Shown: in pieces, positions 1 to 64,000 of the stretch | Layout of the letters: each line of letters opens with the position of its first letter | Position numbering within the stretch: the stretch's first letter is position 1 | IMG/VR virus record: IMGVR_UViG_2654587772_000002 | Strand: one strand, 5' to 3' | Length of the DNA: 64,000 nucleotides | Source of the DNA: a virus | Taxonomy: Duplodnaviria; Heunggongvirae; Uroviricota; Caudoviricetes | Translations under genes and position numbers: made by a program | The notes under the pieces: generated by a model | What the model was told of the DNA's origin: nothing | The model's database searches: none | The model's input: only the letters and a program-made list of their open reading frames with translations

Positions 1-1023
1 TGCCTTACCAGGTCTACCGCATCTTTCAATGCCGCCAGCGCCTTTTTATCGAGGCTATCCGCTGTCTCAATGCCATCAACAATAGTTGTCACAGCCTGCT
101 TGTGCGCTTCTCCTGATAAAGCCTGCATCTGGACAAAATCATTGGCTGCCGCATTAAGCGCCGTCAGAACATTACGCATATCCGGATCAGGTTCTTCTGC
201 AACCATCCTTACCAGGCGCGCATCCTTATATGCCTTGGCAAAGATCGCGTTTTGTATACGGTCTACAAGTTGCCGCGTTGGTCGCCCATCTTCCGTTACA
301 AGGCCAGCAGCCTGTGTGGCACCAACTTGCGTCATGAATCCGCGAATAAACGCGTCATTACTGCGGCTAAGCAGATCTCCACTTTCTGACGGGTTAAACA
401 ACGCCATCATCGCCGGTGTTATGCTGTCGGCATCAACAAAAGCCTTTTCACTGGCTGCCATTTCCTGGAGATCAGAAATATTTGAGTCCTTGGCAAACTG
501 AACACGGTCAGCCTTCGTTAACCGGCGGCGCACCAGTACCGGAGCCGTCATTGATTCAACCTTTTCAGGCCGTATGCCGAATTCGGTCGCATGTTCAATC
601 AGGTACTCCCGATACCGATCCGCATTACCGTCCTGATAGGCTTTAATGATCCCCATGGTCCGCCCATTACCTGACTCAACGGCATTGTCCTCACCAATTA
701 TTGGCGCGCCATGGCTGGATAAACCGGAATCGGTAAGCTGGGCAGGACGCAAATCCTTGGATATCTGGTTGACCTGAAGAAGGCTGGATGCGCGGGTCCG
801 GTCGCGCGGCTGAAGTTCCTGGGGATAGTCTGGATTAATTTTCCCATCCAGAGTATTGGATACCAAAAGAACTGAGGCATCGACGATATCAAACGCTGTT
901 TTTACCTCGTCTCCCTTCGCTGTCACCACATACGAAACCCGCCCGTAATCGGGCAGGTTTTTTAGCAGCTCGATCAGCGTTTCTATGCTGGTGGCCATCA
1001 CCACCTGATCGCTTAAGCTCATC
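1..1023 (-). CDS. Hypothetical protein, N-terminal 341 codons only (gene runs off the window start); possibly a P1 DdrB-like virion protein
   Basis: My own minus-strand translation from an ATG at 1021-1023 appears open to position 1. It is not in the ORF track, which seems to list only complete ORFs. It lies directly downstream of the 121-aa gene. Product assignment is speculative. Confidence 0.4.
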
Positions 1024-1034
1024 CCTGTTACGCC

Positions 1035-1400
1035 TTATGCTGCCTCTTTAATGTTGGCGGCTATCCATGCCGCCGTGTGCTGTTTAACCTGGTCCAGATC
1101 GATGTATGTGCCAACATATTGACTCAAGTCCTGCAACGTACCGATAAATGCATCGGTGCTCTGATCGACGAATTTATCAGCCAGGAAATCAGCAACCAGT
1201 TTTGGCACACCATCATGTACCGAAGGTTGTTTTTCCTCGCCACTACCGCCGCCGGACGCGCCGTACCCCATCTGTTGCATGATCTGGTCAATTTCATCGC
1301 TGATATCCAGCAACTCCATGCCACTCGCGGTAGCCGCTTTGGACATCAGAGCATCCAACTTATCGCTGAGATCCATTAACTCAATAGCTGATAGTGTCAT
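1035..1400 (-). CDS. Small acidic hypothetical protein (121 aa); possibly DdrA-like
   Basis: ORF track. Overlaps the upstream 639-aa gene by 4 nt, suggesting operon coupling. No recognisable motif. Confidence 0.55.
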   Translation of the reverse strand: MTLSAIELMDLSDKLDALMSKAATASGMELLDISDEIDQIMQQMGYGASGGGSGEEKQPSVHDGVPKLVADFLADKFVDQSTDAFIGTLQDLSQYVGTYIDLDQVKQHTAAWIAANIKEAA

Positions 1401-3316
1401 GCCGCTACCCCCGCTTTCTGGATTGCTACCAGCAGATCAGCCAGGTGGCGAGCTGCGCCGTTAACCAGCTCTTCGTTTTCCTCAAAACGTCCGGCAGCCT
1501 GAAGGGCTGCAATCGCTTCCCGGACATTGCCCCGGGCGTTACGGATCTCCGCCATGTCAGTGCTTTGTATATCCATCACGTTATTGAGATATTCAATGGC
1601 TTTATTAGCCTCTGCATCTGCTTCGCTAACCGTTTCATCAGGCTGTGCCGGGGCCGGTTCTGGCTGAGTAATCTCACCGACTTCGGCCTGCAATGCATTG
1701 ATCATGCTCTGCACCATTTTCTCGGTGCCAGCGCCCCCAGGAAACGCAATATTGGGGAAAGTTTTTTGAAACTGAGTTTTCAGCATTACGCGGAACTCGT
1801 CTGGTGAGCTGGTGGCCAGCTCCAGAGCTTTTTGTGCATATTTGCCAAACGGACCATTAGTAAGTGTCTTCGCCAGGAAGTCGAAAGAATCCTCGCGAGG
1901 CAATAACTTCAGGTCGTACTCACTCATTTGCTGATCAGAAAGCGGGGTATCGTAAGTAGCAATGCCGTAGCGTGCATATTCATAATACGGGTCACCTTCA
2001 TCAGGGCGCGGCAGAATTGCTTTGTTACCTTCAGGTATTGCGCCAGGGGCCGCCGGACGCATTTGCAGGGCATATCGATATGCACCTACAGAGACTTCTG
2101 GTTCAGGCGAAGAGCTACCGGTATCCTCCGCTGGTTCAGGCTCGACGTTTTCCGGTTTATGTTCTTCTGGTTGGACCAGGTATTCCGATACATTACCCGC
2201 TTTATAGGCTTTAAACAGCTTGCCGATCGCATCTGCCATGTCCACACCCTGTATGGATTTAGCCTTGATCATGTATACGCTGCCATCCGGATCGGTTAAC
2301 TGGATATACCCTTCGCCGCCCCCAATGAATTGCTTCATTGATGCACCATTACTGAGCGTCACTTCCCCGTCCATATGCATACGATTTTTGATACTGGCAA
2401 GGCGATCCGTCAGCGCGCGAGAGTGCCCACCAGTCATCCCCGCTGGAGCAATGGTATCGCGCCCACCAGTGCGATTGAGCTGATCAATCTCCGTCTGCAA
2501 ACGCTCATTCTCTTCATAAAGAGAATCCGCTTCCGATGCAACAGCGTTAATTTTCTGCTCCAGATCTGCCTTCTGCCCTTCTACCGCTGCCACCTGATCC
2601 GCGAGGTCGCTCATGGCATCCTCTTTCTGGTCACTGTCAGCCTGTAGTTGGGTTATTTCATCAACAAGGGCTTTTTTCTTCTTCTGCGCACGCTGGAATT
2701 TTGCCGAGTTTTTCTCTGCAAGGTTGGCAAGTTTCATGGTGACCTGCGCCAGCGTCATATCACGTCCACTCATCGGAGCAACGGTGTGAGTAACGTCTTT
2801 TTTATTCAGTAAGAACTGGAAAGCAACCAGCGTATCGCTATTGGTGATCCGGTTTTCCGCTGTCGGGCTATGAAACAGAATGCTGATAGTCTGACCATCA
2901 CTGAGCGGAATAATGGCTGGCAGGACTGGCAGCCCGTTAACGTTACGTGCCCGGCCAATTTCAGCGCCGCCGATCGCGCGCGCGCCGCTCTGGGCCACAT
3001 CCCCCGTTTTATCACTCCCCGCAGAGATTCCGGTACCATTCAGCTTCTGGTTCAATGCCCGGACAAATGCCTGCATGGTCCGGTGTAACTGCAAACGAGT
3101 AGAACTAATCGCCTCCAATAAATCCGTAGCACACCAGTGGATCGGCGTGTCATAGAAGAACGTTGCCTCGATTTCCTCCAGGGTGTTGGATTCCGTCATC
3201 AGATAGCGGTCCTGACCAGCCATTAATGCGCGATATTCATCATCAGTCACCGGCGGGGGAAGCACGTCAAGCCCCGGCTTAATCGTCACCCCTTTATTGA
3301 TATTGAACTGTTCCAT
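1397..3316 (-). CDS. Large acidic coiled-coil protein (639 aa); possibly DarA-like virion antirestriction protein
   Basis: ORF track. Central coiled-coil with Q/E/K-rich heptads and acidic low-complexity segments. Shares a conserved block (TL..V......KNSAKFQ) with the adjacent 203-aa protein. Size and operon position match what I recall of P1 DarA; unverified. Confidence 0.6.
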   Translation of the reverse strand: MEQFNINKGVTIKPGLDVLPPPVTDDEYRALMAGQDRYLMTESNTLEEIEATFFYDTPIHWCATDLLEAISSTRLQLHRTMQAFVRALNQKLNGTGISAGSDKTGDVAQSGARAIGGAEIGRARNVNGLPVLPAIIPLSDGQTISILFHSPTAENRITNSDTLVAFQFLLNKKDVTHTVAPMSGRDMTLAQVTMKLANLAEKNSAKFQRAQKKKKALVDEITQLQADSDQKEDAMSDLADQVAAVEGQKADLEQKINAVASEADSLYEENERLQTEIDQLNRTGGRDTIAPAGMTGGHSRALTDRLASIKNRMHMDGEVTLSNGASMKQFIGGGEGYIQLTDPDGSVYMIKAKSIQGVDMADAIGKLFKAYKAGNVSEYLVQPEEHKPENVEPEPAEDTGSSSPEPEVSVGAYRYALQMRPAAPGAIPEGNKAILPRPDEGDPYYEYARYGIATYDTPLSDQQMSEYDLKLLPREDSFDFLAKTLTNGPFGKYAQKALELATSSPDEFRVMLKTQFQKTFPNIAFPGGAGTEKMVQSMINALQAEVGEITQPEPAPAQPDETVSEADAEANKAIEYLNNVMDIQSTDMAEIRNARGNVREAIAALQAAGRFEENEELVNGAARHLADLLVAIQKAGVAA

Positions 3317-3317
3317 G

Positions 3318-3929
3318 TTAATTTCCTGCTTTCAGTTGCTTAAGACGGCGTTTGAGTTCGCCATTCCGTGCCTTTTCGTTATTGAGTCGGCCCGTCTCCT
3401 TATCCAACTTCGCCCGCAAATCTGTGATCTGCTGTTGATTGAAAGACACCGAATTCTGCGCGGACTTATAAGCGGCAACCACCTGAGCATTCCGCTGTTT
3501 TGCTTCTTGCAGGCGCTGAAAGTTGGATTTAACTGCCGGTTTCTTGTCTACCGGATTGGCAACACGCTTCGCTTTGGCGATCAGTGATTTCTGGAATTTC
3601 GCAGAGTTTTTGCGGGCCGCTTGCCCCATGACGGTACCAAGCGTCTTGATATCTGGCGACTGTGCGTTAGGAATAGATTTTCCATTCAGTTTCACAGCCG
3701 ATATATCACCAGTATCGTTTACCTGTATGGCAAGAATTTGTCCGTCGTTAAGAACCAGTTTTGCGGTTTTAACTTTAACGCCATCTTTCGTTGTTGCGCG
3801 GTTGCTGGAGTCAACCTCAATTACCGTAACACCGGTTTTATTGATCGCCGCGATAAGGGATTTCAGCCCCTTTTCATTAACCTGGTCAAAATCGACCGTT
3901 GCATACTTATTTTTCGTCATCTGACACAT
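3318..3929 (-). CDS. Hdf-like protein (203 aa), homologous over about 60 aa to part of the downstream 639-aa protein
   Basis: ORF track. Shared motif ..DGQ.L.I.....NSAKFQ followed by a basic coiled-coil tail in both proteins. Confidence 0.6.
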   Translation of the reverse strand: MCQMTKNKYATVDFDQVNEKGLKSLIAAINKTGVTVIEVDSSNRATTKDGVKVKTAKLVLNDGQILAIQVNDTGDISAVKLNGKSIPNAQSPDIKTLGTVMGQAARKNSAKFQKSLIAKAKRVANPVDKKPAVKSNFQRLQEAKQRNAQVVAAYKSAQNSVSFNQQQITDLRAKLDKETGRLNNEKARNGELKRRLKQLKAGN

Positions 3930-4350
3930 CCTGTGCGAGATTTATTACGTAACTTCTGCGGATTTGCTGAGTAACAGGGAAAATCCGATACAACGGGTTA
4001 ATGAACGAGTCGCCATGCGTAACCATGACGTTGAAATGCCACAGTCGCTCTCCTTTACCCATATATTCAGTGGGTATGTACAACCATTCACTGTTTTCGC
4101 CCTGTTCAGCCGACGTCAGACAACGTTGTTCGCCTTCAATCACTGTCGTCGGCTTCTGAACATCGCGGATCCAATATCTGACCGTTGCGCCGCGCAAAAA
4201 CGGGAATTTAGACCGGTATTTGAACGGCACCCGAATGAAACCCGGTTTAATTTCCACATCACCAAGTTCTAAATGCGTGATGTCCTTGCGTTTTAGCAAA
4301 TAGCGATCGGCTAAGGCTAACGCAAGAACGCATACACCCCAGCCAATCAT
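3907..4350 (-). CDS. Membrane-anchored protein (147 aa), putative LydB-like antiholin
   Basis: ORF track. Single N-terminal hydrophobic helix (IGWGVCVLALALA). Overlaps the upstream holin-like gene by 4 nt. Size matches recalled P1 LydB. Confidence 0.5.
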   Translation of the reverse strand: MIGWGVCVLALALADRYLLKRKDITHLELGDVEIKPGFIRVPFKYRSKFPFLRGATVRYWIRDVQKPTTVIEGEQRCLTSAEQGENSEWLYIPTEYMGKGERLWHFNVMVTHGDSFINPLYRIFPVTQQIRRSYVINLAQDVSDDEK

Positions 4351-4676
4351 TTCCCACCTCCCTTTTTCACCAAACTTGTAAGAACATTCAGAATGCTATC
4401 GATATTCACTCGTTTCATCCCTGAAATCACCTCATGACCGTTATTGCTGGCTATCGTTACCATTAAGTACGTAATTGATAACTCCCAGCCTTCGTGTTGC
4501 CCCAATAGGTACGCCACCGCGCCAGCTGTCACTGCAACAAAGATCTCCGTAACCAATCCCAACAAGTTGCCAGACTGGCGACCATCTCGGACATCCATCA
4601 GGAACGTGCCTATCCCACCAATTACTGAAAGCAGGAGCGCAATAGCAACTGGAGCTAATTCCTGTGTGTCAAGCAC
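4347..4676 (-). CDS. Small membrane protein with 2-3 TM helices (109 aa), holin-like (LydA-like)
   Basis: ORF track. Hydrophobic segments APVAIALLLSVIGGIGTFL, EIFVAVTAGAVAYLLG and ITYLMVTIA, with a charged C-terminal tail. Confidence 0.55.
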   Translation of the reverse strand: MLDTQELAPVAIALLLSVIGGIGTFLMDVRDGRQSGNLLGLVTEIFVAVTAGAVAYLLGQHEGWELSITYLMVTIASNNGHEVISGMKRVNIDSILNVLTSLVKKGGGK

Positions 4677-4778
4677 AAGTTCCCTCCTACGTTGTCAGGA
4701 GGTAATGGTATGCAAAGTAACTTCTCAACCGGTCATGTTACTTGACATCCTCCACGTCCTTTAGAGCGTGGAGGATGT

Positions 4779-5650
4779 GTGCGCCCAGCATGGGCGCGAT
4801 CTTGGAGGTGAAAGCCCTCCCGCGAGCTGACCACAGCGAGCGAAAGGAAGTGCAACTGCGTGAGGGCGGCTAGGCGTGGGGAGGAAGCACGGAATGAACC
4901 CGTGAGCCGATGAACAAGAATCGGATATGAGGCGCGATGGAGCAAGGCGAGCAGGCACATCACTGCGAAGCTTTCGTGACAAAGTCGCGTAGATCCGACG
5001 GTTGTGCGGGGAAGGATCGCGTTCTTACCTGGGGAGTTCTCGCCTCATGCCTGAAAGGGCAACGTCGTAAGACGGAGCGAGAAGTCAGCAGAGGCCGTAG
5101 TAGTCAGGACTCCGACGAAGGGCCGAACGAGAAGGAAAGCCAAAAGATATGACTCTTGACAGGACATTGCGTCAGAAGCCGGGGAAGCCCGGTACGGACC
5201 CGCATGCCGGGTGGTGTGGCAGGGGCGCAGCCTTGTGCTCCCCCCTATGCCGATCAAGCAGAACATTGTGCTGGGCCTCTGACGCATCTCCTTGATGGTC
5301 TTGGCATCGTGCTTAAGTGGATTGGTGTCGTCTCTGATAGGCTCATGGAGGCAGAATGAAACTCAAAAATCCGGGACAGCACGCAAAACAGGCTGCACAA
5401 AAAGCGCAGGTTGCGTAGGAGTGGAATCCCGCTCCCAAAAAATGGTGCAGAAGTTGCGGCAGTGGTCATCCGACGCACTGGAAAATAACAAACCCGCCGT
5501 GACCAGAATCGGAGGCCTGAGGGAGTGACCGTAAAACCGGATAACCCAGGCAGCAAATACCCGCTGGATGAGGCATGGTTCCGGCAGATAATACCGAAAA
5601 CCGCCAGACACACTGGATAATCAGTAGAAATAACCCATTAAAATCATTAT
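4779..5650 (+). mobile_element. GC-rich non-coding region with a group II intron-like 5' end (GUGCG plus first stem); possibly an ORF-less or degenerate intron; 3' boundary unknown
   Basis: GTGCGCCCAGCATGGGCGCG at about 4779 resembles the canonical group II 5' end and first domain I hairpin. An 8-bp hairpin (CCTCCACG...CGTGGAGG) lies just upstream. No long ORF on either strand and no reverse transcriptase. I could not identify a canonical domain V by eye. Confidence 0.3.
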
Positions 5651-5674
5651 AATAATTGGGCACATTATTATATT

Positions 5675-6238
5675 ATGCTGAATAATAGAGACATGAATAT
5701 TAATGAACTTAAAGACTGTATTCACTATGAAGTAATCGGTAGCGAGCGTCCTTTCTCCTGGCGAAAGGCAATTGTTCGCGCAATAAAACATAGAAGAGTT
5801 CGTTATTTATTTTGGTGGCGCATAGCCAAATACCTTTTTGATAAAGGCGGATACTGTCGGAAGATTGCGGGGAAAATGGAACGTTTCATTCTTGATAAAT
5901 ATAGTGTAACAGTCCCTTTAACTGTAAATATAGGGAAAGGCTTTGATATTTCTTATCTCAACGGTGTTGTTATCGGTCACAAAGTAACCATTGGTGAAAA
6001 TTGTTCAATAAAACCAGGGGTAACTATTGGGCTACGTGGTGATTTTAATGATATGGATATTGTTATAGGACATAATGTGACCATTGGTTGTAATGCCACC
6101 ATTCTTGGTGGCAAAGTGCGTATAGGAAACAATGTCACAATAGGTGCTCATGCATTGGTATTGCATGATATTCCTGATGATTCAACATTCATCACTAAAT
6201 TTCAGTCTGAAGTTATCTGCTCGTCCTCTTGCACATAA
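5675..6238 (+). CDS. Hexapeptide-repeat acetyltransferase, serine O-acetyltransferase (CysE)-like
   Basis: Tandem [LIV]-G-x-x-x-x hexapeptide repeats ([21 protein letters not shown]...[32 protein letters not shown]) after a CysE-like N-terminal helical segment. AT-rich, and on the opposite strand to the flanking phage genes. Confidence 0.8.
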
Positions 6239-6819
6239 CCCTGATTCATCAGCTCTGGCCATACGATATCCGGAGCTGTACTGGTGTCAATTCGACTCAC
6301 TAATACTCTGTATTTTCTCCAGGAATCCAGTTGTGAATTTTCCTCGGTTGTTGCTATTTCAAGATTAACTGCATCCTGCAGAATTGCGATGTTATCTGTT
6401 GCCTCCTGAATCAACCTTGCCTTTTTCTCTTCCGCTTCCCGTATCCGAAACAGTTTTTCTGCTTCCTCATCCTTCACCCAGGATACGCCGTCCCACTTCT
6501 GATACTCCCCTGCTGGCGACAACCAGGTGACATTCTCTGGTAACGGTCCGAGTTCAGAAATAAACAACGCGTCCCCCGATGCCACGTCATAGACCGTTTT
6601 ACCACGATGGTCTTCAACAATAATCCATGATTCATTTTCACTGTTAAAAACTGCCACAAAGCCAGCAGGAATTTCCGGTGGGGCGATATCTGTAGAATTA
6701 GCTGGTAGCCCTGTATGAGGTGGAATATATGCGTCACCTTCACCAATAAACTCATTAGTTCCGGCGAGCAGGTTATAAATTTTTACAGTACGTGATTGTT
6801 CACTCATTCTGAATGCCAT
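6202..6819 (-). CDS. tfa: Tail fibre assembly protein (Tfa/gpU family)
   Basis: N-terminus [54 protein letters not shown] is typical of the enterobacterial Tfa family. Sits immediately downstream of the tail fibre gene. Confidence 0.85.
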
Positions 6820-7709
6820 TATGCAAGCCTCACAATATAATTAAATGCGATGTTTTTAACGGTGTTTTCCGAGTTACCAGCAGCGTTAACGGTGATGGTG
6901 TGTCCATGTGAACCAATCGCAACAGAGTGCGTATGAGCGCCAATATCAACTGTATGTGCATGCGCCCCTGCACTTGCAGCGGTGCCTGATACTGAGTGGG
7001 TGTGTGCACCAGAAGAAGGCACAGTTCCATTCCCCACCACAGTGCCGCTTGATGAGCCATCAAGCCAGTCGAAATTCATACCGCCACCATCTGGTCTCCT
7101 TAATGGAACGGTATGAGTATGTGCGCCAGCACTATTTGCAGTACCAGATACATTGTGGGTATGTGCACCTGTGTTATTCGTTGATTTAGTACCGTAATCA
7201 AACGAAGATGTGGTTTTCGTACCCAAATCCGTATTGGATGCGCTGGCGCTGTGGGTGTGCGATTTAATGCCATCCTGTTCCAGAGACAATACGTCCCGAC
7301 CACTGGCGGGTTTGCCCTTGATTGTCCAGCCACGCATATCCGGGATCACGCCTGACGGATAAGCGGCTGCAAGTTTCGGGTATGCAGATTTGTCAAAAGT
7401 CTGTCCCTGCATCAGGGCGTAACCAGACGGCACAGTATCTGATGGCCACGGATGCGGAACACCAACAGGAAGGACCTCAATATCCCCGGAACCATCAAAC
7501 GAAACGTTATTAATTTTACGGGCTGTTTTCAGCTTTGTAGCCGTTGAGGCATTGCCGGACAGCTCACCAGAAATGCCACCAACAACTGTTAGATCACCAG
7601 TTATTGTGCCGCCTGAACTTTCCAGTTTTTTAGCAACATCACTCTTAATAGAGTCGATTTCTTTTTTCAGATTAGTTATATCTGCTGGTATCGTTGTCAC
7701 TGTTGCCAT
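6819..7709 (-). CDS. Tail fibre distal (receptor-binding) module with HxH/GAHTH repeats
   Basis: Carries the junction motif [26 protein letters not shown], then [32 protein letters not shown], repeated GAHTH(S/T)V motifs and the C-terminal [11 protein letters not shown] typical of side tail fibre tips. Confidence 0.8.
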
Positions 7710-7718
7710 ATTAATTCC

Positions 7719-7997
7719 TTACGCCCATTCCCGCAGCGGTTGTTCTAATTGAACTTCAAAACCATCAAACATTTGTTGTTTCAAACTGTTGTTTAAAATA
7801 CGAACATTAACGAAGAAGCCATCATTTTTAATCACTGTTGGTTCTTCGTTCTCGCCGTTTGGTATTTCGGTATATGTAACACCTACAACATCAAGAAGAA
7901 TGTTGTTTTGCAGCTCTTCATTATCGTGCCAGGATATACTCTCTAAAAAAGAGTCGTATTCTGCCCTGTCTCTGAATTTCAACGTGATATCTTTCAT
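7719..7997 (-). CDS. Hypothetical protein (92 aa) between the tail fibre genes
   Basis: ORF track only. Acidic, no motif recognised. Abuts the stop of the long fibre gene. Confidence 0.4.
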   Translation of the reverse strand: MKDITLKFRDRAEYDSFLESISWHDNEELQNNILLDVVGVTYTEIPNGENEEPTVIKNDGFFVNVRILNNSLKQQMFDGFEVQLEQPLREWA

Positions 7998-10897
7998 TAA
8001 ATAACCTCAGCCATTTGTTGGTCTGTTAATGCTTTATGCCATATTCTGAAATTTCTGATATGACCAAATAAATGACGTAACCCTGCTGTAGTCTGGCCTC
8101 CAATACGGATGGTTGCAGAGTTCTGAATATAGGACCATGTCGTCTTTGTTTCGCTGGATATGCGCCCGTTACTTACTGAGCACGTAGACTGATCTGATTT
8201 TACACGCATCCCCATAACCATTTTTTCAAGCAATGCGTTTTCGTTTACCCGTCTGTTAGCTCCTCCAATATCGCAATAAGGAAATCCGTCGTAATCTGCT
8301 GAAGAACCGAAGCCAAGAATAATAGCCGCTCCGGTTTGATGACCGCCGGTATCAAAAACACGTGGCGCTGCATTTGGCGTTTTATACCAGTTCTTATGTA
8401 CCTCACAAAGAACCGTAAAAGGAAGATTATAAAGATTATTATTAATTGGAACTGTAACTATATCGCTTGCGCGGGTAGCCGCCGTCGTTCCCGAGATAAT
8501 AAAAGATGATGCACACGAACCATCCTCAACCTGAGGGGTGGACAGATAAATATAGTCTCCAGATATGGTTGCTCCGCCCTGCTTAGGAGAATACTGTATC
8601 TGAGATCCTATTTTTAACTCATCATCAATTGCCTGGATTGTTGCCTCTGCAAAAATCCATCCGGTAGCTTCGTCCTTTCTGACTCTCGCTGTAATCCTTG
8701 AGGCCGCGCCACCTGTCATATTAATTTCAAGCGTTTGTGTATCAATATATGCATCACCAAGAAAAGTTGTTGCACTACCGTCATATTTATCAAAGCGGAT
8801 ACGTAACCTTACCTGTCGTTCTGTTTTAAAACGACATGAGGTTGTCACGTACTTGTTATCGCCTGAAACATCAACTGACTTTGTAGCAGCAATTGATGCC
8901 ATATTAATGGCTGACGTTTGCCCAATCAGAGAATCGTTACAGACAAACTTTCCATAGGTAAAACCAAAACTATCCGTCCCGGTTTCGGGAACATCCATAT
9001 TTGACGAGCGCCCCCAACTGGCAGGGTTTTCCGAATTGAGCATGTAGTTTGTTCGTTGTCCCTCAATAAGCAGACCATCACGTTCAAATCGTGGCTCGTC
9101 AATGGCAGCCTCTGTCAGCACACCAGATTTATTTATATAGGTTGCTTTCGATGCGCGTTTAAACTTAACAACCTTGTCGCCAGGCATTGTTATTTCGTCG
9201 TCGCCAATAACAATCTTTTTATATGATGGAGAAAAGCCCGCAATCATATCCAGCGAATCGTTAAACGGTATCCACACATCTGGCAGCGGTTGAATAATCT
9301 TCCTGGCATCCTCCAGTGACAATGCTTCGACATCCGAAGCTGTTAAAGAAATATCTGCCGAACCGTCAAATGAAACGTTGTTAATCATCCGTGCTGTTTT
9401 TAATTTCGTTGCGGTGTCGGCGTTCCCCATCAGTGCGCCGGTGATCCCGCCGTTGAAAGTCTGGCGTGCACTCCATGTGTTAGCCGTGCTCAACAGGGGG
9501 ATCTTTTCACCGCTTGTGCCGAGTTCTCTTAAACCAAGGTATTGGATAACAGCAAGGACGCTTGTTTTGGACAGAATATCGCGACCGACTGACGTTAAGT
9601 CAGTCTGAGAAACAGTGTCTGTACCGGTAAAGTACGGCAGTTTATTTGCGCCTGTAGCAAGACCAGCAAGCGCGGTTAAAGTTGCATCCAGAGGCTGTTT
9701 GCCTGCCAGCGCATTTGTCATTGTTGTCGCAAAGTTCGGGTCATTACCAAGTGCTGCGGCAAGCTCATTCAGGGTATCAAGAGCTTCTGGTGATGAACCA
9801 ACCAATGCGGATATGGCAGCTCTTACATAAGCAGTCGTAGCAATCTGCGTATTATTTGTGCCCTGCGCAGCCGTAGGCGCAGTAGGGACTCCCGTTAATG
9901 CAGGGCTTGCCAAAGGCGCTTTGAGGGCTAGGGCATTGTTGATAGTTGTGCTGAAATTCGGGTCGTTATTGATCGCAGCAGCTATTTCTTTAAGCGTATC
10001 CAGTGTGCCAGGTGCACCGTTGATAAGTGCCGTTATAGCTGACTTAACAAAGGCTGTATTTGCGATCTGCGTGCTATTTGTACCTTGCGCTGCCGTCGGC
10101 GCGGTTGGCGTTCCTGTCAGACTCGGGCTTTCTATTGGCGCTTTGGTATCAGCAAGACCTTTTACAGACTTAACGGCTTTAGGGGTAGCCGCCATTGTTT
10201 CGCTGTCGCTGTTAGTTTCGCTACTGAGCTGAACTAATCCCTTTTGCGTTGTGCTTGCATCCTGTGCCGTATACTTGCTTTTCGCCAGATCGTAGGCTTT
10301 TTTAGCTGCCAGCGAACTTGCAGCAACATCACTTCTGCTACTGGTTACAGAGTCTGAAATATCAATGCCGATCGTGCGGTTAATACGCTCGGATGTATCA
10401 ATCATCTCCTGGGTAATGGCTGATACGCCAGCAGGGATATTCACCGTACAAACAAGCAGCTCTCCATCTCCTAACTGATATGAATCGGTATAGGTTCTGG
10501 CAACAAATTCAGCCGCATGAATATGTGACGCGGTATTAACCTGATAGGTATCCTCTCCAAGGAGGTATCTTCCCTTCAGCACAATTGCATATTTCTTGCC
10601 TTCACTAAGTGCAAGAGAAATATCCTTACGGTGCCGAATAGTTACCTGGTAGAATTCACCAATATCCACTGACGCAGCGCCAGCAGTTTTATCACCATCC
10701 ACTGAGGTGATTAACAGGTTCATACCACCGCCAGGCTTCGGCAGGAAACCGGCATAAAACCCAGGATCAACAATTCCCCTGAATTTTCGGTTTAGCGCGG
10801 CTGACAGATATGGTTCGTGGTATTGCACATCAGCCACCAGAGCCAGTGACTCGGGCGATGGGTAAGTAACTGATGTAACAACTGTAACGTCATTCAT
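7997..10897 (-). CDS. Long tail fibre protein (Stf / gpS-like), about 966 aa from the internal Met
   Basis: Start set by codon arithmetic at Met30 (MNDVTVV...). Contains the TQKGLVQLSSETNSDSETMAATPKAVKSV fibre motif, collagen-like Ala/Thr/Pro repeats, and the junction motif [26 protein letters not shown] followed by its own C-terminal domain. Confidence 0.85.
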   Translation of the reverse strand: MNDVTVVTSVTYPSPESLALVADVQYHEPYLSAALNRKFRGIVDPGFYAGFLPKPGGGMNLLITSVDGDKTAGAASVDIGEFYQVTIRHRKDISLALSEGKKYAIVLKGRYLLGEDTYQVNTASHIHAAEFVARTYTDSYQLGDGELLVCTVNIPAGVSAITQEMIDTSERINRTIGIDISDSVTSSRSDVAASSLAAKKAYDLAKSKYTAQDASTTQKGLVQLSSETNSDSETMAATPKAVKSVKGLADTKAPIESPSLTGTPTAPTAAQGTNSTQIANTAFVKSAITALINGAPGTLDTLKEIAAAINNDPNFSTTINNALALKAPLASPALTGVPTAPTAAQGTNNTQIATTAYVRAAISALVGSSPEALDTLNELAAALGNDPNFATTMTNALAGKQPLDATLTALAGLATGANKLPYFTGTDTVSQTDLTSVGRDILSKTSVLAVIQYLGLRELGTSGEKIPLLSTANTWSARQTFNGGITGALMGNADTATKLKTARMINNVSFDGSADISLTASDVEALSLEDARKIIQPLPDVWIPFNDSLDMIAGFSPSYKKIVIGDDEITMPGDKVVKFKRASKATYINKSGVLTEAAIDEPRFERDGLLIEGQRTNYMLNSENPASWGRSSNMDVPETGTDSFGFTYGKFVCNDSLIGQTSAINMASIAATKSVDVSGDNKYVTTSCRFKTERQVRLRIRFDKYDGSATTFLGDAYIDTQTLEINMTGGAASRITARVRKDEATGWIFAEATIQAIDDELKIGSQIQYSPKQGGATISGDYIYLSTPQVEDGSCASSFIISGTTAATRASDIVTVPINNNLYNLPFTVLCEVHKNWYKTPNAAPRVFDTGGHQTGAAIILGFGSSADYDGFPYCDIGGANRRVNENALLEKMVMGMRVKSDQSTCSVSNGRISSETKTTWSYIQNSATIRIGGQTTAGLRHLFGHIRNFRIWHKALTDQQMAEVI

Positions 10898-10908
10898 CAA
10901 GCATATCC

Positions 10909-11343
10909 TTATGCTATAGTCGTGTTGATGGCCATAACTGCGGTATATGTTTTTCCCACATACAGCGAGTCTTCCTGAACACAAATAATTGCGATGGGCT
11001 TATTCTCGTTATCCAGAACAACCAGAGTGTTGAATGGATAGTTTTTCCCTTCCTGCAACTGGCTTTGATCAAGGTCCATTCGGACAGTAATTATCCCGCC
11101 AGAGTAGGTTGGGACGAGGTTGATGGTGCAAAATTGACTGGTCAGTTCTGCCAACTCGAAAGTCTTTGGCAGTTCTCCAATGTCATAAGTACCATCTTCA
11201 TTTTTGGTAACCAGCGAACTGGTGCCGAAAACGGCCTTGCTGATTAAAAATCGAGAGCCTTTGTTAATGGACGATTCAGCGCGTCGCTGATAGTAATAAT
11301 CCAACAACTGACTCTTATAGAGATTTGTTGAGACGTCAGACAT
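10909..11343 (-). CDS. Tail fibre/baseplate-associated protein (144 aa), gpR-like by position
   Basis: ORF track. Immediately upstream of the long fibre gene. Confidence 0.55.
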   Translation of the reverse strand: MSDVSTNLYKSQLLDYYYQRRAESSINKGSRFLISKAVFGTSSLVTKNEDGTYDIGELPKTFELAELTSQFCTINLVPTYSGGIITVRMDLDQSQLQEGKNYPFNTLVVLDNENKPIAIICVQEDSLYVGKTYTAVMAINTTIA

Positions 11344-11421
11344 GATTTTCCCTAATCAATGTTGTGAAGCCTCATTGTAAGAGAAGTAACTTGTCACCCC
11401 GCCCTGCGGACGGGGTAATTG

Positions 11422-12261
11422 TCAGGCATCGCTATCCAGCAGCAAATCATCTGCGCGGGAGCGATCAAACGTAGGCGTTGCTTTCACAATAGTGCCGCCC
11501 GGCGTTGCAGTGATCGGGGCACTAATCGACGTAACTCCGGCAAGCGAAGTTGTATCCGAAGTTTCAAACCAGCAGTACGCTTTTTCGGTATCAGAAATCT
11601 CGTTCAAAGTGATCATGTCGGCCTGTTCATTTACAACAACCGACAAATAGAGCGTAAGCCCATCAAACACTATATGCAGTGGCAGTAGAGGCTTTACGAA
11701 CTGATTAAACTTTCTGAGAATTTCTTCTGTAATTGCGGACTGATCTATCGTGCCAGTAATACCCATTGTCCTGGCCAGGTCGTTTATGGGAATACTGATC
11801 ATCCCTCTGGAAGTCAGAAACATCTCGCCGAATGTGCCGCCAGTAGTCTCCAGTGTGCTTTCTGGTATTAGAACTGTGCCATAGGGATGACGCTCAAGGT
11901 CCACCGGTGCATATATCGGATCCCATAAAACAGAAATACCGTTAAATTCGCGGTAAATTGTCTGGTTTATAGGACGTTCAGTTCCCTTAAAGTGGATCTC
12001 ATCAAGCCGCTGTTGTAACAACATCGGAACGGAAGATGAGTTCGAGGTTCTGATAGTAAAGAACTGGCCAAGTTCATTTGTCCTGGTCTCCAGATCCTCC
12101 TTGCTCATGGAGAAAATAGACTTCCGGTTGGTAATTCGCTCCAACCATGGGTCAACAAAGGTGTCCATCATTGACTGAACCAAATCAGCCAATGATTTAT
12201 AGAGCAATGACTTTTGCTTAGCTGATGTAAGCCGGTTATTAAACCAGGAACGCTGCATCAC
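11422..12261 (-). CDS. Baseplate/tail protein (279 aa)
   Basis: ORF track. Overlaps the upstream gene by 4 nt. Position between the baseplate-like 477-aa gene and the fibre genes. Confidence 0.55.
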   Translation of the reverse strand: MMQRSWFNNRLTSAKQKSLLYKSLADLVQSMMDTFVDPWLERITNRKSIFSMSKEDLETRTNELGQFFTIRTSNSSSVPMLLQQRLDEIHFKGTERPINQTIYREFNGISVLWDPIYAPVDLERHPYGTVLIPESTLETTGGTFGEMFLTSRGMISIPINDLARTMGITGTIDQSAITEEILRKFNQFVKPLLPLHIVFDGLTLYLSVVVNEQADMITLNEISDTEKAYCWFETSDTTSLAGVTSISAPITATPGGTIVKATPTFDRSRADDLLLDSDA

Positions 12262-13691
12262 TCCTCCTCATACGAAATATTAAAGGTGGAGCTTTCTGTA
12301 TCCAGATAAACGAAATCGTAAAAGCCGTTGGACTCATTCCACTCGACAAATTCCAGATAAAAGTCGCGGAAATAACCCAGCGTTTCGATAAACGCCCAAA
12401 CGTCTTTTTTCTTAATCAGGATGTACTTTCCGACGCGGTTCGGATCAAAGAAAGTTGAGTCGCGCCCAAATTTTGTTTCCAGTGCCGACTTCAGCTCATC
12501 GGTCACATTCTCAATGGTCAGGCTTGCCGATATCCGTCCGGTGATGGTTATCTTAAATGGTAGTTTTCTGACCTCTTTATAAGAGAATTTCTTGTTCAGT
12601 TCATTCGGTACCTTCTTAAAGGCAGTCAGGATCATTTCTTCAAGCTCTGACTGGCTTTTATTTGGATGCCATCCTGAAATAAATATCTTATTGATATTCT
12701 GAACATTATAAGCACCATCTAATTTCTCTTGCTGGCCTTCGCCCCATGCCTTTACCCAGGACAGCCCCGGGATGTTACGAACCAGAAAATACGTATAGTC
12801 CCCGCCCCATACGACCTGATCATCATAGGCAAGGTAATATTGTGCACGGTTACGTGTGATCTCCGTTGTTTCAGCATCGGTACCTGCGGTTATAGGTGTC
12901 GTTGTCTTAACTGAAATCAAATTAGCTAAATCAGCCGCAGAATCGACAGGCGTCAGGTTTTGGCCAGCAACCAGGGTTATATCGCCGTTGGTGCACCATA
13001 CCTTAAGCGTAATTGTCGAACCTTCTGGCGGTATTTGCCCAATTAGCCCATCGCCGAATCGAACCCCCAACTGCTCGGATGGTTTATAAAACTCAACGTA
13101 GACCTGGCTTTTACTACCGGCTAACCGGAACATAGTGCTGGAAGACCACTGCGTGGTCTTCCCATCGGTTGTCACGAATACTTCCAGCTTATAGCAGACA
13201 GCAGTAAGAGCCTTTGATAACACGACTTCCAGAAATTCTTTGGCTGCCGTAACGGTATATGTCACCTCCTGGATTTCCAACTGTGCCACTTCTACCGTAC
13301 CGGTGCCGTCAACCAACCTGCATACATCCATAGTCATGTAAGGGTACTGGTCGTCAGATATTAAAGGCATGTTTTTGGGGATTACCGCTGGGGCATCTTC
13401 ACTTGTGGCGGTGATCTCAATCATCCCCGATGACGGTGTTGGCTTGGTACCAACATAACTGTTCGTTTCTGCCGCAGCCAGGATAGAGGAACGCCGCGTC
13501 GCGGTCGATATAAAGCCTTCAGCCAGCGCCGCATCGGCATACTGAAAGCACCTGTAGACAATCTGGGTAATAAACAATGTCAGCATCGAGACAAATTGAG
13601 AGCCGACAAACTTCGACCAGAATGAATCTTTCTCGACAAGCTCTTCAAACTCTGCACGAATACTGTCTTTAGTCGGTGTTGTTTTACTCAT
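12258..13691 (-). CDS. Putative baseplate J-like structural protein (477 aa)
   Basis: ORF track. Size and position in the tail module. Assignment by context, not motif. Confidence 0.55.
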   Translation of the reverse strand: MSKTTPTKDSIRAEFEELVEKDSFWSKFVGSQFVSMLTLFITQIVYRCFQYADAALAEGFISTATRRSSILAAAETNSYVGTKPTPSSGMIEITATSEDAPAVIPKNMPLISDDQYPYMTMDVCRLVDGTGTVEVAQLEIQEVTYTVTAAKEFLEVVLSKALTAVCYKLEVFVTTDGKTTQWSSSTMFRLAGSKSQVYVEFYKPSEQLGVRFGDGLIGQIPPEGSTITLKVWCTNGDITLVAGQNLTPVDSAADLANLISVKTTTPITAGTDAETTEITRNRAQYYLAYDDQVVWGGDYTYFLVRNIPGLSWVKAWGEGQQEKLDGAYNVQNINKIFISGWHPNKSQSELEEMILTAFKKVPNELNKKFSYKEVRKLPFKITITGRISASLTIENVTDELKSALETKFGRDSTFFDPNRVGKYILIKKKDVWAFIETLGYFRDFYLEFVEWNESNGFYDFVYLDTESSTFNISYEEE

Positions 13692-14047
13692 AGCACCACG
13701 TCCTGTGTGATAGTTATATCCCTGATACGAATGGATATTTTCAACTTATCAAAAGCATCTCCCTCGGCTACTGACAAGCCAGAAATCGGTATGTCAGGTA
13801 AATCTACCGTCAGTTTTTGCAACAGCATTGCCTCAACCGCAATTTGAACATGCGACAAGTTGGTCGGTTCGTGTTTAAACTGCGGTAAAACATTGCCCCA
13901 TGACGGATCTCCGTATACCTCACCCTGATAAGTGTTTAGCCACTCATATAAACGAGCGCCCCAGGCCTCCTCCTGGGACTCATACGTTTTTACGCCGGAT
14001 AACTCCAGCGTCAGCAAAGGATCAATTTCGTTATTGTTGGCCATCAA
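13688..14047 (-). CDS. Small tail/baseplate protein (119 aa)
   Basis: ORF track. 4-nt overlaps on both sides indicate operon coupling. Confidence 0.55.
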   Translation of the reverse strand: MMANNNEIDPLLTLELSGVKTYESQEEAWGARLYEWLNTYQGEVYGDPSWGNVLPQFKHEPTNLSHVQIAVEAMLLQKLTVDLPDIPISGLSVAEGDAFDKLKISIRIRDITITQDVVL

Positions 14048-17000
14048 TCAACTCTCGCGTAGTCATTCATCAACGGATCATCAATTGACAGTGGCACCGT
14101 GCGCATAACGCCCGGTTGAGGCGTGCTGACCTTTACGACAGTTCCCTGGCCTTTCGCCGAGTCTTTAGTGTGCTCTTCAATCCTGGCAAGCAATGAGGTC
14201 ATCTGCGCAAACAGCCGCTTCGTTTCACCATCAAGTGAAACGGTATTATCAGCCAACTGCATTGTCGGCTTGGCACCAGAGCCGCCAAGGTCACTAATAA
14301 CCTGTCCGTCTATCTGCATACGACCGGTTGGTTGCTGCAAATCGTTGGCGGCAGTCGTCACCTGGGACGTGGAGGCTGGTTGAGGAGAGTTATTTGAGCG
14401 CATTCCCCGGGCATTAATGAGTTTGTCATACAGCCCATCAATCCCCATTTGTGCACCGAGTTGGTCAAAGTAACTTGAGTTGTTTGCTACCGGACGTGCC
14501 TCTTCAACTGGCATAGGTGTATCAACATACACATTGCCAGCAGCCGTTGCGGTTCCCCTTCCTCGTGCACGTTCTTCGAGGGTTCCCTGAACGACTTCCC
14601 GACGCATCCCCCGACCATTCATGAATTTGTTGACCAGATCGTTAACGCCAACAGCATTACCGATTTTGTCTACCAAACCGCCTTTCTCAAACGGGCTATC
14701 ACCAGGGGTAAACGCCAGACCAGTAGACTGATCGATAACGGCGTTATCAGGCAGTGGTCCCCTCACTCCATATTGCGCCCCACCCTGTGCTCCTGCTCCA
14801 GGTGTATAGATTTCACCACCTAAATAGCGAGCACGATGAGTATTGACCTTGATCGCGTACTCACGGTTTTCTTTCGATAAGTCACCTGTGCCTTTTTTCC
14901 ACTTATTGATAGTGCCAAACCCAGCATTATATGCAGTGATGGCCTCGTTTAAGTCTCCATTGGCTTGCTTCAGATACTTGCTCATGAGAAGAGCCGCAGC
15001 TTCTGCCGATTTCACAGGATCAAATGCATCCTGTTCCGATATCCCTGTCTCTTTACGAGCAATACTCGTGAACTGGAACATCCCGAGTGCGCCACCACTT
15101 AACTTTCCATCTGGTGATCTTGTAAGCGGAGACTTTGCGTTAGGATCCCCTCCTGATTCAGTTGCCGCAATCGAGTAAAGAGTGCCTTCAGGAAGGCCAT
15201 ATTTATTCTCTAGTTCAGCAAAATACGGAGCCAGCTTATCCAGATTTGCCTTACCTTCAGCGCCAAGGCTTCCGACTTTTACATCTAAGTTGCCATTGTT
15301 GTAGGTATCCGCAGCTTTCTGAATGTCATTCCTAGTGCCAGTAGTATTAAGCGACGATGATGATGAGCTATTTTGACCAATAGCATTATCAATTTTCTGC
15401 AACGCTCGATTGCCCGTTTCTACGGCATTTGCATTGATAATCTGATTGGCAGTTTCTTTAACTGTTTTATTGCTATCTTTCGCCGTCTCTAGGGATGCAT
15501 TTACAACACGAGTGACAATATTAGCCTTTTTAGGGGTATATTCAGTCTTAGGAGCATTGTCCTCCTGACTTTCTTTAGCTGGTGTTTTTAATTCAGGTGT
15601 AACCTCTTTCGCATCCGCTTTGTTGACTAGCTTTGATGCAACCCAGGCCACAGGGGTGCTCTGAACAGCGGCATCGGCAACCTTACCAGGAAGCTCTTTT
15701 GCGGCATTCCATAGATTACTACCAGCCTCTTTAATGTATTTTCCCGGGTTCTTAATGAAATCAATTGCACTATCAATTGCATCACTGAAAACCTTTTTCA
15801 GGTTATCGACAGTAAAGAAGTCTTTGATGGCGTCTAATTTTTCGTTCAGACTCTTGGTTGTGTCACTGAACCAGGCTGAAATAGCATCGCCAATCTTGGC
15901 TGTGTAATCGTTGAATGTTGTGGATATGGTGTCACCAAGGTTAGAAATATATGTTTCTAAATTGGTAATCCCACTATCAATGGCCTGGGCAATACTTTCC
16001 GTCGAAAATGATTGCAACATATTGCCGATATCCTCAAATCCAAGTGATTTGAGAACGCCACCAATGGCATTGCTAATACCAGATACCAGTCCTCCCATAT
16101 CGAGAACGTTAGCCAGTGTATAAGCCGCTTTTTGCTGAAAAGATGGATCTTCCCCATCCTTAAGCCCAAAGGTCCGACGTTGTGCTTCTGTATCATTCCA
16201 ACCGGTTACCGCATCATAGATACCTCCAGCCACCGTGCCGACTAGCGGAATTGCGCGTAAAGCCCCCTTTGCAAAAGCCTTAACACCTAGTTTCTCCAAT
16301 CCCTTAGTTGCAAGTTTTCCGGCACCGCGAGTAGCCAATTCGCCAGCTTCTTTGGCAGCAGCTTTTTTCCCACCAAAGCCCAATAAGCTTGCAACTTTTT
16401 TTATACCTAAAGCGCCTAGTGCCATCGAGCCAACTTTCTTTAGTGCCCCACGGCAAAAAATAAGGGAAGCAATACCACCGGCCCCCTTCCCTAACAGGCT
16501 AAATAATTTGGACAGCAAGCCGCCCTTCTTTTTCCCGGTGTTTTTGGCTATCTGATCAAGGGCGCTGAGAATCTTGTCATTGCCCTCTTTAATTTCGCTG
16601 GTCTGATCCTGAAGTTCCTGAACCGTCCGTTTTTGGGTGTTAACCTGAACGACATCGGCACTACTTTGCGATTTACGCCTAAAAAAACCTTTTCTACGGC
16701 TGTTATCGTCATTGCCACGAATCACATCGGCAATTGACTTTCTGGCACCATTAAGCGAACCGCCAACTTCTTTTGATATTCCGCCAAGCTCCTTTCCTGC
16801 TGCCCACAATGGACCAGCAACGGCATAACCTAAAGCATCGACGGCACGAGTCTCTGAAGGGTTACCTATGCCTTCAGCTACTTTTGACAGTTTTTTTAAT
16901 AAACCCGATTCAGCATTTAGACGCTCATCATCCTCTTTGCGCCTAGCTTTTTCAGCACGTTCAGCACGGGCATCTTCCGCTGCGGCCTTACTCCCTGACT

Positions 17001-17472
17001 TCCCAATAAAACGACCACGCGCATCGCGTTGGTTTTGGCTTTTTTGCGCACCGCCTTTTTGACCGAACATTTCGCGAGCGTGTTCGGCTGCTTCGGTCCG
17101 TTGTGCCTTTACATCCTCTGGTATAGCCTTCCTGCGTCGTTTTTTACCCTTTGGTGTGGTTGATTTGGCCCGCTGTTCCTGTTGAGCAACATCTTCCTGA
17201 ACTACACGAGAAACGTCCCCTAAGTTAAGCCGTTTCATTGCCTCAACAATAGGGTCCACTGATGGCGCATTGGCCACAAAGTCTGGCCGTGAATTTTCGA
17301 TTGTGCGATTTAATGCCGACACACTGCGAGAGACAGGATCAACAGTTGCAACGCGCCCCCCTTTCAAATCTTCAACAGCTTCCCGGATACCTGCAAGCTC
17401 TTCCAGCTCTTTTGCGCTGGCGGTTTCAACTGTCCTTATAACATCGTCAATGTTGGCGTTTTTTCGTTCCAT
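14044..17472 (-). CDS. Tape measure-like protein with a lytic transglycosylase (SLT) domain (1142 aa)
   Basis: N-terminal half has Gly/Ala/Lys-rich repeats and hydrophobic segments typical of tape measure proteins. C-terminal half has an SLT-like block (ESGGDPNAKS...GALGMFQFT...AYNAG). Confidence 0.85.
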   Translation of the reverse strand: MERKNANIDDVIRTVETASAKELEELAGIREAVEDLKGGRVATVDPVSRSVSALNRTIENSRPDFVANAPSVDPIVEAMKRLNLGDVSRVVQEDVAQQEQRAKSTTPKGKKRRRKAIPEDVKAQRTEAAEHAREMFGQKGGAQKSQNQRDARGRFIGKSGSKAAAEDARAERAEKARRKEDDERLNAESGLLKKLSKVAEGIGNPSETRAVDALGYAVAGPLWAAGKELGGISKEVGGSLNGARKSIADVIRGNDDNSRRKGFFRRKSQSSADVVQVNTQKRTVQELQDQTSEIKEGNDKILSALDQIAKNTGKKKGGLLSKLFSLLGKGAGGIASLIFCRGALKKVGSMALGALGIKKVASLLGFGGKKAAAKEAGELATRGAGKLATKGLEKLGVKAFAKGALRAIPLVGTVAGGIYDAVTGWNDTEAQRRTFGLKDGEDPSFQQKAAYTLANVLDMGGLVSGISNAIGGVLKSLGFEDIGNMLQSFSTESIAQAIDSGITNLETYISNLGDTISTTFNDYTAKIGDAISAWFSDTTKSLNEKLDAIKDFFTVDNLKKVFSDAIDSAIDFIKNPGKYIKEAGSNLWNAAKELPGKVADAAVQSTPVAWVASKLVNKADAKEVTPELKTPAKESQEDNAPKTEYTPKKANIVTRVVNASLETAKDSNKTVKETANQIINANAVETGNRALQKIDNAIGQNSSSSSSLNTTGTRNDIQKAADTYNNGNLDVKVGSLGAEGKANLDKLAPYFAELENKYGLPEGTLYSIAATESGGDPNAKSPLTRSPDGKLSGGALGMFQFTSIARKETGISEQDAFDPVKSAEAAALLMSKYLKQANGDLNEAITAYNAGFGTINKWKKGTGDLSKENREYAIKVNTHRARYLGGEIYTPGAGAQGGAQYGVRGPLPDNAVIDQSTGLAFTPGDSPFEKGGLVDKIGNAVGVNDLVNKFMNGRGMRREVVQGTLEERARGRGTATAAGNVYVDTPMPVEEARPVANNSSYFDQLGAQMGIDGLYDKLINARGMRSNNSPQPASTSQVTTAANDLQQPTGRMQIDGQVISDLGGSGAKPTMQLADNTVSLDGETKRLFAQMTSLLARIEEHTKDSAKGQGTVVKVSTPQPGVMRTVPLSIDDPLMNDYARVD

Positions 17473-17553
17473 GATCTTATCGCCTACCGTTTCGGTTTAA
17501 GTTTTTCTTCCAGTTTCTCCAACAGGAAAAACGCATAGGATTCAGTAAGCCTT

Positions 17554-18435
17554 TCAGCGTCCTGAATCGGTATACCCCCATACAAAACCAGGTTGGACAC
17601 TAAGGTCTGATAGCTTTTCAATCCCCACCTGTGGAATGAAGTCGGTAGCCCGAAAGGGCACCCACAGACGGGTATATGCACCCTCTGTGGACTCCTTTTT
17701 ATCCTGATTTGGGCATTTATGCGGCGGGAGACGAAGACGCATTTCACCTTTATCGATGTAGCACGGCAAACCATGTTCGAGCTTTTCATGAGCCAGTCGG
17801 ATGTGTGCCGCCAGCTTCATAAATTCAGTATCAATGGCCATCCGTTTAATCGTTTCATAACGACGCTCAGCCTGATCTTCACGAGTACCGCTAACATCGT
17901 TATAAAGCTCACACTGATAAGCGAATTCCCAAAAACGCAAATCAACGATCGCTTCTTTGAATTCCGCGTCGTCTTCAGGTGGCAATGCTGCACGGCGCAT
18001 CTCCAGCATTTCCATTGCCCAACCATCAAGCGGCACGATACGCCATTGATAAGGCACTCCCTCTACAGACACCTCAATATCGTCAATGAACGGTTCCGCT
18101 TCCAGGACCTGGATATCTTCAGCCAGGGCATTCATATCGCAATCGTAATAATGCTCTTTACCGCAATGTTTACAGGTGTAGGTGAATGTCTCGACCGGTG
18201 TTTCACGGGAGCCGGTAAATATCCACCATAACGCGGTAATCCGGTCCTGCGCCGTCCATGTCAGGGGATCATGTTTCGCGGGTTCAGCCAGCAAGGCTTT
18301 TAAATACGCCGTTGTCTGTTGTTCTTGTTCCTCCGGTGTTATCGAGTTGAAACGCATCGCATCAGCAATATTTGGCTGACGGAACTGGATCAATTCAGTT
18401 GGCCGCGATGGTAGCGGGAAAAGAGGTAAAAGCAT
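17554..18435 (-). CDS. Tail-associated protein (293 aa) with a Cys4 zinc-ribbon; possible tail assembly chaperone
   Basis: CKHCGK...C.....C motif. Position immediately upstream of the tape measure gene. Confidence 0.5.
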   Translation of the reverse strand: MLLPLFPLPSRPTELIQFRQPNIADAMRFNSITPEEQEQQTTAYLKALLAEPAKHDPLTWTAQDRITALWWIFTGSRETPVETFTYTCKHCGKEHYYDCDMNALAEDIQVLEAEPFIDDIEVSVEGVPYQWRIVPLDGWAMEMLEMRRAALPPEDDAEFKEAIVDLRFWEFAYQCELYNDVSGTREDQAERRYETIKRMAIDTEFMKLAAHIRLAHEKLEHGLPCYIDKGEMRLRLPPHKCPNQDKKESTEGAYTRLWVPFRATDFIPQVGIEKLSDLSVQPGFVWGYTDSGR

Positions 18436-18449
18436 CCTTGCTCCTTAAT

Positions 18450-19061
18450 TCAAAGAGAAAAGCTAAAGCCCAGAAGGGAAGCCAAAGAACTTGAGGATTG
18501 GTTAAACGTGCTGTGCAATGCGAAGGTCATTGGGAATGACTTAAATTCCGTAACCTGATCCCGCGCATAGGTGACATCTCCGGTAGTGACCGGGAATACC
18601 GTCATCTCATTTTCCAGTTTGGTTAAACCGGAGGACAGCAACCGATAAATACGCACATTGAGCAAATATTTAGATGGTATGTTCCCGGTGCCGTCAGGAT
18701 TGATCACCCGACTTTTTGCCGTCTTAAACCAGTCCAAAACGAGGCCATCAACGGTATCCCTGACCATCATTGTTATCTGCCCTGGCGAACGCTCCGTTGG
18801 CTGAAGGATATTCCCTCCGCCGATTTTAATCGTTTCATATTCGATGCTGTAATCGTGGTAGGTAATGTCTTTAGCAAAGAAGTCTGCCCCCTCCAGACCA
18901 TCAACTTCGACAGAGAACTGCCATCCTTGCGCGAACAGCATTTTGTTCATGATGATTGACGTCAGCTTACCAACTTCCCGTTCACCAACGCCGGAGCCAA
19001 ATAATGTCGTCGTTAATGCCGAAGATACATAAGACTTTACTGAAGCAACATTAAGCCCCAT
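18450..19061 (-). CDS. Putative tail tube protein (203 aa)
   Basis: ORF track. Position upstream of the chaperone/tape measure pair. Assignment by context. Confidence 0.5.
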   Translation of the reverse strand: MGLNVASVKSYVSSALTTTLFGSGVGEREVGKLTSIIMNKMLFAQGWQFSVEVDGLEGADFFAKDITYHDYSIEYETIKIGGGNILQPTERSPGQITMMVRDTVDGLVLDWFKTAKSRVINPDGTGNIPSKYLLNVRIYRLLSSGLTKLENEMTVFPVTTGDVTYARDQVTEFKSFPMTFALHSTFNQSSSSLASLLGFSFSL

Positions 19062-19071
19062 ATCAGCCCCC

Positions 19072-19662
<591 letters not shown>

Positions 19663-19996
19663 TTAACCGATTCTACGAGTAGTCATTTGTTCATCGTGTA
19701 ACAATATTGCCATTGGATAAAATAACTACAGCGCCCACAAACGGGCGCATTCTGTACATGACTTGAGATATATTATGTTGCATTAAAGCTTTTCAAATGA
19801 TAATCAGCCAAGCCTTTCGCAATTATCGGCATAGTATTTTGTTGCATTTACTATTATTGACTCATAATACGATTTGCATTCTTTCTTCCATGGAGTGCAC
19901 GAATTTATTTTTTCCATATCGTTTTTATTTTTAGAAATACCAACAAGCATAATGTACCCGATAAATCTTGTTGTCAACGCGCCAATCGGTAGCGTT

Positions 19997-20284
19997 CTAT
20001 TCTCGGCTACTGTCTTTTATTAAATTATCTTTATATTGAGGAATGAAATAGTTACCAACATATTCCAGATTTGCTTCAATAGGATTAAGATAGAATGAGC
20101 AATACTGAAAAGTGGGAATTTGTCTAAATTTAACACCAGAACATAATGAATAAATTTCTTGTTCTTTTGTTAGTTCTTTTACTATGTGACTGTTGTCAGT
20201 CGTATCTTCTAATCTTATATAGTTCAAAGACGATTTTGCTTGTCCTGGGCTTACAAGCTCAATAACAGGATGCCCATTAGACAA
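19997..20284 (-). CDS. Hypothetical protein (95 aa) in an AT-rich insert
   Basis: ORF track. Very AT-rich compared with flanking phage genes. Confidence 0.4.
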   Translation of the reverse strand: MSNGHPVIELVSPGQAKSSLNYIRLEDTTDNSHIVKELTKEQEIYSLCSGVKFRQIPTFQYCSFYLNPIEANLEYVGNYFIPQYKDNLIKDSSRE

Positions 20285-20334
20285 TGTTATTCTTTCGATC
20301 TTACCCCGAATTCTAGAAGTTTGACTCCATTCAT

Positions 20335-20568
20335 CTAGGCTGCTATTTCATTTTTCTTGAATGAATCAACAATATCTGATGGCAAGCTAAAAACAGTAGC
20401 TTTCGTATTCATAGTATATGCAAGCGAAGCAGATACCATATAGTTTCTGACTAAATTATAGTCCTTCTCGGAAACAGAATACTCATTAGGAATAGCTATT
20501 GAATTTGCAAATGAATAGCTGCTAACAAAAGCAAACGGCAACAATAGTTTAAACATTAATTTTTTCAC
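20335..20568 (-). CDS. Small secreted protein (77 aa) in an AT-rich insert
   Basis: N-terminal signal peptide MKKLMFKLLLPFAFVSSYSFA. AT-rich. Confidence 0.45.
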   Translation of the reverse strand: MKKLMFKLLLPFAFVSSYSFANSIAIPNEYSVSEKDYNLVRNYMVSASLAYTMNTKATVFSLPSDIVDSFKKNEIAA

Positions 20569-20597
20569 TTATCACTATCCTTCGAATATCTTTACAT

Positions 20598-20783
20598 TTA
20601 AAGCCCGTCTTTGCAGAGACTAGTTGCTGTAGCGGTAAGTTGTGAAACAGGAATGTTAGGGCTGTCCCGTTTCTGAAGATACCCGGCGCTTAGTGTGGAC
20701 TGATGCTCTGCTGCGCTCGCTGGCGTACCAGCGGCAACCAGCCAGACTACTGCGGACAGAATAACAGCACATAATTTACGCAT
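20598..20783 (-). pseudogene. lom: lom remnant: only the signal peptide and first beta-strand (about 35 codons) of the Lom outer-membrane protein, then unrelated sequence
   Basis: MRKLCAVILSAVVWLVAAGTPASAAEHQSTLSAGYL matches the Lom N-terminus as I recall it. The ORF stops at 61 codons, whereas intact Lom is about 200 aa. Directly downstream of J, as in lambda. Confidence 0.6.
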
Positions 20784-20850
20784 AATTACCTCTCGCTTTT
20801 CTGCAATAAAAAAGGCGTCATTTCTGACGCCCGTATTGGGGTTATAAAAT

Positions 20851-23800
20851 TCAGCTGATACTGATGCCTGCGGTGGCTTTCTTCATCACCACAACCAGCA
20901 AATCGCTGATACTTGCTGTGGGATACCAGCCATTTACCCACCATGCTGATACCGAAAACTCCAGTGTCATTACGCCACTGCCTGCAGGCATATCAATAAC
21001 ACCCGTGTAAATCAGAGTATTATCCAGAGCCGTTCGGTTATAAATTTCAGCCCCGTTTTTCTTCACTATCAGGCGGCATGACGAATAAGTATCGCTATTC
21101 TCCCGTTCATGTCTGGCACCGCTGAAAGCCACCGCCGGGATAACAATTTGCCGGTCAAACGGCTGATCGTCATAAACCCTGACGGTAATGGTCCCTGATG
21201 GCCACCGTTCCGGTGCACGGGAGTCACGGGGGAAAGCTTTGCCCACTGTTTTAACGAGATCGCCTTCAATCTGGTTCGCGGACAGTTTTCCCAGAACCCG
21301 GCAGTTCTCGTTAATCGTGACGTTGTTGAGCGTCCCGGAGTTCGCATTCACGTTACCGCTGATATCGGCATTTTTTGCCGTCAGCCGCCCGTCCGGTGTC
21401 AGGGAAAATGCCGGAGGATTACCGCCGCTGGTAATGGTGGGAGCCGTCAGATATTTCAGGAACACTTCATTCATAAATATCTGATCGCCCTGACCAACAA
21501 ACATCGGCTTTGTGTTGCCATTCGCAGGATTAATCATCGCAATCCTGTCCGCCGCCAGCAGCACCTGACTCTGCATACCGTCAGGGGTATTCTCAATACC
21601 GGCACCAATACCCGCGATATAAAGGCGTCCGTCCTGCATCTGCTGCAGCTTCACAGCCCACATGCTGTTCAGGTTATTATTTGTATCAACCTGAACCTTC
21701 TGTATCTGCTGAATTGCCGCACTCTGGTCTTCCAGTTTCTTATTGACGGTCTGCGTGATTTCATTGCTGACATCCGTAATGGACGTCCTGATTTCAGCCA
21801 GGTCAGGCGCAAGCTGACCGTTATCAATCTGCGTCCACAGCTCCTGAGCCAGATGGCTTTTCCCTATCTCTCCTTTGAAAAAATCCAGATAGCCGGATGC
21901 ATCATCACTCGGCTGGCCAACAGCCTCCACAAATGCCGATTTGCCAACGGTGTTCACACTGCGGATGTAAAAATAATAATCATGGCCCGGTTTGATATTG
22001 ATACTGGCGGCTATCCAGTACAGCGCCGTGCCAAGATAGCGGGCTGTGGTTTCAACCTGCCTGATATCGGTAATCCGCTTTTCCGAGAACCAGAACTCAA
22101 ACTGTACCGTCGGGTCATAAATGGCAAGATGCGGCGTGGCGGTTATCTGAAAATAGCCCGGCGTCAGCTCAATCCTCGACGGTGCTGCCGGTGCGGCAAT
22201 CCGGAACGATACCGACGCCGCATCGCCCTGCTGCCCCACGCATTTACCGCCCGGACTGTCAGCCTGTAGTTCCCCAGCGCCAGTTGCGTGAAGCGGTATG
22301 TGGTTTCCGTCGTCCGGGCCGTGCTGACCAGCCGCTCACTGCCGTCGTCCGCTGTTACGGTCAGACGGAGCAGGAAGCTCACGCCCTTCACCACCTTCGG
22401 TGTGTCCCATCGCGCCAGCACCTGATATTCCCCGCTGTCTGCAGTGACTTCTGCGGTCAGGTGCTGCACCGCTGGCGGCGTGACACCATTCACCGTGCCA
22501 CTCTGTTCGCCGTCAAAGTGCGCCCCGTTATCCACGATGGCCTCTTTTTCCGGCACATGCTGCACGGCGGTGATGGCATACGTGCCGTCGTCGTTCTCAC
22601 GGATACTCACGCAGCGGAACAGGCGCTGGCGCAGCGTCGGCAGCTTCAGCCCCCATACGCTGTATTCAGCAACACCCTCAGGAACACGGCTCACTTTTAC
22701 CTTCACGCCGTCGTTGACGGACTGAACCTCCACGCTGACCGGATTGCCACTTCCGTCAACCAGGCTTATCAGCGTGGTACCGGAGGATGGCAGCGTGATT
22801 TCACGGTCGAGCGTCAGCGTCCGGGTCTGGCTGTTCACCGCCAGCACACGACCACCGGTGCTGATACCGGCATAGTCATCATCGCAGATTTCAATAACAT
22901 CGCCCGGTACATGGCGAAGCCCTTCTGCGCCGACGCTGAAATCCACGGTCTGCGTCTCCAGCAGCTCCGTTTTAATCAGCCACAGCCCGGCGCGGTGTGC
23001 CTGCCCCCGGCTGGTACAGCCAAAGGCATCCATCTTCGTAACATTACGACCGTAACGGGCAATGGCCTGCGTATCTTCAACAAGCTCTGTCGCCGTCTCC
23101 CAGCCGTTGTCCGGGTCAATCCAGTTCACCTCAACGGCATTATGGCGGTCTTTCAGGGCGCTGAAGCTGTAGCGGAACGGCGCGCCATCATCCGGCATCA
23201 CCACATTACTGCGGTTATAGGTCCACGCCTTATCCGACGGTCGGTCCTGCACGAACGTCAGCGTCTGCCCGTTCCATACCGGCATACAGCGCATCGCCGA
23301 GCAGAAATCACTGAGAACGTCCCACGCCTTGCGCTGTGTGGTCAGGTACGCATTACAGGTGATGCGCGGCTCCGTGCCGCCAAAGCCGTCCGGCACTGAC
23401 TGGTCGCAGTACTGGCCGATGACATACAGCGCCCATTTGTCCACATCCGCCGCACCAAGACGTTTCCCCATGCCGTAGCGCGGATGGGTCAGCATATCCC
23501 ACAGACACCAGGCCATGTTGTTGCTGTATGCTGGCTTAAACGTTCCGTCCCAGATACCGCTGTATTGTCGCGTCTGCGGGTTATAGTTCGACGGCACCTG
23601 CAGAATGCGCCCGCGAAGATGATAATTACGACTCACCTGCTGGCTGCCGAACTGCTCCGAGTCCACCTGTACGCCGACCAGTGCCGTGTTCGGGTAGCAC
23701 TGTTTCACATCGATGATTTCGGTGTATGACGACCAGAGCGTTTTGTTCTGCAGCTGGTCTGTGGTGCTGTCCGGCGTCATCCTGCGCATCCGGATATTAA

Positions 23801-24329
23801 ACGGGCGCGGCGGCAGGTTATCCACCACCACCGAGGCCAGATACTGCGAGGTGGTTTTGCCTTTAATGGTGATGTCTTTTTCCGTCACCCAGCCACCGTT
23901 ACGCTGTATCTGAACCAGCAGGCGGACTTCCGACGGATTCCGGTCCCCCTTTGAGGTGGTTTCCACCAGTGCCTGCACACCGAAGGTAAAGCGCAGACGG
24001 TCGATGTTTGCAGACGTGATGGTCCGGGTAATCGGCGTGTCGTACTTCACTTCCGTACCCAGCACCGTCTCGGAGCCGGAGGATTCAAACCCCTCCGGCG
24101 GTGTCTGCTCCTGCTCACCGGCACGGAACACCACCGTGACACCGGAGATGTTGGTATTCCCCTCAGTGTCCAGCACCGGCGTACTGTTCAGCAGCACGCT
24201 TTTTAATCCATCCACCGGACCTTCAACCGGCCCTTCGCTGATGGCATCGATCACACTCAGCAACTGCGTGGACTTCAGGTTGTCCTTCGCTTCGCGCGGG
24301 GTATGCCCCTTACTGCTTCCTTTACTCAT
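20851..24329 (-). pseudogene. J: Tail tip / host specificity protein J, split by a 1-nt frameshift at about 22234-22237
   Basis: The 721-aa ORF (22164-24329) matches lambda J (MSKGSSKGHTPREAKDNLKSTQLLSVIDAISEGP...) up to ...RAVNAWG, then goes out of frame. The 462-aa ORF (20851-22239) resumes the J sequence ([30 protein letters not shown]...) in another frame. The break is at a GGGG run on the coding strand. Confidence 0.85.
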
Positions 24330-24389
24330 TCCTCACGCTCCATAAATGACAAAACCGCCCGCAGGCGGTTTCACATAAAACATTTTGCA

Positions 24390-25061
24390 TCAGCGACCAA
24401 TCACCACAACCTGACCACCGTCCCCTTCGTCTGCCGTGCTGATCTCCTGAGAAACCACGCGTGACCCCACGCGCATTTCCCCGTACAGAACAGGCAGAAC
24501 ATTGCCCTGGGCAACCATGTTATCCAGTGAGGAGAAATAGGTGTTCTGCTTACCGTTATCCGTTGTCTGTGTACGGGGAGTTCTGGCTTTCGGTGCCAGC
24601 ATCTGCGCCACACCACCGAGGACCATACTGGCACCGAGAGAAAACAGGATGCCGGTCATACCACCGGCCCCAATGGCTGCCCCCCATGCTGCAAGGGTGG
24701 CTCCGGCGGTAAAGAATGATCCGGCAATGGCGGCAGCCCCCAGGACAATCTGGAATACGCCACCTGACTTGGCCCCGGCGACTCTGGGAACAATATGAAT
24801 CACAGCGCCATCAGGCAGAGTCTCATGTAACTGCGCCGTTAACCCGGACGTGCTGACGTCCCGCCCGGCAATCCGTACCTGATACCAGCCGTCGCTCAGT
24901 TTCTGACGAAACGCCGGGAGCTGTGTGGCCAGTGCCCGGATGGCTTCAGCCCCCGTTTTCACACGAAGGTCGATGCGGCGACCAAATCGTTGTAAATCCC
25001 CGTAAAGGCAGATGCGCGCCATGCCCGGTGACGCCAGAGGGAGTGTGTGCGTCGCTGCCAT
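24390..25061 (-). CDS. I: Tail assembly protein I
   Basis: Near-identical to lambda gpI as recalled, including the Gly/Ala-rich hydrophobic middle and C-terminal ...GGQVVVIGR. Confidence 0.9.
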   Translation of the reverse strand: MAATHTLPLASPGMARICLYGDLQRFGRRIDLRVKTGAEAIRALATQLPAFRQKLSDGWYQVRIAGRDVSTSGLTAQLHETLPDGAVIHIVPRVAGAKSGGVFQIVLGAAAIAGSFFTAGATLAAWGAAIGAGGMTGILFSLGASMVLGGVAQMLAPKARTPRTQTTDNGKQNTYFSSLDNMVAQGNVLPVLYGEMRVGSRVVSQEISTADEGDGGQVVVIGR

Positions 25062-25702
25062 TTGTCGGTGTACCTCTCTCGTTTGCTCAGTTGTTCAGGA
25101 ATATGGTGCAGCAGCTCACCGTCACCACAGTAAATGGCGGCATGATTCGGCACCGATGAACCAAAACAGCACAGCAGCACATCGCCCGGCTGCGCCGCTG
25201 ACAACGGCACCTGATACAGCCCTGTGGCCTCCAGATTATCCAGATAGAGATTCTGACCGTGACGCCACCAGTCATCCCCGCGATGAAAATCCGGCATCTC
25301 AATCCCCGCCAGATGATAAGCATCCCGGAACAGCGTGTAACAGTCCGTCACCCCGTGCTCAAAGCGCCGCCCGGTGAGATGCGGCACACAGCGGAACTTA
25401 TGAATCGCCCCCCGGCAGACCAGCCACCACGGCAAATCACTCTGCACCTGCAGCCGCCGGTCAGCCTCACTCAGCCAGGGCAGACCACCGGGGTGGCTGT
25501 GGACCAGCGCCACAATCTCACCCTGCATTTCTGCCTGCAGCCAGTCCTCCGGAGCCATCCGGAAATAATCCTCCGGCTCACCGGAAATATTCACGCCGGG
25601 AAAATATCTTTCCCCCTCCGGCGTGCTTACCACGAAGCCGCACGACTCCGCTGGCGCACATCGCCGGGCGTGCGCCAGAATCGCTGATTCTGTCTGTGTC
25701 AT
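24959..25702 (-). CDS. K: Tail assembly protein K (JAB/MPN plus NlpC/P60-like)
   Basis: Matches lambda gpK (HSHPGG JAMM-like motif; Cys/His NlpC/P60-like C-terminal part). Overlaps I as in lambda. Confidence 0.9.
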   Translation of the reverse strand: MTQTESAILAHARRCAPAESCGFVVSTPEGERYFPGVNISGEPEDYFRMAPEDWLQAEMQGEIVALVHSHPGGLPWLSEADRRLQVQSDLPWWLVCRGAIHKFRCVPHLTGRRFEHGVTDCYTLFRDAYHLAGIEMPDFHRGDDWWRHGQNLYLDNLEATGLYQVPLSAAQPGDVLLCCFGSSVPNHAAIYCGDGELLHHIPEQLSKRERYTDKWQRRTHSLWRHRAWRASAFTGIYNDLVAASTFV

Positions 25703-25707
25703 GGGAT

Positions 25708-26406
25708 TTACTGCGAAAGTTTGTTAATGGAAAGGAAGCCGCCAAAGTTGCCGACGTTATTGCGAAACTTACAGCCACTCAGGCATTTGCTGCATTTATC
25801 CTTCGTGATATCGGACGTCGGCTGGTCATATTCATCCGCGACCGCCGGACCGCTATAACCGCACTCATCGCCGCGATAGGTCCAGGTGCAGGTGTTGGCC
25901 AGCATGATACGTCCCGGAAAAACAGCGCCATCCGTTTCAGTCGGCGTGGACAGTACAAAAGAGGCACTGACCGCGCTCAGTTCGCTGCACTGCTCGATGC
26001 GCCAGCGGCTGATCACCTCCTGCTCCGGATCGGCTTCGCTGTTTCCGTTGACGAAGTTCACCGCATCCAGAAAGCGGGCGTAAACCTTACGCCGGACCAC
26101 CGTTCCGCCGACCAGACTCTGCAGATCTTCCGCCATCCCGGTGATCATGCCGTGCAGGTTAGAGACCGTCAGTGTCGGACGGGCAGCACTGCCCTTGCCG
26201 TTCATCTCAAATCCACTCCCCTGAATGGGATAGGCCTGATACTGCCGACTCTGCCAGGTGACAGACTCACCTTTTTCGTTCTGCTCATTACAGAAAAAGT
26301 AGCGATCCCCGTCTACCTCTGTCAGGTCGATTTCCCAGAGCACCACGCTGGCAGACTGCTCCGCACGAATGCATTCATTCAGCGTTTCCTGTTGTATGTC
26401 CTGCAT
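25708..26406 (-). CDS. L: Minor tail protein L
   Basis: Near-identical to lambda gpL ([31 protein letters not shown]...; C-terminal Cys cluster CSKCLSGCKF). Confidence 0.95.
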   Translation of the reverse strand: MQDIQQETLNECIRAEQSASVVLWEIDLTEVDGDRYFFCNEQNEKGESVTWQSRQYQAYPIQGSGFEMNGKGSAARPTLTVSNLHGMITGMAEDLQSLVGGTVVRRKVYARFLDAVNFVNGNSEADPEQEVISRWRIEQCSELSAVSASFVLSTPTETDGAVFPGRIMLANTCTWTYRGDECGYSGPAVADEYDQPTSDITKDKCSKCLSGCKFRNNVGNFGGFLSINKLSQ

Positions 26407-26744
26407 CAGATCACCACTTCGTCAAACTGACACGAAAAATCGGTATAGGTGATATGTTCTGTCGCTGACCACGTTCGACACACCACTCTGATTTTTCTGT
26501 TAATACCCGGCGGGCGCCAAAAAAAAGATTTATAGCCTTCATGCCGGGCTAAAAATTTTTCAAATGAATCACGTTCATTCGCCTCAACTTTGAAATCACA
26601 GGTGAAAACGCGCAGAGAATGATTAAGTCCATTTGGACTTCGTTGCTCATAACCATCGCCAAATCTTACAGTTTTTATCGATGGTTTATTTTCTGTTTTC
26701 ATTCCATCCTCTGGTAACCAGTGAAATTCTTCCGTATTAGCCAC
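26406..26744 (-). CDS. M: Minor tail protein M
   Basis: VRFGDGY.QR.P.GLN... and C-terminal F.EVV match lambda gpM. Confidence 0.9.
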
Positions 26745-29700
26745 TTAACATTCCCCCATCACGTCGCATATTTAACAGATTGCCCTGCACCCGCTGATCA
26801 ACCATCCCCATAAGTGCTTTTATTGCCTGAGGGCCAATCTCTCCATTCTGGCCGTCATTTTGAATAGTGATTTGGTATACAGGGGCATAGGTAATATCTC
26901 CGCCTCCATTACCACTTTTACTATTAATAGCTCTGACACCAAGAGAACCATCGGAAGTTCGTGTTAATGGCATAATGGCTTCCGGACCAGCCTCACCAAA
27001 AACACCAGCCCCTCTTGCAAAAGCAAAAAATTGCGGGGAATCATAAATACCGTTCGAATACGTGTTCAATGACGGAGACTCATAAACACCGCCCTTTGCA
27101 TTCGGAATAAATTTACTAATAGCACTCCCGATAGTTCCTAAAATCCCCCCAGAAGAACTGTTACTAATGCTGTCGAAAATCCCAGTAATTGAAGCCTTTA
27201 ATGCTATTCGACTAAGATCCGAAATCACGGAAGTAGCGAAAGAACGAAAATTTGCCTTGCCTGTCGTGACAAAATCACCCAGCGCATCGGTCATTCCATC
27301 AAACATCTGAGTCGTGGTTGATTTTATCTGCTCACTGATATCCTTAGTGTCATCCAGCCAGTTATTGAATCCCTGGGAGGCACCACTAACCCAGTCTCCT
27401 GCCTGAATATCGAGCTGCTCGTTTTTCTGTCTGACAATTTCTTTTTCTCGTTCCAGAGCATCATTCAGAGCCTGCATTTTCTCCTGAAAAACATGATTTG
27501 ACATCCCACGGGATTTATCTGCATAGTCACGTTCAAGTTGCAGACGCTGATTGTTATATTCACGTTCAATCCGCAGTAATTCCTGCTGGCGTTGCTGATT
27601 TTTATCGCCAACCCCATAACCAGCAATCTGAATATCATACCCCTGTTGACGATTATCAATCGAAGCCTGCAATGAATCACGCCATGCAGCTATTTCGGCG
27701 GATTCCTTGATTAGCCTGTTATTTTTTTCAATCGCAACATTTTTCTCCATCAACGCGGTTATTTCTTCCAGGTGTAAGAGAAGCGATTTCTGATCCTGGG
27801 TTAATTTCGATGACGGTCGTGACTCCAGGTCGGCAATCTGCTGACGCCACTTAACCAGTTCCTGTTCAGAGGAACTTAATTTAACGGTTAATTCAGTTTG
27901 TGAACTTAGTAACGCATTCTGTTGATTCAGATGATCAATCATTCGTTGGGCAGCATCATCCGAATAACCTTTCGCCTTTGGTTGCTTTGGATCTTTATAA
28001 CGCTCATTTATTTGAGCGATAAAATTATTATATTCTTCCTTTGAATACTGACTCTTTAGCTTTTCCAGTTTTGCAAGTTCACTAGCTCTCTGCTGCTCCC
28101 GGGTCTGATATTGTTTTGAAAAGGCATCTGCTCTCTGTCTGAGTTCAATTCCTTCCTGTTGTCGCTTGTTGTAATCGTTTATTGATGAATTTAGGACGTC
28201 CTGAGCAATTTTTTCTGCTTGAAGTACGCCCAATTGCTGCTTTAATCGTGCCAGCCTTTTATTTTGAGCTCCGCCATCTCCAATGCCACCTAACCCGAAA
28301 ACTCCGGGTCGGGTATTTTTTTCTATTTCATCAATTTGACGGAGAACATCTGAGATTTTTTGATCAAGGGAGGCCTCACGGCCAATGTCCAGCATGGAAT
28401 CCCATGCCCATTTTGCGGAGTCTGCGACAGCTTTCCATGCAGTCTCAAGATAACCAAGATTTTCTTTAATCTGGTTGGTGCGCTGGATCATTGAGGATGA
28501 GTATTCTTCTGTCGCAATGCGGGCGGCCTCCTGCTGGTTCCCTTCATCCTGTAGCGCCTTAATCTGGTTATAAGTCGCAAGTGTCAGAAAATGGTACTGA
28601 TCATTAAGTTTTGATATGGCACTGACAGGATCCTTTGCAATTTCATTGAAGTCATTAACCAGTTGTTCGGTTGATATTCCTGTTACTTCGCTCGTTTTTA
28701 CTATCGCTGTCGTCACTTGCTCCAGCGAACTGCTCGCTACCTTTCCCGAACGCACAAGCTGATTTAATACTGCCGCCGCAGCACCAGTTGTCGAATCAGC
28801 CGCATTCCCGGCACGTTGAGCTATATCGCCCAATTGCCCGCTGGTTGTCCCCAACTGATTTCCGGTAAGAATAAGAGATTTATTAAATTCGTCCTGCTCC
28901 TGAGAGCCTTTATAGTAAGCCAGTCCTAAGACCCCAACGGCTGCTGCGGCCAGGGTAAAAGGATTAATTAATCCCAGCACATAAGAACCTACACCTTTGA
29001 TCGCCGGGCCAATCCCACCGAACATATCTTTTAGCTGGCCGCCCTGCTGCATTAACACCATAAATGGCGACTGACCAGTGGACAACCCAACAACAATATC
29101 CGTCATTTGTGCAGGCAACATGCGCATAGCAAAAGCCGTTTGTTTTGCCGACATTCCGGTTTTGCTTAATTGTGATTGAGTAACCTCAAGCTCACTCCGC
29201 ATAGCACGAAGTTTTCCAGAAAGCTCCTCATACATTTCAGGAGAAAGCATCCCCTTAGCTTTTGCTTCATTGAGCTGTTTCTGTTGTTCTACCAGACGAT
29301 TAAAAGCAGTTCCGACAGGATCAAGTTGAGCAATCAGACGTTGCAAAGCAACAACCTGTTCATCATGCGCTTTTGCTGCTTCTCGCTCTGCCTGAGCCTC
29401 TCCGGTAAGCTCTCGCCGTGTTTCCTGTATTTTTCGGCTATAATTCTCAAACTGAGAACCATTTATTTTCCCGGATGCAAACGCAGCATTAAGTTCATCA
29501 TGCTGTTGTTCAAGATTTCTTAGCGCCGCAGCCAGAGGGTCGATCTTGTCCAGCATTCTTTGAAAGGCCTGAGCCTGCGCTTCCTGCTGGGCGGCAGCAA
29601 GTTTTCCGGCCTTCTCGGCTTCTCTCTGCGCTTGCGCAACCCCGCTCAATTCCTCTGTGGTTTCATTAAGTTTACGGACAAGAAATTCATATTCTTCTTT

Positions 29701-29970
29701 ATCAATAAGCCCTTTATCGAAAAATTTCTTTAATTCAGAATAGCGTCGACCGACAGTATCAATTGCGGCACCAACTGGATCAATAGCTGCTTTTAATTTT
29801 GCGAGCGCGTTCTTCTCATCTTCTGTTGCCTTAGTCACTTTCCCTGCGCTATTTGCAGCAGTTTCCCCAGCCTGCGTCATTTTGACTAATGAGGAGGTCA
29901 GATTGTCAGCATTATTTTTCGCTCCAGTGCTATCAATAATTATTGCGAGACGCGAGGTTTGCTCTGCCAT
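26737..29970 (-). CDS. H: Tail tape measure protein (gpH-like, 1077 aa)
   Basis: Long coiled-coil N-terminal region and hydrophobic segments. Sits between GT and M as in lambda. Confidence 0.9.
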
Positions 29971-30135
29971 TTATTAAAACTCCTGACAACAAAAAACCCA
30001 CCGCGAAGTGGGTTTCAGGCGACATAATAGTAGATATAGCGATTACGAGGCCACGCAATGCTTTTCTCCAGGAGCATCATCGATTTAATTAAAGACACCA
30101 TCACATCTCTGTAACAGAGTGTACGTAATTAACAA

Positions 30136-30905
30136 CTACACACACTGCTCCTGAAAATACTGGTCATCCAGTGCAAAGATCACTGCTTCAAATTCATCGC
30201 GCTCAATCAATACCGGATGAGTGGCTAAATATTCATTTATCTCTGTCAGAGATAAAGGCAAAGGCACCCCAGCCATTCCAGCATAACGTCGGGCACGGGA
30301 TATTACCGAATAGGCGTACAACAACTCCTTAAGCACCGGGTCTATTTCTGGTTCCGGTATCGGTGGCAACCTGAGTTTTTCTCGCTTCCATCTTGCCTTT
30401 TCCCCCCTTTCTCCCCCGAACTCCGATAACCACCGCTGGGCAGCTATGGCTTTTTTATCGTATCCTGCTTCTGCTGCTCTTTACCCTGGGCGATGCTGGC
30501 TGCTTCTGCAAGGATCTGCCAGTACAACTCTGGATTCTGCTTAAGCAGCGCGATCCCTCGTTCTGCCGTATATTCCAGTGCAACCTCAACACCATTAACC
30601 AGTTCACCAACCCCTTTCCAGTCTTTCAGCAGATAACGAGCGGCATTATCAATGAGTAAATCATCAACAGAATCCACCTCGGAAACCTTTGAAATATCAA
30701 ACTCCTTCGTTCCGACGTGCAAACTGGCATCCATTTTCTCAATGTGGCGACGGATTAATGCATTACGGGAGCGATACTGATCGTTATCGCTGCTTGCCAC
30801 CAACAGTTTTAACCCGTCTACAGGTTTTAAGTCCTTCATTGGCGTAAACCAGCGTTCTCCACCAATGATAATTTTCTGATTAAGAATAAACATCCATAAC
30901 CTCAT
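30136..30905 (-). CDS. Tail assembly chaperone GT, the product of a programmed -1 frameshift from G into the downstream frame
   Basis: The 77-aa ORF (30136-30369) is in the -1 frame relative to G. That frame is open upstream through the G stop. The heptamer A AAA AAG (coding strand, about 30450-30456) sits 2 codons before the G stop. Confidence 0.7.
30444..30905 (-). CDS. G: Tail assembly chaperone G
   Basis: Position between the major tail gene and the tape measure gene. Ends ...QQKQDTIKKP, with a slippery A-AAA-AAG at its 3' end. Confidence 0.8.
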   Translation of the reverse strand: MRLWMFILNQKIIIGGERWFTPMKDLKPVDGLKLLVASSDNDQYRSRNALIRRHIEKMDASLHVGTKEFDISKVSEVDSVDDLLIDNAARYLLKDWKGVGELVNGVEVALEYTAERGIALLKQNPELYWQILAEAASIAQGKEQQKQDTIKKP

Positions 30906-30953
30906 TCAATGCGTCCCCCTGTAGGGCAGTACCACAGGAGGAATAACGGAAAA

Positions 30954-31916
30954 TCAACTAATCGCCTCAGCACTGGCTTTTGCGATCACGGCAGCCGGGG
31001 AATTTTTTTTTCTGGTTATCGTAGGTGCTTCATCTGCTGCGGTAATGCTCAATTGAACCTGGATAATGTCGCTATTACCCCCATCAGGCCATTCACCTGA
31101 CACCTGAACCTTCGGGAAACTGAAAGTGTATGCCCCCTCTCCATTCGAAAGCGTGAAGCTGAACGGAACTGTTTCTCCAGTCAGTGTTTTACTCCAGATT
31201 TCCCACGCGGCTTTAGACCATGAAAGCGTCACCGTACCGGACGGTGTAAAAGTAGTCGGAATATTTGCTCCTGCATAAGGCGAGCCAGTCCCGATACAAC
31301 GCTGTGTCTGGAGTTTGTTATCGAACTGAATATCAAAACTGTCGATACAAAAACCGTTACCTCCGGCAACACCATTCAGGCTTACTGCTGAAACCTCCTT
31401 AAACGAATAACGTAGCTTTCCTGCACTATCCACAGGTTCGCCTTTGATAAAATTCGTATCATCGGCCTTTGATTCCCAGTCCAGTCCGGCAAAGGTTACG
31501 GTCGCTGTAATATCGCCGTCGTTAGGGATCTGCATTTTCCATGAGCCAACCTGCGCTCCTCTGACGACAGAGGCAATTCCGACATCGGACGCATAGGTCG
31601 CCAGAGAAAATGTTATTCGCTCATTCCCCATTGTCAGAGAATCGCCTGACCATTCCGCGCCGAAACAGGATGCAAGAAAATCATCATGTTGACCCCAGCG
31701 AAATTTGGTACCAACATCACCGCCGACATCCACAGTGCCAGGCGTCGCCCCCTGAGCCATCCGGGAGCCACCAATCTCATTATTTTCGCCTTTATTATGG
31801 GTGGGTTTTACTCCCCAGCTTGTGCGTTTTAATAAACTCCAGTCACCACTTGCTGGCGTAGTGCCTGCAACCGTCTCCCGGATAAATGCCGAGATAACCT
31901 TTGCACCTGAACTCAC
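30954..31916 (-). CDS. Major tail protein (gpV-like)
   Basis: Position immediately upstream of G/GT. 320 aa, Gly/Thr/Ser-rich beta-type composition. Confidence 0.75.
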   Translation of the reverse strand: MSSGAKVISAFIRETVAGTTPASGDWSLLKRTSWGVKPTHNKGENNEIGGSRMAQGATPGTVDVGGDVGTKFRWGQHDDFLASCFGAEWSGDSLTMGNERITFSLATYASDVGIASVVRGAQVGSWKMQIPNDGDITATVTFAGLDWESKADDTNFIKGEPVDSAGKLRYSFKEVSAVSLNGVAGGNGFCIDSFDIQFDNKLQTQRCIGTGSPYAGANIPTTFTPSGTVTLSWSKAAWEIWSKTLTGETVPFSFTLSNGEGAYTFSFPKVQVSGEWPDGGNSDIIQVQLSITAADEAPTITRKKNSPAAVIAKASAEAIS

Positions 31917-31942
31917 AGGAGCCTCCTATGTCATTAATTGCG

Positions 31943-32335
31943 CTAGAGCGCGCGATATGGAATTTGAAGATTAAGCTGGAACCAGCCATTCTTTTCGCCA
32001 ACGGCTATTGAGGAAACAGCCTGGTAACTGAGACGATCGTCATCCTGAAACTCAAACAGTTCCCGCAATTTATCGGCTGTCTCAGTAATGAGTTTTGAAC
32101 CAGAACCTGCGGGGACAAATAACTGAATAATGATTATCCCCGTGCGATAAACAATCGGCCCCGCGCCAATTTCATTAACTCCAGCCTGCCCGGGAATATT
32201 ACTTAACCGCGCCCAGATTAACTTACCGGAAGGATCGAACGTTGGCGCGTTCGGATACAATACGTCTTTTCCATCAATAATCGTCTGTGCCGTCATTCTG
32301 GAAATAACCGTATTTCTGATTTCAGTAAACGTCAT
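31943..32335 (-). CDS. Tail terminator protein (gpU-like, 130 aa)
   Basis: Size and position immediately upstream of the major tail gene. Confidence 0.6.
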   Translation of the reverse strand: MTFTEIRNTVISRMTAQTIIDGKDVLYPNAPTFDPSGKLIWARLSNIPGQAGVNEIGAGPIVYRTGIIIIQLFVPAGSGSKLITETADKLRELFEFQDDDRLSYQAVSSIAVGEKNGWFQLNLQIPYRAL

Positions 32336-32712
32336 TTGTAAGCCTGTAAAACACCATGAAAAGCGTTGGCATACACGCCAGTTGGCGCTTGTTGTGAATG
32401 ACCGTTTTCAAGAGCCTCTGCATAAGGAAGGTTATTCTGGATATAAATAACTCCGTAATTTGCAGCTTTCGAAATAACCCCGATCCCACGCTGAACAGCA
32501 ATCGTACCGTTCGGATCCACGTTATCAGATATACCAAAATCGGGATGCTGTAACGACACCAGGTTGTTATTTCTGAAACGTCCGGTATCAACCGGAGCAG
32601 CAATATCAATAGCAGTAAGAATCTGAATAGCGATGTAGCGAATCTTCAGCCCTACATCTTCCTCAATCATCCCGGCAAATATTGACGGTTCTATATCCCA
32701 TGCCTTTGCCAT
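32332..32712 (-). CDS. Tail completion protein (HK97 gp10-like)
   Basis: ORF track. Position in the head-tail joining cluster. Family assignment from memory. Confidence 0.6.
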   Translation of the reverse strand: MAKAWDIEPSIFAGMIEEDVGLKIRYIAIQILTAIDIAAPVDTGRFRNNNLVSLQHPDFGISDNVDPNGTIAVQRGIGVISKAANYGVIYIQNNLPYAEALENGHSQQAPTGVYANAFHGVLQAYK

Positions 32713-33096
32713 TTACGCTCTCCTTAACTGGATAGAGTAAACTGATGCGGAAGGATCTACACTTGCTGTAATTACCTCGTATCGTTGTAACTGCCTTGAT
32801 ACAGGATCATAAATCTCAATAATATGGTCGACAGCTGGTTTATCCGTAACCTCGCATACCAGAGCGGTTAATTTAAGGTCACCATGCAAAATATTAATCC
32901 CATCAATTCTGCCCAGCTTATAACGTGTCAACACGCCTCGCCCGGTATAGATTGCGGTGGATTCGCCGCCAGTTTCCGTCACAGGATCCCAGTGCCGGTG
33001 CGTAACGTAAGAACCAGAAAAATCACTCACGGCGTCCGCTAAATCCTCATCAAAAGCAGCGGCAACCTCTGACTGAATCTCTTCACGAAGCCCCAT
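32713..33096 (-). CDS. Head-tail joining / head closure protein (127 aa)
   Basis: ORF track. Position between connector and tail completion genes. Confidence 0.55.
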   Translation of the reverse strand: MGLREEIQSEVAAAFDEDLADAVSDFSGSYVTHRHWDPVTETGGESTAIYTGRGVLTRYKLGRIDGINILHGDLKLTALVCEVTDKPAVDHIIEIYDPVSRQLQRYEVITASVDPSASVYSIQLRRA

Positions 33097-33491
33097 TATC
33101 CCCCCCTCACAACCCTGACTTGTGAGCGACTAAGTCCGTACGGTTTCAGCAGTGCTATCGCAAGCTGTAAATCGGGTTCAAGCAATGCAGTGCTGTTTGC
33201 TGGCAACTCAGAAAATGATTTCGATACACTGACCCCGTCAGCCGACACGGCTTTACTGATAACAACGCCAGAATCATTTTTCTGCTGAAACAACTTACCG
33301 AATGAGGCAATTCTGGCTGCATATGCTCCCGCAAGTTTTACCTCTTCCGGAATACGGGATGGGTTAATTTTCAGGTTGAAGCCATTAAGCCAGGCATTAG
33401 CCATTAAAACAGCTTTATTTTTAGCGTTCTCACTCGTCCAGGCGTTCCCAAACGCATTATCAACGTCATCACAGGTCACGTAAGTGATCAT
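33096..33491 (-). CDS. Head-tail connector / DNA packaging protein (131 aa)
   Basis: ORF track. First gene after the major capsid gene. Confidence 0.55.
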   Translation of the reverse strand: MITYVTCDDVDNAFGNAWTSENAKNKAVLMANAWLNGFNLKINPSRIPEEVKLAGAYAARIASFGKLFQQKNDSGVVISKAVSADGVSVSKSFSELPANSTALLEPDLQLAIALLKPYGLSRSQVRVVRGG

Positions 33492-33713
33492 GTGTTACTC
33501 CTGAGTTTTCCAGCCCATAGCCTTCCAGTTGTCAACTTCATCAGGATGAACATTAGCGATAGTTGGTGCGCCGGGAAACATCTGATAATCGGTCACCATA
33601 ACCACTAACTCAATTTGCGTTTTTTGTGCGGCTTCACGCTGTGCTCTTTGCTCTTTAGTTAATCCGGCCATATGCCCCCCATTAAAAATGGGGCCGAAGC
33701 CCCGTTTGAATGT

Positions 33714-34853
33714 TTAACCAAGAATCAGACAACCATGTGCCGGCTTCACTGATGAAACACCCCATGCCAGTCCAACTTCATAGCGCACCTGGCGATACTG
33801 ACGATACAGTGCAATCTGGAACGTAATCCCTGAAATCGGGTCCGTAACATTCATTACATCATCAGCATTATCGCCACCTTCCGGCATTGCCGGAGTACGG
33901 GATGCCAGCAGAAACGCGTTGCGATCAAACGCCATATTTGCCGTAAAGGCCCCAACAACTGTGATGGCAGTATCATCGGCCAGATCCTGACGCAGTCCGG
34001 GCGCTGCAAGAGTAATCAGATTGCTGGTCGCTGCTGCCACAACATACTGATTCGGATCACCAGCGAACGTAACAATCTGACCTGCAGAAATACTCCCCGA
34101 ACCAGTATCAATGGAAATAAGAACATCGCCTTCTTTTTTCTCTCCATTCACGAGATAACCAGTTGCAGCAACCTTTGGCGCTCGTTTCACACCTGCCGAA
34201 CTGTGAATATTGAATCCCTCCAGACGCCCCAACACGCCCTCACGCAGTAGCTGTTCAGTGCCGGATTCATTCACTTTAAACAATACAGACTGTTTTCCGC
34301 GCAAATTAGCAATGGCAGTGGAGCCAAGCACCATCTGCAGATCGGTTGTCGGTGCGCCGTTATCCTCCAGAACCTGACGAGCCAGAGCAGCATCAGAAAG
34401 ATCATCTTTAACACCAAACGGCGTTGTCCCTGCGGTTCCCACGGCGCGGGAAGCACCGAAATACAACGCACCAAGATCAGCCTCAACCTCGTTTGCAAGG
34501 GCGCGAAAAGCCTGCTTGAACTGATCAGCCAGAATGGTGTTGTAAGTCCCTGAAGGGCCAAGAGCCAGTTGTTCTTCACCATTCCATTTAACCGGTGCCA
34601 TTTTGGATTTAGTAATTTTTACATCAACAGTGCCAATATTTTGATCACCGGTATTCGGAGCTGACGGCCCCGGTACGATATCTTCGGTTTTCGCCTCAGG
34701 CGCAACTGGCGCGGTTACCGTCTGATCTTTTGCTGCGGCGTCAGCTTTTGCGTTTTTTGCTACCGCAGGGATAAAACCTACCTGCTCACGGGATACAACA
34801 TCCAGGGCGGTATAAATAGTCGGGATCAACCCGGTCAGGGTATTTCCAGCCAT
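33714..34853 (-). CDS. Major capsid protein
   Basis: Start set by codon arithmetic at Met32 (MAGNTLTG...). About 379 aa. Sits between the scaffold gene and the connector genes. Confidence 0.8.
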   Translation of the reverse strand: MAGNTLTGLIPTIYTALDVVSREQVGFIPAVAKNAKADAAAKDQTVTAPVAPEAKTEDIVPGPSAPNTGDQNIGTVDVKITKSKMAPVKWNGEEQLALGPSGTYNTILADQFKQAFRALANEVEADLGALYFGASRAVGTAGTTPFGVKDDLSDAALARQVLEDNGAPTTDLQMVLGSTAIANLRGKQSVLFKVNESGTEQLLREGVLGRLEGFNIHSSAGVKRAPKVAATGYLVNGEKKEGDVLISIDTGSGSISAGQIVTFAGDPNQYVVAAATSNLITLAAPGLRQDLADDTAITVVGAFTANMAFDRNAFLLASRTPAMPEGGDNADDVMNVTDPISGITFQIALYRQYRQVRYEVGLAWGVSSVKPAHGCLILG

Positions 34854-34951
34854 AATTAAATATTCCTTAAAAATTTGCGTAATTGTGAATAGATGGAGTA
34901 ATGAGCTATCCAGCCCTGACACCAGCTCCCATCCGGAAGCTGACAAATGTG

Positions 34952-35716
34952 TTAATCAACGATTGTGATACCGTCTTTCAATGCGTTTTGCTTACCTGCA
35001 ACATCCAGTGCATCAAAAGCAGAGCGTTTCATCGTTTTCTGACCAATATCATGCTGTGTCGGACGGGAGCCGCCGCCATTGTTGCCACTGGCTTTCAGGA
35101 TGTAGTCTTTCTGAGGGTAATTTTCGACAAGGAACTCCAGCGCCTCATCAAACTGCGCCAGTTCGCCAGGCTTCGCGCGGGAATAAATTTTGTTGCCGGA
35201 AGCGTCATAAGCAACGATCCTCCCTTCTTCCACTTTGAATGCCTGCCCGAAGCGGGCTTGTAATAAATCTGCCGGGATCGCAATTTTATCGGCAATATAT
35301 TTTGAACCCGCAAAACTACCGCCAATCATAGAATCGTAAAGCTGCTTCTCCAGCATCTGAGAGCGTTGCTTTTCTTCATCTAATTGCTGCTGAAAATTTT
35401 TCGTAATTTCTGCCTTAACCTGGTCAACCTGTCCCGCATCGAGCAGCTTTTTCTGGTCGATTTTTGACAGCATTTCCAGTGCCTCGATCGCCTTCTTCGG
35501 GTCTTCGATAGCGGCAAACTTAGCCAGTTTTTCCTCTGCAGCTTCTTTAGCCAGGCGATGATTTTTTGCCTCGCCATTAAGCTCTGTAATTTTTTTTGTC
35601 GCCAGCGGTGCATCGAAGCCAATTTCTTTACCATCGTCGTGCACATAAACTGGCAGGCCAGCAGTATCAATTTCTGCGTATTGTTTTCCGTTAATCTCGA
35701 CCGTTTTCAGTTTCAT
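34952..35716 (-). CDS. Capsid scaffolding protein
   Basis: Start set at Met25 (MKLKTVEING...). Highly charged, helical, coiled-coil-like. Immediately upstream of the capsid gene. Confidence 0.7.
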   Translation of the reverse strand: MKLKTVEINGKQYAEIDTAGLPVYVHDDGKEIGFDAPLATKKITELNGEAKNHRLAKEAAEEKLAKFAAIEDPKKAIEALEMLSKIDQKKLLDAGQVDQVKAEITKNFQQQLDEEKQRSQMLEKQLYDSMIGGSFAGSKYIADKIAIPADLLQARFGQAFKVEEGRIVAYDASGNKIYSRAKPGELAQFDEALEFLVENYPQKDYILKASGNNGGGSRPTQHDIGQKTMKRSAFDALDVAGKQNALKDGITIVD

Positions 35717-35820
35717 ATTAGTACCTGGTTTAAGTCTTCCGACAGTTACGCTGCTCACCATCCGGATCGCAGCAATAAAAAAGGCCACCCGAAGGTAGCC
35801 TGTTGTAATAAATGATTTAT

Positions 35821-36936
35821 TTAAATCCCTGCTTTTCTGAATACCTGTGCATCACGCTCACGGAGCTGCTTCAGCGTCAGCCATTCGCCTTTATCGGTGT
35901 AAAATTCATCTGGCGACATACCACCATCCCGAATCAGCTTTGCTCGGGTTTCCCCCACAATCTGTTTTTGTCTGGTGTAAGGCTGACGCAAAAACCATTC
36001 CCTGTAGGTTGTATCTCCGGCCACCACGCCATCCATGCTGGCCCGCTCAGCCGGGGAAATATCGCGAACATCAATACCCAGTTCCTTCGCTGATTTCAGA
36101 ATGAACGTTTCCGTTGAGCGGCAGCAGAAATGAATTTTTCCCGGCCCCTGCAAATAAGGCACGCTGTGACCTACAGGTTTATTATTCAGCGTATATTTGA
36201 GGCGATCCCTGATTCGACATTGTGGCGTAGTACGATTATCAAGCGTTGATAACCATTGCTTACCCTTAATCAAATCATTATTCGCGCTGGCAAAACTCTC
36301 ACGGGCAGTAGCAGCAAGATGTCCAACCGCTGTTTTTGCAATGCTGGCCGCATTAGCCCGGCTCATCTGCAATGCACCATCCTGAAATCCCTTACTGACA
36401 TGTCCCCGAATTTTTCTTGCGATCTGCTCATTGGTATCCCCCAGCAAAAAACCCTGACGCACTGTATTTGTTATGCGTCTGAGCCGATCCGCCTCAAGAT
36501 CTGAGGCCCACTCACTGAGCAGTCGTCCCTGGAATGGTCGCGCCATTGCAGCGGCATAAAGTGCATCAGGAGAGATACCAACCAGAGGGTGAACATCAGC
36601 AACAAAATCAGGTAGCATAGAATCAAACAGACTTAACTGATAACCAGCCTCATAAATTGCCAGCTCGTTCAGCTCTCCGGAGAGACTGGTAAACATGCTG
36701 TTAATAGCAGTGCGGTTAACCTTTCTGACGCTCGCCAGAAGTGACTCCAGGCGCTTAACGGTAAAATTACCTGGATCGAGGCTGTCCAGTGCTATCAGCA
36801 GGCGAGCAGTAAGTTCCGCATCGCTGTCATTCAGTATTTTCACCATTCTGGCAGCCACGCCAGTGCTATAGCGGGATATCCAGACTGCATGAGCAATTGA
36901 TTCATCACGCAGCCGTTCATTCACGGTTTGCATCAT
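35821..36936 (-). CDS. Head morphogenesis / minor capsid protein (SPP1 gp7 / Mu F-like)
   Basis: Position immediately downstream of portal. 371 aa with a typical Arg-rich C-terminal half. Confidence 0.75.
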   Translation of the reverse strand: MMQTVNERLRDESIAHAVWISRYSTGVAARMVKILNDSDAELTARLLIALDSLDPGNFTVKRLESLLASVRKVNRTAINSMFTSLSGELNELAIYEAGYQLSLFDSMLPDFVADVHPLVGISPDALYAAAMARPFQGRLLSEWASDLEADRLRRITNTVRQGFLLGDTNEQIARKIRGHVSKGFQDGALQMSRANAASIAKTAVGHLAATARESFASANNDLIKGKQWLSTLDNRTTPQCRIRDRLKYTLNNKPVGHSVPYLQGPGKIHFCCRSTETFILKSAKELGIDVRDISPAERASMDGVVAGDTTYREWFLRQPYTRQKQIVGETRAKLIRDGGMSPDEFYTDKGEWLTLKQLRERDAQVFRKAGI

Positions 36937-38323
36937 TGATTTCCATCAGCATTACACTCTGATTTTTTAATTCATCGATCACTTCCTCTGGACGGGAATC
37001 CTGATCGATAAATTTCAACGCCTGCAACACCCGAACCGCATCAATCTGACGTATATCACCGCCCTGACGCAATGACTGAACAGCCAGCGCGGAGGATGAG
37101 TCAAACACCTGGGCAGATACATCCAGTTCAGTGCGCACATCCACATTGCCACCGCAACTCTCTCCGATCCATTCCGCCATTATCTGGAGAATATTATCGA
37201 GGGCATCTTCGAGGGAGTTCGCCATTGTATAAAGCGGCGAGTTTTCCTGCATTCGCTCTTCATTAGTCTGATCAACAGATTTGGTGGATGTATTTTCAGC
37301 ACGCAGAAGTTTAGCGCCGGCATGACGCATCTGATTTTCCAGCTTCTCAAGTGATGTTTCGCCAGATTCTATCGCTGCGCCACTATGTTCAACATATTCG
37401 AGGCCATTTTTTGTTCTGTCCTCAAAAATCGTAGCGGTGGATGCACCAACCGTCAGTTCTTCATTCCTGTCCAGCCCGTAGGCCACCAGCAATGGAACGC
37501 GGGTAACATGAAGAATATTGTCCTGCTCGCTCTGGCTTTGCCAGTGCTTGATATTCAGCAAGCCAAGATTAAGCAATGGCGGTGTACCACGCATAAATCC
37601 TGTTTTCTTCGTGTACAGTGTTACCAGAGGAATATCATCACGGCTGGTATTCCATGACTCATGAAGCGTCCAGACAGATTCGCCATTAGTGCCTTCGCTA
37701 CGTCGATAAATTTCAACTCGACGGGGCATAATATGGCGGATCTGCTCCACCTTCTTCTGCCCGAAATCATCACCATCAATAATGATGACCTCTTTTATAC
37801 GCAAATCAGTGAGAACAACTTTCCCTTTTTCAACTTTCGATTTCCATCCAATAACCTGGCGTGGATTCAGCATCGTAACGTACGGACGACCACCGGTCGC
37901 GTTTTCATCGGCTTTTGTACGAATCTCTTTCATATCCGTTCGTGGATAGTCCACCAGCGCATGTGCCACACCATACTGAAATGCGAGGCTGAAAAATTGC
38001 TGGGCCCACACATCCAGTCGGCTCCCCTCCATGTCGATATTTTCTGCATATTCCCTGATTTTTGCCGGCGTTTCCTCACTCAATACTGTCGGCTCTGCAA
38101 ATATGCGCCCAATATTTTGCTTGATGCTTTCTTCATACACAGGAAGTAGCGTAGCCACAGACAGGCGTTTTTTATAAGCGTCTTCATCTTCGTTAGGCCA
38201 TTTTGGGAGATAATTTTCCCCCTGCCTGCGCATTTCAAGCGTACCGCCCATCAGTGCGTCGTTAATATCCCACGCCTCCAGCATATCGTTATAGTCGAGG
38301 TTGGGTGTTGATATATCAGCCAT
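36917..38323 (-). CDS. Portal protein
   Basis: 468 aa, immediately downstream of the terminase large subunit. Acidic C-terminal tail. Confidence 0.85.
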   Translation of the reverse strand: MADISTPNLDYNDMLEAWDINDALMGGTLEMRRQGENYLPKWPNEDEDAYKKRLSVATLLPVYEESIKQNIGRIFAEPTVLSEETPAKIREYAENIDMEGSRLDVWAQQFFSLAFQYGVAHALVDYPRTDMKEIRTKADENATGGRPYVTMLNPRQVIGWKSKVEKGKVVLTDLRIKEVIIIDGDDFGQKKVEQIRHIMPRRVEIYRRSEGTNGESVWTLHESWNTSRDDIPLVTLYTKKTGFMRGTPPLLNLGLLNIKHWQSQSEQDNILHVTRVPLLVAYGLDRNEELTVGASTATIFEDRTKNGLEYVEHSGAAIESGETSLEKLENQMRHAGAKLLRAENTSTKSVDQTNEERMQENSPLYTMANSLEDALDNILQIMAEWIGESCGGNVDVRTELDVSAQVFDSSSALAVQSLRQGGDIRQIDAVRVLQALKFIDQDSRPEEVIDELKNQSVMLMEINDANRE

Positions 38324-38325
38324 AA

Positions 38326-39636
38326 TTAAATCCGAAGTGATGTGACTCTTCCGGTCGGTTTGACAATAGGGAATTGCTTAACGATGAAATAACCTCCTGC
38401 ATCATTCGGGTGATCATTGCCAGATTTTTTATCAGGCTCCCCCTTCTCATCCCAGACCTGTTGCTCCAGAGATTCGGCATATAACGGGCAACGCTTCACA
38501 TTAACTTTATAGCGACGCTCACCATTGGCATTGCAGAACATTGCATTCATTGAGTTAACGCGATCTTTTACTGGCGGGTTCGAGCTGTTCACCACAACGT
38601 TAAAACCAGCCTGCTTAAGCTGGGCTATATCCGTCGTACTTGCGTTACTTGATTTTCTGGAATCCCCGGAAGCATCTGGATAAATATAAATTTCCCTCAC
38701 TTTCCGGTAATCATTCCCATCATACAGCCAGAAGCGTTCTTTAATGATGCGGATCATATCCGGCGTATCGTAGGCATTGATGATTTCAGTTACCGCACAT
38801 GGAAGCCCCAAACGCAGCACATGGACGATTCCCGCCATCTTTCCAACGTTAAAATCCATCCCAATATAAATCGGCTCCCCTGGCTGCTCCACTTCTTCGC
38901 AATTATTCAGTTTCCGGTCAAACTGATGGTAAACAGTACCACTTGTCAGGTTAGTAAACTGTCCTCGAAGATAGGCTTTAATCAGCTCTGGAGGGTATGA
39001 TTCAAGAAGCGAAGGAATGTAATCTGCTGGCAGGTTCTTTTCATTATCGAAAGTAGATGCCTGCACCAGACCATACAGTGAGGCCAGCTCTGTTTTTTCA
39101 CGCACGGCTTTAACAAACTGCTCGTAGACAAATTTGAATCCTTCCGGCGTGGTTGTAACGTCAATACCGTTGCGAAGTCCATCAATCTTATAACGCATAC
39201 GTGCAATTATCTTGCGCCACGCCGTTCTGGCTTTTTCCTTCGGCAAAATGTCCAGTTCATCCACCAACGCATTACCAATTTTGAAACCGACGATCGTTTG
39301 TGGCTTCTCCATCGATCTGCAGATAGTGGTTCCCCGATACTGGCGTCCGTAATAAAAGTGAACCTCTTTATTTCCCTCATTAATTTTTACGTTCAATCCC
39401 CAGTCAGCAGCAACTTCTTCCACTGTAGGGTAAAAAATATCGCGAATTTGGGGATACGTTGGCGCAAAATATCCCTGATTTATACCTGGATGCTCCCAAA
39501 TCCCCTTGCATATGCCGCCACACCCAACCCATGTTTTGCCCGAGCCAAAACCAGCAATATAGGCTTTAAATTTATGGGGCATTGAAAGAAATCGCGCCTG
39601 AGGCACATTAAGCGTCGGAGAGATCATCTTCATCAC
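38326..39636 (-). CDS. Terminase large subunit
   Basis: Walker A-like AGFGSGKT near the N-terminus. Acidic nuclease-type residues in the C-terminal half. Position upstream of portal. Confidence 0.9.
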   Translation of the reverse strand: MMKMISPTLNVPQARFLSMPHKFKAYIAGFGSGKTWVGCGGICKGIWEHPGINQGYFAPTYPQIRDIFYPTVEEVAADWGLNVKINEGNKEVHFYYGRQYRGTTICRSMEKPQTIVGFKIGNALVDELDILPKEKARTAWRKIIARMRYKIDGLRNGIDVTTTPEGFKFVYEQFVKAVREKTELASLYGLVQASTFDNEKNLPADYIPSLLESYPPELIKAYLRGQFTNLTSGTVYHQFDRKLNNCEEVEQPGEPIYIGMDFNVGKMAGIVHVLRLGLPCAVTEIINAYDTPDMIRIIKERFWLYDGNDYRKVREIYIYPDASGDSRKSSNASTTDIAQLKQAGFNVVVNSSNPPVKDRVNSMNAMFCNANGERRYKVNVKRCPLYAESLEQQVWDEKGEPDKKSGNDHPNDAGGYFIVKQFPIVKPTGRVTSLRI

Positions 39637-40702
39637 TCCTTACTCTGGCATCAACCACATTAATATTGATCGCCACAGGCTGGGGATGTTCATTATCTTC
39701 CACCGTTTCGATCTCTTTGCGCAGCTTCTGGTTTTCCATTCTGCGCCGTTCAATTTCCAGTTCCTGTAGCCGTTTATCTGCACATAAAGCCCCGCCAGCA
39801 GAAAACAAACGCAACAATTCACGCCGGGCGGCAGCCTTATCCTCCAGCAGGATCTCAACGCCGAATTTTCCGAATTTTGCCCCTGCATATAATTGCCGCG
39901 CATCCCCATCAAGCAGAGTGGTATCAGCCATATAAAGCTGTCCCGTTCCCTCACCGCAGCACTTCGGGCAGTCCGGATTGGGTATGGCGTTATCAACAAA
40001 GCCGAGGCCTCCATATTCCGGTTCGGGTTTGCCATCTCTGGAAGCCTGCGCCGCTGCCTTGTCGAATTCTGCTATATCGCGCCACTGGTAGAGATGATTC
40101 TCGCCCCAGCAATAACGGCAGTTAACACGGCGAAATTGTGCAAGCTGATTGGGGTCGGCCAGGACAATAGCCATCAACTGACTCACTAGTAAATCCAGGT
40201 CTGCGGTATAGCGTTTCTGGTACTGATTGCGGAAGTAGCTGATAGCGCGAAAAACCCTGGCATTTCTAAGCATACGACTGGCGTTGCTGTTAGCTGTCGC
40301 ACCTTGCCCCTCATAACCGGCTAGTCGGTACGCCTCTGTCGGCTTTTTACCCTGAGCAACAAGCATCGCAAACTTAGCCTGCTGGTCAGAAATGCCGAAT
40401 TCATCGGGACAGAACGAAAATTCCTCCGCGTCGCCCTCATTCAGGCCCGCATCGAATACTGGCTTTTTTTCCTGAGATTTTTCGTTCCGCTTTTGTGCAG
40501 TCTGCGCAGATTTTTTCTGCGCACTTTTTTGCGCAGTTTTGCACATTTCTGTCTGCGCATTTTTCGGAGTTTTTTTGATGTAACGACGGGCTGTTGCGTA
40601 ATTCAGTCCCCTTGCTTCACACCATGCCACCGGAGATATACCGGAGCGGGTGTATTCAGCAATATACTCCTGCTGCAACGCCCCCCAGTCCGGTCTGCTC
40701 AT
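39608..40702 (-). CDS. Terminase small subunit (364 aa)
   Basis: N-terminal HTH-like segment (ISPVAWCEARGLNYATARRYIKK). Position upstream of, and overlapping, the large subunit. Confidence 0.65.
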   Translation of the reverse strand: MSRPDWGALQQEYIAEYTRSGISPVAWCEARGLNYATARRYIKKTPKNAQTEMCKTAQKSAQKKSAQTAQKRNEKSQEKKPVFDAGLNEGDAEEFSFCPDEFGISDQQAKFAMLVAQGKKPTEAYRLAGYEGQGATANSNASRMLRNARVFRAISYFRNQYQKRYTADLDLLVSQLMAIVLADPNQLAQFRRVNCRYCWGENHLYQWRDIAEFDKAAAQASRDGKPEPEYGGLGFVDNAIPNPDCPKCCGEGTGQLYMADTTLLDGDARQLYAGAKFGKFGVEILLEDKAAARRELLRLFSAGGALCADKRLQELEIERRRMENQKLRKEIETVEDNEHPQPVAININVVDARVRSDEDDLSDA

Positions 40703-40705
40703 CAG

Positions 40706-40957
40706 TTAGTCCTGATTTTTATCCACCCTGAGTAGTTCGCGCAGAGCAAAGGCATCCCCTTTTCTGGCAAGCTTAAACAATGCCGCTCGTAACTCGGCTT
40801 CACCTTTCGCTCTGCCCTTACGGATGGCCGCATAAAAATCTGTCATTGCTTCCCGATTTTCTTTCAGTCGGTTCAGATCAACATCCAGAACGTCAGCGAT
40901 TTGTTGTGCAGTCATCCGGCACGCTGCCAGAGACTCGACTTTCGAATACGGAATCAT
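40706..40957 (-). CDS. Small HTH-like protein (83 aa)
   Basis: ORF track. MTAQQIADVLDVDLNRL resembles an HTH. Abuts the small terminase gene. Confidence 0.45.
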   Translation of the reverse strand: MIPYSKVESLAACRMTAQQIADVLDVDLNRLKENREAMTDFYAAIRKGRAKGEAELRAALFKLARKGDAFALRELLRVDKNQD

Positions 40958-41825
40958 TTGTCACCCCCATTGATATGCAGGGTGTCTTCTTCCTGTATTT
41001 TTCGTGAAGGATTTTTACTGCAGCGTTGTTCCAGGTGACCTGATGGTGAATGCGTTTATGGCTGGCACCCATCAGTGAGATTTTTACGCACGACGGCGCA
41101 TACATGACGGAGTAAAAACTTTTAACGTAGGTTCCGGAATCCAGATACAGCTCGGTCATTCCGCCGCTGTTTTTCTGCGTCTGTTTCTGCCCTAACTGGA
41201 CAGCACCGATCGTCATAAACAATTCACCACAGCGACCGAGATTCGTGTACGTATTCACATCCTCGTTAATGCGCCCCATGAATGAGAACGGTCGATCAAC
41301 CGAACAGATAAAGCTGTTCATTGCCTTGCGTTTCACCCACGAAGCATGGCCGCCATTGTCACCAAGAAAATCCCCGCCCTGCGACATAGCGATGGAAAGA
41401 GCAGGTATTGATTCGTAGTACGCCAGCATTTCAGAAAGGATCGCATCCAGTTTCCTTATCGGAAAATAGGCCTGGTCATAGTTGCGATCCACCCGAAACT
41501 GGAACTCGTGATAATCATCATCGAGCTGAATGAAGTATTTACACCCGACCAGTTTTGCCAGGTCGAAACAGGCATTACGGGCGTAAAAAATTGAGCGGCG
41601 GTCACAGAAATTATCGGCTTCGTCAAAACGACTGGCGATATCGGCTTTGGAAAACACCAGCACCTGTTCACCAAATTCAGCCATGTACTGATTCCGTGTC
41701 TTATCTTCATCATCAACAACGATAAAAATTTTCCCGGTATAGCCAGCACGACGCAACGTCCGGTAAGTCAGAACTTTGTCCGGTCGCCCGTGAGTCAGAA
41801 TAAAGGCGCAAAAATCATCACGCAT
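40893..41825 (-). CDS. Hypothetical protein with a DxD-type motif (about 310 aa); possible nucleotide-sugar transferase fold
   Basis: Start set at Met8. FILTHGRPDK...IFIVVDDED and FIQLDDDYHEF motifs are suggestive of a GT-A-like fold. Weak assignment. Confidence 0.55.
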   Translation of the reverse strand: MRDDFCAFILTHGRPDKVLTYRTLRRAGYTGKIFIVVDDEDKTRNQYMAEFGEQVLVFSKADIASRFDEADNFCDRRSIFYARNACFDLAKLVGCKYFIQLDDDYHEFQFRVDRNYDQAYFPIRKLDAILSEMLAYYESIPALSIAMSQGGDFLGDNGGHASWVKRKAMNSFICSVDRPFSFMGRINEDVNTYTNLGRCGELFMTIGAVQLGQKQTQKNSGGMTELYLDSGTYVKSFYSVMYAPSCVKISLMGASHKRIHHQVTWNNAAVKILHEKYRKKTPCISMGVTNDSVFESRVSGSVPDDCTTNR

Positions 41826-42609
41826 ATTCCTCCTCCTCACCACCATGCATGATCTCCACCATGCGCTGCGTCATCCGGACAAATCCATTTTCAATAGCCT
41901 GCTGATAATCAATGATCACCAGCGCCGACTCCTCGAAAAAACACTGAATTTCAGAGGGGGCGTGAGCGTAATAGTCCGCAATTCTGCTGAAATTAAACAC
42001 CGTGTGACGTTCTGCCGCACACAGGAGGAATTTCTCAATATCAGGCTCAAGGGACGCCGAACGTATCCGGCTGATCAGCTCCTGAGTTTTCGTATCGTCG
42101 TACAGTTCACTGATATCCGGTTTACCGCCCGACGGCTCATAAACAGGCGTATCAATTTTCGTCGCATACGGCTCCTCCTCATTTCCTGTACCGGGCAAAA
42201 CATCCGTCAACAGTTCATCAATTTCTGTCGGGATGAAGCCTGTCAGGGAGACATCAAAATCAGCATTGATTAGGTCCGACAGCTCCATCCGCAACAGATC
42301 TTCATCCCAGCCAGCATTCATCGGCAGGCGATTATCTGCCAGGCGGTACGCCTTTTTCTGCTCATCCGTCAGGCCAGACAGAACAATGACCGGAACAGAA
42401 TCCATTTTGAGCATTTCAGCCGCCATAACACGACCGTGACCCGCAATAATTTCGCCCTTTTCGTCAATCAGCACCGGATTAGTCCAGCCGAATTGCTTAA
42501 TACTTTCTACCAGTTGTGCCACCTGCTCAGGGCTGTGCGTCCTGGCGTTGTGCGCATACGGTGACAATTCTTGTAATGGGCGATAGACTATCTTTAATTT
42601 CTCGCTCAT
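41818..42609 (-). CDS. ynaK: ParB-like nuclease domain protein (YnaK-like)
   Basis: ParB N-terminal-domain motif ...NPVLIDEKGEIIAGHGRVMAA... Sits next to the trkG-like gene, as ynaK does in Rac. Confidence 0.75.
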   Translation of the reverse strand: MSEKLKIVYRPLQELSPYAHNARTHSPEQVAQLVESIKQFGWTNPVLIDEKGEIIAGHGRVMAAEMLKMDSVPVIVLSGLTDEQKKAYRLADNRLPMNAGWDEDLLRMELSDLINADFDVSLTGFIPTEIDELLTDVLPGTGNEEEPYATKIDTPVYEPSGGKPDISELYDDTKTQELISRIRSASLEPDIEKFLLCAAERHTVFNFSRIADYYAHAPSEIQCFFEESALVIIDYQQAIENGFVRMTQRMVEIMHGGEEEEYA

Positions 42610-42746
42610 ACAGCCTTGCTTTATGAATAAAACGCACCCCAGCAGCCAGTGCTACTGGGGACGGAGGGGTTGCTGGTAAAGTTAGGTATTGGATCAATGA
42701 GTGAGTCAACATAATATTAAACTCACAATTATAAATCAGCCATATA

Positions 42747-44222
42747 TTAGGAGCGCCAAAAAAAACCTGAAAACAATATAATAACAGGATAAATTTCAAG
42801 GCGACCAAGAATCATAGCTATGCACATTAAACATTTTGCAATGTCATTAAGCACTCCGAATGACGATGCAGTAGCCCCAAAACCTAATCCCATATTATTA
42901 ATACATGCAGCCACTGTTGCAAATGATGTAAGAAAATCATATCCCATACCATTTAACACCAGTATAAAAAACACCGTGAAGAGAGTATAAAGAAAAAAGA
43001 AACTCCATACAGACCTCATTACACGATCTGTAACTATCTTCCCTCCTACATTTACACTCAACAACGCTCTGGGATGAGAAAGCTGATTTATCTCGTGTTT
43101 GCTTTGTTTGAAAAGTATAAGAAATCGAAGTGACTTAATTCCACCACAAGTTGAACCTATACATCCCCCAAAGAAACTTGACAACAGCAAAAACACTATC
43201 GTGTGCGTGGGCCAACTTGCATAATCCTGCGTAGCTAAACCATTATCAGTGAGCATGGAGCTGGCAAGAAAAAACGAATGAATAAAACTTCCATGCAAGT
43301 CATACATACCTATATGCCAGACCTGGAAAGAGGTAACAATGATCACCCCTAAGGCTATTAACAGAAAGAAACGAAGTTCAATATCTCTGATTAAAGGTTT
43401 TATCGTTTTCCTGCTAATAACAATATACCAAAGAGTGAAGTTGAAAGCCGATAGCAGGGAAAAAGAACCAGCCACCAGCTCAACCAAATAGTTATTAAAA
43501 TATCCGATACTCTCGCTATGAGTTGAGAAACCACCAAGCGAAACTGTGGAAATCCCGTGACAAATAGCATCAAACAAAGGCATTCCTGCAAGTCTATAAC
43601 AGACAATACAAGCAATACCTAATAAAGAATAAGTTATCCACAGTGTCCGTGACGTATCGGCCAGGCGGGGAGTGAGTTTGTCATCCTTAAATGGCCCCGG
43701 CATTTCTGACTGATAAAGCTTTGCACCACCAATACCCAATAATGGCAATACAGCAACCGCCAGAACAATAACTCCTAAACCACCTATAAAATTTAACTGT
43801 GACCGATAGTACAAATATGCCCGAGGTAATGAACTAACATCATCAATTACAGTTGCTCCTGTTGTTGTTATTCCAGAAACCCCTTCAAACAGAGCATCAA
43901 TGAACGTTAAATTAAGTTCTGAGTCAATCCATAAAGGGAATGCACTAATAACAGAAAACAAAATCCAAAACATTACAATTATAATAAACCCATCACGGGT
44001 ACGTAATTGAATGCCAGATTTCTTAGTTGTATACCACGCTCCGCCACCAATGCAAAAAAATATAACGAAAGTTATAAAGAAAACGAACAGGCTTTTTTCT
44101 TTATAAAACAATGCTACAACCATTGGTGGCAACATTGAAAGACTATAGAGCCAAACCAGGAACCCACACATATGAGTAACAACTCTTACATGAGATGTAT
44201 TCATATCTAAATATTCTTTCAA
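42747..44222 (-). CDS. trkG: TrkG/TrkH-family potassium uptake protein (491 aa)
   Basis: Multi-pass membrane protein with TrkH motifs (SGITTTGATV, EMPGP, GGFSTH, GSTCGGIK). AT-rich. Sits downstream of the lysis cassette as trkG does in Rac. Confidence 0.9.
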   Translation of the reverse strand: MKEYLDMNTSHVRVVTHMCGFLVWLYSLSMLPPMVVALFYKEKSLFVFFITFVIFFCIGGGAWYTTKKSGIQLRTRDGFIIIVMFWILFSVISAFPLWIDSELNLTFIDALFEGVSGITTTGATVIDDVSSLPRAYLYYRSQLNFIGGLGVIVLAVAVLPLLGIGGAKLYQSEMPGPFKDDKLTPRLADTSRTLWITYSLLGIACIVCYRLAGMPLFDAICHGISTVSLGGFSTHSESIGYFNNYLVELVAGSFSLLSAFNFTLWYIVISRKTIKPLIRDIELRFFLLIALGVIIVTSFQVWHIGMYDLHGSFIHSFFLASSMLTDNGLATQDYASWPTHTIVFLLLSSFFGGCIGSTCGGIKSLRFLILFKQSKHEINQLSHPRALLSVNVGGKIVTDRVMRSVWSFFFLYTLFTVFFILVLNGMGYDFLTSFATVAACINNMGLGFGATASSFGVLNDIAKCLMCIAMILGRLEIYPVIILFSGFFWRS

Positions 44223-44341
44223 TTATAACCACCTTGCTGCAATATTATGATTATACTGTATAAAATTTAACTCCTCTTAGATCTTACTTCACTGTTCCTT
44301 ATGAAACAATCATCAAAATGAATCATATTGTAGTTAAGATT

Positions 44342-44806
44342 TTACTTTAAACACTGCTCGGTTATGTATTGCTGAGCACCTTCAAGTTGGGCCTGCATCA
44401 TTACCAGTCGTTCCCGGAGGGTGAAATAATCCCGTTCAGCGGTGTCTGCCAGTCGGGGGGAGGCTGCATTATCCACGCCGGAGGCGGTGGTGGCTTCACG
44501 CACTGACTGACAGACTGCTTTGATGTGCAACCGACGACGACCAGCGGCAACATCATCACGCAGAACATCATTTTCAGCTTTCGCATCAGCTAACTCCTTC
44601 GTGTATTTTGCATCGAGCGCAGCAACATCACGCTGACGCATCTGCATGTCAGTAATTGCCGCGTTCGCCAGCTTCAGTTCTCTGGCATTTTTGTCGCGCT
44701 GTTCTTTGTAGGCGATGGCGTTATCACGGTAATGATTAACACCCCATGACAGGCAGACGACGATGCAGATAACCAGAGCGGAGATAATCGCGGTTACTCT
44801 GTTCAT
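44342..44806 (-). CDS. Rz: Rz (i-spanin)
   Basis: N-terminal TM anchor ([18 protein letters not shown]), coiled-coil periplasmic domain. Starts at the endolysin stop. Confidence 0.85.
44401..44586 (-). CDS. Rz1: Rz1 (o-spanin lipoprotein), embedded in the +1 frame of Rz
   Basis: Lipobox LVVVGC followed by a Pro-rich segment ([16 protein letters not shown]). Lies entirely within Rz on the same strand. Confidence 0.85.
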
Positions 44807-45300
44807 TGCTGACCCCACAAACAGATTTCACGCTCAATCTCACGACGAGTCATGAGACCTTTCCATTGCTTACCGCCAGCATATGTCCAGCGACGTAGCT
44901 GATCACATGCGCCTTTGATATCGCCCTGGTTTATTTTGCGAAGAAGCGTCGATGTTCTGAAATTGCCAGCACCCACGTTGTAAACGAATGAGTAAAGAGC
45001 GCCGCGCGTTGTTTCCGGTATATCGACTTTGATGTACGGGTTAATTTGTCTGGCGACCGTGGCAAGGTCTTTATTCAAGAGTGTTTTGCATTCTGCTTTG
45101 GTATACGTTTTACCGAGCATGATGTCTTTTCCTGTATGCCCGTGACATACAGTCCATACACCAACAATATCTTTGTATGGTATGTAGCTGACACCTTCCA
45201 GACCATCGTTACCACTTGGGCCAGTGATTAACACTGATGCTATAGCAATTGCTCCGCCACCAATAGCAGCAGCAACGACTTTTCGTAATGATGGAGGCAT
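44803..45300 (-). CDS. R: SAR endolysin (phage 21 R-type lysozyme)
   Basis: N-terminal signal-anchor-release segment ([20 protein letters not shown]) followed by a T4-lysozyme-family catalytic domain. Close match to R21 as recalled. Confidence 0.9.
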
Positions 45301-45515
45301 TATTCACCTCTCGCAGCCTTGCGCTTATCTTCTTTAATCTTGAAATAAAGGTTTGTCAGGTACGTCAGCAGGCCAAATACCAGACTACCCAGCACACCGA
45401 TTGCAGCCCACTGTGACGGAGTTACTCTATCGAGCAACTGTAAAAACCAGTAGCCAGCACTGCCTGCGGAGGTGCCGTAGGCAATGCCTGTTGAAATTTT
45501 GTCCATGGATTTCAT
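45300..45515 (-). CDS. S: Pinholin (phage 21 S-type), dual-start motif MKSMDK
   Basis: [26 protein letters not shown]...[11 protein letters not shown]...[18 protein letters not shown] matches S21 as recalled. Start set by codon arithmetic at Met20 of the listed ORF. Confidence 0.9.
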
Positions 45516-45766
45516 AGCCTCACCTCCGCACGGAACGGATGGCATAGTTATTATGTGTAGGCTTTCAGACACATCAATCAGAGCCTTAATTGATATATAT
45601 GCTGGAGACGATGCAATATAAAAAGCTCGCCGTAGCGAGCTAATAAAATGTATTTCTCTGATATTATGTTTATTTGTATTAGCTCAGACTTGACATCACA
45701 GGTTTCGTATATAGAACATCATCAAATCTGTCAGTTTGCTATGAATGAGATATAGTAACTGAAGAG

Positions 45767-46162
45767 CTAACCTCGCATGTCAAAGCCAGATTTCTGAAAA
45801 TCTCTGTAGACTTCCGGATTGTTGAAGGCCGGAAATTTGGCTTTATGAGCTGCGGACTTTATCGCTTCGCAATAGGCTTTATCACCGTTACTGGTAGATA
45901 TTTTTAACGCCGTACCATCCTGAGAGAATTCCATATGCAACCTGCATTTTTTCCCTTTCCAGTTATGCGGCTCATCAAGTTTGGCATTAATTGCAGCTCT
46001 GATTCCCCGCGCTTGCGCCCCCCATTCATCCTGATCATCCCAGCGTCCTGAACTGCAACTACCTGTAGCAGTAGTTTTGTGGCAATCTGAAGGGTGTAAA
46101 GGTGTGCATCCCGCAACAAAACCGACCCAAAAAGTCAACATAACGATTTTCTTTAATCCCAC
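45767..46162 (-). CDS. Lipoprotein with a TolA C-terminal-like domain (paralog 2, 131 aa)
   Basis: Signal peptide with lipobox FVAGC. Motifs WKGKKCRLHMEF and NPEVYRDFQ parallel those of the neighbouring paralog and of TolA domain III. Confidence 0.75.
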   Translation of the reverse strand: MGLKKIVMLTFWVGFVAGCTPLHPSDCHKTTATGSCSSGRWDDQDEWGAQARGIRAAINAKLDEPHNWKGKKCRLHMEFSQDGTALKISTSNGDKAYCEAIKSAAHKAKFPAFNNPEVYRDFQKSGFDMRG

Positions 46163-46312
46163 TTCTTGCTCCTCAATCCATTAAAATCTCAGCAATAGTA
46201 GTTGTTACGTCCGCCACTGGCTCAGAGCTGACTATCCGCTAAATTTAGCTCAGTGCCGTAGCTGTGTCAGAACAAACCTAAGCCGAAACCGTTTATTACA
46301 AAACAATAAATA

Positions 46313-46741
46313 TCAGGGTTTAAAATCCAGCACCCCATTTTGAAATACTTTATATACTTCCGGCGAAGGGGGGGCAGGTATATCAGCATTCTTTATCGCA
46401 TTCATCGCTTCACGACATAAATCGAGGTCTCCACTTTCTCTTTTAACCTCCAGTAGAAGGCCATTCGGGGCCATATGCATTCTCAGTGTACACTCTTTTC
46501 CTGAATACTTACTCGCATCCCCGAACTGTTTTTCGATGGCGCTCTTGATTTGATGGGCATACAGACGGATATCCTCACTAACATCAGAAGTACGTTCAGA
46601 TGAACTCACATACTGTGTCTCTATTGCTTTATCGGAGTAATATGATGTACGGTCATGATAATTTGTCGATACAGCATCAGTGCACCCGATAATAATCCCA
46701 CTAATAATCAACGTAAGAATTGATGCGCTACGAAAACCCAT
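46313..46741 (-). CDS. Lipoprotein with a TolA C-terminal domain III-like domain (paralog 1, 142 aa)
   Basis: Signal peptide with lipobox IIIGC. C-terminal 85 aa (YAHQIKSAIEKQFGDASKYSGKECTLRMHMAPNGLLLEVKRESGDLDLCREAMNAIKNADIPAPPSPEVYKVFQNGVLDFKP) aligns almost motif-for-motif with the E. coli TolA C-terminus as I recall it. Confidence 0.8.
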   Translation of the reverse strand: MGFRSASILTLIISGIIIGCTDAVSTNYHDRTSYYSDKAIETQYVSSSERTSDVSEDIRLYAHQIKSAIEKQFGDASKYSGKECTLRMHMAPNGLLLEVKRESGDLDLCREAMNAIKNADIPAPPSPEVYKVFQNGVLDFKP

Positions 46742-46769
46742 TTTTCCTCACATATGTCATATAGTAAAG

Positions 46770-46800
46770 GATTATATATACCGTTGTTTTGGACGCTCAA
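46770..46800 (-). promoter_or_regulatory. Candidate sigma70 promoter for the TolA-like lipoprotein gene (approximate position)
   Basis: On the coding strand: TTGAGC, a 16-18 bp spacer, TATAAT, then a GAGGA RBS about 35 nt before the ATG. Confidence 0.4.
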
Positions 46801-47329
46801 ACAGCGAATCAGATCAAATAAAACGCACATTTGTTAACATTTACACAAAGTCTGCGTGGGATATTCTGAAAGAATATCCATAATGTGGAGAGAATCTATT
46901 GAAGTGCATGGTGCCGGGTGCCTCCCGGTGAACAAAATGTTCGTGATACCTGTCGGCGACAGAAAAGGTTAATGGTATCACCCCACCGCACAGGGGGATT
47001 CACCATGCAGGAGTTTTCTTAGCAAACTCACTGCGCGCCCGGCAACTCCCAACCACATAAAATGCGGAGTTTGTGGTATTTATGCATATAACTCGCAGGA
47101 ATTATCTTAAAAAACTGATGTCGATCCGGATTAAAAAGAAGCAGGTCATCATCAGATGACTGGAAAAAAGGAAAACAAAAAATACTCATCATACAGTTTT
47201 GATTGCAGGGATGAGCCTGCTATGCACAATATGCAGAATATAAGCAAGATAAAAATATGCAGGCATATTATTTCGGATTTTGTTATTAACACAACCTTTT
47301 TAATAATCATTTGGCATACAATAAACCAG

Positions 47330-47358
47330 CCCAAAAAGAACCGCCTAAACAGGCGGTT
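47330..47358 (-). terminator. Hairpin followed by a T-run on the minus strand; candidate intrinsic terminator
   Basis: AACCGCCT-AAAC-AGGCGGTT stem-loop. On the minus strand it is followed by CTTTTTGGG. Confidence 0.4.
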
Positions 47359-47682
47359 GGTCAATACAAAGGATGCTTCGTCTTTATTATAGTAATCTGA
47401 GGCGTCGAGTGTCTTGTATCAGACAACATATTGTCCCGCTAAACAGCGAATTACAAACCACCCTGCAATGATCTCTCATCTCATTTTATATGAGTTGACG
47501 ACATCAGGATAACGCATCATCAGCCCCTGCCAAGAAATATCAAAACTCCCGCCAGCAATGTGTTATCACAATATTGTAAAAAAAACACAGCACCGAAACT
47601 ATAACTGGTCTCTGTTATAATTTGGAGCAGAAAGACCAGTTGCCCAACTAGCAGCATTCTCCCCTGCTTTCCTGACGTAAAA

Positions 47683-47706
47683 AAACCGCATTGAGCGGTT
47701 TTTTTA
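47683..47706 (-). terminator. Bidirectional intrinsic terminator-like hairpin about 80 nt downstream of the Q-like gene (tR'-like position)
   Basis: AAAAAACCGC-ATTGA-GCGGTTTTTTT: a GC stem flanked by an A-tract and a T-tract. Confidence 0.5.
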
Positions 47707-47785
47707 CGATGTCCATGTCTGCAATCCGCCTCGCGATACAGCTTTACGAAGCATAGCAAAATTGAAGCAGTTTATACGTAAGAAA

Positions 47786-48328
47786 TCAAGCCATTTTCTC
47801 AGCAAATGATTCACGCATGGGAATATATAGGGCATACTCAGCAACAGCTAACCAATTAGCAATCCGTTTTTCGCATGTGCTAAAACACCACTCTGGGTGT
47901 GCATCATTTAGCAATTCAGCCATTTTGCGCTTAGTCATCCCCCGCCCTTCATAGCGTTGCCGGAGAATGCAAATCAATCCTGGATGCTCTGCCAGCACCT
48001 CACTTATGACTCGATCAATACATAACGCCTCTGCATCAGTACAATGCGCCAGCCAGCTCTTTTGCTTGCCGTTGATCATCTCTCGCAAAAACGCTTCCAG
48101 CTCAGCTTTCTCTATTCCCGCTTTTTTCATTCTGCGCAGGGCTTCATTAATGGCTGTTTTCGTCAGTTTTTTGGATGCCAACAACTGATTGAACATATTC
48201 CCTGACCTGCCACCGCCAATATACGACCAGCGCCCCCACATACGTAGTTTTCCCTGAATCCAGACACTTTCCAGCGTGGTGAGGCGAAGGTGTTCTCCGC
48301 TTTTTCCTGTATTCGTTGGGTAAATCAT
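47786..48328 (-). CDS. Putative late-gene antiterminator (Q-like), 180 aa
   Basis: Position: last gene before the terminator-like hairpins and the lysis cassette. No motif verified. Confidence 0.45.
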   Translation of the reverse strand: MIYPTNTGKSGEHLRLTTLESVWIQGKLRMWGRWSYIGGGRSGNMFNQLLASKKLTKTAINEALRRMKKAGIEKAELEAFLREMINGKQKSWLAHCTDAEALCIDRVISEVLAEHPGLICILRQRYEGRGMTKRKMAELLNDAHPEWCFSTCEKRIANWLAVAEYALYIPMRESFAEKMA

Positions 48329-48615
48329 AAATGACCTTTCTTTCTCCAGATTTCTTGTGTGCGAAAAACCCCTTCAGCATGCATCAGGCGCAATTCTTCT
48401 TTGGTGTAATCGCTGGTTTTTACCCGCCCGTCGATTAGATCGTGGCATGAGCTACAGGCTATCGCCGCCTGCATATCGTGTGGTTTTGTCGCTGTTCCGC
48501 ACGTCCCCGCCAGCCTGTAATGCGCCAGCACAGAGGTTTCGGGATTGTGATTGCAGTAGCCAGGGATTCTGATCTGGCATATCTGGCCTTTAGCCGCTTT
48601 ACGTAAATTCACCAT
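48325..48615 (-). CDS. YbcO-like (DUF1364) Cys-rich protein, 96 aa
   Basis: Cys cluster C..C...C...C..C (CQIRIPGYC, SSCHDLIDG). Size and nin-region position match DLP12 YbcO as recalled. Confidence 0.6.
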   Translation of the reverse strand: MVNLRKAAKGQICQIRIPGYCNHNPETSVLAHYRLAGTCGTATKPHDMQAAIACSSCHDLIDGRVKTSDYTKEELRLMHAEGVFRTQEIWRKKGHL

Positions 48616-49214
48616 TACGCAAACTCCAGTAGTTGTGCGGCCACATTTTCAACTTCCTCCTGAGAGGAGAATTTACGGAACAGAATCCAGTTCCACAGCA
48701 CATTCAGTACAGATTTATAAACCTGCTGAAACTCGACTTCGTCCATATTCGCAAAAGCGATGGATTTTGCCCGACGCCCACGGCTACCGTCCGGATAAAT
48801 ATGCTCGGTGTAAAATCCGGCCTGAATGGTTACCCACTCGCGGAAAGCCTCAAACGACTTTAGCAACGCCGTATCCCGGGTTCTACGAGTCGCAACGGTG
48901 TTAAGGTATTGCTCTGCGGCATCACTCAGGGCTGGCGTGTGTTCCCGACCAACTGATTCGCACAGGTAATCAACGAAACCAGACAGCAGTTCTCGTTCGC
49001 GAGGCGTGATCGCCCCACCGACCGGAGTCCAGTAATCGAATCCCAGTTGCAGGAGTTTGAAAAAACGCTTGTGGAATGCGTAGTTACGCACACGCTTAAA
49101 ATCTGCGTGTATCCACTCACCTATTTTGATTTGATGCAGAAAATCGCAACTCTCCGGCGTCGCCGGGAGAAGTAAACCAGAAGAAGTTTGTTTGACCAGT
49201 TGTATATGCGCCAT
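48615..49214 (-). CDS. nin-region hypothetical protein (DUF1367-like), 199 aa
   Basis: ORF track. Abuts the YbcO-like gene. Family name from memory. Confidence 0.55.
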   Translation of the reverse strand: MAHIQLVKQTSSGLLLPATPESCDFLHQIKIGEWIHADFKRVRNYAFHKRFFKLLQLGFDYWTPVGGAITPRERELLSGFVDYLCESVGREHTPALSDAAEQYLNTVATRRTRDTALLKSFEAFREWVTIQAGFYTEHIYPDGSRGRRAKSIAFANMDEVEFQQVYKSVLNVLWNWILFRKFSSQEEVENVAAQLLEFA

Positions 49215-49632
49215 TTCTCAATCTCTCGATGGCGCAGTGCAGCAGATGCCAGTTGTTCAAGCTAGCACGCAAATTGTAAACCAGAATGCCAGGAAAAAAC
49301 AAAACCCGCCGAAGCTGGTTGTGTGCGGTTGCGTTGAAGTCTCCTAGCCAAAGAGTAGCGGTGACCACTCCCCGCCGATAATCTTAGTTGTTTAATTTCG
49401 TAAGCTAACTAGGCTAAAAGCTCTCTGTTGTCTGCCTGTTGTACAATTAACAAAATGAACAACGAACTAGATATACCAACGCCAGAATGGTGCAACAAAT
49501 CCCAAACAACACAGCAATGCAACAATAACATATGTTATTTTCCTCTCACGGGATTCAGTCCTGAATTCTCATAAAGCTAATCTTTTTTTAAAAACATACT
49601 GTTAGATCACATGCACTTTCTTTCTTAACATC

Positions 49633-49660
49633 GTTGACTTCGCATGCGAAGCGTTTAAAA
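49633..49660 (+). promoter_or_regulatory. Candidate sigma70 promoter with a 14-bp perfect palindrome in the spacer, upstream of the GHKL ATPase gene (approximate position)
   Basis: TTGACT, 16 bp, TAAAAT. The spacer contains CTTCGCATGCGAAG. Lies about 55-80 nt upstream of the ATG at 49714. Confidence 0.45.
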
Positions 49661-49713
49661 TCAACAATTTGCACTTAAGGTATTTATTTTCCCAAACACA
49701 TAGAGAGTAAATT

Positions 49714-51105
49714 ATGACTGAGAACACGACTCCAACAGCAGACTTTAGTCCTAGTAAAAGATTTTTTGTGAGTATGCTAACTCGAGATATCGACTTAAAC
49801 GATGCCATACTTGATCTGCTTGATAACTGCGTCGATGGGGCTTTACGTACAATAAAAGACACAAAAAAAACTTCAAAACCATATGAAGGATTTTATGCGA
49901 AACTTACGATTAATAAAGATGTCTTTATTATAGAAGACAATTGCGGAGGTATCCCTAAAAGCTTCCGAGAATATGCTTTTAAAATGGGACGACCCCATCA
50001 AAAAGAAGAAGAAAATGAAGGCACCGTTGGCGTCTATGGTATTGGTATGAAAAGAGCCATTTTTAAAATGGGTAGAGATTGCTCAATACAATCGAATAAT
50101 CCCGATGGCGCATTCACTGTAGATATAACACCTGATTGGATCGATGGTGATGGTTGGAAAATACCGATGCACGAGAGTGACTATGATAACAAAAATCCAA
50201 CAGGCACAACTATAGAGATAAAAAAACTCCATTCTAATGTGGCACAAAAATTTAATGAGAGCACATATCTTACTGATCTCTTTTTACAGATAAAACACTC
50301 ATTGTCATTTATTATTCAAAAAGGATTTAAAATAGAATTAAATGGAGTTGTTGTTGAACATAATCCGATTAACATCATAACTGATCATTCTAAAATAGAA
50401 CCATACATATATAAAGCTAAAATAGACGATGTTGATATCGATTTAGTTGTTGGCTTCTATAAAAATTTAGAAGATGACAATGATGATGTTTTAGAAAAAA
50501 GGAGTTCTGATGATGCTGGATGGACTGTCATTTGCAATGACCGCGTTGTTCTATATTGTGATAAGACACATCTCACAGGTTGGGGCTTTGCTAATGTACC
50601 AAGGTTTCATACCCAATTTATAGCAATTTCTGGGGTTGTTCGCTTTACCAGTAAAAACCCAGAAAAATTACCAATAACAACAACGAAACGAGGTGTCGAT
50701 CTTAGTTCTACATTGTACAATGATGTACGAAATAAAATGATTGAAGGGATGATGCATTTTATTCGATTCACCAATCAGTGGAAAGGTGAGCATCTTGAAG
50801 AAGGGAAAAAATTACTTAAGTCAGCTCAGTCACATGAAGCTCAATCTTTATTTGAAATTACCCCACAATCAACTCCAGAAGATAAAAAAAATAACTGGTC
50901 CAACCCTAATAGAAACAAAAATGAGTGGCGATATACACCTAAGCTGCCTACCCCAGTAAAAAAAAGCTCTACTGTACGAATAATCTTCACCAGAGAGAAA
51001 GAAGATGTTAAAATTTTATCTAAATATTTCTTTGGACATGAAGATGCTAGCGCTTCTGATGTGGGGATGCAATGCTTTGATACGGTGATTGAAGAGGTGA
51101 AGTGA
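49714..51105 (+). CDS. GHKL-family (histidine kinase / MutL / MORC-like) ATPase, 463 aa
   Basis: Bergerat-fold motifs in order: N-box LDLLDNCVDGA, G1-box IIEDNCGGIP, G2-box GTVGVYGIGMKRAIF. AT-rich. No histidine-kinase dimerisation domain and no receiver domain recognised. Confidence 0.9.
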   Translation: MTENTTPTADFSPSKRFFVSMLTRDIDLNDAILDLLDNCVDGALRTIKDTKKTSKPYEGFYAKLTINKDVFIIEDNCGGIPKSFREYAFKMGRPHQKEEENEGTVGVYGIGMKRAIFKMGRDCSIQSNNPDGAFTVDITPDWIDGDGWKIPMHESDYDNKNPTGTTIEIKKLHSNVAQKFNESTYLTDLFLQIKHSLSFIIQKGFKIELNGVVVEHNPINIITDHSKIEPYIYKAKIDDVDIDLVVGFYKNLEDDNDDVLEKRSSDDAGWTVICNDRVVLYCDKTHLTGWGFANVPRFHTQFIAISGVVRFTSKNPEKLPITTTKRGVDLSSTLYNDVRNKMIEGMMHFIRFTNQWKGEHLEEGKKLLKSAQSHEAQSLFEITPQSTPEDKKNNWSNPNRNKNEWRYTPKLPTPVKKSSTVRIIFTREKEDVKILSKYFFGHEDASASDVGMQCFDTVIEEVK

Positions 51106-52094
51106 TGTCTGGACAATACATTCCCTATCACTTAAGGCATAATAAGTCTATTGATAGAGAGATTTTTCTCGAAAGCCTAAACCTCTTAAGCAAAAGACTA
51201 AATATTCAAGAATATACATATATAGGTTTTGGTGGTCCGATGCTTGAAGATTTTAGAATCATGCATAATCGTATCGCTCTTTCTGATATGATTTCTCTCG
51301 AAGAACAAGAGTCTACTCACATCAGACAAAAATATAATTTGCCTTATAATTGTATTGATTGTAAGCTAATATCAGCTCATGACTTTATTCTTGATTATAG
51401 TTTTTCTAAACCATCAATAACATGGTTAGACTATGCCTCCCCGAAAAAAATACAAACGGATCTAGATGATATACACTTACTAAGTACTAAAGTAAGCTCT
51501 TTTGATATTTTGAAGGTCACCTTCCCCATAAATCCTAGTTCTTATTACCAACGTAGAGTTGGAGAAAGTTTAGATATTTTTAAAGAAGCTTTTATTAATT
51601 CATTAAAATCATTGCTTGGGAAAAAGTATCTTGATTTTAATCTTCAGATATCAAATGCAGATCTTTCAGATCGTAAGATTAAAGCTCTTTTAATACGAAT
51701 TATTACAAACGCTTTTAGATCAGCAATAGAACGTGGTCTTTCAGGACGTAAGGATAAGATTCAGTATTACCCATTATCTTTAAATCAATATAATGATGGC
51801 AGTCATACCATGTTGACAATATCAGGTTTTTTCTCCTCAGAACAAGAATATATAGAGTTATCTAAGGCATGCGACCTTTCTAACTGGCAATTTTATTCAA
51901 CAAATTGGGAAGACGTGCAAGAAATAGCAATACCAACACTAACAATTAAAGAAAAGATAAATTTAGATAGTAAACTGCCTGATAAAGAAGCATATCAGGC
52001 AGCCGCTGAAGAGTTCTCTTTAAACGAAAATGAACGGGATAACTATTATAAATACTATAGGTTATACCCTAACTTCCAAAGAATTATGGTTTAA
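51105..52094 (+). CDS. Unknown protein (329 aa), translationally coupled to the GHKL ATPase
   Basis: Start overlaps the upstream stop (TGATG). No recognisable catalytic motif. Its 3' end overlaps the 3' end of the convergent methyltransferase by about 33 nt. Confidence 0.85.
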   Translation: MSGQYIPYHLRHNKSIDREIFLESLNLLSKRLNIQEYTYIGFGGPMLEDFRIMHNRIALSDMISLEEQESTHIRQKYNLPYNCIDCKLISAHDFILDYSFSKPSITWLDYASPKKIQTDLDDIHLLSTKVSSFDILKVTFPINPSSYYQRRVGESLDIFKEAFINSLKSLLGKKYLDFNLQISNADLSDRKIKALLIRIITNAFRSAIERGLSGRKDKIQYYPLSLNQYNDGSHTMLTISGFFSSEQEYIELSKACDLSNWQFYSTNWEDVQEIAIPTLTIKEKINLDSKLPDKEAYQAAAEEFSLNENERDNYYKYYRLYPNFQRIMV

Positions 52095-53213
52095 ATATTC
52101 GGGCTGTACTCTTTTATTTAATAAATTGTACAGCCCCTTTAATATATATTCAGCAACTATTGGTGACACGCTATTTCCTATTTGTCTGAAACTATGCCAT
52201 TTAGTTACATGAAAGCGAAACCAATCAGGGAAGCCTTGTAATCTAGCAGCTTCTCTTGGTGTAATCACTCTTGGATGATAAGGGTGGATCGGCCTGACGG
52301 CTTGAAAGCTTCCTTTATCTCTAGCGGTTCCCGCCCTTAAAGTCGGGCAAAAACCATTTGGATCTAATCTTGTAGATCTTGAAATTTTATCAGTTTCCCC
52401 AAAAGATAAGGAAGCATAACGCTCTTGGACGATTTTGCTATGTAATGTTCCGGTACATCCAGATATGATATTATTTTTTAACTTAGCGATCGATTCTGTA
52501 TCACCAACATTCCGAGGGATCTGCCCCCATAATTTTTCATAAAATCCCCCTTTTCGATCTTTTTTAATTGTTCGCCAACTCTCAGAGTCTGATTGCCAAT
52601 TGGCATCGATAATATCTGGTAATCCATACAAAGCATCTTTTACAGTAACCGGATCAATCATTTTAGGCATAAATACTTCATCTGAAATATCAAGCTTCAA
52701 TGATTTTTTTACACCGATAAAAAAATATCTAGTTCGAATAGTTGGAGCACCATAATCAGATGCTTTTACCTTGATGGGATCAAGAATATCATAATCACCG
52801 CTAACCAAATTAAATGCTTTATTTCTAATGCCAGAATATTTCTCTTGCATAATACCTGGAACATTTTCTGCCAAAAAGAATAATGGCTGTAATTCTGATA
52901 CTAAACGGTAGAAATGCATGTAAAGCTGATTCCTGCTATCATCAGGATTCCCCTTGCCTATTGAACTAAATCCTTGGCACGGAGGACCGCCAATAATACC
53001 ATCTATGGGCATATCGTTTTTAAAAAAACCCTTAATTATTTCTGCATTTAGTAAAGAAACATCTTCTTGGACGTGCAAACTTCTTGGAAAATTAATTGCG
53101 TGAGTATTAATAGCATGTTGATCAATTTCAACTGCCATTTTAACATCAAATCCAGCACGTGCAGCACCAAGACTTAGACCTCCAACGCCAGAAAACAAAT
53201 CTATTACATTCAT
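52062..53213 (-). CDS. DNA (cytosine-5)-methyltransferase, 383 aa
   Basis: Motif I DLFSGVGG, motif IV GGPPCQGFS, motif VI ENV, motif VIII Q.R.R-like. AT-rich. Confidence 0.95.
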   Translation of the reverse strand: MNVIDLFSGVGGLSLGAARAGFDVKMAVEIDQHAINTHAINFPRSLHVQEDVSLLNAEIIKGFFKNDMPIDGIIGGPPCQGFSSIGKGNPDDSRNQLYMHFYRLVSELQPLFFLAENVPGIMQEKYSGIRNKAFNLVSGDYDILDPIKVKASDYGAPTIRTRYFFIGVKKSLKLDISDEVFMPKMIDPVTVKDALYGLPDIIDANWQSDSESWRTIKKDRKGGFYEKLWGQIPRNVGDTESIAKLKNNIISGCTGTLHSKIVQERYASLSFGETDKISRSTRLDPNGFCPTLRAGTARDKGSFQAVRPIHPYHPRVITPREAARLQGFPDWFRFHVTKWHSFRQIGNSVSPIVAEYILKGLYNLLNKRVQPEYLNHNSLEVRV

Positions 53214-53475
53214 ATAGTTGCAACGTCTCTTATTAGTTTCTATGTATTATAACACAACTGTTCTTGATGTTTTAACCCCATAAGATAACCTCATAAAGGC
53301 TATCCCTTGAAAATACCGGATCGCATAAATTTAATCTTTCAAAACTACTTGTCTATTAATCGAGCAATTTAAGGTTTTTTTAGTCATGTCGATACCGACA
53401 TAGTTAACTAAACCCATTTCATCGTCCAACAAATGGGGGTAATACACTTTGATTTATAGTCGGGTGGGTTTTTCT

Positions 53476-53511
53476 CTATCTGCCTTTGGTGTTCATGCCC
53501 AAGGCAGATAG
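53476..53511. repeat. Inverted repeat (11-bp stem, 14-nt loop) upstream of the methyltransferase gene (approximate position)
   Basis: CTATCTGCCTT...AAGGCAGATAG. No flanking T-run on either strand. Confidence 0.5.
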
Positions 53512-53644
53512 CCTCAAGCACCCGCAGCAATTCTACTTAACTATCCTTTTCCCGCAAATCGTTTTTATCCCCAGCGGCAAATCGAATACACAACCAGCGC
53601 CACCGCCATCGCAATTCCTACCGTTGTGAATGCTTCAGTCCAGG

Positions 53645-53902
53645 TCATCGTGAAACATCCTCCACGCTTATAAGTCCGCTTCGCTCCAGGTAGTCCATCA
53701 CTTTATCCGGCAATTTGCAGCCCGGTTTCGCTTTCTTCAGTTGACTAACCAATTGTTTAACCAGCATTGTCAATTCGCGAACTTGTTTCCCGGGCTCCCC
53801 TTTGCCCTGAAGCAGGGCAGCGCGGCAAGCGTTCCATCCCTCAGCATATGTTTCAGTTACACCATCGAGATGGCATGTAAGCAAATCCATTTCTTCCGGC
53901 AC
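53645..53902 (-). CDS. Hypothetical protein (85 aa)
   Basis: ORF track only. Confidence 0.45.
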   Translation of the reverse strand: MPEEMDLLTCHLDGVTETYAEGWNACRAALLQGKGEPGKQVRELTMLVKQLVSQLKKAKPGCKLPDKVMDYLERSGLISVEDVSR

Positions 53903-54308
53903 TACTGGCGCTGGAAAAACGGCATAGGGTGGCGTCCATTTTGGCGCTTTATCTCCAGCCGAACGCTGCTACCAGTCATCCGGTTTGTATTCATAAAAAT
54001 CACCAACTGGCTCTGCTTCCAGCGATGCCAGAGCAATTTTGAATAATTCGCCCTCTACCCGTGCCATCCCTGAATTGGGGTGGCATTTCTCAATCGCTAT
54101 TTTTAATTTAGCTTCTTCGATTAATTGCTTTTTGGTTAATTCAGTCATTTTTCATTACCGCCCTTTCGGGCCGCCTCCTAATATTTTGAGGGTGCAGCCC
54201 CCCCTCCGGTTAAGGATTAAATTTTATTTACAGTGCTAAATTTAATTATTCAGATTTGGATTATGATTTCTCTTTCAGTTCACGCAGTTCCCTGATTGTT
54301 AATTTGGC

Positions 54309-54746
54309 TCACAACAGCACATCCTGAAAATTACCCTGATAGAACGCCAGTACACGCTGCATGACTTCGCTCTTCCGGCACTCGCGACAGATTATATTCA
54401 GACGCCTGTCATAGCGGCGTATTTCTCCGTCTGGTAATGACCAGATAAGGTCCGGATCAACTACAGCAGGTTTCTTCACCTTTGCCCTCGATAGTTTTTT
54501 GCGGGCGTTTTGCCAGTCTTTACGCGCCTGTTCAGACGGGAATAACCCGTAACCAGAGTTGTATACATCGCCACTGGCAACCAGCTCACTGGCGAGAACA
54601 CTCATCAGATATCTTGTCGCACCTGTCTTGGCTTCCAGTTGCCGTAACGTCTCGCGACCGCTCAGACGTACAAGTTCAACAACCTGCCCTTTAATTTTTT
54701 CCCGCTCTTCTGGTGTAAATACTTTTGCCATAAGCGCCTCCGGCAA
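54309..54746 (-). CDS. Hypothetical phage protein (145 aa)
   Basis: ORF track. Starts at the stop of the upstream gene. C-terminal CRECRK motif. Confidence 0.55.
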   Translation of the reverse strand: MPEALMAKVFTPEEREKIKGQVVELVRLSGRETLRQLEAKTGATRYLMSVLASELVASGDVYNSGYGLFPSEQARKDWQNARKKLSRAKVKKPAVVDPDLIWSLPDGEIRRYDRRLNIICRECRKSEVMQRVLAFYQGNFQDVLL

Positions 54747-55508
54747 TCACTTTTCCGATGCAACACAGCGAGAAGAATCAGTAATCTGTCGAACAATATC
54801 CCGGTGCTTGTTCAGCTCCCGCAGCGCGGCGCAGACACGCTCCCACTTCTGGACATGATTTTTCGCCCGACGCAGTTCGCGGTTTGCCATATGCAGCGAT
54901 GGCAGAACGAGGTCATCCGCTCGCGTTTCGGTAAACGATGGCAACGACTGCACAATGTCCGCCACAGTTTCTGTTTTAATATCTTCCTGTGTTGCAGCTT
55001 CCTGTCCCGGTAACGCAACACCTGCTGGTTGAGGAAAGGCTTTACCATCAGTTTCCGTTACCGATGCAGCTTTCGGCTCTGCTGGTAAATTATCGCCCGG
55101 CATGCAGTAACGAAATTTACCGTTCTGATTAACGCGAATCAGACGACCTTTACTGATTGCCATTGCCAGCGTTGAAGCCACTTTGCGTGATGTGATGCCG
55201 AAAAACGTAGCCAGTTCATCCGCCGTTTGTGGGCCACGTTGTTCAATCGTCGCAGTTAAATCGCACTCCGAAATTTTTGCGACTGTTGCCGTGGTGGTTT
55301 CTTCCGGCAGTTCTGCCTGCTCTGGCTGTTCCTGCTGAACGTTGTTATCAGCCACGCGCCAGGTGTATACGCTTTTATCAACGAAGCCAGCCTTTTTCAG
55401 TTCCCACAGCTCGTTCAGCACTTCTTCACGACTGATATCAAGTCGCGCAGCCAGTTCTACCGACGTAGCTTTCCCCATTGCTTTCAGTGCGTCAAAAACA
55501 GTCTCCAT
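54747..55508 (-). CDS. Winged-helix protein (DUF1627/YdaW-like)
   Basis: Start set at Met18 by codon arithmetic. N-terminal winged-helix-like segment ([30 protein letters not shown]). Confidence 0.6.
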
Positions 55509-55530
55509 TAAATTTTTCTCCCGGTAAAAA

Positions 55531-56277
55531 CTACTTCGCAATTCCTGGCTGGACGACATTCGGACGCCAGCTCTCCCAGTTAAAATTCACCCATCGCCCG
55601 CCGTTCATGGTCATGCGATCCATAATCCGCTCGCCGAGCAATGTTTTCATGGCCTCATAGTTCAGGTTTGTCAGCATTCCCACGCTACGCATCGACGCTG
55701 TCCGTCGATCAATAATCTGGTGCAGTACCACCTGCTCGTTTTTCGTCTCGCGCTGAATGCCAATTTCATCAAGAACCAGCAGATCCACTTCGCACAGTTC
55801 CCGCAAAAATTTTTCGCCTGACTGCCCGTCGTCATAGCTGGCGTGGAGGGCACTCATAACATCAGCCACGGTAACCACAATCACTGTCTGACCGTCTTTC
55901 AGCAGGCGATTCCCGATAGCTGCCGCTAAGTGATTCTTCCCGGTACCAGGTTTTCCGCTGAACGCAAAATTTGTACACCCGGTCATCAGTTCATCAGCGA
56001 TGGATTTCGCCTGACTCAACGCGTATCGCTGCCCTTCGTTCTGCACCTGGTAATTCGAAAACGAGCATTTGCGGTGCAATGGCTGGATGCCAGAGCGATT
56101 CAGAATTTTTTCCACCCGCAACTGACGATTCTGACGGTTGATCTCCTCACAACGTTTCTGGCCTTCGGAAAGTTGCCACTCGCGCCACTCCGCTACCGTC
56201 TTGAATGGCGCGGTTACATGTGACGGGGCCAGTCTGCGGATACGTTCAAGAACGTCGCCTGTCGCAATATTTTTCAT
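55531..56277 (-). CDS. ydaV: DnaC-like helicase loader (AAA+ ATPase), YdaV-like
   Basis: Walker [16 protein letters not shown]; Walker B LLVLDEIG. 248 aa. Confidence 0.85.
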
Positions 56278-56283
56278 GGTCAG

Positions 56284-57072
56284 TTACCCCCTGAAGCCTG
56301 GCGGGATCGCACTATCCGGTAACGAGACGGTGTTAACCTGTCGGAGTAACGTCTCAGGTCGAACACCTTTCGGCGCGAACAAGCCCTGGTATTCGTTGGC
56401 GATGCTGTGTCGAATCACCTGCTCAGGTGAAAAACCCTGCTGGCGGAATTTTTCCAGCTCCCGTATCGCCCCGTTAGCGCCCTGCTCCGTTCGAATCGGT
56501 TTTCGCAATGCCTGCCTGAACTGAACCCACTCATGCCAGAGTGTTTCCGGCAACCAGTCAGGCAGCTCGATAGCCTCCGGTTCGAATTTTTTAGACGCTC
56601 GTTTTTGGCGAGGGGGATTTAGGGGGAGATAAGTATTTATATCTTCCTCTTTCTCTTCCTCTGGTAACGCTTTTTGATCCGTTTTTGTAACGCTGGCAGC
56701 GTTACCTTTTCGTTTCAGTTCTCGTATTTTTGTTACTCTCTCGTTTGTAACCGCCCGTTTTTTAGAGCTTTTCCCGTTATGGCGCTCAAAGTTAGGAAGC
56801 GACAACACACCATTAGTTTCGACCAGCCATCCAACCTGAATTAACGCATCAGCAAAACCAGCCATAAAAGTGATGCGATCTATTGCACTTTTTGTAACGC
56901 CGCGAGCGTTACACTCTGCGTTACCGTCTATCATTTGTTGATCCGCCCATGCCCAGAAGCGAATGACTTTCCCTAATGCGGCATCTGGATCAATATTCAG
57001 AATCTCAGCAAGCCTGAATATTTCCGGCTTATCCGGCGTAATAACTTCGAGCTTTATCCAGTTTGAAGCCAT
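56284..57072 (-). CDS. Replication initiation protein (YdaU-like; functional analogue of phage O / DnaT-type organiser)
   Basis: Position immediately upstream of the DnaC-like loader. Basic central linker. 262 aa. Confidence 0.65.
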   Translation of the reverse strand: MASNWIKLEVITPDKPEIFRLAEILNIDPDAALGKVIRFWAWADQQMIDGNAECNARGVTKSAIDRITFMAGFADALIQVGWLVETNGVLSLPNFERHNGKSSKKRAVTNERVTKIRELKRKGNAASVTKTDQKALPEEEKEEDINTYLPLNPPRQKRASKKFEPEAIELPDWLPETLWHEWVQFRQALRKPIRTEQGANGAIRELEKFRQQGFSPEQVIRHSIANEYQGLFAPKGVRPETLLRQVNTVSLPDSAIPPGFRG

Positions 57073-57149
57073 TTGTTTTCACCTTGTAACGCTCGCAGCG
57101 TTACATTTAACTGATACCGAACAAAACAGTTCGGTACGATTAATTTCAA

Positions 57150-57572
57150 TCAATGCACTACGACAGAATCGCTAGGAGAACCGCCGCCGCTGAAATGCGC
57201 TTTCCGGTAAACGGCTTGGACTGCATCATCATGCGCATCAATTGCCGTACTTAACGCTTCCTGCGCCGCCAGTAATGCACGGCGTTCCAGGGTATCGAAG
57301 ATGCAGAGTCGGTGACGCAGCTCGCGCGGAAGGATTGCCAGAATTGCTGGGATCAGCTTCTGAATTTTTTCCCTTTGCGCATTCGTTTCACCTTTCAACC
57401 AACGGTGATAGATATTCTGCTGATTGTTCCAGTCCTTGCCTGGAACCAGGGGCAATTCGCCGCCCCCCTGGCGCAGATATTCTTCAGTAATTGCATTGGC
57501 TACCCATGCCTGCCTTTTTTCGGCTGCCAGGGCAAACAACACCGATTCGATGTGCTCATGCTTGATTTTCAT
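57150..57572 (-). CDS. ydaT: YdaT-like regulatory protein (CII-position gene), 140 aa
   Basis: Position second in the rightward early operon after the Cro-like gene. Size equals Rac YdaT as recalled. Confidence 0.6.
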   Translation of the reverse strand: MKIKHEHIESVLFALAAEKRQAWVANAITEEYLRQGGGELPLVPGKDWNNQQNIYHRWLKGETNAQREKIQKLIPAILAILPRELRHRLCIFDTLERRALLAAQEALSTAIDAHDDAVQAVYRKAHFSGGGSPSDSVVVH

Positions 57573-57594
57573 GAATCATTTGCCTCTTGATGTT

Positions 57595-57891
57595 TCAGGT
57601 ATGATCAAATGAGGATTTGTTACTGTCATTTAGTTGCTTCACTGACATATTCTGCGAACAACATGCCGAACGTCGTAAATATGACCAGTCAATATCAGGA
57701 CGAAGTTCTTCGCACAGCACCTCACCTCTTGTTGCACGTTCAATTGCTGGACATCTCTCGGCAGGCAATTGACGTACCCCTTTGATCCATTGATTTACGC
57801 TTGGAGGTGATACACCTAAAAGCCTAGCCATTGCTGTTTGCCCACCGACAACAGCACAAGCTTGCTTGAATGAATAGTTCTCTTTTTTCAT
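57595..57891 (-). CDS. ydaS: Cro-like HTH regulator (YdaS-like), 98 aa
   Basis: HTH QTAMARLLGVSPPSVNQWIKG. Divergent from the repressor gene across an operator-rich 123-bp intergenic region. Confidence 0.75.
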   Translation of the reverse strand: MKKENYSFKQACAVVGGQTAMARLLGVSPPSVNQWIKGVRQLPAERCPAIERATRGEVLCEELRPDIDWSYLRRSACCSQNMSVKQLNDSNKSSFDHT

Positions 57892-57917
57892 CGAATGAAC
57901 TCCAAAAACACACAGAG

Positions 57918-57987
57918 ATATTAGGCGACGCCTAATACAAATGTCAATAGGCTATGCCTAATACAATGAGAGTAGGGATTGCCTAAT
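57918..57987. promoter_or_regulatory. OR-like operator array: three 17-bp sites of the form ATTAGGC-N3-GCCTAAT spaced about 25 bp apart, overlapping a divergent TTGACA/TAATAT promoter (approximate positions)
   Basis: ATTAGGCgacGCCTAAT (perfect), AATAGGCtatGCCTAAT, AGTAGGGattGCCTAAT. On the minus strand TTGACA-18-TAATAT faces the Cro-like gene. Confidence 0.6.
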
Positions 57988-58014
57988 GCAATGAGCATAG
58001 GAGAATATTAAGCA

Positions 58015-58491
58015 ATGCTTAGTGGTAAAGACTTAGGCCGAGCGATAGAGCAGGCCATTAACAAAAAAATCGCATCGGGATCCGTCAAATCAAAGGCGGA
58101 GGTCGCACGCCACTTCAAAGTCCAACCACCATCAATCTATGACTGGATTAAGAAAGGCTCCATAAGTAAAGATAAACTTCCAGAATTATGGCGTTTCTTT
58201 GCTGATGTTGTTGGTCCAGAGCATTGGGGGCTTAACGAATACCCCATACCAACCCCCACCAATCCAGATACAAAAAGTGAACTTTTAGATATAAACAACC
58301 TTTATCAAGCAGCCTCTGATGAAATAAGAGCGATTGTAGCTTTCCTGTTATCTGGAAATGCTACAGAACCAGATTGGGTTGACCACGATGTTCGCGCCTA
58401 CATAGCAGCGATGGAAATGAAAGTGGGTAAGTATCTGAAAGCTCTAGAATCTGAACGGAAAAGCCAGAACATCACAAAAACTGGAACTTAA
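58015..58491 (+). CDS. racR: Prophage repressor (RacR-like, cI-position), 158 aa
   Basis: N-terminal HTH (KSKAEVARHFKVQPPSIYDWIKKG). Divergent from the Cro-like gene. Size equals Rac RacR as recalled. Confidence 0.75.
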   Translation: MLSGKDLGRAIEQAINKKIASGSVKSKAEVARHFKVQPPSIYDWIKKGSISKDKLPELWRFFADVVGPEHWGLNEYPIPTPTNPDTKSELLDINNLYQAASDEIRAIVAFLLSGNATEPDWVDHDVRAYIAAMEMKVGKYLKALESERKSQNITKTGT

Positions 58492-58564
58492 ACTTATATG
58501 GTCTGACGGAAAACTCCTGGATTCCGTTATTTAACCCCCCCATCACTTTCTCCAGTCGCCATCA

Positions 58565-58631
58565 CCTATTAGGTTACGCTTAAAACATTAGGCATAGCCT
58601 ATTGACAATCAATTAGGCATTACCTATAGTT
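58565..58631 (+). promoter_or_regulatory. OL-like operator half-sites overlapping a near-consensus plus-strand promoter (TTGACA-17-TATAGT) downstream of the repressor gene (approximate positions)
   Basis: ATTAGGCatAGCCTATT and AATTAGGCATT elements share the ATTAGGC half-site seen in the OR-like array. TTGACAatcaattaggcattaccTATAGT. Confidence 0.5.
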
Positions 58632-58799
58632 CCAGCATACCACCCACCCCGCCCCACAGAACGCCAGGCAATACTTCGAGTTACCAGGTAGTGGTCAGGG
58701 GTTAAGTAGCCAGCCCGAGGCGTATGAACATGACGGCGGGATTCAAATTTTGCAGTGCAGCAGTTAGTTCCGCCACCCGGCGTTAAGGGGATAGATAAG

Positions 58800-58934
58800 A
58801 TGGTGCATTACGAAGTAGTTCAGTATTTGATGGATTGTTGCGGTATCACTTACAACCAGGCTGTGCAGGCTTTACGCAGCAACGACTGGGATCTCTGGCA
58901 GGCAGAAGTCGCTATACGTAGCAACAAGATGTGA
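58800..58934 (+). CDS. Small protein, 44 aa (YdaG-sized)
   Basis: My own translation (MVHYEVVQYLMDCCGITYNQAVQALRSNDWDLWQAEVAIRSNKM); RBS AAGGGG. Below the ORF-track size cutoff. Confidence 0.45.
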   Translation: MVHYEVVQYLMDCCGITYNQAVQALRSNDWDLWQAEVAIRSNKM

Positions 58935-58944
58935 GATTCGCAAA

Positions 58945-59100
58945 ATGCAAAAAATCGACCTCGGCAACAACGAATCCCTGGTGTGCGGCGTGTTCCCCAA
59001 CCAGGATGGAACGTTCACTGCCATGACGTATACCAAAAGCAAAACATTTAAAACCGAAACTGGTGCGCGCCGATGGTTGGAGAAGCACACAGTAAGCTAA
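58945..59100 (+). CDS. Small protein, 51 aa (YdaF-sized)
   Basis: My own translation (MQKIDLGNNESLVCGVFPNQDGTFTAMTYTKSKTFKTETGARRWLEKHTVS). Below the ORF-track size cutoff. Confidence 0.45.
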   Translation: MQKIDLGNNESLVCGVFPNQDGTFTAMTYTKSKTFKTETGARRWLEKHTVS

Positions 59101-59585
59101 CGATTAAAACGTCTACTCCTGCTGTTCCAGAATAACTTCATAAAATGGGAGTATTTTTCGGTGACGAGATAATAAGAACAGTTTGCGCTATCACTCTGAT
59201 GTTGAATGATGCCCTTCCGTTCTAATTTTTTCATAACCGGGTTACGGCAAGGAGAAGTGATAATAAGATTTCCTGTTTTAAGGAAATCTTTAAATACAGC
59301 GATTTCTTTCTCAGATAAACGAAGCAATACTCGTTGCTCTGGTAGTAATGAATAATGCTTTTGAATATGTGCTCGCAATCTTGAGAAGGAAATGGCGACC
59401 ACGAAAGAAAAGGCAAAAACGATAATCTGAAAGAGCCAAGGTATTTCAGTATAAGCATTGAATGCGACAGTAAACTCTTTCGGTATCAGCCAGAGAGTGA
59501 GACCAAAAATGATAATCGTATACATAAGTCTTTCGAGTGGCTCGTTAGCAAAAAGTTTCAACAATGGAGTAAATACATCCAACAT
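59097..59585 (-). CDS. sieB: Two-TM membrane protein, SieB-like superinfection exclusion protein (162 aa from the internal Met)
   Basis: Start set at Met42 by codon arithmetic. TM segments YTIIIFGLTLWLI and WLFQIIVFAFSFVVAISF. Opposite orientation to its neighbours, as sieB is in Rac. Size matches. Confidence 0.55.
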   Translation of the reverse strand: MLDVFTPLLKLFANEPLERLMYTIIIFGLTLWLIPKEFTVAFNAYTEIPWLFQIIVFAFSFVVAISFSRLRAHIQKHYSLLPEQRVLLRLSEKEIAVFKDFLKTGNLIITSPCRNPVMKKLERKGIIQHQSDSANCSYYLVTEKYSHFMKLFWNSRSRRFNR

Positions 59586-60026
59586 ATCAATAACTCTCAA
59601 CTGTAAGGGTATTGAAATGTTAACACAAGCTCTCGCTGTAGGGGTATAGCCGAGACCACCGAAGCCCGGAGGTGGTGAAATAAAACCGGGCACAACACGA
59701 AGGCGCATTTCCGATATCCATAAAGAGTCGGTCTTGTCTGTTAAATTTAAATGGTGGGAGTGCGCCTCCGGTTGTAAATAACGACATTGCTGTGTGTAGT
59801 CCTGGCGGCATCAGTTTTTTTCTTGAAGTTCGGCTGATGTCCGCCCTTTTTAAAGTGAATTTTGTGATGCGGTGAATGCGGCTAAGCGCACGTGGCACAG
59901 TTAAAAGTCATGTTTGTCCTTATTGGTTTGGGTGGGAAAGCCGACTGTAATTGTTAACTGGTTGCAGTCACCTGGAGGCACCAGGCACCGCATCAACAAA
60001 GTTCATTTGTAAAAATGGAGATAATT

Positions 60027-60248
60027 ATGATTGCACATCACTTCGGAACTGATGAAATACCACGTCAGTGTGTGACTCCTGGCGATTATGTTCTTCATGA
60101 AGGCCGGACATATATTGCCTCGGCAAACAATATTAAAAAGCGAAAACTATATATTCGTAACCTGACCACAAAAACATGCATTACTGACCGCATGATTAAA
60201 GTCTTCCTCGGTCGTGATGGTTTACCTGTAAAGGCGGAGTCATGGTGA
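60027..60248 (+). CDS. kilR: KilR-like protein (73 aa)
   Basis: Start set at Met5 by codon arithmetic. Size and position equal Rac KilR as recalled. Confidence 0.55.
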
Positions 60249-60418
60249 TGACTAAGAAAATAAAATGTGCTTACCACCTTTGCAAAAAAGACGTTGAAGA
60301 AAGCAAAGCTATTGAAAGAATGCTTCACTTCATGCACGGGATTTTATCAAAAGACGAACCGAGAAAATATTGCAGTGAAGCTTGTGCCGAAAAAGACCAG
60401 ATGGCACATGAACTTTAA
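60248..60418 (+). CDS. ydaE: Small Cys-rich protein, 56 aa (YdaE-like)
   Basis: My own translation; start overlaps the upstream stop (TGATGA). Cys pattern C....C and C...C. Confidence 0.5.
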   Translation: MTKKIKCAYHLCKKDVEESKAIERMLHFMHGILSKDEPRKYCSEACAEKDQMAHEL

Positions 60419-60492
60419 TTAATTGACTATTCGAAACTGAATTTATGCCAGAAATGGCAGGTATTCGCTCAACCTTAATTAAGGAGAAAAAC

Positions 60493-60768
60493 ATGATTAC
60501 CAATTATGAAGCCACTGTTGTAACTACCGATGACATTGTTCACGAGGTGAATCTGGAAGGAAAGCGCATTGGCTACGTAATTAAAACAGAAAATAAAGAA
60601 ACCCCATTCACTGTGGTTGATATCGATGGTCCATCAGGCAACGTAAAAACACTTGATGAAGGTGTCAAAAAAATGTGCCTGGTGCATATCGGAAAGAATC
60701 TGCCCACAGAAAAAAAAGCCGAATTTCTGGCAACTCTAATTGCAATGAAATTAAAAGGTGAAATCTGA
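60493..60768 (+). CDS. racC: RacC-like protein (91 aa)
   Basis: Start set at Met17, which is preceded by a strong RBS (AAGGAG). Size and position equal Rac RacC as recalled. Confidence 0.6.
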   Translation: MITNYEATVVTTDDIVHEVNLEGKRIGYVIKTENKETPFTVVDIDGPSGNVKTLDEGVKKMCLVHIGKNLPTEKKAEFLATLIAMKLKGEI

Positions 60769-60869
60769 AAGAAATAGCCTGCGTATGGCGCAGGCTATGA
60801 ACAGTGTGTATCCGGCAAGATCATTCACTGAACAAAACGAATTTTAATCTGAGTTGAGGTTAAAAAACA

Positions 60870-63800
60870 ATGAGCACAAAACCACTCTTCCTGTTACGGA
60901 AAGCGAAAAAATCATCCGGTGAACCTGACGTCGTCCTGTGGGCAAGCAACGATTTTGAATCGACCTGTGCCACTCTGGACTACCTGATCGTTAAGTCAGG
61001 TAAAAAACTGAGCAGCTATTTTAAAGCTGTTGCCACGAATTTTCCTGTCGTTAATGACCTGCCCGCTGAAGGTGAGATCGATTTTACCTGGAGTGAACGC
61101 TATCAACTCAGCAAAGACTCCATGACATGGGAACTAAAACCGGGAGCAGCACCAGACAACGCTCACTATCAAGGCAATACCAACGTCAACGGCGAAGACA
61201 TGACTGAGATTGAGGAGAATATGCTACTCCCAATTTCTGGCCAGGAACTGCCCATTCGTTGGCTTGCTCAACACGGTAGCGAAAAACCGGTAACGCACGT
61301 TTCACGCGACGGACTCCAGGCATTACACATTGCTCGGGCTGAAGAACTACCGGCTGTTACTGCCCTGGCTGTTTCCCACAAAACCAGCCTGCTCGACCCG
61401 CTGGAAATTCGCGAACTCCACAAACTGGTTCGTGACACTGACAAAGTTTTCCCTAATCCTGGTAATTCAAACCTGGGACTGATAACTGCTTTTTTCGAAG
61501 CATACCTGAACGCTGACTACACCGATCGAGGACTGCTGACAAAAGAGTGGATGAAGGGTAATCGTGTTTCACACATCACTCGCACGGCTTCCGGTGCTAA
61601 TGCTGGCGGCGGAAACCTCACCGATCGCGGCGAAGGTTTCGTACACGATCTGACGTCACTGGCGCGCGACGTAGCCACTGGCGTACTGGCCCGTTCAATG
61701 GATCTGGACATCTATAACCTTCATCCGGCACACGCTAAACGCATTGAGGAAATTATCGCTGAAAATAAACCGCCCTTTTCTGTTTTCCGCGACAAATTCA
61801 TCACCATGCCTGGCGGGCTGGATTATTCCCGCGCCATCGTGGTTGCGTCCGTAAAAGAAGCACCAATTGGGATCGAGGTCATCCCCGCGCACGTCACTGA
61901 ATATCTGAACAAAGTACTGACTGAAACCGATCATGCCAACCCTGATCCGGAAATCGTGGATATTGCCTGCGGTCGCTCCTCTGCCCCGATGCCGCAGCGA
62001 GTAACAGAAGAAGGAAAACAGGATGATGAAGAAAAACCGCAACCATCTGGAACAACGGCAGTTGAACAGGGAGAGGCTGAAACAATGGAACCGGACGCAA
62101 CTGAACATCATCAGGACACGCAGCCGCTGGATGCTCAGTCACAGGTAAATTCTGTTGATGCGAAATATCAGGAACTGCGGGCAGAACTCCATGAAGCCCG
62201 GAAAAACATTCCATCAAAAAATCCTGTCGATGCCGATAAATTGCTTGCTGCATCACGTGGTGAATTTGTTGACGGAATTAGCGACCCAGACGATCCGAAA
62301 TGGGTAAAGGGGATCCAGACTCGCGATTGTGTGTACCAGAACCAGCCAGAAACGGAAAAAACCAGCCCGGATATGAATCAACCTGAGCCAGTAGTGCAAC
62401 AGGAACCGGAAATAGCCTGCAATGCCTGCGGCCAGACTGGCGGGGATAACTGCCCTGACTGTGGTGCGGTGATGGGCGACGCAACATACCAGGAAACATT
62501 CGATGAAGAGAGTCAGGTTGAAGCTAAGGAAAATGATCCGGAGGAAATGGAAGGCGCTGAACATCCGCACAATGAGAATGCTGGCAGCGATCCGCATCGT
62601 GATTGCAGTGATGAAACTGGTGAAGCGTCAGCTCCTGTAGCAACTGAAATCATGTGGCCGTCATATTTCGAGCCTGGCCGCTATGAAAACCTCCCGAACG
62701 AGGTTTATCACTCCGCCAACGGAATAAGCAGCACGATGCTGAAGGATGCCCGTATCAGCCTGATGTATTACCATGGACGGCACATTGCCGGAACTATTCC
62801 GAACGAGGAAAGTGATGCACTGCTGCGTGGGCGGATCATTCACAGCTATGTTCTGGAAACGGATAAATTCGCTGATGAATATGCCATTCCGGTACCGGTT
62901 CCTGAATATGTGGTTACTACTTCTAACGAACTGATCGCCATCATTAAAAAACACAATGCCAGTCTGCCAGCACTGATGACACCAGAGCAGATGAAAGAGT
63001 GGATCGAAAGCTACAACAGCACTCTTATACAGCCACTGTCTGTAAGTGCCGGGGCCGAAGAAACAGGCATCCTTTACGGTTCGCTTCCGGTGGAATTTCG
63101 GCGTATTCCTGAGGGGGAAAAACACACAGCATCAGCAATGAAAGCCTGTATTAAAGAATACAACGCAAGCCTCCCTCCTCTGTTGAAAACCAGTGGAGCA
63201 CGGGAGCAGCTTCTGGATCAAATTGAAACTGTAGCCCCAGAACTAGCAAAAAAAGAACGTGCTAAATCTTTGCCTTACAACATCAGTGGCACAAAAGAGC
63301 AATTAACCGAAATCGCACGGCAAATTCGCCCGGAACTGGTGACTCTGGAGGACTGGCAAAAACGCCAGCAAGAAGAAAACGCCGGGAAAACGTTTATCAG
63401 TCCGGATATGTATGAACAGGCAAAAAATATTCACGCGGCACTACAAAACAATACCGATGCAGCAAGGTTACTCAACCACCCGGATCGCAAATCTGAAATC
63501 AGCTATTTCGGGTTTGATGAAGAAACCGGGCTGGAAATCAGGGTCCGTCCTGATATCGAAATCCGGCTGCCATACGAAAGCATTTGCGCTGACGTGAAGT
63601 CAGTCAGCCTCGGTTATGTGCGACAGGAACGACTTAAAGATCGCCTGCACCGTGAAATTATTGAACGTGATTATCATCTCAGCGCCGCAATGTATTGCGA
63701 TGTGGCAAACCTGGACAAATTTTTCTGGATCTTCGTCAACAAAGATGCTGGCTATCACTGGGTGGCAGTCGTGGAAGCCTCGCAGGAACTCCTGGAACTT

Positions 63801-63941
63801 GGTCGACAGGAATATCGCCGGACGCTACGCCAGATAAACGAAGCCCTGGAGACAAACAACTGGCCAGCACCGATTACCGAAAGTTATACCGACGAATTAA
63901 ACGACTTTGATCTTCGTCGTCTTGAAGCACTGAGCATCTGA
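60870..63941 (+). CDS. recE: RecE-like exodeoxyribonuclease VIII (1023 aa) with a C-terminal PD-(D/E)XK nuclease domain
   Basis: C-terminal domain has RPDIEIR...ADVKS (PD...D-x-K), consistent with RecE/lambda-exo-type nucleases. Long acidic low-complexity linker. Position after the RacC-like gene. Confidence 0.75.
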
Positions 63942-63952
63942 GGAAGGACACA

Positions 63953-64000
63953 ATGAACGAATTAACTCAACAAGAAAATATTAACTCTAATGTTGCGGTT
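63953..64000 (+). CDS. Start of the next gene (partial, runs off the window); RecT-like annealing protein expected by position
   Basis: ATG at 63953 preceded by a GAGGAAGG RBS; MNELTQQENINSNVAV... Only 16 codons are visible. Confidence 0.35.
   Translation, partial: MNELTQQENINSNVAV

What the first reader, a model, noticed from the sequence alone, without database searches (positions are those of the whole stretch)
1..4676. Operon whose sizes and order resemble P1 lydA-lydB-hdf-darA (defence against restriction), next to a lambdoid prophage
Six co-directional, tightly packed minus-strand genes: a 109-aa multi-TM holin-like protein, a 147-aa single-TM protein, a 203-aa protein, a 639-aa acidic coiled-coil protein, a 121-aa protein and a large gene running off the window. 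The 203-aa and 639-aa proteins share a clearly homologous block (…DGQ.L.I… then TL..V......KNSAKFQ), which is the relationship implied by the P1 name Hdf (homolog of Dar fragment). Sizes match what I recall for P1 LydA, LydB and DarA. If correct, a virion-packaged antirestriction system is present in a chromosomal phage mosaic.
Basis: partly seen in the sequence, partly recalled or inferred. Interest (0 to 1): 0.6.

Follow-up and report, generated by a model that had tools for sequence, protein, structure and literature searches.

The report
Phage P1 darA antirestriction operon
This is the well-known lydA-lydB-hdf-darA-ddrA-ddrB operon of phage P1, about 98% identical to P1 itself; it sits inside a 20.7-kb block of P1-type phage-plasmid DNA whose apparent place in the chromosome beside a lambda-like prophage is probably an assembly artefact.

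Summary
Window 1-4736 is 97.9% identical in DNA, with no gaps, to the phage P1 darA operon. The proteins match P1 closely: LydA 100%, LydB 98.6%, Hdf 98.0%, DarA 98.4%, DdrA 97.5%, and the first 340 aa of DdrB 98.5%. The P1 late promoter LPdar is unchanged. DarA and Hdf match the solved P1 capsid structure (PDB 9ukm/9vz0) over their full length.

The operon is not an isolated module in a lambdoid mosaic. It is the left end of a P1-type (Punavirus) block, window 1-20673, that continues through the tail-fibre, baseplate, sit, pmgB, tub and pmgC genes. At base 20673 this block abuts codon 38 of lom in a Rac-like lambdoid prophage.

The window matches E. coli ST2747 assemblies. Their paper says about 14 PacBio scaffolds per strain were ordered and joined into one "gapless chromosome". 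Three isogenic assemblies show three different P1/prophage junctions, and the two sister assemblies in the collection carry different flanking duplications. The P1 block there also carries plasmid replication and partition genes. The chromosomal location is therefore probably an artefact, and the element is probably an ordinary P1-like phage-plasmid. Already known; low interest.

The parts
4705..4723 (-). LPdar, the P1 late promoter (-10 and -22 elements, dependent on the activator Lpa) upstream of lydA
   Evidence: Window 4660-4736 is identical base for base to P1, where LPdar is annotated at the matching position. P1 homology ends at 4736.
4347..4676 (-). lydA, holin (109 aa)
   Evidence: 100% aa identity to P1 LydA. 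Pfam PF16083 'LydA holin' above its cut-off.
3907..4350 (-). lydB, LydA-holin antagonist (147 aa)
   Evidence: 98.6% aa identity to P1 LydB. Pfam PF16084 LydB, E=8e-104, full length.
3318..3929 (-). hdf (203 aa), a basic protein (pI 10.2) with the DarA_N fold that pairs with DarA inside the capsid
   Evidence: 98.0% aa identity to P1 Hdf. Pfam DarA_N, E=3.8e-21. Full-length match to PDB 9ukm chain H 'Hdf', E=3e-121.
1397..3316 (-). darA (639 aa), internal head protein required for defence against restriction
   Evidence: 98.4% aa identity to P1 DarA. Pfam DarA_N (E=1.5e-42) and DarA_C (E=5.7e-17). Full-length match to PDB 9ukm chain I, 1385 bits.
1035..1400 (-). ddrA (121 aa)
   Evidence: 97.5% aa identity to P1 DdrA. 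No Pfam family.
1..1022 (-). 5' part of ddrB (first 340 of 995 codons); the gene runs off the window
   Evidence: 98.5% aa identity to the first 340 residues of P1 DdrB. Pfam ddrB-ParB, E=1.2e-39. The gene is full length (995 aa) in sister assembly CP007393.
4737..20673 (-). Rest of the P1-type block. It holds a group II intron remnant and an acetyltransferase gene where P1 has lydC-cin, then U-like tfa, the tail-fibre genes, R, 16, bplA, pmgA, sit, pmgB, tub, pmgC, a small cargo module, and the last 25 codons of a 212-aa P1-plasmid gene.
   Evidence: 95-98% identity to P1, P7, SJ46 and many P1-like plasmids. The genuine plasmid NZ_CP027575 matches 19600-20673 in one piece and stops at the same base.
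20673..20783 (-). Join between the two elements. The first 38 codons of the lambdoid lom gene are fused in frame to the 3' end of a P1-plasmid gene; this is a probable scaffold or contig join.
   Evidence: Translations. Lambdoid homology starts at 20672/20673 in hundreds of E. coli chromosomes. The fusion ORF is not on record anywhere else.

Best explanation
Window 1-4736 is the darA operon of a P1-like (Punavirus) phage-plasmid. The following steps are shown for P1 and are inferred here from near-identity. During lytic growth the activator Lpa switches on the late promoter LPdar, which transcribes lydA (holin), lydB (holin antagonist), hdf, darA, ddrA and ddrB as one unit. Hdf and DarA share the DarA_N fold. 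They bind as 55 pairs to the inner face of the P1 capsid at each penton-hexon junction and contact the packaged DNA. The first ~69 residues of DarA are probably removed by the head protease Pro. Without Hdf or DarA the other Dar proteins (DdrA, DdrB, Ulx, DarB) are missing from the particle. The set is ejected with the DNA and protects whatever DNA was in the head from type I restriction (EcoA, EcoB and EcoK families). The operon belongs to a colinear P1-type block covering window 1-20673. The contact of that block with a Rac-like lambdoid prophage at base 20673 is most likely made by the assembly, so the Dar proteins serve P1-type capsids and not the neighbouring lambdoid phage.
For: Identity of the operon:
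- 97.9% ungapped nt identity to P1 over 4736 bases, and 19 phage records with at least 95% identity and at least 80% coverage.
- The gene order matches the P1 annotation gene for gene.
- Proteins are 97.5-100% identical to P1.
- Pfam finds LydA holin, LydB, DarA_N (twice), DarA_C and ddrB-ParB.
- PDB 9ukm/9vz0 gives full-length hits for DarA and Hdf.
- LPdar is unchanged.

Mechanism: taken from PMC12810830.

Context:
- P1-like synteny runs to 20673.
- In the sister assemblies the block also holds c1, lpa, a head-processing protein gene, phd/doc, a dnaB-type helicase, a RepB-family replication initiator and ParA/ParB-type partition genes.

Artefact:
- The paper states that about 14 scaffolds were ordered on a reference map and joined into a gapless chromosome.
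- Three isogenic assemblies have three different junctions.
- In CP007393 the ~92-kb P1 block lies between two copies of a 4.46-kb 'J-lom-stf' segment that differ mostly by indels.
- In CP007394 the block lies between copies of a different segment (tail tube to K) with frameshifted genes at the copy ends.
Against: No experiment was done on this element; function is inferred from sequence identity alone. ddrB is cut by the window edge. darB, ulx, pro, lpa and the capsid gene lie outside the window. In one sister assembly the gene at the darB position is annotated as frameshifted and is only 4.5 kb; this could be a PacBio consensus error or real decay. In all three assemblies the P1 block lies beside the same prophage in the same orientation, which a purely arbitrary placement of scaffolds does not obviously predict. 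A direct repeat flanking an inserted circle is also what Campbell-type integration would produce.
Confidence: 0.9

Rival explanations
1. The P1-like element is truly integrated in the chromosome inside the tail region of the Rac-like prophage, for example by recombination over shared lambdoid tail sequence. The Dar operon would then be carried by a chromosomal composite prophage. The different junctions in the three assemblies would be real rearrangements selected or induced during nitrofurantoin exposure.
For: The P1 block has the same neighbour and the same orientation in the window and in both sister assemblies. It is flanked by direct repeats of prophage sequence, as Campbell-type integration would give. 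The P1 tail-fibre gene shares 93.5% identity over 1.27 kb with the prophage stf gene, and the plasmid carries its own Ail/Lom-family gene, so homology for recombination exists. Nitrofurantoin damages DNA (background knowledge).
Against: The junctions do not lie in the homologous stretches. At 20673 the two sides share at most 1-2 bases. The flanking repeat differs between two isogenic assemblies: 'J-lom-stf' in one and 'V-ydaY-H-M-L-K' in the other. The window and CP007393 each hold sequence at the junction that the other lacks, so neither can be derived from the other by deletion. Genes at the ends of the repeat copies are full of frameshifts, as at low-coverage contig ends. The paper describes concatenation of scaffolds. 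The junction ORF is on record nowhere else.
Confidence: 0.1
2. The block is a decaying, defective P1 remnant. The dar genes would be intact only by chance or would be retained for the lysis genes, and no Dar-loaded particles would be made.
For: The sister assemblies annotate many P1 genes as frameshifted or partial, including the darB-position gene, ant and the tail-fibre genes. J in the window is split into two ORFs.
Against: All five complete operon genes and the ddrB fragment are open and 97.5-100% identical to P1, with an unchanged promoter. The frameshifts differ between isogenic assemblies: for example, the K-gene peptidase (C40 family) is frameshifted in one copy and intact in another. 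That pattern points to sequencing error (28x early PacBio chemistry) and not to decay.
Confidence: 0.1

Closest known systems
Phage P1 darA operon (lydA-lydB-hdf-darA-ddrA-ddrB; NC_005856 positions 24542-31183, with LPdar at 31212-31230)
   Same: Same gene order, gene sizes and gene overlaps, and the same late promoter. 97.9% nt and 97.5-100% aa identity.
   Different: There are only scattered substitutions (10 in DarA, 4 in Hdf, 3 in DdrA, 2 in LydB). Upstream of LPdar, the P1 lydC-cin-invertible C segment is replaced by a group II intron remnant, an acetyltransferase gene and a non-invertible tail-fibre locus.
P1-like phage-plasmids of Enterobacteriaceae (P7, SJ46, RCS47, JL22, E. coli MINF_9A plasmid 3, NZ_CP027575 and others)
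   Same: Colinear over window 1-20673 at 95-98% identity. At least 35 plasmids share the same intron-remnant and acetyltransferase module at 95-99.7% identity.
   Different: Here the block is written into a chromosome record and stops abruptly inside a 212-aa plasmid gene at 20673. SJ46, RCS47 and MINF_9A plasmid 3 carry an IS200/IS605 insQ insertion between ddrA and ddrB that this window lacks.
Rac-type lambdoid prophage of E. coli (recE, trkG, ydaU/ydaV, J, lom, stf, pinR)
   Same: Window 20673-64000 is 98.5-100% identical to chromosomal prophages in hundreds of E. coli genomes.
   Different: It is unrelated to the Dar operon. Its lom gene is cut after codon 38 at the join.

Membership tests
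P1 Dar system, darA operon | Gene order lydA-lydB-hdf-darA-ddrA-ddrB on one strand, tightly packed | tested here: met
   ORF list and spacings compared with the P1 annotation.
P1 Dar system, darA operon | Each product homologous to its P1 counterpart | tested here: met
   LydA 100%, LydB 98.6%, Hdf 98.0%, DarA 98.4%, DdrA 97.5%, DdrB N-terminal part 98.5% aa identity. Pfam and PDB matches agree.
P1 Dar system, darA operon | Hdf and DarA share the DarA_N domain | tested here: met
   BLASTP E=6e-4. Pfam PF18788 is found in both proteins.
P1 Dar system, darA operon | Lpa-dependent late promoter LPdar upstream of lydA | tested here: met
   77 bases (window 4660-4736), including the annotated -10 and -22 elements, are identical to P1. 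Promoter activity was not tested.
P1 Dar system, darA operon | Complete ddrB (995 aa) | tested here: inconclusive
   Only 340 codons lie in the window. The 995-aa gene is intact in sister assembly CP007393.
P1 Dar system, whole | Unlinked partners darB and ulx, the Pro protease and the P1 capsid in the same element | tested here: inconclusive
   These genes lie outside the window. CP007393 has a head-processing protein gene, a 441-bp gene next to the methylase gene, and a 4.5-kb frameshifted methylase-domain gene close to these, which I read as darB by position. No sequence comparison to P1 DarB or Ulx was made.
P1 Dar system, whole | Proteins packaged in virions and protecting DNA from type I restriction | not testable with these tools
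   This needs virion proteomics and plating on EcoA, EcoB and EcoK hosts.
Punavirus / P1-like phage-plasmid | Synteny with P1 late genes beyond the operon | tested here: met
   Window 1-19709 matches P1 at 95.5% identity, and window 1-20673 matches P1-like plasmids.
Punavirus / P1-like phage-plasmid | Plasmid replicon and partition genes, c1 immunity | tested here: met
   Not in the window. In the sister assemblies the same block carries a RepB-family initiator, ParA/ParB-type partition genes, c1, phd/doc and lpa.
Punavirus / P1-like phage-plasmid | cin invertase and invertible C segment next to lydA | tested here: not met
   P1 homology stops at 4736. lydC-cin is replaced by a group II intron remnant and an acetyltransferase gene. 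This is a common variant seen in at least 35 P1-like plasmids, so it does not exclude membership.
Extrachromosomal state of the element | Circular ~93-kb molecule separate from the chromosome | not testable with these tools
   Inferred only from inconsistent junctions and the published assembly method. It needs raw reads, PCR or PFGE.

The most novel reading that the evidence does not exclude
A complete P1-like phage-plasmid has really integrated into the tail-gene region of a Rac-like prophage in E. coli ST2747. This would give a chromosomal P1 prophage whose junctions rearranged during nitrofurantoin selection, so the Dar operon would be inherited chromosomally beside lambdoid tail genes.
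Probability: 0.1. Interest if true: 0.3.

Novelty: already known. Interest (0 to 1): 0.08.

Why it matters
The finding matters little as a discovery. The Dar system of P1 is characterised genetically and its structure has now been solved, and this copy is about 98% identical to it and shared by many P1-like plasmids. There are two practical points. A reader working from sequence alone recognised the operon correctly. The record itself is misleading: a phage-plasmid has very probably been written into a "complete chromosome", which would mislead surveys that count chromosomal prophages, phage mosaics or the location of anti-defence genes.

Tried and rejected
- I first treated the chromosome record at face value as a P1 fragment fused to a lambdoid prophage. 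I dropped this reading after finding two sister assemblies with different junctions and the assembly description.
- I considered integration by recombination between the P1 tail-fibre gene S and the prophage stf gene (93.5% identity over 1.27 kb). I rejected it because none of the three junctions lies in that homology, and the gene order it predicts (J-lom-stf::S-U) is not the one seen.
- I considered recombination between the prophage lom gene and the plasmid's Ail/Lom-family gene. I rejected it because the plasmid side of the join is an unrelated 212-aa gene.
- I looked up the 61-aa junction ORF in public assemblies to find the same join elsewhere; it is not on record.
- I searched 4600-5800 for group II intron domains V/VI with permissive Rfam thresholds and found none. 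I therefore read the element as a 5' remnant and not a complete intron.
- PADLOC gave no hit for the acetyltransferase or for the ATPase and PF20553 genes of the low-GC island.
- The large protein-database searches and structure prediction were not used, because near-identity to P1 made them unnecessary.
Full report
**1. Observation**

- 4347-4676 (109 aa)
- 3907-4350 (147 aa)
- 3318-3929 (203 aa)
- 1397-3316 (639 aa)
- 1035-1400 (121 aa)
- an open frame from base 1022 down to base 3 that leaves the window (340 codons without a stop)

Successive genes overlap or are spaced by -4, -23, +1, -4 and +12 nt. By the hydrophobicity scan used, the 109-aa protein has two hydrophobic stretches and the 147-aa protein has one, at its N-terminus. 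The 639-aa protein is acidic (pI 4.77) and the 203-aa protein is strongly basic (pI 10.2).

The block shared by the 203-aa and 639-aa proteins is real. BLASTP aligns residues 29-115 of the short protein with 107-210 of the long one (28% identity, E=6e-4), ending in KNSAKFQ. Both proteins match Pfam DarA_N well above the curated cut-off.

**2. What the operon is**

Megablast of window 1-4800 against phage genomes gives 19 records with at least 95% identity and at least 80% coverage. They include P1 (NC_005856), P7, SJ46, RCS47 and JL22, and the features under the match are annotated as DdrB, DdrA, DarA, Hdf, LydB and LydA. The P1 annotation has exactly this order and these sizes.

| Protein | aa identity to P1 |
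|---|---|
| LydA | 100% |
| LydB | 98.6% |
| Hdf | 98.0% |
| DarA | 98.4% |
| DdrA | 97.5% |
| DdrB, first 340 residues | 98.5% |

DNA identity is 97.9% over 4736 bases without a gap. Pfam independently names the LydA holin, LydB, DarA_N, DarA_C and the ddrB-ParB domain. DarA and Hdf hit the chains called "Defense against restriction protein A" and "Hdf" in PDB 9ukm/9vz0 over their full length.

The 77 bases upstream of lydA, which in P1 hold the late promoter LPdar, are identical to P1. Homology to P1 ends at 4736. The small antisense ORF iddB annotated inside P1 ddrB is also present, at 70-501.

**3. How it works (shown for P1, inferred here)**

PMC12810830 summarises earlier genetics and adds cryo-EM.
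[quoted passage not shown] These are internal head proteins that leave the particle with the DNA and protect it from type I restriction.
- DarA is needed against EcoA and StySA. The EcoB/EcoK arm involves Ulx, DarB and DdrB.
- Loss of DarA or Hdf gives particles that lack all other Dar proteins and disturbs head morphogenesis.
- Fifty-five DarA-Hdf pairs sit on the inner capsid surface at penton-hexon junctions and touch the DNA.
- DarA residues 1-69 are missing from the density. This is consistent with biochemical evidence that Pro cleaves a ~9-kDa N-terminal fragment from DarA.

LydA and LydB are the holin and its antagonist (Pfam names; P1 annotation). At 97.5-100% identity, and with the promoter intact, the same mechanism is the natural expectation here. 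Nothing was tested experimentally.

**4. Context: a P1-type block, not a lone operon**

P1 homology resumes after a replaced segment and runs to about 19709. It covers the tail-fibre genes, R, 16, bplA, pmgA, sit, pmgB, tub and pmgC. P1-like plasmids match up to base 20673. The genuine 96-kb plasmid NZ_CP027575 matches 19600-20673 in one piece and stops at that same base.

From 20672/20673 onward the window matches a chromosomal Rac-type lambdoid prophage (J, tape measure, P22-type capsid, terminase, trkG, recE) in hundreds of E. coli genomes. The join fuses the first 38 codons of lom to the last 25 codons of a 212-aa P1-plasmid gene, with at most one or two shared bases. So about 16 kb of P1 genes lie between the Dar operon and the lambdoid prophage.

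**5. Is the chromosomal location real?**

Window 42000-64000 is 100% identical to two RefSeq "chromosomes", both named E. coli ST2747 (CP007393, CP007394). The exact DarA sequence is on record only on CP007393 and one similar contig longer than 1 Mb.

The genome announcement (PMC3983296) describes one parent and two nitrofurantoin-resistant derivatives. They were sequenced with early PacBio chemistry at about 28-fold coverage into about 14 scaffolds each. [quoted passage not shown] No plasmids were reported.

Comparison of the assemblies gives the following.
- **CP007393 against the window**. It is identical over 1-7928 and 9516-18309, and it lacks 7929-9515. In place of window 18310-20672 it has 1024 bp holding the rest of lom and the start of stf.
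- **CP007394 against the window**. It joins window base 1266 directly to base 25141.
- **The window and CP007393 cannot be derived from each other by deletion**, because each has junction sequence that the other lacks.
- **Flanking repeat in CP007393.** The ~92-kb P1 block carries c1, lpa, phd/doc, a dnaB-type helicase, a RepB-family initiator, ParA/ParB-type genes, ant and icd. It lies between two copies of a 4.46-kb 'J-lom-stf' segment that are 99.57% identical and differ mostly by indels. One copy ends, and the other starts, exactly at the P1 block.
- **Flanking repeat in CP007394.** The flanking copies are a different segment (tail tube, ydaY, tape measure, M, L, K), with frameshifted genes at the copy ends.
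- **Beyond the second copy** the prophage continues normally into pinR, ydfK, uspF and ompN.

This is the pattern expected when two overlapping chromosomal contig ends are left unmerged and a plasmid contig is placed between them. It is not the pattern of a stable integration shared by isogenic strains. The 93.5% identity over 1.27 kb between the P1-type tail-fibre gene and the prophage stf gene may explain why the plasmid contig was put at this gap each time.

I rate the artefact reading at about 85-90%. Real integration is not excluded, and it needs the raw reads or a PCR to settle.

**6. Comparison with known systems and novelty**

The operon is a member of the P1 Dar system by every sequence criterion that could be tested. 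Completeness of ddrB, darB and ulx can only be judged outside the window, and virion packaging and the phenotype cannot be tested here.

The element is a P1-like phage-plasmid of a common variant that lacks lydC-cin and the invertible C segment. Nothing here departs from what is described for P1 and its relatives, so the finding is already known and of low interest. Its main use is as a warning about this genome record.

**7. Things seen in passing**

These are listed separately: the group II intron remnant, the acetyltransferase module, the mosaic tail-fibre locus, the split J gene, a low-GC methylase island in the lambdoid prophage, an STnc100 sRNA match, and a Tad2-like gene in the sister assembly.

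Noticed in passing
window 4737-5675 (+): An ORF-less 5' remnant of a group II intron sits where P1 has lydC and cin. Rfam RF02001 matches 4860-5024 (95.5 bits) and RF01998 matches 5042-5123 (46.8 bits). There is no domain V/VI match, and no ORF of 100 aa or more apart from one 119-aa minus-strand ORF (5254-5613) that was not examined. The DNA also matches many Sinorhizobium plasmids.
   Followed up: partly
window 5675-6238 (+): A hexapeptide-repeat acetyltransferase gene (annotated elsewhere as serine acetyltransferase) is transcribed towards the tail-fibre assembly gene and overlaps its end. Together with the intron remnant it forms a 1.5-kb module found at 95-99.7% identity in at least 35 P1-like plasmids. 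It has no PADLOC hit, and its role is unknown; modification of a surface receptor is one possibility.
   Followed up: partly
window 6202-10984 (-): The tail-fibre locus has no invertase. It holds a 995-aa S-type fibre, a 92-aa ORF, a 296-aa ORF with collar and fibre-repeat domains, and a 205-aa assembly protein. Bases 8022-9289 of the fibre gene are 93.5% identical to the stf gene of the Rac-like prophage of the same strain. Sister assembly CP007393 lacks 7929-9515.
   Followed up: partly
window 20851-24329 (-): The lambdoid tail-tip gene J is split into two overlapping ORFs (462 and 721 aa). It is a single 3.5-kb gene in the sister assemblies, so this is probably a consensus indel near a contig end.
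   Followed up: partly
window 49714-53213: A low-GC island (GC 0.34) lies inside the Rac-like prophage. It holds a GHKL-type ATPase (HATPase_c_3, 463 aa) and a PF20553 'putative O-methyltransferase' (330 aa) on the plus strand, and a C-5 cytosine DNA methylase (383 aa) converging on the minus strand. The first two have no PADLOC match; this may be a methylase-linked defence module.
   Followed up: partly
window 46852-47038 (-): Full-length match to the Rfam sRNA family STnc100 (86.6 bits) in the lambdoid prophage.
   Followed up: no
L008 16404-17081 (CP007393, left of the window start): Between ssb and hxr, where P1 has isaA-IS1-isaB, the P1-like element carries a DUF2829 / Tad2-like gene (PF11195). 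This family includes anti-Thoeris proteins, so the element may carry a second counter-defence gene near the Dar operon.
   Followed up: no
window 19692-20579: An 888-bp low-GC cargo module with three short ORFs (77, 95 and 57 aa; the first has a signal-peptide-like start) lies between pmgC and the 212-aa gene. MINF_9A plasmid 3 has a different 2.1-kb module here, including an SH3-domain protein. NZ_CP027575 shares the module found in this window.
   Followed up: partly

What the first reader, a model, noticed from the sequence alone, without database searches (positions are those of the whole stretch)
4749..5650. GC-rich non-coding stretch beginning with a group II intron-like 5' end but lacking a reverse transcriptase ORF
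Just after an 8-bp hairpin, the sequence GTGCGCCCAGCATGGGCGCG reproduces the GUGCG 5' consensus and first stem of bacterial group II introns. About 0.9 kb follows with no credible ORF on either strand, many short GC helices and GAAA-type loops. Placement after a hairpin is reminiscent of intron classes that target terminator stems. It could be an ORF-less or decayed intron, or a different structured RNA.
Basis: partly seen in the sequence, partly recalled or inferred. Interest (0 to 1): 0.5.

Follow-up and report, generated by a model that had tools for sequence, protein, structure and literature searches.

The report
Decayed ORF-less group IIC intron remnant
The stretch is not one structured RNA but genetic debris in a P1-like prophage: a 476-base group II (class C) intron that has lost its reverse-transcriptase gene and part of its catalytic core, sitting in a 40-base palindrome and followed by a broken piece of a phage tail tape-measure gene.

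Summary
Window 4779-5254 is a real group II intron with both ends intact (Rfam RF02001 95.5 bits, RF01998 46.8 bits).

- **Boundaries:** an intron-less allele of the same P1-like locus (L018) is contiguous across the site, which fixes the limits to the base.
- **Class:** it is class C (IIC). The parent's protein matches solved IIC reverse transcriptases best. Relatives sit just after terminator hairpins. Domain V carries a CGC triad.
- **Parent:** it is 96% identical to a full-length 1832-nt E. coli intron (L010).
- **Damage:** a 1350-nt deletion between two GCCCGG repeats removed all but 15 codons of the reverse transcriptase and the first three bases of domain V. Domain V, invariant in five intact relatives, carries four changes here. 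I therefore take it to be catalytically dead.
- **Hairpin:** it is a 40-nt palindrome whose right arm equals the right end of IS609.
- **Rest of the 0.9 kb:** 5258-5617 is a frameshifted tape-measure gene fragment, and 5618-5674 is the AT-rich promoter region of an acetyltransferase gene.

This is an ordinary decayed mobile element. The one mildly notable point is that this intron lineage homes to an IS609-type hairpin.

The parts
4742..4778 (+). Left arm, loop and most of the right arm of a 40-nt palindromic unit (TTGACATCCTCCACG-tcctttagag-CGTGGAGGATGT). Its last 5 nt, GATGT (4774-4778), are the candidate IBS1.
   Evidence: It folds with 13 pairs, -23.5 kcal/mol, z -6.3. The uninterrupted unit is present at the same locus in L018. 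Solo copies with unrelated flanks occur in L014-L017. The right arm is identical to the IS609 right end.
4779..5254 (+). ORF-deleted group IIC intron, 476 nt, running from 5' GUGCG to 3' ...CCUAUGCCGAU.
   Evidence: The filled versus empty alleles (window versus L018) differ by exactly this segment. The same boundaries appear in L010 versus L012. The segment is 96% identical to nt 1-420 and 1765-1832 of the 1832-nt intron in L010.
4860..5024 (+). Domain I core (Rfam group-II-D1D4-3). It includes the candidate EBS1, ACAUC, at 4957-4961, and a window-specific 6-nt deletion between 4979 and 4980.
   Evidence: RF02001 scores 95.5 bits against a gathering score of 32. The EBS1 loop varies between relatives. 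The 6-nt deletion is absent from L009 and L010.
5042..5123 (+). Domains I(end)-III segment (Rfam group-II-D1D4-1).
   Evidence: RF01998 scores 46.8 bits against a gathering score of 35.
5149..5193 (+). Residual first 15 codons of the intron-encoded reverse transcriptase (MTLDRTLRQKPGKPG).
   Evidence: tblastn of the L010 protein against the window matches residues 1-15 only, at 93% identity.
5187..5192 (+). Deletion junction: the single remaining copy of the GCCCGG direct repeat that flanked the lost 1350 nt.
   Evidence: The two BLAST segments against L010 overlap by exactly these 6 nt.
5184..5215 (+). Domain V remnant. The base of the helix is altered (parent ACC becomes GAA at 5184-5186) and there is a G-to-A change at 5194 in the upper helix.
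   Evidence: Domain V is invariant in five intact relatives. The model R1 alignment marks the broken pairs. The upper helix is no longer predicted to form.
5217..5252 (+). Domain VI with a bulged candidate branch-point A at 5247, 7 nt before the 3' end.
   Evidence: The consensus fold and a compensatory change in L019 (GGCA/UGCC to GGGA/UCCC) support the helix.
5255..5257 (+). CAA: the last 3 nt of the palindrome and of the IS609-type right end, forming the start of the 3' exon.
   Evidence...GGATGT|CAA is contiguous in L018, L012, L013 and L014-L017.
5258..5617 (+). Frameshifted fragment of a P2-like tail tape-measure gene (pseudogene).
   Evidence: It is 74% identical in DNA to L004 3001-3368, which lies inside an annotated tape-measure CDS. 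The protein similarity jumps between all three frames and contains stops.
5618..5674 (+). AT-rich (21% GC) leader with a promoter-like site, TAGAAA-17-TATAAT (5625-5653), for the downstream acetyltransferase.
5675..6238 (+). Hexapeptide-repeat (serine) acetyltransferase gene. It is a neighbour of the intron, not part of it.
   Evidence: Pfam Hexapep, E 6.6e-13; RefSeq annotation.
4347..4676 (-). lydA holin. The P1 late promoter LPdar region (about 4705-4730) lies between this gene and the palindrome. This is left-flank context.
   Evidence: Homology to P1 ends at 4736-4739.

Best explanation
Window 4779-5254 is a dead copy of a mobile group IIC intron. I infer the following order of events.

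1. A P1-like phage-plasmid already carried the sequence [40-nt palindrome][tape-measure gene fragment][acetyltransferase] in place of P1's lydC-cin segment.
2. A full-length IIC intron of an E. coli lineage inserted into the top strand of the palindrome, 3 nt before its end. Its EBS1 loop (ACAUC) pairs with the palindrome's GAUGU. This is the usual IIC route: recognition of a DNA stem-loop, a short IBS1 pairing, and reverse splicing.
3. A 1350-nt deletion between two GCCCGG repeats then removed the reverse transcriptase gene and the base of domain V.
4. Point mutations followed, and in this window a further 6-nt deletion.

The element now has no protein and a damaged catalytic domain. It most likely neither splices nor moves. 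It lies between two outward-facing promoters, where it does no harm. The remainder of the 'non-coding 0.9 kb' is a tape-measure pseudogene fragment plus promoter DNA.

Shown directly: the intron's identity, its boundaries, its class, the deletion and the damage to domain V. Inferred: the order of events and the loss of activity.
For: - **Intron domains:** Rfam hits RF02001 and RF01998.
- **Match to relatives:** the element is collinear at 78-82% with full-length introns in Vibrio (L006) and Sinorhizobium (L007), and 96% identical to the E. coli intron in L010 across both the 5' and 3' parts.
- **Boundaries:** the empty-site allele at the same locus (L018) is contiguous across ...GGATGT|CAAG... 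and shares the tape-measure fragment and the acetyltransferase. A second filled/empty pair, L010 and L012, gives the same boundaries.
- **Class C:** the parent protein has RVT_1 plus GIIM and no endonuclease domain. Its best solved relatives are GsI-IIC RT (433 bits) and the E. rectale and R. intestinalis IIC proteins (266-313 bits), against 149 bits for a IIB protein and 134 bits for the IIA protein LtrA. L006, L007 and L019 all sit directly after stem-plus-T-run terminators.
- **Deletion:** it lies between two GCCCGG repeats, and only 15 codons of the protein survive.
- **Domain V:** it is 100% conserved in five intact relatives. The window has four changes there, and model R1 scores 67.4 bits against 92-102 bits for the intact copies.
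- **No sign of mobility:** every copy that carries this deletion (30 records) has the same flanks, at one place per record.
- **Continuing decay:** the window copy has mutations that L009 lacks.
- **Tape-measure fragment:**
Against: - Loss of activity is inferred from sequence only.
- The deletion happens to create an AGC triad, the canonical sequence in IIA and IIB introns, and domain VI with its branch-point A is intact. Residual ribozyme activity therefore cannot be excluded.
- No full-length intron was found at the P1-like site in any record. The order 'insert first, delete later' is therefore not directly shown.
- The intron-bearing allele (30 records) is commoner than the empty one (3 records).
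- The intact copies that score 92-102 bits are the sequences the model was trained on, so the size of the score gap is inflated.
Confidence: 0.85

Rival explanations
1. The element is a functional ORF-less intron. It still splices, either alone or with a reverse transcriptase/maturase supplied in trans by a related intron in the same cell, and it may have been mobilised into the P1-like site in its ORF-less form.
For: Both intron ends, domains I-III, most of domain V and all of domain VI are present. The junction creates an AGC triad. Bacterial ORF-less introns that rely on a protein supplied in trans are described (PMC4424553; PMC12350094). The insertion is precise.
Against: - Two base pairs at the foot of domain V and one of its three or four upper pairs are lost, in a domain that is invariant in relatives.
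- The 3' strand of the domain IV stem is gone.
- The ST2747 chromosome holds no second copy of this intron lineage, and the window holds no reverse transcriptase.
- The deletion lies between short direct repeats, as an accidental slippage would.
- All 30 copies share one context.
- Mutations continue to accumulate, including a 6-nt deletion in domain I.
Confidence: 0.07
2. The whole 0.9 kb acts as a structured 5' leader or regulatory RNA for the downstream acetyltransferase gene, or as some other non-intron structured RNA.
For: It lies on the same strand as the acetyltransferase gene and directly upstream of it. It is GC-rich and rich in helices.
Against: - The intron-less allele L018 keeps the same acetyltransferase gene without these 476 nt.
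- A promoter-like site lies downstream of the remnants, at 5625-5653.
- No + strand gene reads into the region: the upstream genes listed are all on the - strand.
- 5258-5617 is demonstrably a decaying protein-gene fragment whose indels differ between alleles.
- No Rfam family other than the intron models matches.
Confidence: 0.04
3. The intron-like 5' end is a chance resemblance, or the stretch is an unrelated non-intron element.
For: None, apart from the lack of an Rfam RF00029 hit.
Against: RF02001 scores 95.5 bits (E 4e-18). The segment is 96% identical to an annotated full-length intron. RF00029 also misses the intact relatives.
Confidence: 0.01

Closest known systems
Bacterial class C (group IIC) introns, for example B.h.I1, O.i.I1, and the introns that encode GsI-IIC RT and the E. 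rectale IIC protein
   Same: - The 5' ribozyme part is small, about 375 nt before the ORF.
- The protein lacks an endonuclease domain, and its closest solved relatives are IIC reverse transcriptases.
- Insertion is just after a DNA stem-loop, with only a short IBS1 pairing.
- Domain V carries a CGC triad around a G-U pair.
   Different: This copy has lost its ORF and part of domain V. The stem-loop it occupies is an IS609-right-end-type palindrome, not a transcription terminator.
Full-length E. coli IIC intron inside the right end of IS609 (NZ_CP169399.1 2049098-2050929; L010 2480-4311, ltrA WP_000186915.1)
   Same: It is 96% identical over all retained parts. The 5' exon (CGTGGAGGATGT) and 3' exon (CAA) are the same.
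   Different: L010 has the 456-aa reverse transcriptase/maturase and an intact domain V. The window copy lacks 1350 nt.
IIC-attC introns (the IIC lineage that inserts at integron attC stem-loops; PMC3001079)
   Same: Both are IIC sub-lineages that have switched from terminators to another class of mobile-element stem-loop.
   Different: The target here is an IS200/IS605-type end or palindrome, not attC. No integron is present.
ORF-less bacterial group II introns (for example C.te.I1 and the cyanobacterial ORF-less copies; PMC4424553)
   Same: There is no intron-encoded protein, and the length is about 0.5 kb.
   Different: Those introns keep an intact catalytic core and do splice. This one arose by an accidental deletion that cuts into domain V.
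Intron remnant downstream of ccdB on F-type plasmids (L002, p503440_52)
   Same: It has the same palindrome and the same intron lineage, about 90% identical.
   Different: It has a different internal deletion, a more decayed domain V (40 bits with R1), and different flanks.

Membership tests
Group II intron | 5' GUGYG and conserved domain I-III structure | tested here: met
   GUGCG at 4779. RF02001 scores 95.5 bits and RF01998 46.8 bits, both above their gathering scores.
Group II intron | Domain V (catalytic helix with a 2-nt bulge) and domain VI with a bulged A 7-8 nt from the 3' end | tested here: inconclusive
   Both domains are located by homology and by the lineage model R1 (67.4 bits at 5183-5254). 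Domain VI and A5247 are intact. Domain V has lost its two lowest pairs and one upper pair. Rfam RF00029 does not detect this lineage even when it is intact.
Group II intron | Discrete insertion with defined boundaries (filled and empty sites) | tested here: met
   The window compared with L018 at the same locus, and L010 compared with L012.
Group II intron | Self-splicing or protein-assisted splicing | not testable with these tools
   This needs RT-PCR or an in vitro splicing assay.
Class C (IIC) introns | Intron-encoded protein of the class C clade, lacking an endonuclease domain | tested here: met
   Tested on the parent, L010. It has RVT_1 plus GIIM only. Its best solved match is GsI-IIC RT at 433 bits, then the other IIC proteins, well above the IIB (149 bits) and IIA (134 bits) proteins. 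The window copy itself has no protein.
Class C (IIC) introns | Insertion directly downstream of an intrinsic-terminator-like or other DNA stem-loop | tested here: met
   L006, L007 and L019 each follow a stem plus T-run. The window, L002, L003, L010 and L011 each follow the IS609-type hairpin.
Class C (IIC) introns | Short domain I with EBS1 and EBS3 only, and a CGC catalytic triad | tested here: inconclusive
   There are about 375 nt before the ORF. A candidate EBS1, ACAUC, pairs with GAUGU. A CGC triad around the G-U pair is seen in the intact relatives. Absence of EBS2 was not examined. In the window the triad reads AGC, opposite an unpaired G.
Class D (RmInt1-like) introns, the first impression from the Sinorhizobium BLAST hits | Homing to a long specific site (ISRm2011-2), with a class D protein | tested here: not met
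   The Sinorhizobium relative L007 sits after a terminator hairpin and is 1822 nt long. The protein of the E. coli parent (L010) is IIC-like.
Functional ORF-less intron | Intact catalytic core, and usually a related protein available in trans in the same genome | tested here: not met
   Domain V is damaged. No second copy of the lineage is present in the ST2747 chromosome, and there is no reverse transcriptase in the window.

The most novel reading that the evidence does not exclude
This E. coli IIC lineage may not be terminator-seeking at all. It may be specialised to home into the terminal hairpin of IS609 (TnpB/insQ) elements and the 40-nt palindromes that share that arm. That would make it a retroelement riding on the end of a DNA transposon, inserted between the terminal stem-loop of the TnpB guide RNA and its guide. 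The P1-like copy would then be a fossil of such homing into a phage-plasmid. The supporting facts are that the EBS1 candidate matches the hairpin arm perfectly over 5 bp, and that the intron occupies this same hairpin in at least three different contexts: the IS609 right end, the P1-like palindrome, and the palindrome downstream of ccdB.
Probability: 0.5. Interest if true: 0.45.

Novelty: new member of a known kind. Interest (0 to 1): 0.22.

Why it matters
For the region itself it matters little. It explains an unannotated 0.9-kb gap in about 30 P1-like phage-plasmids and prophages as two pieces of decayed mobile DNA, so nobody needs to look for a new RNA there.

Three side points could be useful.

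- **A clean example in a phage-plasmid.** The filled and empty alleles form a clean pair showing a group II intron insertion in a temperate phage-plasmid. A 2025 survey states that such introns had been considered absent from phages (PMC12350094).
- **A possible third target type.** The IIC lineage seems to target an IS200/IS605-type end hairpin. If so, that adds a third kind of stem-loop target to terminators and attC sites.
- **A blind spot in a common screen.** The Rfam D5/D6 model misses this whole lineage, so screens that require that hit will under-count such introns.

Tried and rejected
- **Rfam RF00029 (D5/D6).** It gave no hit in the window even at E up to 10. It also gave none in the intact relatives, so the test says nothing here. 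I replaced it with my own model, R1.
- **RmInt1 / class D.** The 78% BLAST hits to Sinorhizobium suggested this. I rejected it because of the terminator context and the IIC-like protein of the E. coli parent.
- **The tape-measure fragment as a true 3' exon.** I considered that the intron had inserted into a tape-measure gene. I rejected this because the fragment abuts the end of the palindrome, not the intron, and does so in the intron-less allele too. The intact tape-measure gene in L004 has no hairpin at that point.
- **The hairpin as a remnant of an IS609 right end left by deletion.** This is partly rejected. The unit is a sharply bounded 40-nt perfect palindrome that also occurs alone, and only its right arm equals the IS609 end.
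- **The minus-strand ORF 5254-5613 (119 aa).** It lies antisense to the pseudogene and is shorter in L018. I did not pursue it.
- **Phage collection search.** No phage record holds the intron.
- **IMG/VR search with the intron protein.** It returned one 65%-identical relative and no P1-like locus with a full-length intron.
- **Literature searches.** Searches for group II intron with IS609, with IS605/TnpB, and with P1-like phage-plasmids found no description of this element.

Full report
**Where the window comes from.** Window 4700-5700 is 100% identical to the E. coli ST2747 chromosome (NZ_CP007393.1). About 30 records, mostly 90-120-kb plasmids, carry the same kilobase at 96-99.6% identity. 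The annotated neighbours are typical of P1: darA, hdf, lydB and the lydA holin on the minus strand to the left, and a serine acetyltransferase, a tail-fibre assembly protein and tail-fibre genes to the right. Homology to phage P1 itself runs through the late promoter LPdar and stops at window 4736-4739. P1 continues there with lydC, cin and the invertible C segment. The finding therefore lies in a variable module of a P1-like prophage or phage-plasmid.

**Checking the observation.** GTGCG begins at 4779, directly after a strong hairpin: 13 pairs, -23.5 kcal/mol, z = -6.3. The stretch is GC-rich, at 0.605 for 4779-5254 against 0.468 for the window. Rfam gives two gathering-level group II intron hits, RF02001 at 4860-5024 (95.5 bits) and RF01998 at 5042-5123 (46.8 bits). 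It gives no hit to the D5/D6 model RF00029, even at E up to 10.

**Intron boundaries.** BLAST against fetched relatives shows two collinear blocks.

- Window 4779-5136 matches the first ~360 nt of full-length introns in a Vibrio IncC plasmid (L006, 82%) and in S. meliloti pSymB (L007, 78%).
- Window 5187-5254 matches the last ~70 nt of those same introns.

A much closer full-length copy exists in two E. coli chromosomes. One is L010, 1832 nt long, with an annotated 456-aa ltrA. The window element equals nt 1-420 plus nt 1765-1832 of that intron at 96% identity. The two segments overlap by the hexamer GCCCGG. That is the signature of a 1350-nt deletion between two short direct repeats.

Two filled/empty comparisons fix the ends to the base.

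- L012 is the intron-less allele of the L010 locus (...GGAGGATGT|CAA...).
- L018 is a P1-like plasmid with the same lydA gene, the same palindrome, the same downstream sequence and the same acetyltransferase as the window. It reads straight through TTGACATCCTCCACGTCCTTTAGGGCGTGGAGGATGT|CAAGCAGAAC without the 476 nt.

**Class of the intron.** My first guess was RmInt1 (class D), because of the Sinorhizobium hits. That was wrong, for four reasons.

- The introns in L006, L007 and an IMG/VR relative (L019) each lie immediately after a classic stem plus T-run terminator.
- The parent protein has RVT_1 and GIIM domains and no endonuclease domain.
- Its best solved relatives are all IIC proteins: GsI-IIC RT (433 bits), then the E. 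rectale and R. intestinalis proteins (266-313 bits). A IIB protein scores 149 bits and the IIA protein LtrA 134 bits.
- Domain V, as folded from the aligned relatives, carries a CGC triad around the G-U pair, and the ribozyme part before the ORF is only about 375 nt.

A published review states that insertion after terminator motifs is specific to class C (PMC4424553).

**State of the ribozyme.**

- The deletion leaves only the first 15 codons of the protein, at 5149-5193.
- It also replaces the first three bases of domain V (ACC becomes GAA at 5184-5186).
- A further G-to-A change at 5194 breaks one of the few upper-helix pairs.
- Domain V is 100% identical in five intact relatives whose proteins are as little as 65% identical, so four changes in it indicate loss of constraint.

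RF00029 does not detect domains V/VI even in the intact L006, L007 and L010. I therefore built a model from five intact 3' ends (R1). It finds window 5183-5254 at 67.4 bits. The intact copies score 92-102 bits, but they are the training sequences, so the gap is exaggerated. The decayed F-plasmid copy scores 40 bits. The alignment marks the broken pairs.

Domain VI and its bulged A (5247, 7 nt from the end) are intact. A compensatory change in L019 supports that helix.

The window copy has extra lesions that the sister P1-like copy L009 lacks, including a 6-nt deletion in domain I at 4979/4980. All copies with this deletion junction share the same flanks, one per record. The ST2747 chromosome has no other member of the lineage. 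I conclude that this is a decaying, immobile remnant. Its inactivity is inferred, not measured.

**The hairpin.** It is not a terminator.

- Its right arm and the following CAA are identical to the right end of IS609 (insQ/TnpB), which is where the full-length intron sits in L010 and L011.
- In the window, in L018 and in the F-plasmid copy L002, the unit is instead a sharply bounded 40-nt perfect palindrome: TTGACATCCTCCACG-N10-CGTGGAGGATGTCAA.
- Four solo copies with unrelated flanks occur in an Oxalobacter metagenome-assembled genome. One of them appears, by my reading of its flanking sequence, to lie inside a GGDEF-type gene.
- 245 E. coli records hold a copy covering at least 80% of the unit.
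- The intron loop ACAUC (4957-4961) is perfectly complementary to the last five exon bases GAUGU (4774-4778). The same loop differs in relatives that sit after other hairpins. It is a plausible EBS1.

**The rest of the 0.9 kb.** Window 5258-5617 is 74% identical to the interior of a P2-like tail tape-measure gene (L004). The protein similarity is plain but hops between all three frames and contains stops. The indels differ between the window and L018. It is a pseudogene fragment. It abuts the palindrome in both the filled and the empty alleles, so it is not the intron's original exon context. Window 5618-5674 is 21% GC and contains a promoter-like TAGAAA-17-TATAAT just before the acetyltransferase start codon.

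**Verdict.** The object is an ordinary decayed class C intron next to an unrelated gene fragment. It is a new copy of a known kind, of low interest. The more interesting reading, still open, is that this lineage specialises in IS609-type terminal hairpins.

Noticed in passing
window 4742-4778 plus 5255-5257; L014 6000-6039, L015 4675-4714, L016 4735-4774, L017 7688-7727; L018 3001-3040: A 40-nt perfect palindrome, TTGACATCCTCCACG-N10-CGTGGAGGATGTCAA, occurs as a discrete unit with unrelated flanks. Four copies are in an Oxalobacter metagenome-assembled genome, one of which appears (from its flanking sequence) to interrupt a GGDEF-type ORF. 245 E. coli records hold a copy covering at least 80% of the unit. 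Its right arm equals the IS609 right end. It looks like a small mobile, REP- or PATE-like element.
   Followed up: partly
L010 2440-2479 and 4312-4315 (NZ_CP169399.1); empty allele L012: The full-length IIC intron sits 3 nt inside the right end of an IS609 (TnpB/insQ) element, just after the terminal hairpin. That hairpin gives a weak Rfam match to the TnpB-associated sot0042 RNA. The intron would therefore separate the guide-RNA scaffold from its flanking guide unless it is spliced out.
   Followed up: partly
L006, L007, L010 (intact introns): The Rfam D5/D6 model RF00029 fails to detect domains V/VI of this whole IIC lineage. L006 and L007 gave no hit at the gathering threshold. L010 gave none even at E up to 10 in a 2-kb search. 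Surveys that require that hit will miss these introns.
   Followed up: yes
L002 4001-4321 (plasmid p503440_52) and L003 3956-4217: The same palindrome plus a remnant of the same intron lineage lies directly after the ccdB stop codon on F-type plasmids, with an independent internal deletion. Another decayed copy occurs on an ETEC plasmid, with IS66-family genes annotated just downstream.
   Followed up: partly
window 5675-6238 (+): A low-GC (37%) hexapeptide-repeat acetyltransferase with its own promoter-like site is wedged against the tail-fibre assembly gene and overlaps it convergently (6202-6238). It looks like a moron in the tail-fibre module that replaces P1's lydC-cin-C segment.
   Followed up: no
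window 6819-9311 (-): RefSeq marks the adjacent tail-fibre and tail genes as incomplete pseudogenes (L001 8120-8770 and 9227-10612). The prophage's tail-fibre region may therefore be defective.
   Followed up: no
window 46852-47038 (-): A gathering-level Rfam hit to the gammaproteobacterial sRNA STnc100 (86.6 bits).
   Followed up: no
whole window: This P1-like element lies in a record labelled as a chromosome (NZ_CP007393.1, about 2.15 Mb), whereas 474 of the 498 matching places in E. coli are on plasmids. It is either an integrated P1-like prophage or an assembly join.
   Followed up: no

Follow-up and report, generated by a model that had tools for sequence, protein, structure and literature searches.

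A P1-like late region beside a Rac-type prophage, probably brought together by genome assembly

Can one lambdoid prophage carry two tails, each with its own tape measure? A sequence-only reading of the 64,000-nt stretch of DNA analyzed here (the window) raised this question by flagging, at 6202–20600 and next to a lambda-like tail, a foreign set of tail, baseplate, and fiber genes, which it mainly read as a second tail module of a single mosaic prophage. The flagged genes are real: all listed ORFs were confirmed on the minus strand at the positions that reading gave, and every gene and promoter given window coordinates below lies on that strand. We ask here what the block is and how it came to stand beside lom.

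Identity of the flagged tail genes

Window 1–20673 is collinear with phage P1 (Punavirus), running ddrB-ddrA-darA-hdf-lydB-lydA and then U-like Tfa, S, R, 16, bplA, pmgA, sit, pmgB, tub, and pmgC. Megablast gave 95–96% nucleotide identity across ~10.3 kb to P1, P7, SJ46, RCS47, and other P1-like phages, and comparison with P1 proteins gave 96–100% identity for most products and 89.8% for Sit. ORF sizes were equal to those of the annotated P1 map or at most 2 aa off, in the same order, and PmgC, Tub, PmgB, Sit, BplA, gp16, and R were all assigned to PHROG families. The Punavirus late-region order pmgC-tub-pmgB-sit-pmgA-bplA-16-R-S is present, with the dar operon beyond the fiber genes. The limits first drawn for the module were too narrow, as P1-collinear sequence runs on through this operon to window position 1. 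The dar operon comprises the 5′ part of ddrB (1–1022; N-terminal 323 aa, running off the window start, 98.5% identical to P1 DdrB by tblastn), ddrA (1035–1400; 97%), darA (1397–3316; defense against restriction and internal head protein, 98.4% over 639/639 aa), hdf (3318–3929; 98.0%), lydB (3907–4350; 98.6%), and the holin gene lydA (4347–4676; 100%).

At the other end of the block, the sit operon opens with pmgC (19072–19638; 188 aa, 98.9% identical to the P1 protein, with a role as tail adaptor or in head-tail joining [PMC9024508]), followed by the tail tube gene tub (18450–19061; 203 aa, 99.5%) and by pmgB (17554–18435; 293 aa, 98.6%), the product of which is essential and a proposed tape-measure chaperone (PMC9024508). 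The 1142-aa protein had been placed in the tape-measure class with a transglycosylase domain, and rightly so: it is P1 Sit (14044–17472; phrog_2533), a tape measure or structural injection transglycosylase aligning end to end with its P1 counterpart and carrying a Pfam SLT domain at aa 750–869 (E = 3e-25). Its length, its SLT lytic domain, and its position between pmgB and pmgA/bplA are those of a tape measure, and Sit, not gp6, has been argued to be the P1 tape measure and was detected in virions (PMC9024508). Four baseplate-sized ORFs (119, 477, 279, and 144 aa) then span 10909–14047, namely, pmgA (13688–14044; T4 gp25-like baseplate protein of about 119 aa, 100% identical to P1 PmgA, which is essential in P1 [PMC9024508]), bplA (12258–13691; T4 gp6-like baseplate wedge, 477 aa, 99.4%, Pfam Gp6-like_1st and Baseplate_J), gene 16 (11422–12258; baseplate structure, 279 aa, 98.6%), and R (10909–11343; 144 aa, 96.5%, baseplate wedge or fiber-associated [PMC9024508]).

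Promoters of the Lpa-dependent type, defined by a −22 box plus a −10 upstream of pmgC, R, and lydA, were predicted at all three expected positions: LPsit at 19670–19688 and LPdar at 4705–4723, each matching the annotated P1 promoter at 19/19 positions, and LPs at 11374–11392, matching at 18/19. Transcription would then start from P1 Lpa-dependent late promoters. The LPsit operon (pmgC, tub, pmgB, sit, pmgA, bplA, and 16) would supply tube, adaptor, tape measure with chaperone, and baseplate wedge, and the LPs operon (R, S, a 92-aa ORF, a second fiber protein, and Tfa) would supply fibers, with the LPdar operon next. Together with sheath, hub, capsid, and other products from the rest of a ~95-kb element, these products would form a P1-type contractile tail and would play no part in the lambda-type tail next door.

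On the strength of its gene order, its ~95% DNA identity, and its P1 late promoters, the flagged block is the ordinary late morphogenetic region of a P1-like (Punavirus) phage-plasmid. The likeness that the sequence-only reading described as loosely recalling the P1 tail-fiber region is far closer than that wording suggests, since the block is P1.

Could these genes belong instead to a non-phage contractile or injection system (a tailocin, PLTS, or T6SS-like apparatus), with the 1142-aa protein a cell-wall enzyme unrelated to tails? The window offers an SLT domain and no sheath gene in this direction. The proteins of the block are, however, 90–100% identical to P1 virion proteins detected by mass spectrometry (PMC9024508), which contradicts this reading, the most improbable of all those considered. 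The absence of a sheath gene, correctly noted for the 64,000-nt window, is no anomaly: P1 always keeps its sheath gene 22 in another operon, apart from this late region, and the gene is present in CP007393, the record of a chromosome of E. coli ST2747 (Xavier et al. 2014, PMC3983296).

Variant fibers and the AT-rich stretch

The fiber region is where the block departs from P1. The 966-aa tail fiber S (7997–10897) starts at the ATG at 10897 and not at the upstream TTG of the ORF first listed (7997–10984). It joins the constant N-terminal half of P1 S (aa 1–518, 95.6% identity) to a non-P1 distal half, the final 447 aa of which share 91% identity with the C-terminus of the Rac-type Stf of the same genome. 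Between the two fiber genes lies a 92-aa ORF (7719–7997; phrog_1361, E = 2e-35), 47% identical to a 93-aa ORF that follows Rac stf in CP007393. The second fiber protein (6819–7709; 296 aa) has a tail collar domain and fiber repeats (Pfam Collar, E = 2e-11, and Phage_fiber), and the fiber assembly protein (6202–6819; U-like Tfa, Pfam Caudo_TAP, E = 2e-39) is only 46% identical to P1 U, in its C-terminal part. From ~7185 onward, the 296-aa fiber gene and the fiber genes upstream have matches in sequenced P1-like phages, and the window also matches P1-like plasmids, from 6202 on.

P1 has lydC, cin, and the invertible C segment (Sv′, U′, and U), all of which the window lacks: tblastn with P1 proteins found no cin, lydC, or U′ in the window, so that the Cin/C segment of Punavirus is missing, and no inverted repeats were found in 4600–11000. 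In place of these P1 genes stand the distal half of S, the 92-aa ORF, the 296-aa fiber protein, and a different Tfa, and the position of cin is taken by a group II intron fragment and a hexapeptide acetyltransferase. Because the same fiber-region variant, with a serine acetyltransferase beside tfa, occurs in many P1-like plasmids, the missing Cin/C segment does not disqualify the block as Punavirus.

GC content along the window, which the sequence-only reading had proposed as a check, does drop, to 0.39–0.43 at 19–21 kb. This AT-rich stretch had been taken for an insert at the junction with the lambdoid sequence, a view that does not survive comparison with free P1-like plasmids. In NZ_CP027575 and NZ_CP195366, it is contiguous with pmgC at 98% identity and so belongs to the P1-like element; from its sequence, it is sim-locus cargo of that element. 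P1 has simABC here, whereas the window has a divergent simC homolog (19783–20568; 30–45% identity to P1 SimC and 98% DNA identity to the two plasmids) together with a 212-aa ORF. The simC homolog is 261 aa long in P1-like plasmids and in the window is broken by indels at 20336, 20015, and 19797–19821. A cargo segment common to the CP007393 chromosome and P1-like plasmids was noted by Venturini et al. 2019 (PMC6906374).

The Rac-type neighbor and the join at lom

The lambdoid neighbor is a separate, full-length Rac-type prophage at ttcA and is not part of the flagged block; in CP007393, it extends from intR to pinR. It shares with Rac of E. coli K-12 the genes intR, xisR, ralR, recET, kilR, sieB, racR, ydaSTUV, and trkG and a right end, stf-tfa-pinR, next to ydfK-uspF-ompN. 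Unlike that Rac, it is full length, with a terminase, a P22-type capsid, and a complete lambda-type tail. The tail had been called complete including J, and the reservation concerns J (20851–24329, the end of the Rac-type tail operon), which in the window is split into 22164–24329 and 20851–22239 by an apparent frameshift at 22234, where a homopolymer reads C4 rather than C5. As both copies of J in CP007393 have C5 at this site (the left annotated as intact, the right without its first ~230 nt), the split is probably a sequencing error.

Three-way alignments place the junction between the P1-like element and lom at 20673/20674, as a blunt join with ~1 nt of microhomology. On one side lie the first 110 nt (36 codons) of a Rac-type lom identical to that of CP007393 (20674–20783), and on the other the last 24 codons and stop of the 212-aa signal-peptide ORF of P1-like plasmids (20598–20673), where P1-like sequence ends. 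The supposed 61-codon lom stub (20598–20783) is an in-frame fusion of these pieces: lom is indeed truncated, but only codons 1–36 are Lom and the last 24 come from the 212-aa ORF. The join falls within the 19.6–20.8 kb interval in which recombination at lom had been proposed, though the event behind it may not be biological. In the alignment, the P1-like side and lom have no homology at the breakpoint. The window sequence is clean here, with no indel within 330 nt of the join on the P1 side or within 1.5 kb of it on the lom side. Two routes to such a join were tried and rejected. Homologous recombination via a plasmid-borne lom was set aside because the 212-aa ORF is not Lom-like (no Pfam match) and the breakpoint lacks homology, and a repeat-induced break at c4/icd via a second icd-ant module was dropped because the two copies are visibly diverged by eye.

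We infer that the window derives from a sister assembly of CP007393. The two are 99.9–100% identical over window 1–7928, 9516–18309, and 20673–39799, they differ in homopolymer errors, and in CP007393, too, this P1-like element adjoins this Rac-type prophage. CP007393 lacks window 7929–9515 (distal S), a loss that falls at a blunt joint within S and coincides exactly with the portion common to Rac stf, and where the window has 18310–20672 it carries 1,024 bp made up of a complete lom and 429 nt of stf. The left junctions are therefore lom nt 110 against the tail of the 212-aa ORF in the window, and lom plus 429 nt of stf against pmgB codon ~41 in CP007393. Each side is truncated at a different point, and one junction is not derivable from the other by a single event. 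In CP007393, the chromosomal tail before the left join shows a cluster of indels, with more at 490 and 50 nt from its end, and the right junction has two mismatches within the first 17 nt of J. Combining the left junction of the window with the right junction of CP007393 gives an inferred 3.4-kb J-lom repeat, whose left (window) and right (CP007393) copies are identical. The indel cluster, at window 20973–21137, was considered as the mark of a window contig end, an idea that had to be reversed, as the errors are in the CP007393 left copy and the window equals the CP007393 right copy.

The P1-like element of CP007393 is essentially complete at ~92–95 kb, with repA, parAB, c1, lpa, pac, and sheath and capsid genes. 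Contiguous with the same block are the sheath gene for gp22 (phrog_1036, E = 9e-231) and genes for capsid gp23, BplB-type tube, hub, pacAB, and phd/doc. The element also carries a separate Ail/Lom-family gene. Thus, where two adjacent prophage remnants had been suggested, the two adjacent prophages stand but neither looks like a remnant, being full length or essentially complete in CP007393.

What, then, of one mosaic lambdoid prophage that carries or uses a second tail module and tape measure? The two blocks are adjacent and co-directional in the window, as that reading would have it. However, the flagged block continues into darA, hdf, and lydAB, and in CP007393 a whole P1 genome follows, equipped with genes of its own for replication, partition, immunity, packaging, capsid, and sheath. 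The P1 Lpa-dependent late promoters are kept, so the block stands outside lambdoid late transcription. Rather than an extra module in one genome under common regulation, we find P1 promoters, a whole second phage genome, and a lom truncated without homology. From the general principles of tail assembly, the baseplate genes of a contractile tail would be of no use to a siphovirus tail when the sheath is missing. A single prophage with two tails is contradicted by these findings and very improbable.

Assembly or integration

The adjacency of the P1-like element and the Rac-type prophage is probably a product of genome assembly. The ST2747 genomes were sequenced with PacBio C2 at ~28x, and ~14 scaffolds were ordered into one “gapless chromosome”; six accessions cover six strains, so that there are no plasmid records, and three isogenic chromosomes differ by ≤91 kb (PMC3983296). 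A methods paper on whole-genome mapping from the same group leaves out the E. coli genomes. The P1-like element would be a free plasmid, its contig set inside the chromosome when the ~14 scaffolds were ordered and abutted, and the identical J-lom sequences flanking it would be the untrimmed overlap of two neighboring chromosomal contigs. The join at 20673/20674, as drawn, would then most likely be absent from the cell. The blunt joint inside S in CP007393 and the different, incompatible left junctions of the two assemblies point this way, and the CP007393 indels near the left join are as expected of a low-coverage contig end. P1-like elements in public records are nearly all plasmids, and no other public sequence crosses either junction. 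Neither was spanned in 5,426 complete E. coli genomes, in 72,556 PLSDB plasmids (junction-centered BLAST), or in GTDB representatives, IMG/VR, and JGI metagenomes (exact-junction scans), and an exact-protein look-up for independent assemblies (Lom fusion, split J, S, and Sit) returned nothing but CP007393.

Other observations argue against an artifact and for a join that existed in the cell. In two separately sequenced isogenic strains, the chromosomal site and the orientation of the P1-like element agree, and in both the P1 circle is opened within one ~3-kb stretch, between pmgB and the c4 promoter. Chance placement of a contig would thus need an extra reason, such as the use of one finished genome as a template. 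The sequence surrounding the window junction is clean, and the window left and CP007393 right junctions fit a coherent Campbell-type structure, bounding exactly a 3.4-kb repeat with two identical copies. In this scheme, a P1-like phage-plasmid would have captured a 3.4-kb Rac-type piece, with J nt ~232 to lom nt 110 replacing about 750 bp between the 212-aa ORF and the c4 promoter, and would then have undergone Campbell-type recombination with the chromosomal J-lom. The product, Rac...J-lom′|P1 (~92 kb)|′J-lom-stf-tfa-pinR, would have 3.4-kb direct repeats across which excision as a plasmid is possible. Classical work on integrative suppression has shown that P1 can, rarely, integrate into the chromosome. 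Long P1-like stretches also occur in the chromosome records EC16 and PK8241, although as evidence on the junction these matches were set aside, the sim-c4 locus being intact in both. Lambdoid cargo does get into P1-like plasmids, and the Ail/Lom-family gene of the element may be counted here.

Set against this, a real join requires two illegitimate joins plus a crossover, and it conflicts with the left junction of CP007393, which in that case would have to be a misassembly. The two mismatches at the start of the right ′J copy are odd for a well-covered internal junction, the searches above recovered neither junction elsewhere, the assembly method lends scaffold joins no support, and the assembly graph of a free plasmid with the repeat would look no different. 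We consider a real join unlikely but not negligible. Doubtful, too, is its fuller form, a natural P1-like phage-plasmid/Rac-type co-integrate that captured J-lom, lost the c4/icd/ant immunity promoters, and is flanked by the 3.4-kb direct repeats. Such a co-integrate could move into and out of the chromosome as a plasmid, with nitrofurantoin-linked DNA damage as a possible trigger. Even with a real join, the tail genes of the block would remain those of P1, with genes and functions unchanged.

An assembly origin, the reading we prefer, carries mainly a caution: what looked like two tails on one lambdoid phage is a textbook late region of P1 beside a Rac-type prophage in a scaffold-abutted pseudo-chromosome. 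Recognizing the P1 late region averts a false claim of a hybrid tail, and the ST2747 records are flagged as unreliable around prophage repeats. Were the join real, it would document a natural P1-like phage-plasmid integrated in a lambdoid prophage, of modest interest for phage-plasmid biology and for plasmid-prophage entry into the chromosome.

The counterpart of the block in P1 (NC_005856) is the region at 24.5–46.6 kb, with the dar operon, the S/R fiber operon, and the sit operon. Gene content, order, orientation, and sizes are shared from ddrB to pmgC, and the SLT domain of Sit lies at the same place. The phages phi456, vB_EcoM-Ro157c2YLVW, and JL22 and E. coli P1-like plasmids have the same variant fiber cassette and/or sim-locus cargo. 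The plasmids NZ_LR890336 and NZ_JBLWKF010000003 match 81% of window 6202–20800 at 97% identity, and NZ_CP027575 (2013C-4081 unnamed2, 95,952 bp) and NZ_CP195366 (p24AR0070B) both match window 18200–20673 at 98%. After pmgC and the cargo, where the window has lom, the latter two carry the 212-aa ORF and the icd-ant immunity region, and NZ_CP027575, the plasmid in which this was checked, also has the c4 region there. Unlike the block as placed in the window, these P1-like relatives are free ~95-kb plasmids or virion genomes.

Gene content and P1 identity of the block

Every sizeable ORF in window positions 1-36000 lies on the minus strand. Descending from 19638, the ORFs encode proteins of 188, 203, 293, 1142, 119, 477, 279, 144, ~966, 92, 296, and 205 aa, which agrees, with small corrections, with the list drawn up in the sequence-only reading. 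GC content dips to 0.39-0.43 near 19-21 kb, compared with ~0.58-0.61 in the J region. The 1142-aa protein contains a Pfam SLT domain (aa 750-869, E=3e-25), and the 477-aa protein matched the gp6-like and Baseplate_J models of Pfam. PHROG assignments comprised PmgC-like, tail tube, PmgB-like, phrog_2533 (Sit family), baseplate protein, and the P1 gp16 and R families.

Megablast of window 6202-20800 against the phage collection returned 95-96% identity over ~10.3 kb to P1, P7, SJ46, RCS47, phi456, and others, with the matched P1 stretch at 36337-46647 (AF234172/NC_005856). The annotated P1 map reads ddrB, ddrA, darA, hdf, lydB, lydA, then lydC, cin, and the C segment, followed by S, R, 16, bplA, pmgA, sit, pmgB, tub, pmgC, LPsit, simCBA, c4, icd, and ant. 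Translated window ORFs were 100% identical to P1 for LydA and PmgA, 99.5% for Tub, 99.4% for BplA, 98.9% for PmgC, 98.6% for LydB, gp16, and PmgB, 98.4% for DarA, 98.0% for Hdf, 96.5% for R, 95.6% for S (aa 1-518 only), and 89.8% for Sit, while window 1-1400 holds ddrA and the first 323 codons of ddrB. Three annotated Lpa-dependent P1 late promoters are conserved in position: LPsit (19670-19688, 19/19 match), LPs (11374-11392, 18/19), and LPdar (4705-4723, 19/19). Together, these protein identities and promoters identify the block, at the level of sequence, as P1's own late region with P1's own regulatory signals. The likeness to P1 suspected earlier is thus borne out by gene order, protein identity, and late promoters, and the block is not a second tail module on one lambda-tailed phage, as had been proposed.

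Functions can be assigned by analogy with the P1 counterparts, as described in a P1 virion proteome and knockout study (PMC9024508). There, Sit is the tape measure and source of SLT activity, PmgB its likely chaperone, Tub the tail tube, PmgC the tail adaptor, PmgA a T4 gp25-like and BplA a T4 gp6-like protein, R a baseplate wedge protein, and S the tail fibre.

A variant fibre cassette

The window lacks lydC, cin, and the invertible C segment; P1 homology ends at 4736 and restarts in the constant part of S. Between lydA/LPdar and an acetyltransferase gene, at the site of lydC and cin in P1, sits a 5′ fragment of a group II intron (4860-5123, plus strand; Rfam RF02001 [D1-D4-3], 95.5 bits; RF01998 [D1-D4-1], 46.8 bits). 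A permissive scan of window 4600-6400 gave no match to domain V/VI, and no reverse-transcriptase ORF was apparent, so the intron looks truncated. The acetyltransferase gene, of the hexapeptide-repeat type (5675-6238, plus strand), is convergent with tfa (6202-6819, minus strand), with a 37-nt overlap. Many P1-like plasmids have it alongside this fibre cassette, annotated as "serine acetyltransferase"; as a cargo gene, it may serve to modify a receptor or O-antigen. The gap in P1 homology also includes the Caudo_TAP Tfa, a 296-aa collar-domain fibre protein, the 92-aa ORF, and the non-P1 distal half of S.

Sequenced P1-like phages carry most of the cassette (from window ~7185 onward) and P1-like plasmids match from 6202 onward, so it is a known variant. 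In the distal half of S (7997-9340), the last 447 aa share 91% identity with the C-terminal end of the Rac-type Stf of the same genome (21260-22600 in L003, a locus of the E. coli ST2747 chromosome record NZ_CP007393 that includes the right end of its P1-like element and part of its Rac-type prophage). The ORFs that follow S and Stf, of 92 and 93 aa, are 47% identical. The plasmid phage thus has a receptor-binding cassette in common with the chromosomal prophage.

The junction at lom and the origin of the adjacency

Located at ttcA, the lambdoid neighbour is a Rac-type prophage of full length, with intR, xisR, ralR, recET, kilR, sieB, racR, ydaS/T, trkG, terminase, a P22-type capsid, and a lambda-type tail through J. 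The alternative offered by the sequence-only reading, two prophages, was correct: a P1-like genome and a Rac-type one. A C4/C5 homopolymer difference at 22234 divides J (20851-24329) into ORFs of 721 and 462 aa; C5 is read at this site in each of the two J copies of CP007393, and the split is probably a PacBio consensus error rather than a pseudogene. We also observed a low-GC island (0.32-0.44) within the prophage at ~43000-53000, which may be a defence or cargo island; the annotation of its CP007393 counterpart lists a DNA cytosine methyltransferase, an O-methyltransferase, and an ATP-binding protein. At 46852-47038 (minus strand) there is a match to the STnc100 sRNA.

P1-like sequence ends at 20673, and the initial 110 nt of the Rac-type lom begin at 20674; alignments across 20673/20674 revealed no partner homology beyond ~1 nt. 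The supposed 61-codon lom stub does contain Lom (codons 1-36), but the rest is an in-frame fusion to the tail of a 212-aa signal-peptide ORF. The final 24 codons of that ORF belong to the AT-rich stretch, earlier regarded as an insert at the junction. Because window 18200-20673 aligns as a single segment, at 98%, with the free P1-like plasmids NZ_CP027575 and NZ_CP195366, this stretch is cargo of the P1 sim locus. It encodes a distant SimC homologue (19783-20568; 30-45% identity), intact at 261 aa in the two free plasmids and disrupted by indels in the window. Five window-specific indel events fall in or near it (19750, 19797-98, 19821, 20015, and 20336) and none in the neighbouring pmgB-tub-pmgC stretch, which means either that a superinfection-immunity gene is truly decaying or that the consensus is poor locally, close to the end of a contig.

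The window is nearly identical to CP007393, where Rac...J-lom is followed by the P1-like element (~92 kb) and then by a second, 5′-truncated J-lom-stf-tfa-pinR beside ydfK-uspF-ompN; the left J-lom of the window is identical to this right copy. The two records differ exactly at the join. In the window, lom nt 110 meets the 212-aa ORF tail, simC-like, pmgC, tub, and pmgB, whereas in CP007393 a complete lom and stf to nt 429 meet pmgB at codon ~41. Each partner is cut at a different point, and no single deletion interconverts the two. The recombination proposed at lom is doubtful. Neither junction was found in 5,426 complete E. coli genomes, PLSDB, GTDB representative genomes, IMG/VR, or JGI metagenomes, and long P1-like matches were nearly all on ~90-100-kb plasmids.

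We consider it probable that the adjacency is an assembly product. The ST2747 genome announcement (PMC3983296) documents PacBio C2 chemistry, ~28x and ~14 scaffolds per strain, and three isogenic chromosomes of 5,054,424, 4,998,910, and 5,090,326 bp. It lists six accessions for six strains, hence no plasmid was deposited, and a ~95-kb plasmid contig would have had only the chromosome record to go into. Untrimmed overlaps of adjacent contigs would then mimic duplications. Compared with both other copies, the chromosomal tail that precedes the join in CP007393 has an indel cluster plus indels 490 and 50 nt from its end, as is typical where a contig runs out at low coverage. That record also has a blunt joint within S, where window 7929-9515 is missing. 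The lost stretch includes the part of S that shares 91% protein identity with the C-terminal end of Rac Stf, and the joint resembles a break induced by a repeat and then sealed by abutment. The documented scaffold-abutment method favours this reading.

A real co-integrate, in which a P1-like plasmid captured J(232)-lom(110) and then integrated by a Campbell-type crossover, would account precisely for the 3.4-kb repeat on the two flanks, although the same assembly graph would arise from a free plasmid with the captured fragment. At the CP007393 right junction (L003 16150-16260), the c4 promoter region is fused immediately past its -10 box to J nt ~232 with ~1 nt of microhomology; if real, this would deprive c4, icd, and ant of their native promoters. 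The two mismatches in the opening 17 nt of J at this junction are unexpected for a co-integrate, which further requires the CP007393 left junction itself to be an artefact. In the records of two separately sequenced strains, the element does have the same site, orientation, and ~3-kb opening part of the circle, and the window is clean on both sides up to its junction. Nevertheless, the prior for chromosomal P1 is low, with three chromosome records bearing long P1-like matches among the 5,426 complete genomes (ST2747, EC16, and PK8241), and we regard integration as unlikely.

The remainder of the P1-like element

Beyond the block, CP007393 continues into an essentially complete P1-like genome, with darB, prt/pro, lyz, ssb, c1, pacAB, lpa, phd/doc, a type I R-M system, dmt, ban, tRNAs, repA, parAB, capsid, sheath (phrog_1036, E=9e-231), a BplB-type tube, and hub. 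Beside c1 is a second, diverged icd-ant module with a frameshifted ant (14190-15648 in L002, a further locus of this element), and near repL/rlf is an Ail/Lom-family gene (L003 11455-11970); both show earlier uptake of lambdoid-type cargo. A cargo segment common to the ST2747 chromosome record and P1-like plasmids was described by Venturini et al. 2019 (PMC6906374). Long P1-like stretches in EC16 (NZ_CM169485, 5.10-5.15 Mb) and PK8241 (NZ_CP080139, 4.93-4.98 Mb) carry repA, parAB, and an intact sim-c4 locus.

Whether the adjacency is an assembly product or real, the tail, baseplate, and fibre genes of the block are those of P1 itself rather than an accessory to the lambdoid tail, and as such are already known biology. 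The lack of a sheath gene, noted earlier, is normal, since P1 encodes its sheath (gene 22), 21, bplB, pmgG, 23, and the hub genes in operons other than the late block and the sheath is present elsewhere on the CP007393 element.

Follow-up and report, generated by a model that had tools for sequence, protein, structure and literature searches.

A recombinant tail-fibre operon in a P1-like phage-plasmid, with a probable two-piece fibre in place of the Cin-invertible tip

The 64-kb stretch of DNA analysed here (the window) is identified by homology as a P1-like phage-plasmid, and the locus described below as its tail-fibre operon, with the gene order R, S, a gene for a 92-aa protein, a gene for a 296-aa protein, and tfa (Table 1). 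Most likely, the Cin-driven tip switching of P1 has been replaced in this element by a fixed fibre in two pieces, with binding modules of two different kinds. Taken as a whole, a recombinant-cassette origin together with a two-piece fibre, S forming the proximal and the 296-aa protein the distal half, is regarded as the probable reading. The gene content, the homologies, the recombination breakpoints and the conservation of a three-part junction were established directly. Among the collections of phages, plasmids and complete E. coli genomes, no record spanned at least 80% of the locus in one piece, and the exact combination is therefore absent from those collections.

Table 1. Features of the tail-fibre operon (positions in the window)
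Feature	Position	Strand	Description
tfa, 205 aa	6202..6819	-	Tail-fibre assembly chaperone for gp37-type tip; Caudo_TAP E = 2.3e-39 (Pfam), phrog_105 E = 9e-94; start overlaps stop of 296-aa gene
296-aa gene	6819..7709	-	Proposed distal fibre; conserved N-terminal motif, hinge 2, collar, seven-HxH needle (T4 gp37 type)
HxH needle region, aa 151-270	6900..7259	-	Seven H.H motifs
Hinge 2 (in 296-aa gene)	7473..7580	-	36 residues; protein match to hinge 1
Crossover interval in hinge 2	7525..7538	-	14 nt, ACAAAGCTGAAAAC, TATKLKT codons; bracketed by blast breakpoints 7489 and 7581
92-aa gene	7719..7997	-	phrog_1361 E = 1.6e-35; start overlaps S stop (TAATG); proposed joint protein or chaperone
S, 966 aa	7997..10897	-	P1 constant part Sc, hinge 1, then non-P1 lectin-like C-domain; Pfam Phage_fiber_2; proposed proximal half-fibre
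S C-domain, ~435-450 aa	7997..9349	-	GTA-head-spike-fibre/galectin-like; NF048003, 6TB9, phrog_1419; proposed docking end
Hinge 1 (in S)	9344..9451	-	36 residues; protein match to hinge 2
Orphan cixR	9527..9546	.	20/20 match to P1 cixR; inside S; relic of P1 invertible C-segment
R	10909..11343	-	gpR, tail-fibre attachment/assembly; phrog_2032 E = 1e-83; collinear with P1 R, ~96% nt identity; first gene of operon

The nucleotide identity to P1 is 95-96% on both flanks of the fibre locus, and 95.8% over positions 9393-12500, which comprise gene R and the constant Sc region. The listed 995-aa open reading frame at 7997-10984 begins at an upstream TTG overlapping gene R, and comparison with P1 S places the true start of S at the ATG at 10897 (MNDVTVV..., 966 aa). 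The constant part of S is 95% identical to P1, and its N-terminal 518-528 residues share 95-96% identity with the S proteins of two P1-like relatives. The homology to P1 ends at 4736, directly before lydC and cin, the place of which is taken by an acetyltransferase gene and a group II intron fragment that carries no open reading frame. By tblastn of P1 Cin against all 64 kb, only one chance match was obtained (E = 1.1); across the same 64 kb no second cix-like site was detected at up to four mismatches, cixL being absent, and no Sv'/U' arm was found in the window. As to the components of the P1-type Cin/cix switch, R and Sc are present, while cin and the paired inverted cix sites are missing, and the Cin-invertible tip segment of P1 is judged from these comparisons to have been lost from this element.

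The initial annotation had seen neither an invertase nor a reverse transcriptase of a diversity-generating retroelement near the fibre genes. The former observation extends, for P1 Cin, to the whole window. As to the latter, the annotation of the near-identical copy in strain ST2747 lists no reverse transcriptase for the neighbouring genes, and no long direct repeats of the retroelement type were found in 4000-12000; within these scopes, neither the reverse transcriptase nor the pair of template and variable repeats was thus detected. Inverted repeats around 6.8-8.0 kb were short chance pairs only, none of them meaningful, and a promoter/terminator scan gave counts equal to the shuffled expectation.

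The C-domain of S matched NCBIfam NF048003 (E = 8e-15, 55.8 bits against a cutoff of 36), the structure PDB 6TB9 (E = 3e-6) and phrog_1419. It is 91% identical to that of the lambdoid phage Tritos, and 65% identical, across 437 aligned residues, to Gp22 of IrisVonRoten. Judging from these homologies, the domain is probably glycan-binding. An AF2 model of the domain, built from a 19-sequence alignment, was unusable (pLDDT 41).

The 92-aa gene is translationally coupled to S, and its product belongs to no family in Pfam or NCBIfam. The 296-aa gene has its own Shine-Dalgarno sequence (AAGGA) and ATG, located 9 nt past the stop codon of the 92-aa gene. The protein matched Collar (E = 1.6e-11) and Phage_fiber in Pfam, and its residues 78-296 matched the T4 gp37 tip structure 2XGF with E = 1.8e-82; the divergence of the needle from T4 gp37 is confined to the extreme tip (aa ~200-232). 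By this homology the tip is identified as a T4 gp37-type needle with a collar and HxH metal-binding repeats, and the HxH tip of the earlier description of the gene is borne out by the seven H.H motifs and the 2XGF match.

The two hinges are identical at 28 of 36 residues (tblastn E = 3.4e-15), the next best match to the motif anywhere in the 64 kb having E > 0.3; by blastp, the identity is 63% over 51 aa (E = 5e-14). Past the motif S and the 296-aa protein are unrelated, in agreement with the initial annotation, in which the same junction motif had been described in both genes, followed by unrelated C-termini. Alignment of the hinges at the DNA level gave only a short similarity (41 of 51 nt, or 80%), with a longest exact run of 8 nt. 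Taken by itself, the hinge has matches in many PHROG fibre families with no other relationship, and its consensus, TATKL.TAR.I.GV.FDGS, represents a joint shared between otherwise unrelated fibre segments. The duplication is not peculiar to this locus: in P1 S and each of its relatives, a single protein already holds the motif twice (at aa 495 and 628 in P1; at aa 495 and 941 in CP115328).

Fusions of the long fibre to the HxH tip were found in related genomes. In CP115328, S (1181 aa) is an in-frame fusion with an HxH tip that is 95% identical to aa 41-296 of the 296-aa protein, and in Ro157c2YLVW, S (949 aa) likewise joins Sc, hinge and HxH tip in one gene. Plasmid U2501 carries the same cassette as the window with a different tip. 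In a three-way nucleotide alignment read along the minus strand, the window matches U2501 exactly 5' of the crossover interval and CP115328 exactly 3' of it. The homology to the single-gene S relatives (L001, L003, L004) breaks at 9350/9351, the end of hinge 1, and the pattern of SNPs changes from U2501-like to CP115328-like between ~10.2 and 11.1 kb. The earlier proposal that the hinge is a junction of exchange is thus upheld, both by the crossover of 14-nt resolution inside hinge 2 and by the break of homology at the end of hinge 1. Based on these breakpoints, one parent would have been a P1-like backbone of which S ended in a T4 gp37-type tip, and the other a relative with a mobile cassette, in which the lectin-like C-domain and a stop codon are followed by the 92-aa gene and then by the beginning of a second fibre gene, from its start through the N-terminus; the exchange would have involved one crossover in the conserved Sc region and another inside the second TATKLKTAR hinge.

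In U2501, the whole cassette is located in one arm of an intact Cin-invertible segment with a one-piece Sv' opposite, and because of this position the cassette is used there as an expressed alternative. In over 15 E. coli plasmids, this cassette is joined to other tips of full length. The ST2747 copy has lost positions 7929-9515, with no microhomology at the deletion endpoints, and is otherwise 99.98-100% identical over 3500-12500; the cassette is therefore dispensable for plasmid maintenance.

Beyond P1-like elements, a three-part set, consisting of the C-domain (41-98% identity), the 92-aa gene (56-98%) and, after 9-12 nt, a gene starting with M[AVT]T.T.IP.DIT.LK, was found at 15 of 16 loci, representing six phage groups with different baseplates. 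The carriers are P1-like elements, a phage-plasmid of 48 kb that has a P2-type tail, and lambdoid, T5-like, Queuovirinae, Drexlerviridae and Dhillonvirus phages. Alignments across the loci indicated that the N-terminus of the 296-aa protein fits this motif, which lies within its first 43 residues and is conserved in 15 loci; the sequences after the motif are unrelated between loci. Since the carrier phages have unrelated baseplates, the docking site must travel with the cassette. The 92-aa gene was found at seven loci in a scan of viral contigs, and gave no match in bacterial contigs represented by one genome per species. The rV5-like phage nomo carries the C-domain and a divergent small protein without a downstream gene of the MAT type, from which the small protein may serve the C-domain rather than a joint.

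The attachment of the two halves, the receptors and what the 92-aa protein does are inferred, as follows. S, bound to the baseplate through Sc, would form the proximal half-fibre and end in the GTA-spike/galectin-like domain. A trimer of the 296-aa protein would attach to the distal end of S via its conserved N-terminus and a short coiled-coil-like stretch, with the 92-aa protein acting as a joint or an assembly factor. The distal half would present the seven-HxH metal-binding needle, its folding being aided by the downstream Tfa. In such a fibre, two binding modules would be exposed together, the lectin at the side and the needle at the end, with no P1-style inversion of tips.

The 296-aa gene was originally read as a silent, ready-made alternative tip, which homologous recombination between the two hinges would fuse to S, thereby switching receptor specificity. 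Such a crossover is conceivable in that the hinges lie in register and in the same frame, so as to yield an in-frame product of Sc, hinge and gp37-type tip, in that fusions of this architecture are known in relatives, and in that hinge 2 bears the trace of a past crossover. RecA-dependent recombination in E. coli, however, needs roughly 20-30 bp, and because the longest exact match between the hinges, within 41 of 51 identical nucleotides, is 8 nt, recombination from hinge to hinge within this genome is unlikely. The hinges are, in addition, direct repeats, between which recombination would lead to an irreversible deletion and not to a switch; the search for P1 Cin in the 64 kb indicated no recombinase; and a silent cassette would need neither its own Shine-Dalgarno sequence and ATG nor an N-terminus conserved in 15 of 16 loci. 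The spare tip awaiting recombination is accordingly abandoned as the least likely of the readings considered. Hardly more probable is that the 296-aa frame is a non-functional remnant of an S gene split by insertion of the cassette. The homologous frame in ST2747 and pPSS-10_3 is indeed labelled by PGAP as "incomplete, missing N-terminus", a truncated pseudogene, and the C-terminus of a full-length S shows 95% identity to aa 41-296. Against a pseudogene fragment, the frame is intact and has a Shine-Dalgarno sequence and ATG, the N-terminal 43 residues represent the motif conserved in 15 loci and not random read-through, the Tfa chaperone is kept intact, and full-length tips of other kinds are joined to the cassette in over 15 E. 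coli plasmids.

The initial annotation had also allowed that the short protein may be a second fibre. This comes close, although the product is more plausibly the distal half of a two-piece fibre than an independent one. In the independent form, the 296-aa protein would sit as a second or short fibre on the P1 baseplate, and the 92-aa protein would be only a chaperone for the C-domain of S. In line with this arrangement are the coupling of the small gene to S and the case of nomo, where C-domain and small protein occur without the MAT-type gene, and phages with several sets of fibres exist (PMC8594841). Apart from the hinge, however, the 296-aa protein shares nothing with Sc or any P1 baseplate protein; its N-terminal motif is shared by siphoviruses and myoviruses whose baseplates are unrelated, and in every case comes immediately after the pair of C-domain and 92-aa gene; and a site on the P1 baseplate would have had to pre-exist. 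An independent second fibre is therefore held to be unlikely.

The nearest counterpart of the proposed two-piece fibre is the lateral fibre of the Tequintavirus IrisVonRoten (Bas32). In the model shown in Fig 12B of PMC11990801, a prediction and not an experiment, Gp24 is attached to the proximal Gp22, with a galectin-like domain protruding at the C-terminus of Gp22. The junction is homologous to that of the window: the C-domains are 65% and the 92-aa proteins (Gp23 in IrisVonRoten) 54% identical, the gene spacing is equal, and the distal gene Gp24 begins with the same N-terminal motif (MVTKTVIPTDITKLK). The sequence features of the IrisVonRoten type of two-piece module, namely the C-domain, the overlapping gene of ~92 aa and the downstream gene with the MAT motif, are present in the window. 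IrisVonRoten is, however, a siphovirus, the proximal N-terminus of which is T5 pb1-like instead of P1 Sc, and Gp24 is a 574-aa T-shaped fibre with dual receptor-binding domains and an intramolecular chaperone, whereas the window encodes a 296-aa gp37-type needle and a separate Tfa. With the P1 operon (S/Sv-U and Sv'-U') the window shares R and Sc (~95% nt), the cixR sequence, the genome position and a hinge after cixR; P1 differs in having cin, cixL, the Sv'/U' arm and inversion, and in carrying its tip on the 3' end of S instead of on a separate gene.

The long tail fibre of T4 is composed of proximal gp34, the knee protein gp35 and distal gp36/gp37, with gp38 or Tfa as chaperone. The order of proximal fibre, small protein, distal fibre and chaperone is the same in the window, and the gp37 needle is a close homologue of its distal tip (2XGF, seven HxH), but no similarity to gp34, gp35 or gp36 was detected for the proximal fibre and the 92-aa protein; by analogy of position the latter may correspond to the T4 knee protein. 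A further step, that the C-domain, the 92-aa protein and the MAT-motif N-terminus constitute a universal plug-and-socket joint of fibres, with the 92-aa protein as a new knee or adaptor functionally like gp35, is put forward as a tentative and rather doubtful extension. If true, any distal fibre with the 15-residue N-terminal tag could be mounted on proximal fibres of myoviruses or siphoviruses, and P1-like phage-plasmids would show lectin and needle simultaneously instead of switching tips by phase variation.

In the branched fibres LtfA/LtfB of DT57C and DT571/2, and gp14/gp15 of phiEco32, a second fibre protein is held on the virion via the first, and both can carry receptor-binding domains; in DT57C, the docking site in LtfA is internal, and LtfA and LtfB both end in S74 chaperone domains (PMC4728585, PMC10713586). 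Mounting of the second protein through the first is what these fibres have in common with the one proposed for the window. LtfA/LtfB is nevertheless rejected as the same module, the two not being homologous: searches by blastp and tblastn against ltfA/ltfB gave one weak match (E = 0.011), DT57C has neither a 92-aa gene nor a GTA-spike-like C-domain, and the N-terminus of LtfB is unrelated.

P1-like phage-plasmids commonly carry resistance genes in E. coli, and P1 itself is employed as a DNA-delivery vehicle; the fibre locus decides which bacteria these elements reach. Mosaic fibre genes that exchange segments at conserved motifs were reportedly described for P1, P2, Mu, lambda and T-even phages by Sandmeier et al. 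and by Haggard-Ljungquist et al., both in 1992. From these the window differs in nothing essential and adds a new, well-resolved instance; mosaic fibres and proximal and distal fibre halves are already established biology, and the locus is an ordinary but clean case of module shuffling. Its natural crossover in the conserved TATKLKTAR joint is located to within 14 nt, and the joint motif and the short N-terminal tag proposed to dock the distal fibre offer practical splice points for the engineering of host range.

By megablast against phage records, P1, P7 and their relatives were 95% identical to the window at about 9393-11400. In blastn alignment, two blocks were collinear with the P1 reference: 3500-4736 (98.4%; darA end, then hdf, lydB and lydA) and 9393-12500 (95.8%; the constant part Sc of tail-fibre gene S, followed by R, gene 16 and the first part of bplA). 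No P1-like sequence was detected in the same comparison between 4736 and 9393 except two hinge matches at 72% identity. These alignments identify the region as part of a P1-like phage-plasmid (Punavirus), namely its tail-fibre end. Starting at the P1-equivalent ATG, S encodes 966 aa; the 995-aa version given by the ORF finder begins at an upstream TTG within R.

Positions of tail-fibre genes and associated elements in the window
Feature	Position	Strand
R	10909-11343	minus
S	7997-10897	minus
cixR (in S)	9527-9546	
Hinge 1 (in S)	9344-9451	
92-aa gene	7719-7997	minus
296-aa gene	6819-7709	minus
Hinge 2 (in 296-aa gene)	7473-7580	
Tfa-type chaperone (tfa)	6202-6819	minus
Acetyltransferase	5675-6238	plus
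Group II intron D1-D4 fragments	4860-5024, 5042-5123	plus

The initial annotation had described a junction motif shared by S and the 296-aa gene, followed by unrelated C-terminal domains and with no invertase nearby. The motif was indeed found in both proteins, 28 of its 36 residues being identical (tblastn, E = 3.4e-15), similarity between the proteins ended with it, and the window contained no Cin homologue. No third copy with E below 0.3 was detected by tblastn of the whole window, and the repeat searches, for inverted repeats around 6.8-8.0 kb and for long direct repeats within 4000-12000, gave nothing informative. At the DNA level the hinges match at 41 of 51 nt, the longest exact run being 8 nt. 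The motif is not restricted to this locus: P1 S and its relatives each carry it twice inside one polypeptide, and the hinge segment by itself matches many PHROG fibre families that otherwise share nothing. That fibre segments are exchanged at conserved motifs has been recognized since the early 1990s.

Past hinge 1, S carries a 450-aa domain that scores 55.8 bits (cutoff 36) with the NCBIfam 'GTA head spike fiber' model. It also matches 6TB9, the structure of the RcGTA head-spike fibre (E = 3e-6), and, weakly, Laminin_G_3, and is 65% identical to Gp22 of phage IrisVonRoten. The start of the 92-aa gene overlaps the S stop (TAATG), and 9 nt past the 92-aa stop the 296-aa gene has its own AAGGA Shine-Dalgarno sequence and ATG. 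Beyond hinge 2, its product continues as a Collar domain and then a needle containing seven H.H motifs; apart from its outermost end, this region shares about 75% of its residues with the T4 gp37 tip (2XGF, E = 1.8e-82). The description of this gene as a separately encoded tip thus stands as to the separate gene, but not as to a bare spare tip, since it has its own start signals and a conserved N-terminal tag. The 92-aa gene was detected by tblastn in 181 phage records, adjoining a fibre gene in all of the 40 listed. Its family comprises only 62 clusters at 50% identity (full HMM search), each made up of small stand-alone proteins, with three weak matches within long proteins as the only exceptions. 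The AF2 model of the 92-aa protein was confident (pLDDT 84.6), and its fold matches included nothing informative.

Comparison with two plasmids and a phage indicates how this arrangement arose. CP115328 aligns with window 3500-7581 at 98.4% identity and with 9351-12500 at 98.3%; its intervening 1236 bp leave S as a single 1181-aa gene, in the order Sc, hinge 1, three pyocin-knob-like repeats, hinge 2 and a gp37-type tip as in the window (95% identity with short-protein aa 41-296). Phage Ro157c2YLVW likewise has a fused S, shorter at 949 aa. U2501 is 97.6% identical to window 7489-12500, sharing the C-domain, the 92-aa gene and the N-terminus of the short gene, with another tip after hinge 2. 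On the gene strand of the three-way alignment, the window equals U2501 through ...ACGGCT and CP115328 from AGCCCGT... on; at the switch the two plasmids have in common only the 14 nt ACAAAGCTGAAAAC (window 7525-7538; TATKLKT codons). On the opposite side, informative sites agree with U2501 as far as about 10174, and from about 11154 they agree with CP115328. Given these switches between parents, the window is a double recombinant, with crossovers in conserved Sc/R DNA and inside hinge 2, and the latter directly supports the earlier proposal that the hinge is a point of exchange.

The three-part junction was found in 15 of the 16 loci examined: a C-domain of about 435 aa (41-98% identical across loci), the 92-aa gene (56-98%), and a next gene that begins with the tag M[AVT]T.T.IP.DIT.LK (MAT-type) and continues for 98-586 aa of unrelated sequence. 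Among them are loci from other P1-like plasmids, a 48-kb phage-plasmid whose baseplate is of P2 type, the lambdoid phage Tritos, T5-like KookSpook and IrisVonRoten, Queuovirinae KurtStettler and JenP1/2, Drexlerviridae tuinn, and Dhillonvirus KarlBarth. The 48-kb RepA plasmid (L024, NZ_CP070136.1; E. coli FDAARGOS_1281), with P2-type baseplate and tail genes, has hinge 1, C-domain, 92-aa gene and distal N-terminus at 97.7% nucleotide identity to the window, indicating that this cassette moves between two different phage-plasmid families. Since the baseplates are unrelated and the short proteins have nothing in common beyond the N-terminal tag, the tag's partner must travel with the cassette, as one of two components: the upstream fibre (its C-terminal part) or the 92-aa protein. 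The exception, rV5-like phage nomo (L013, MN850578.1), has the C-domain and a divergent small protein without a MAT-type gene. In the nomo homologue, absence of the C-terminal ...PLREWA tail coincides exactly with absence of the MAT-type downstream fibre; there is a hint that this tail may be the part of the 92-aa protein relating to the distal fibre.

We infer a two-piece fibre, including attachment of the 296-aa protein to S, a role of the 92-aa protein, and receptors. S would be the proximal half-fibre, held on the P1 baseplate by Sc (with R), and the lectin-like domain would lie at the joint, where it may bind a surface glycan. A trimer of the 296-aa protein would dock via its N-terminal tag as the distal half, terminating in a metal-binding needle with seven HxH motifs and an extreme tip unlike that of T4; Tfa would fold the needle, and the 92-aa protein would be a joint component or a C-domain chaperone. 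T4 genes 34-38 encode in order a proximal fibre, a small protein, a distal fibre and a chaperone; the window mirrors this order, but only the gp37-like tip is homologous. The branched fibres of DT57C and phiEco32 were rejected as the same module, being functional analogues but not homologous. Siphoviruses are known to have lateral fibres built from two proteins (PMC8594841, PMC11990801, PMC4728585), and the IrisVonRoten model published in the expanded BASEL paper, in which Gp24 attaches to proximal fibre Gp22, is the same arrangement as proposed here; the Gp22 C-terminus forms a protruding galectin-like domain, maybe an extra receptor-binding domain (PMC11990801).

The interpretation in the initial annotation, whose observation was confirmed, is supported for hinge exchange but not for the spare tip. 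A silent tip awaiting hinge-to-hinge recombination is unlikely, because the hinges share only 8 nt of exact identity, a crossover between such direct repeats would be a one-way deletion, and the 296-aa gene has start signals and a conserved N-terminus of its own. That N-terminal tag, spread over unrelated virions, also argues against an independent second fibre bound to the baseplate. PGAP annotates the gene as a pseudogene in two relatives, but the ORF is intact, the tag is conserved and Tfa is retained, all of which argues against a remnant. The new findings are modest: one proximal/distal cassette shared by P1-like and P2-tailed phage-plasmids, its fixation in this element in place of the Cin switch, and a crossover resolved to 14 nt.

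The orphan cixR in S, a perfect 20/20 copy of the P1 recombination site, is a molecular fossil left by the invertible C-segment; the window has lost cin, cixL and the alternative arm. U2501 (L002 and L007, NZ_KU980950.1) has intact cin and cixL and an intact 690-aa Sv' arm, which face a cixR in S. The whole cassette there forms one arm of a working invertible segment, and inversion would alternate a one-piece S' fibre with the two-piece cassette. In the window lineage the Cin machinery has given way to an acetyltransferase and a fragment of a group II intron. The GC-rich (0.557) stretch 4737-5650 replaces P1 lydC and cin and is common to plasmids CP115328 and CP056621 and the ST2747 copy at about 98% identity. 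It contains no credible ORF, including any for an intron-encoded protein, and its intron fragments (Rfam: RF02001, 95.5 bits; RF01998, 46.8 bits) were the only Rfam families at E <= 0.01.

The lydC-cin-Sv'-U'-U-S region is hypervariable in P1-like plasmids, and replacement by Tfa plus acetyltransferase has already been described (PMC9603915). The hexapeptide-repeat acetyltransferase, annotated in relatives as serine or WcaB-like, converges on tfa, the two 3' ends overlapping by 37 nt. It may travel together with the unit of gp37-type tip and Tfa, as a gene for lysogenic conversion or surface modification. A P1-like element recorded inside the E. coli ST2747 'chromosome' assembly (L011, NZ_CP007393.1, 2140864-2156093) is 99.98-100% identical to window 3500-12500 minus exactly 7929-9515, which takes away the C-domain and some of the 92-aa gene. 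On its right side this gap ends 11 nt from cixR; no microhomology is present, and the gap could be either a real deletion or an assembly artefact. Elsewhere in the window, GC content deviates from about 0.46 at 22001-26000 (0.58-0.59) and 50001-54000 (0.34-0.40), which may be acquired cargo regions, and a match to the sRNA STnc100 lies at 46852-47038 on the minus strand (Rfam, 86.6 bits; gathering score 47).
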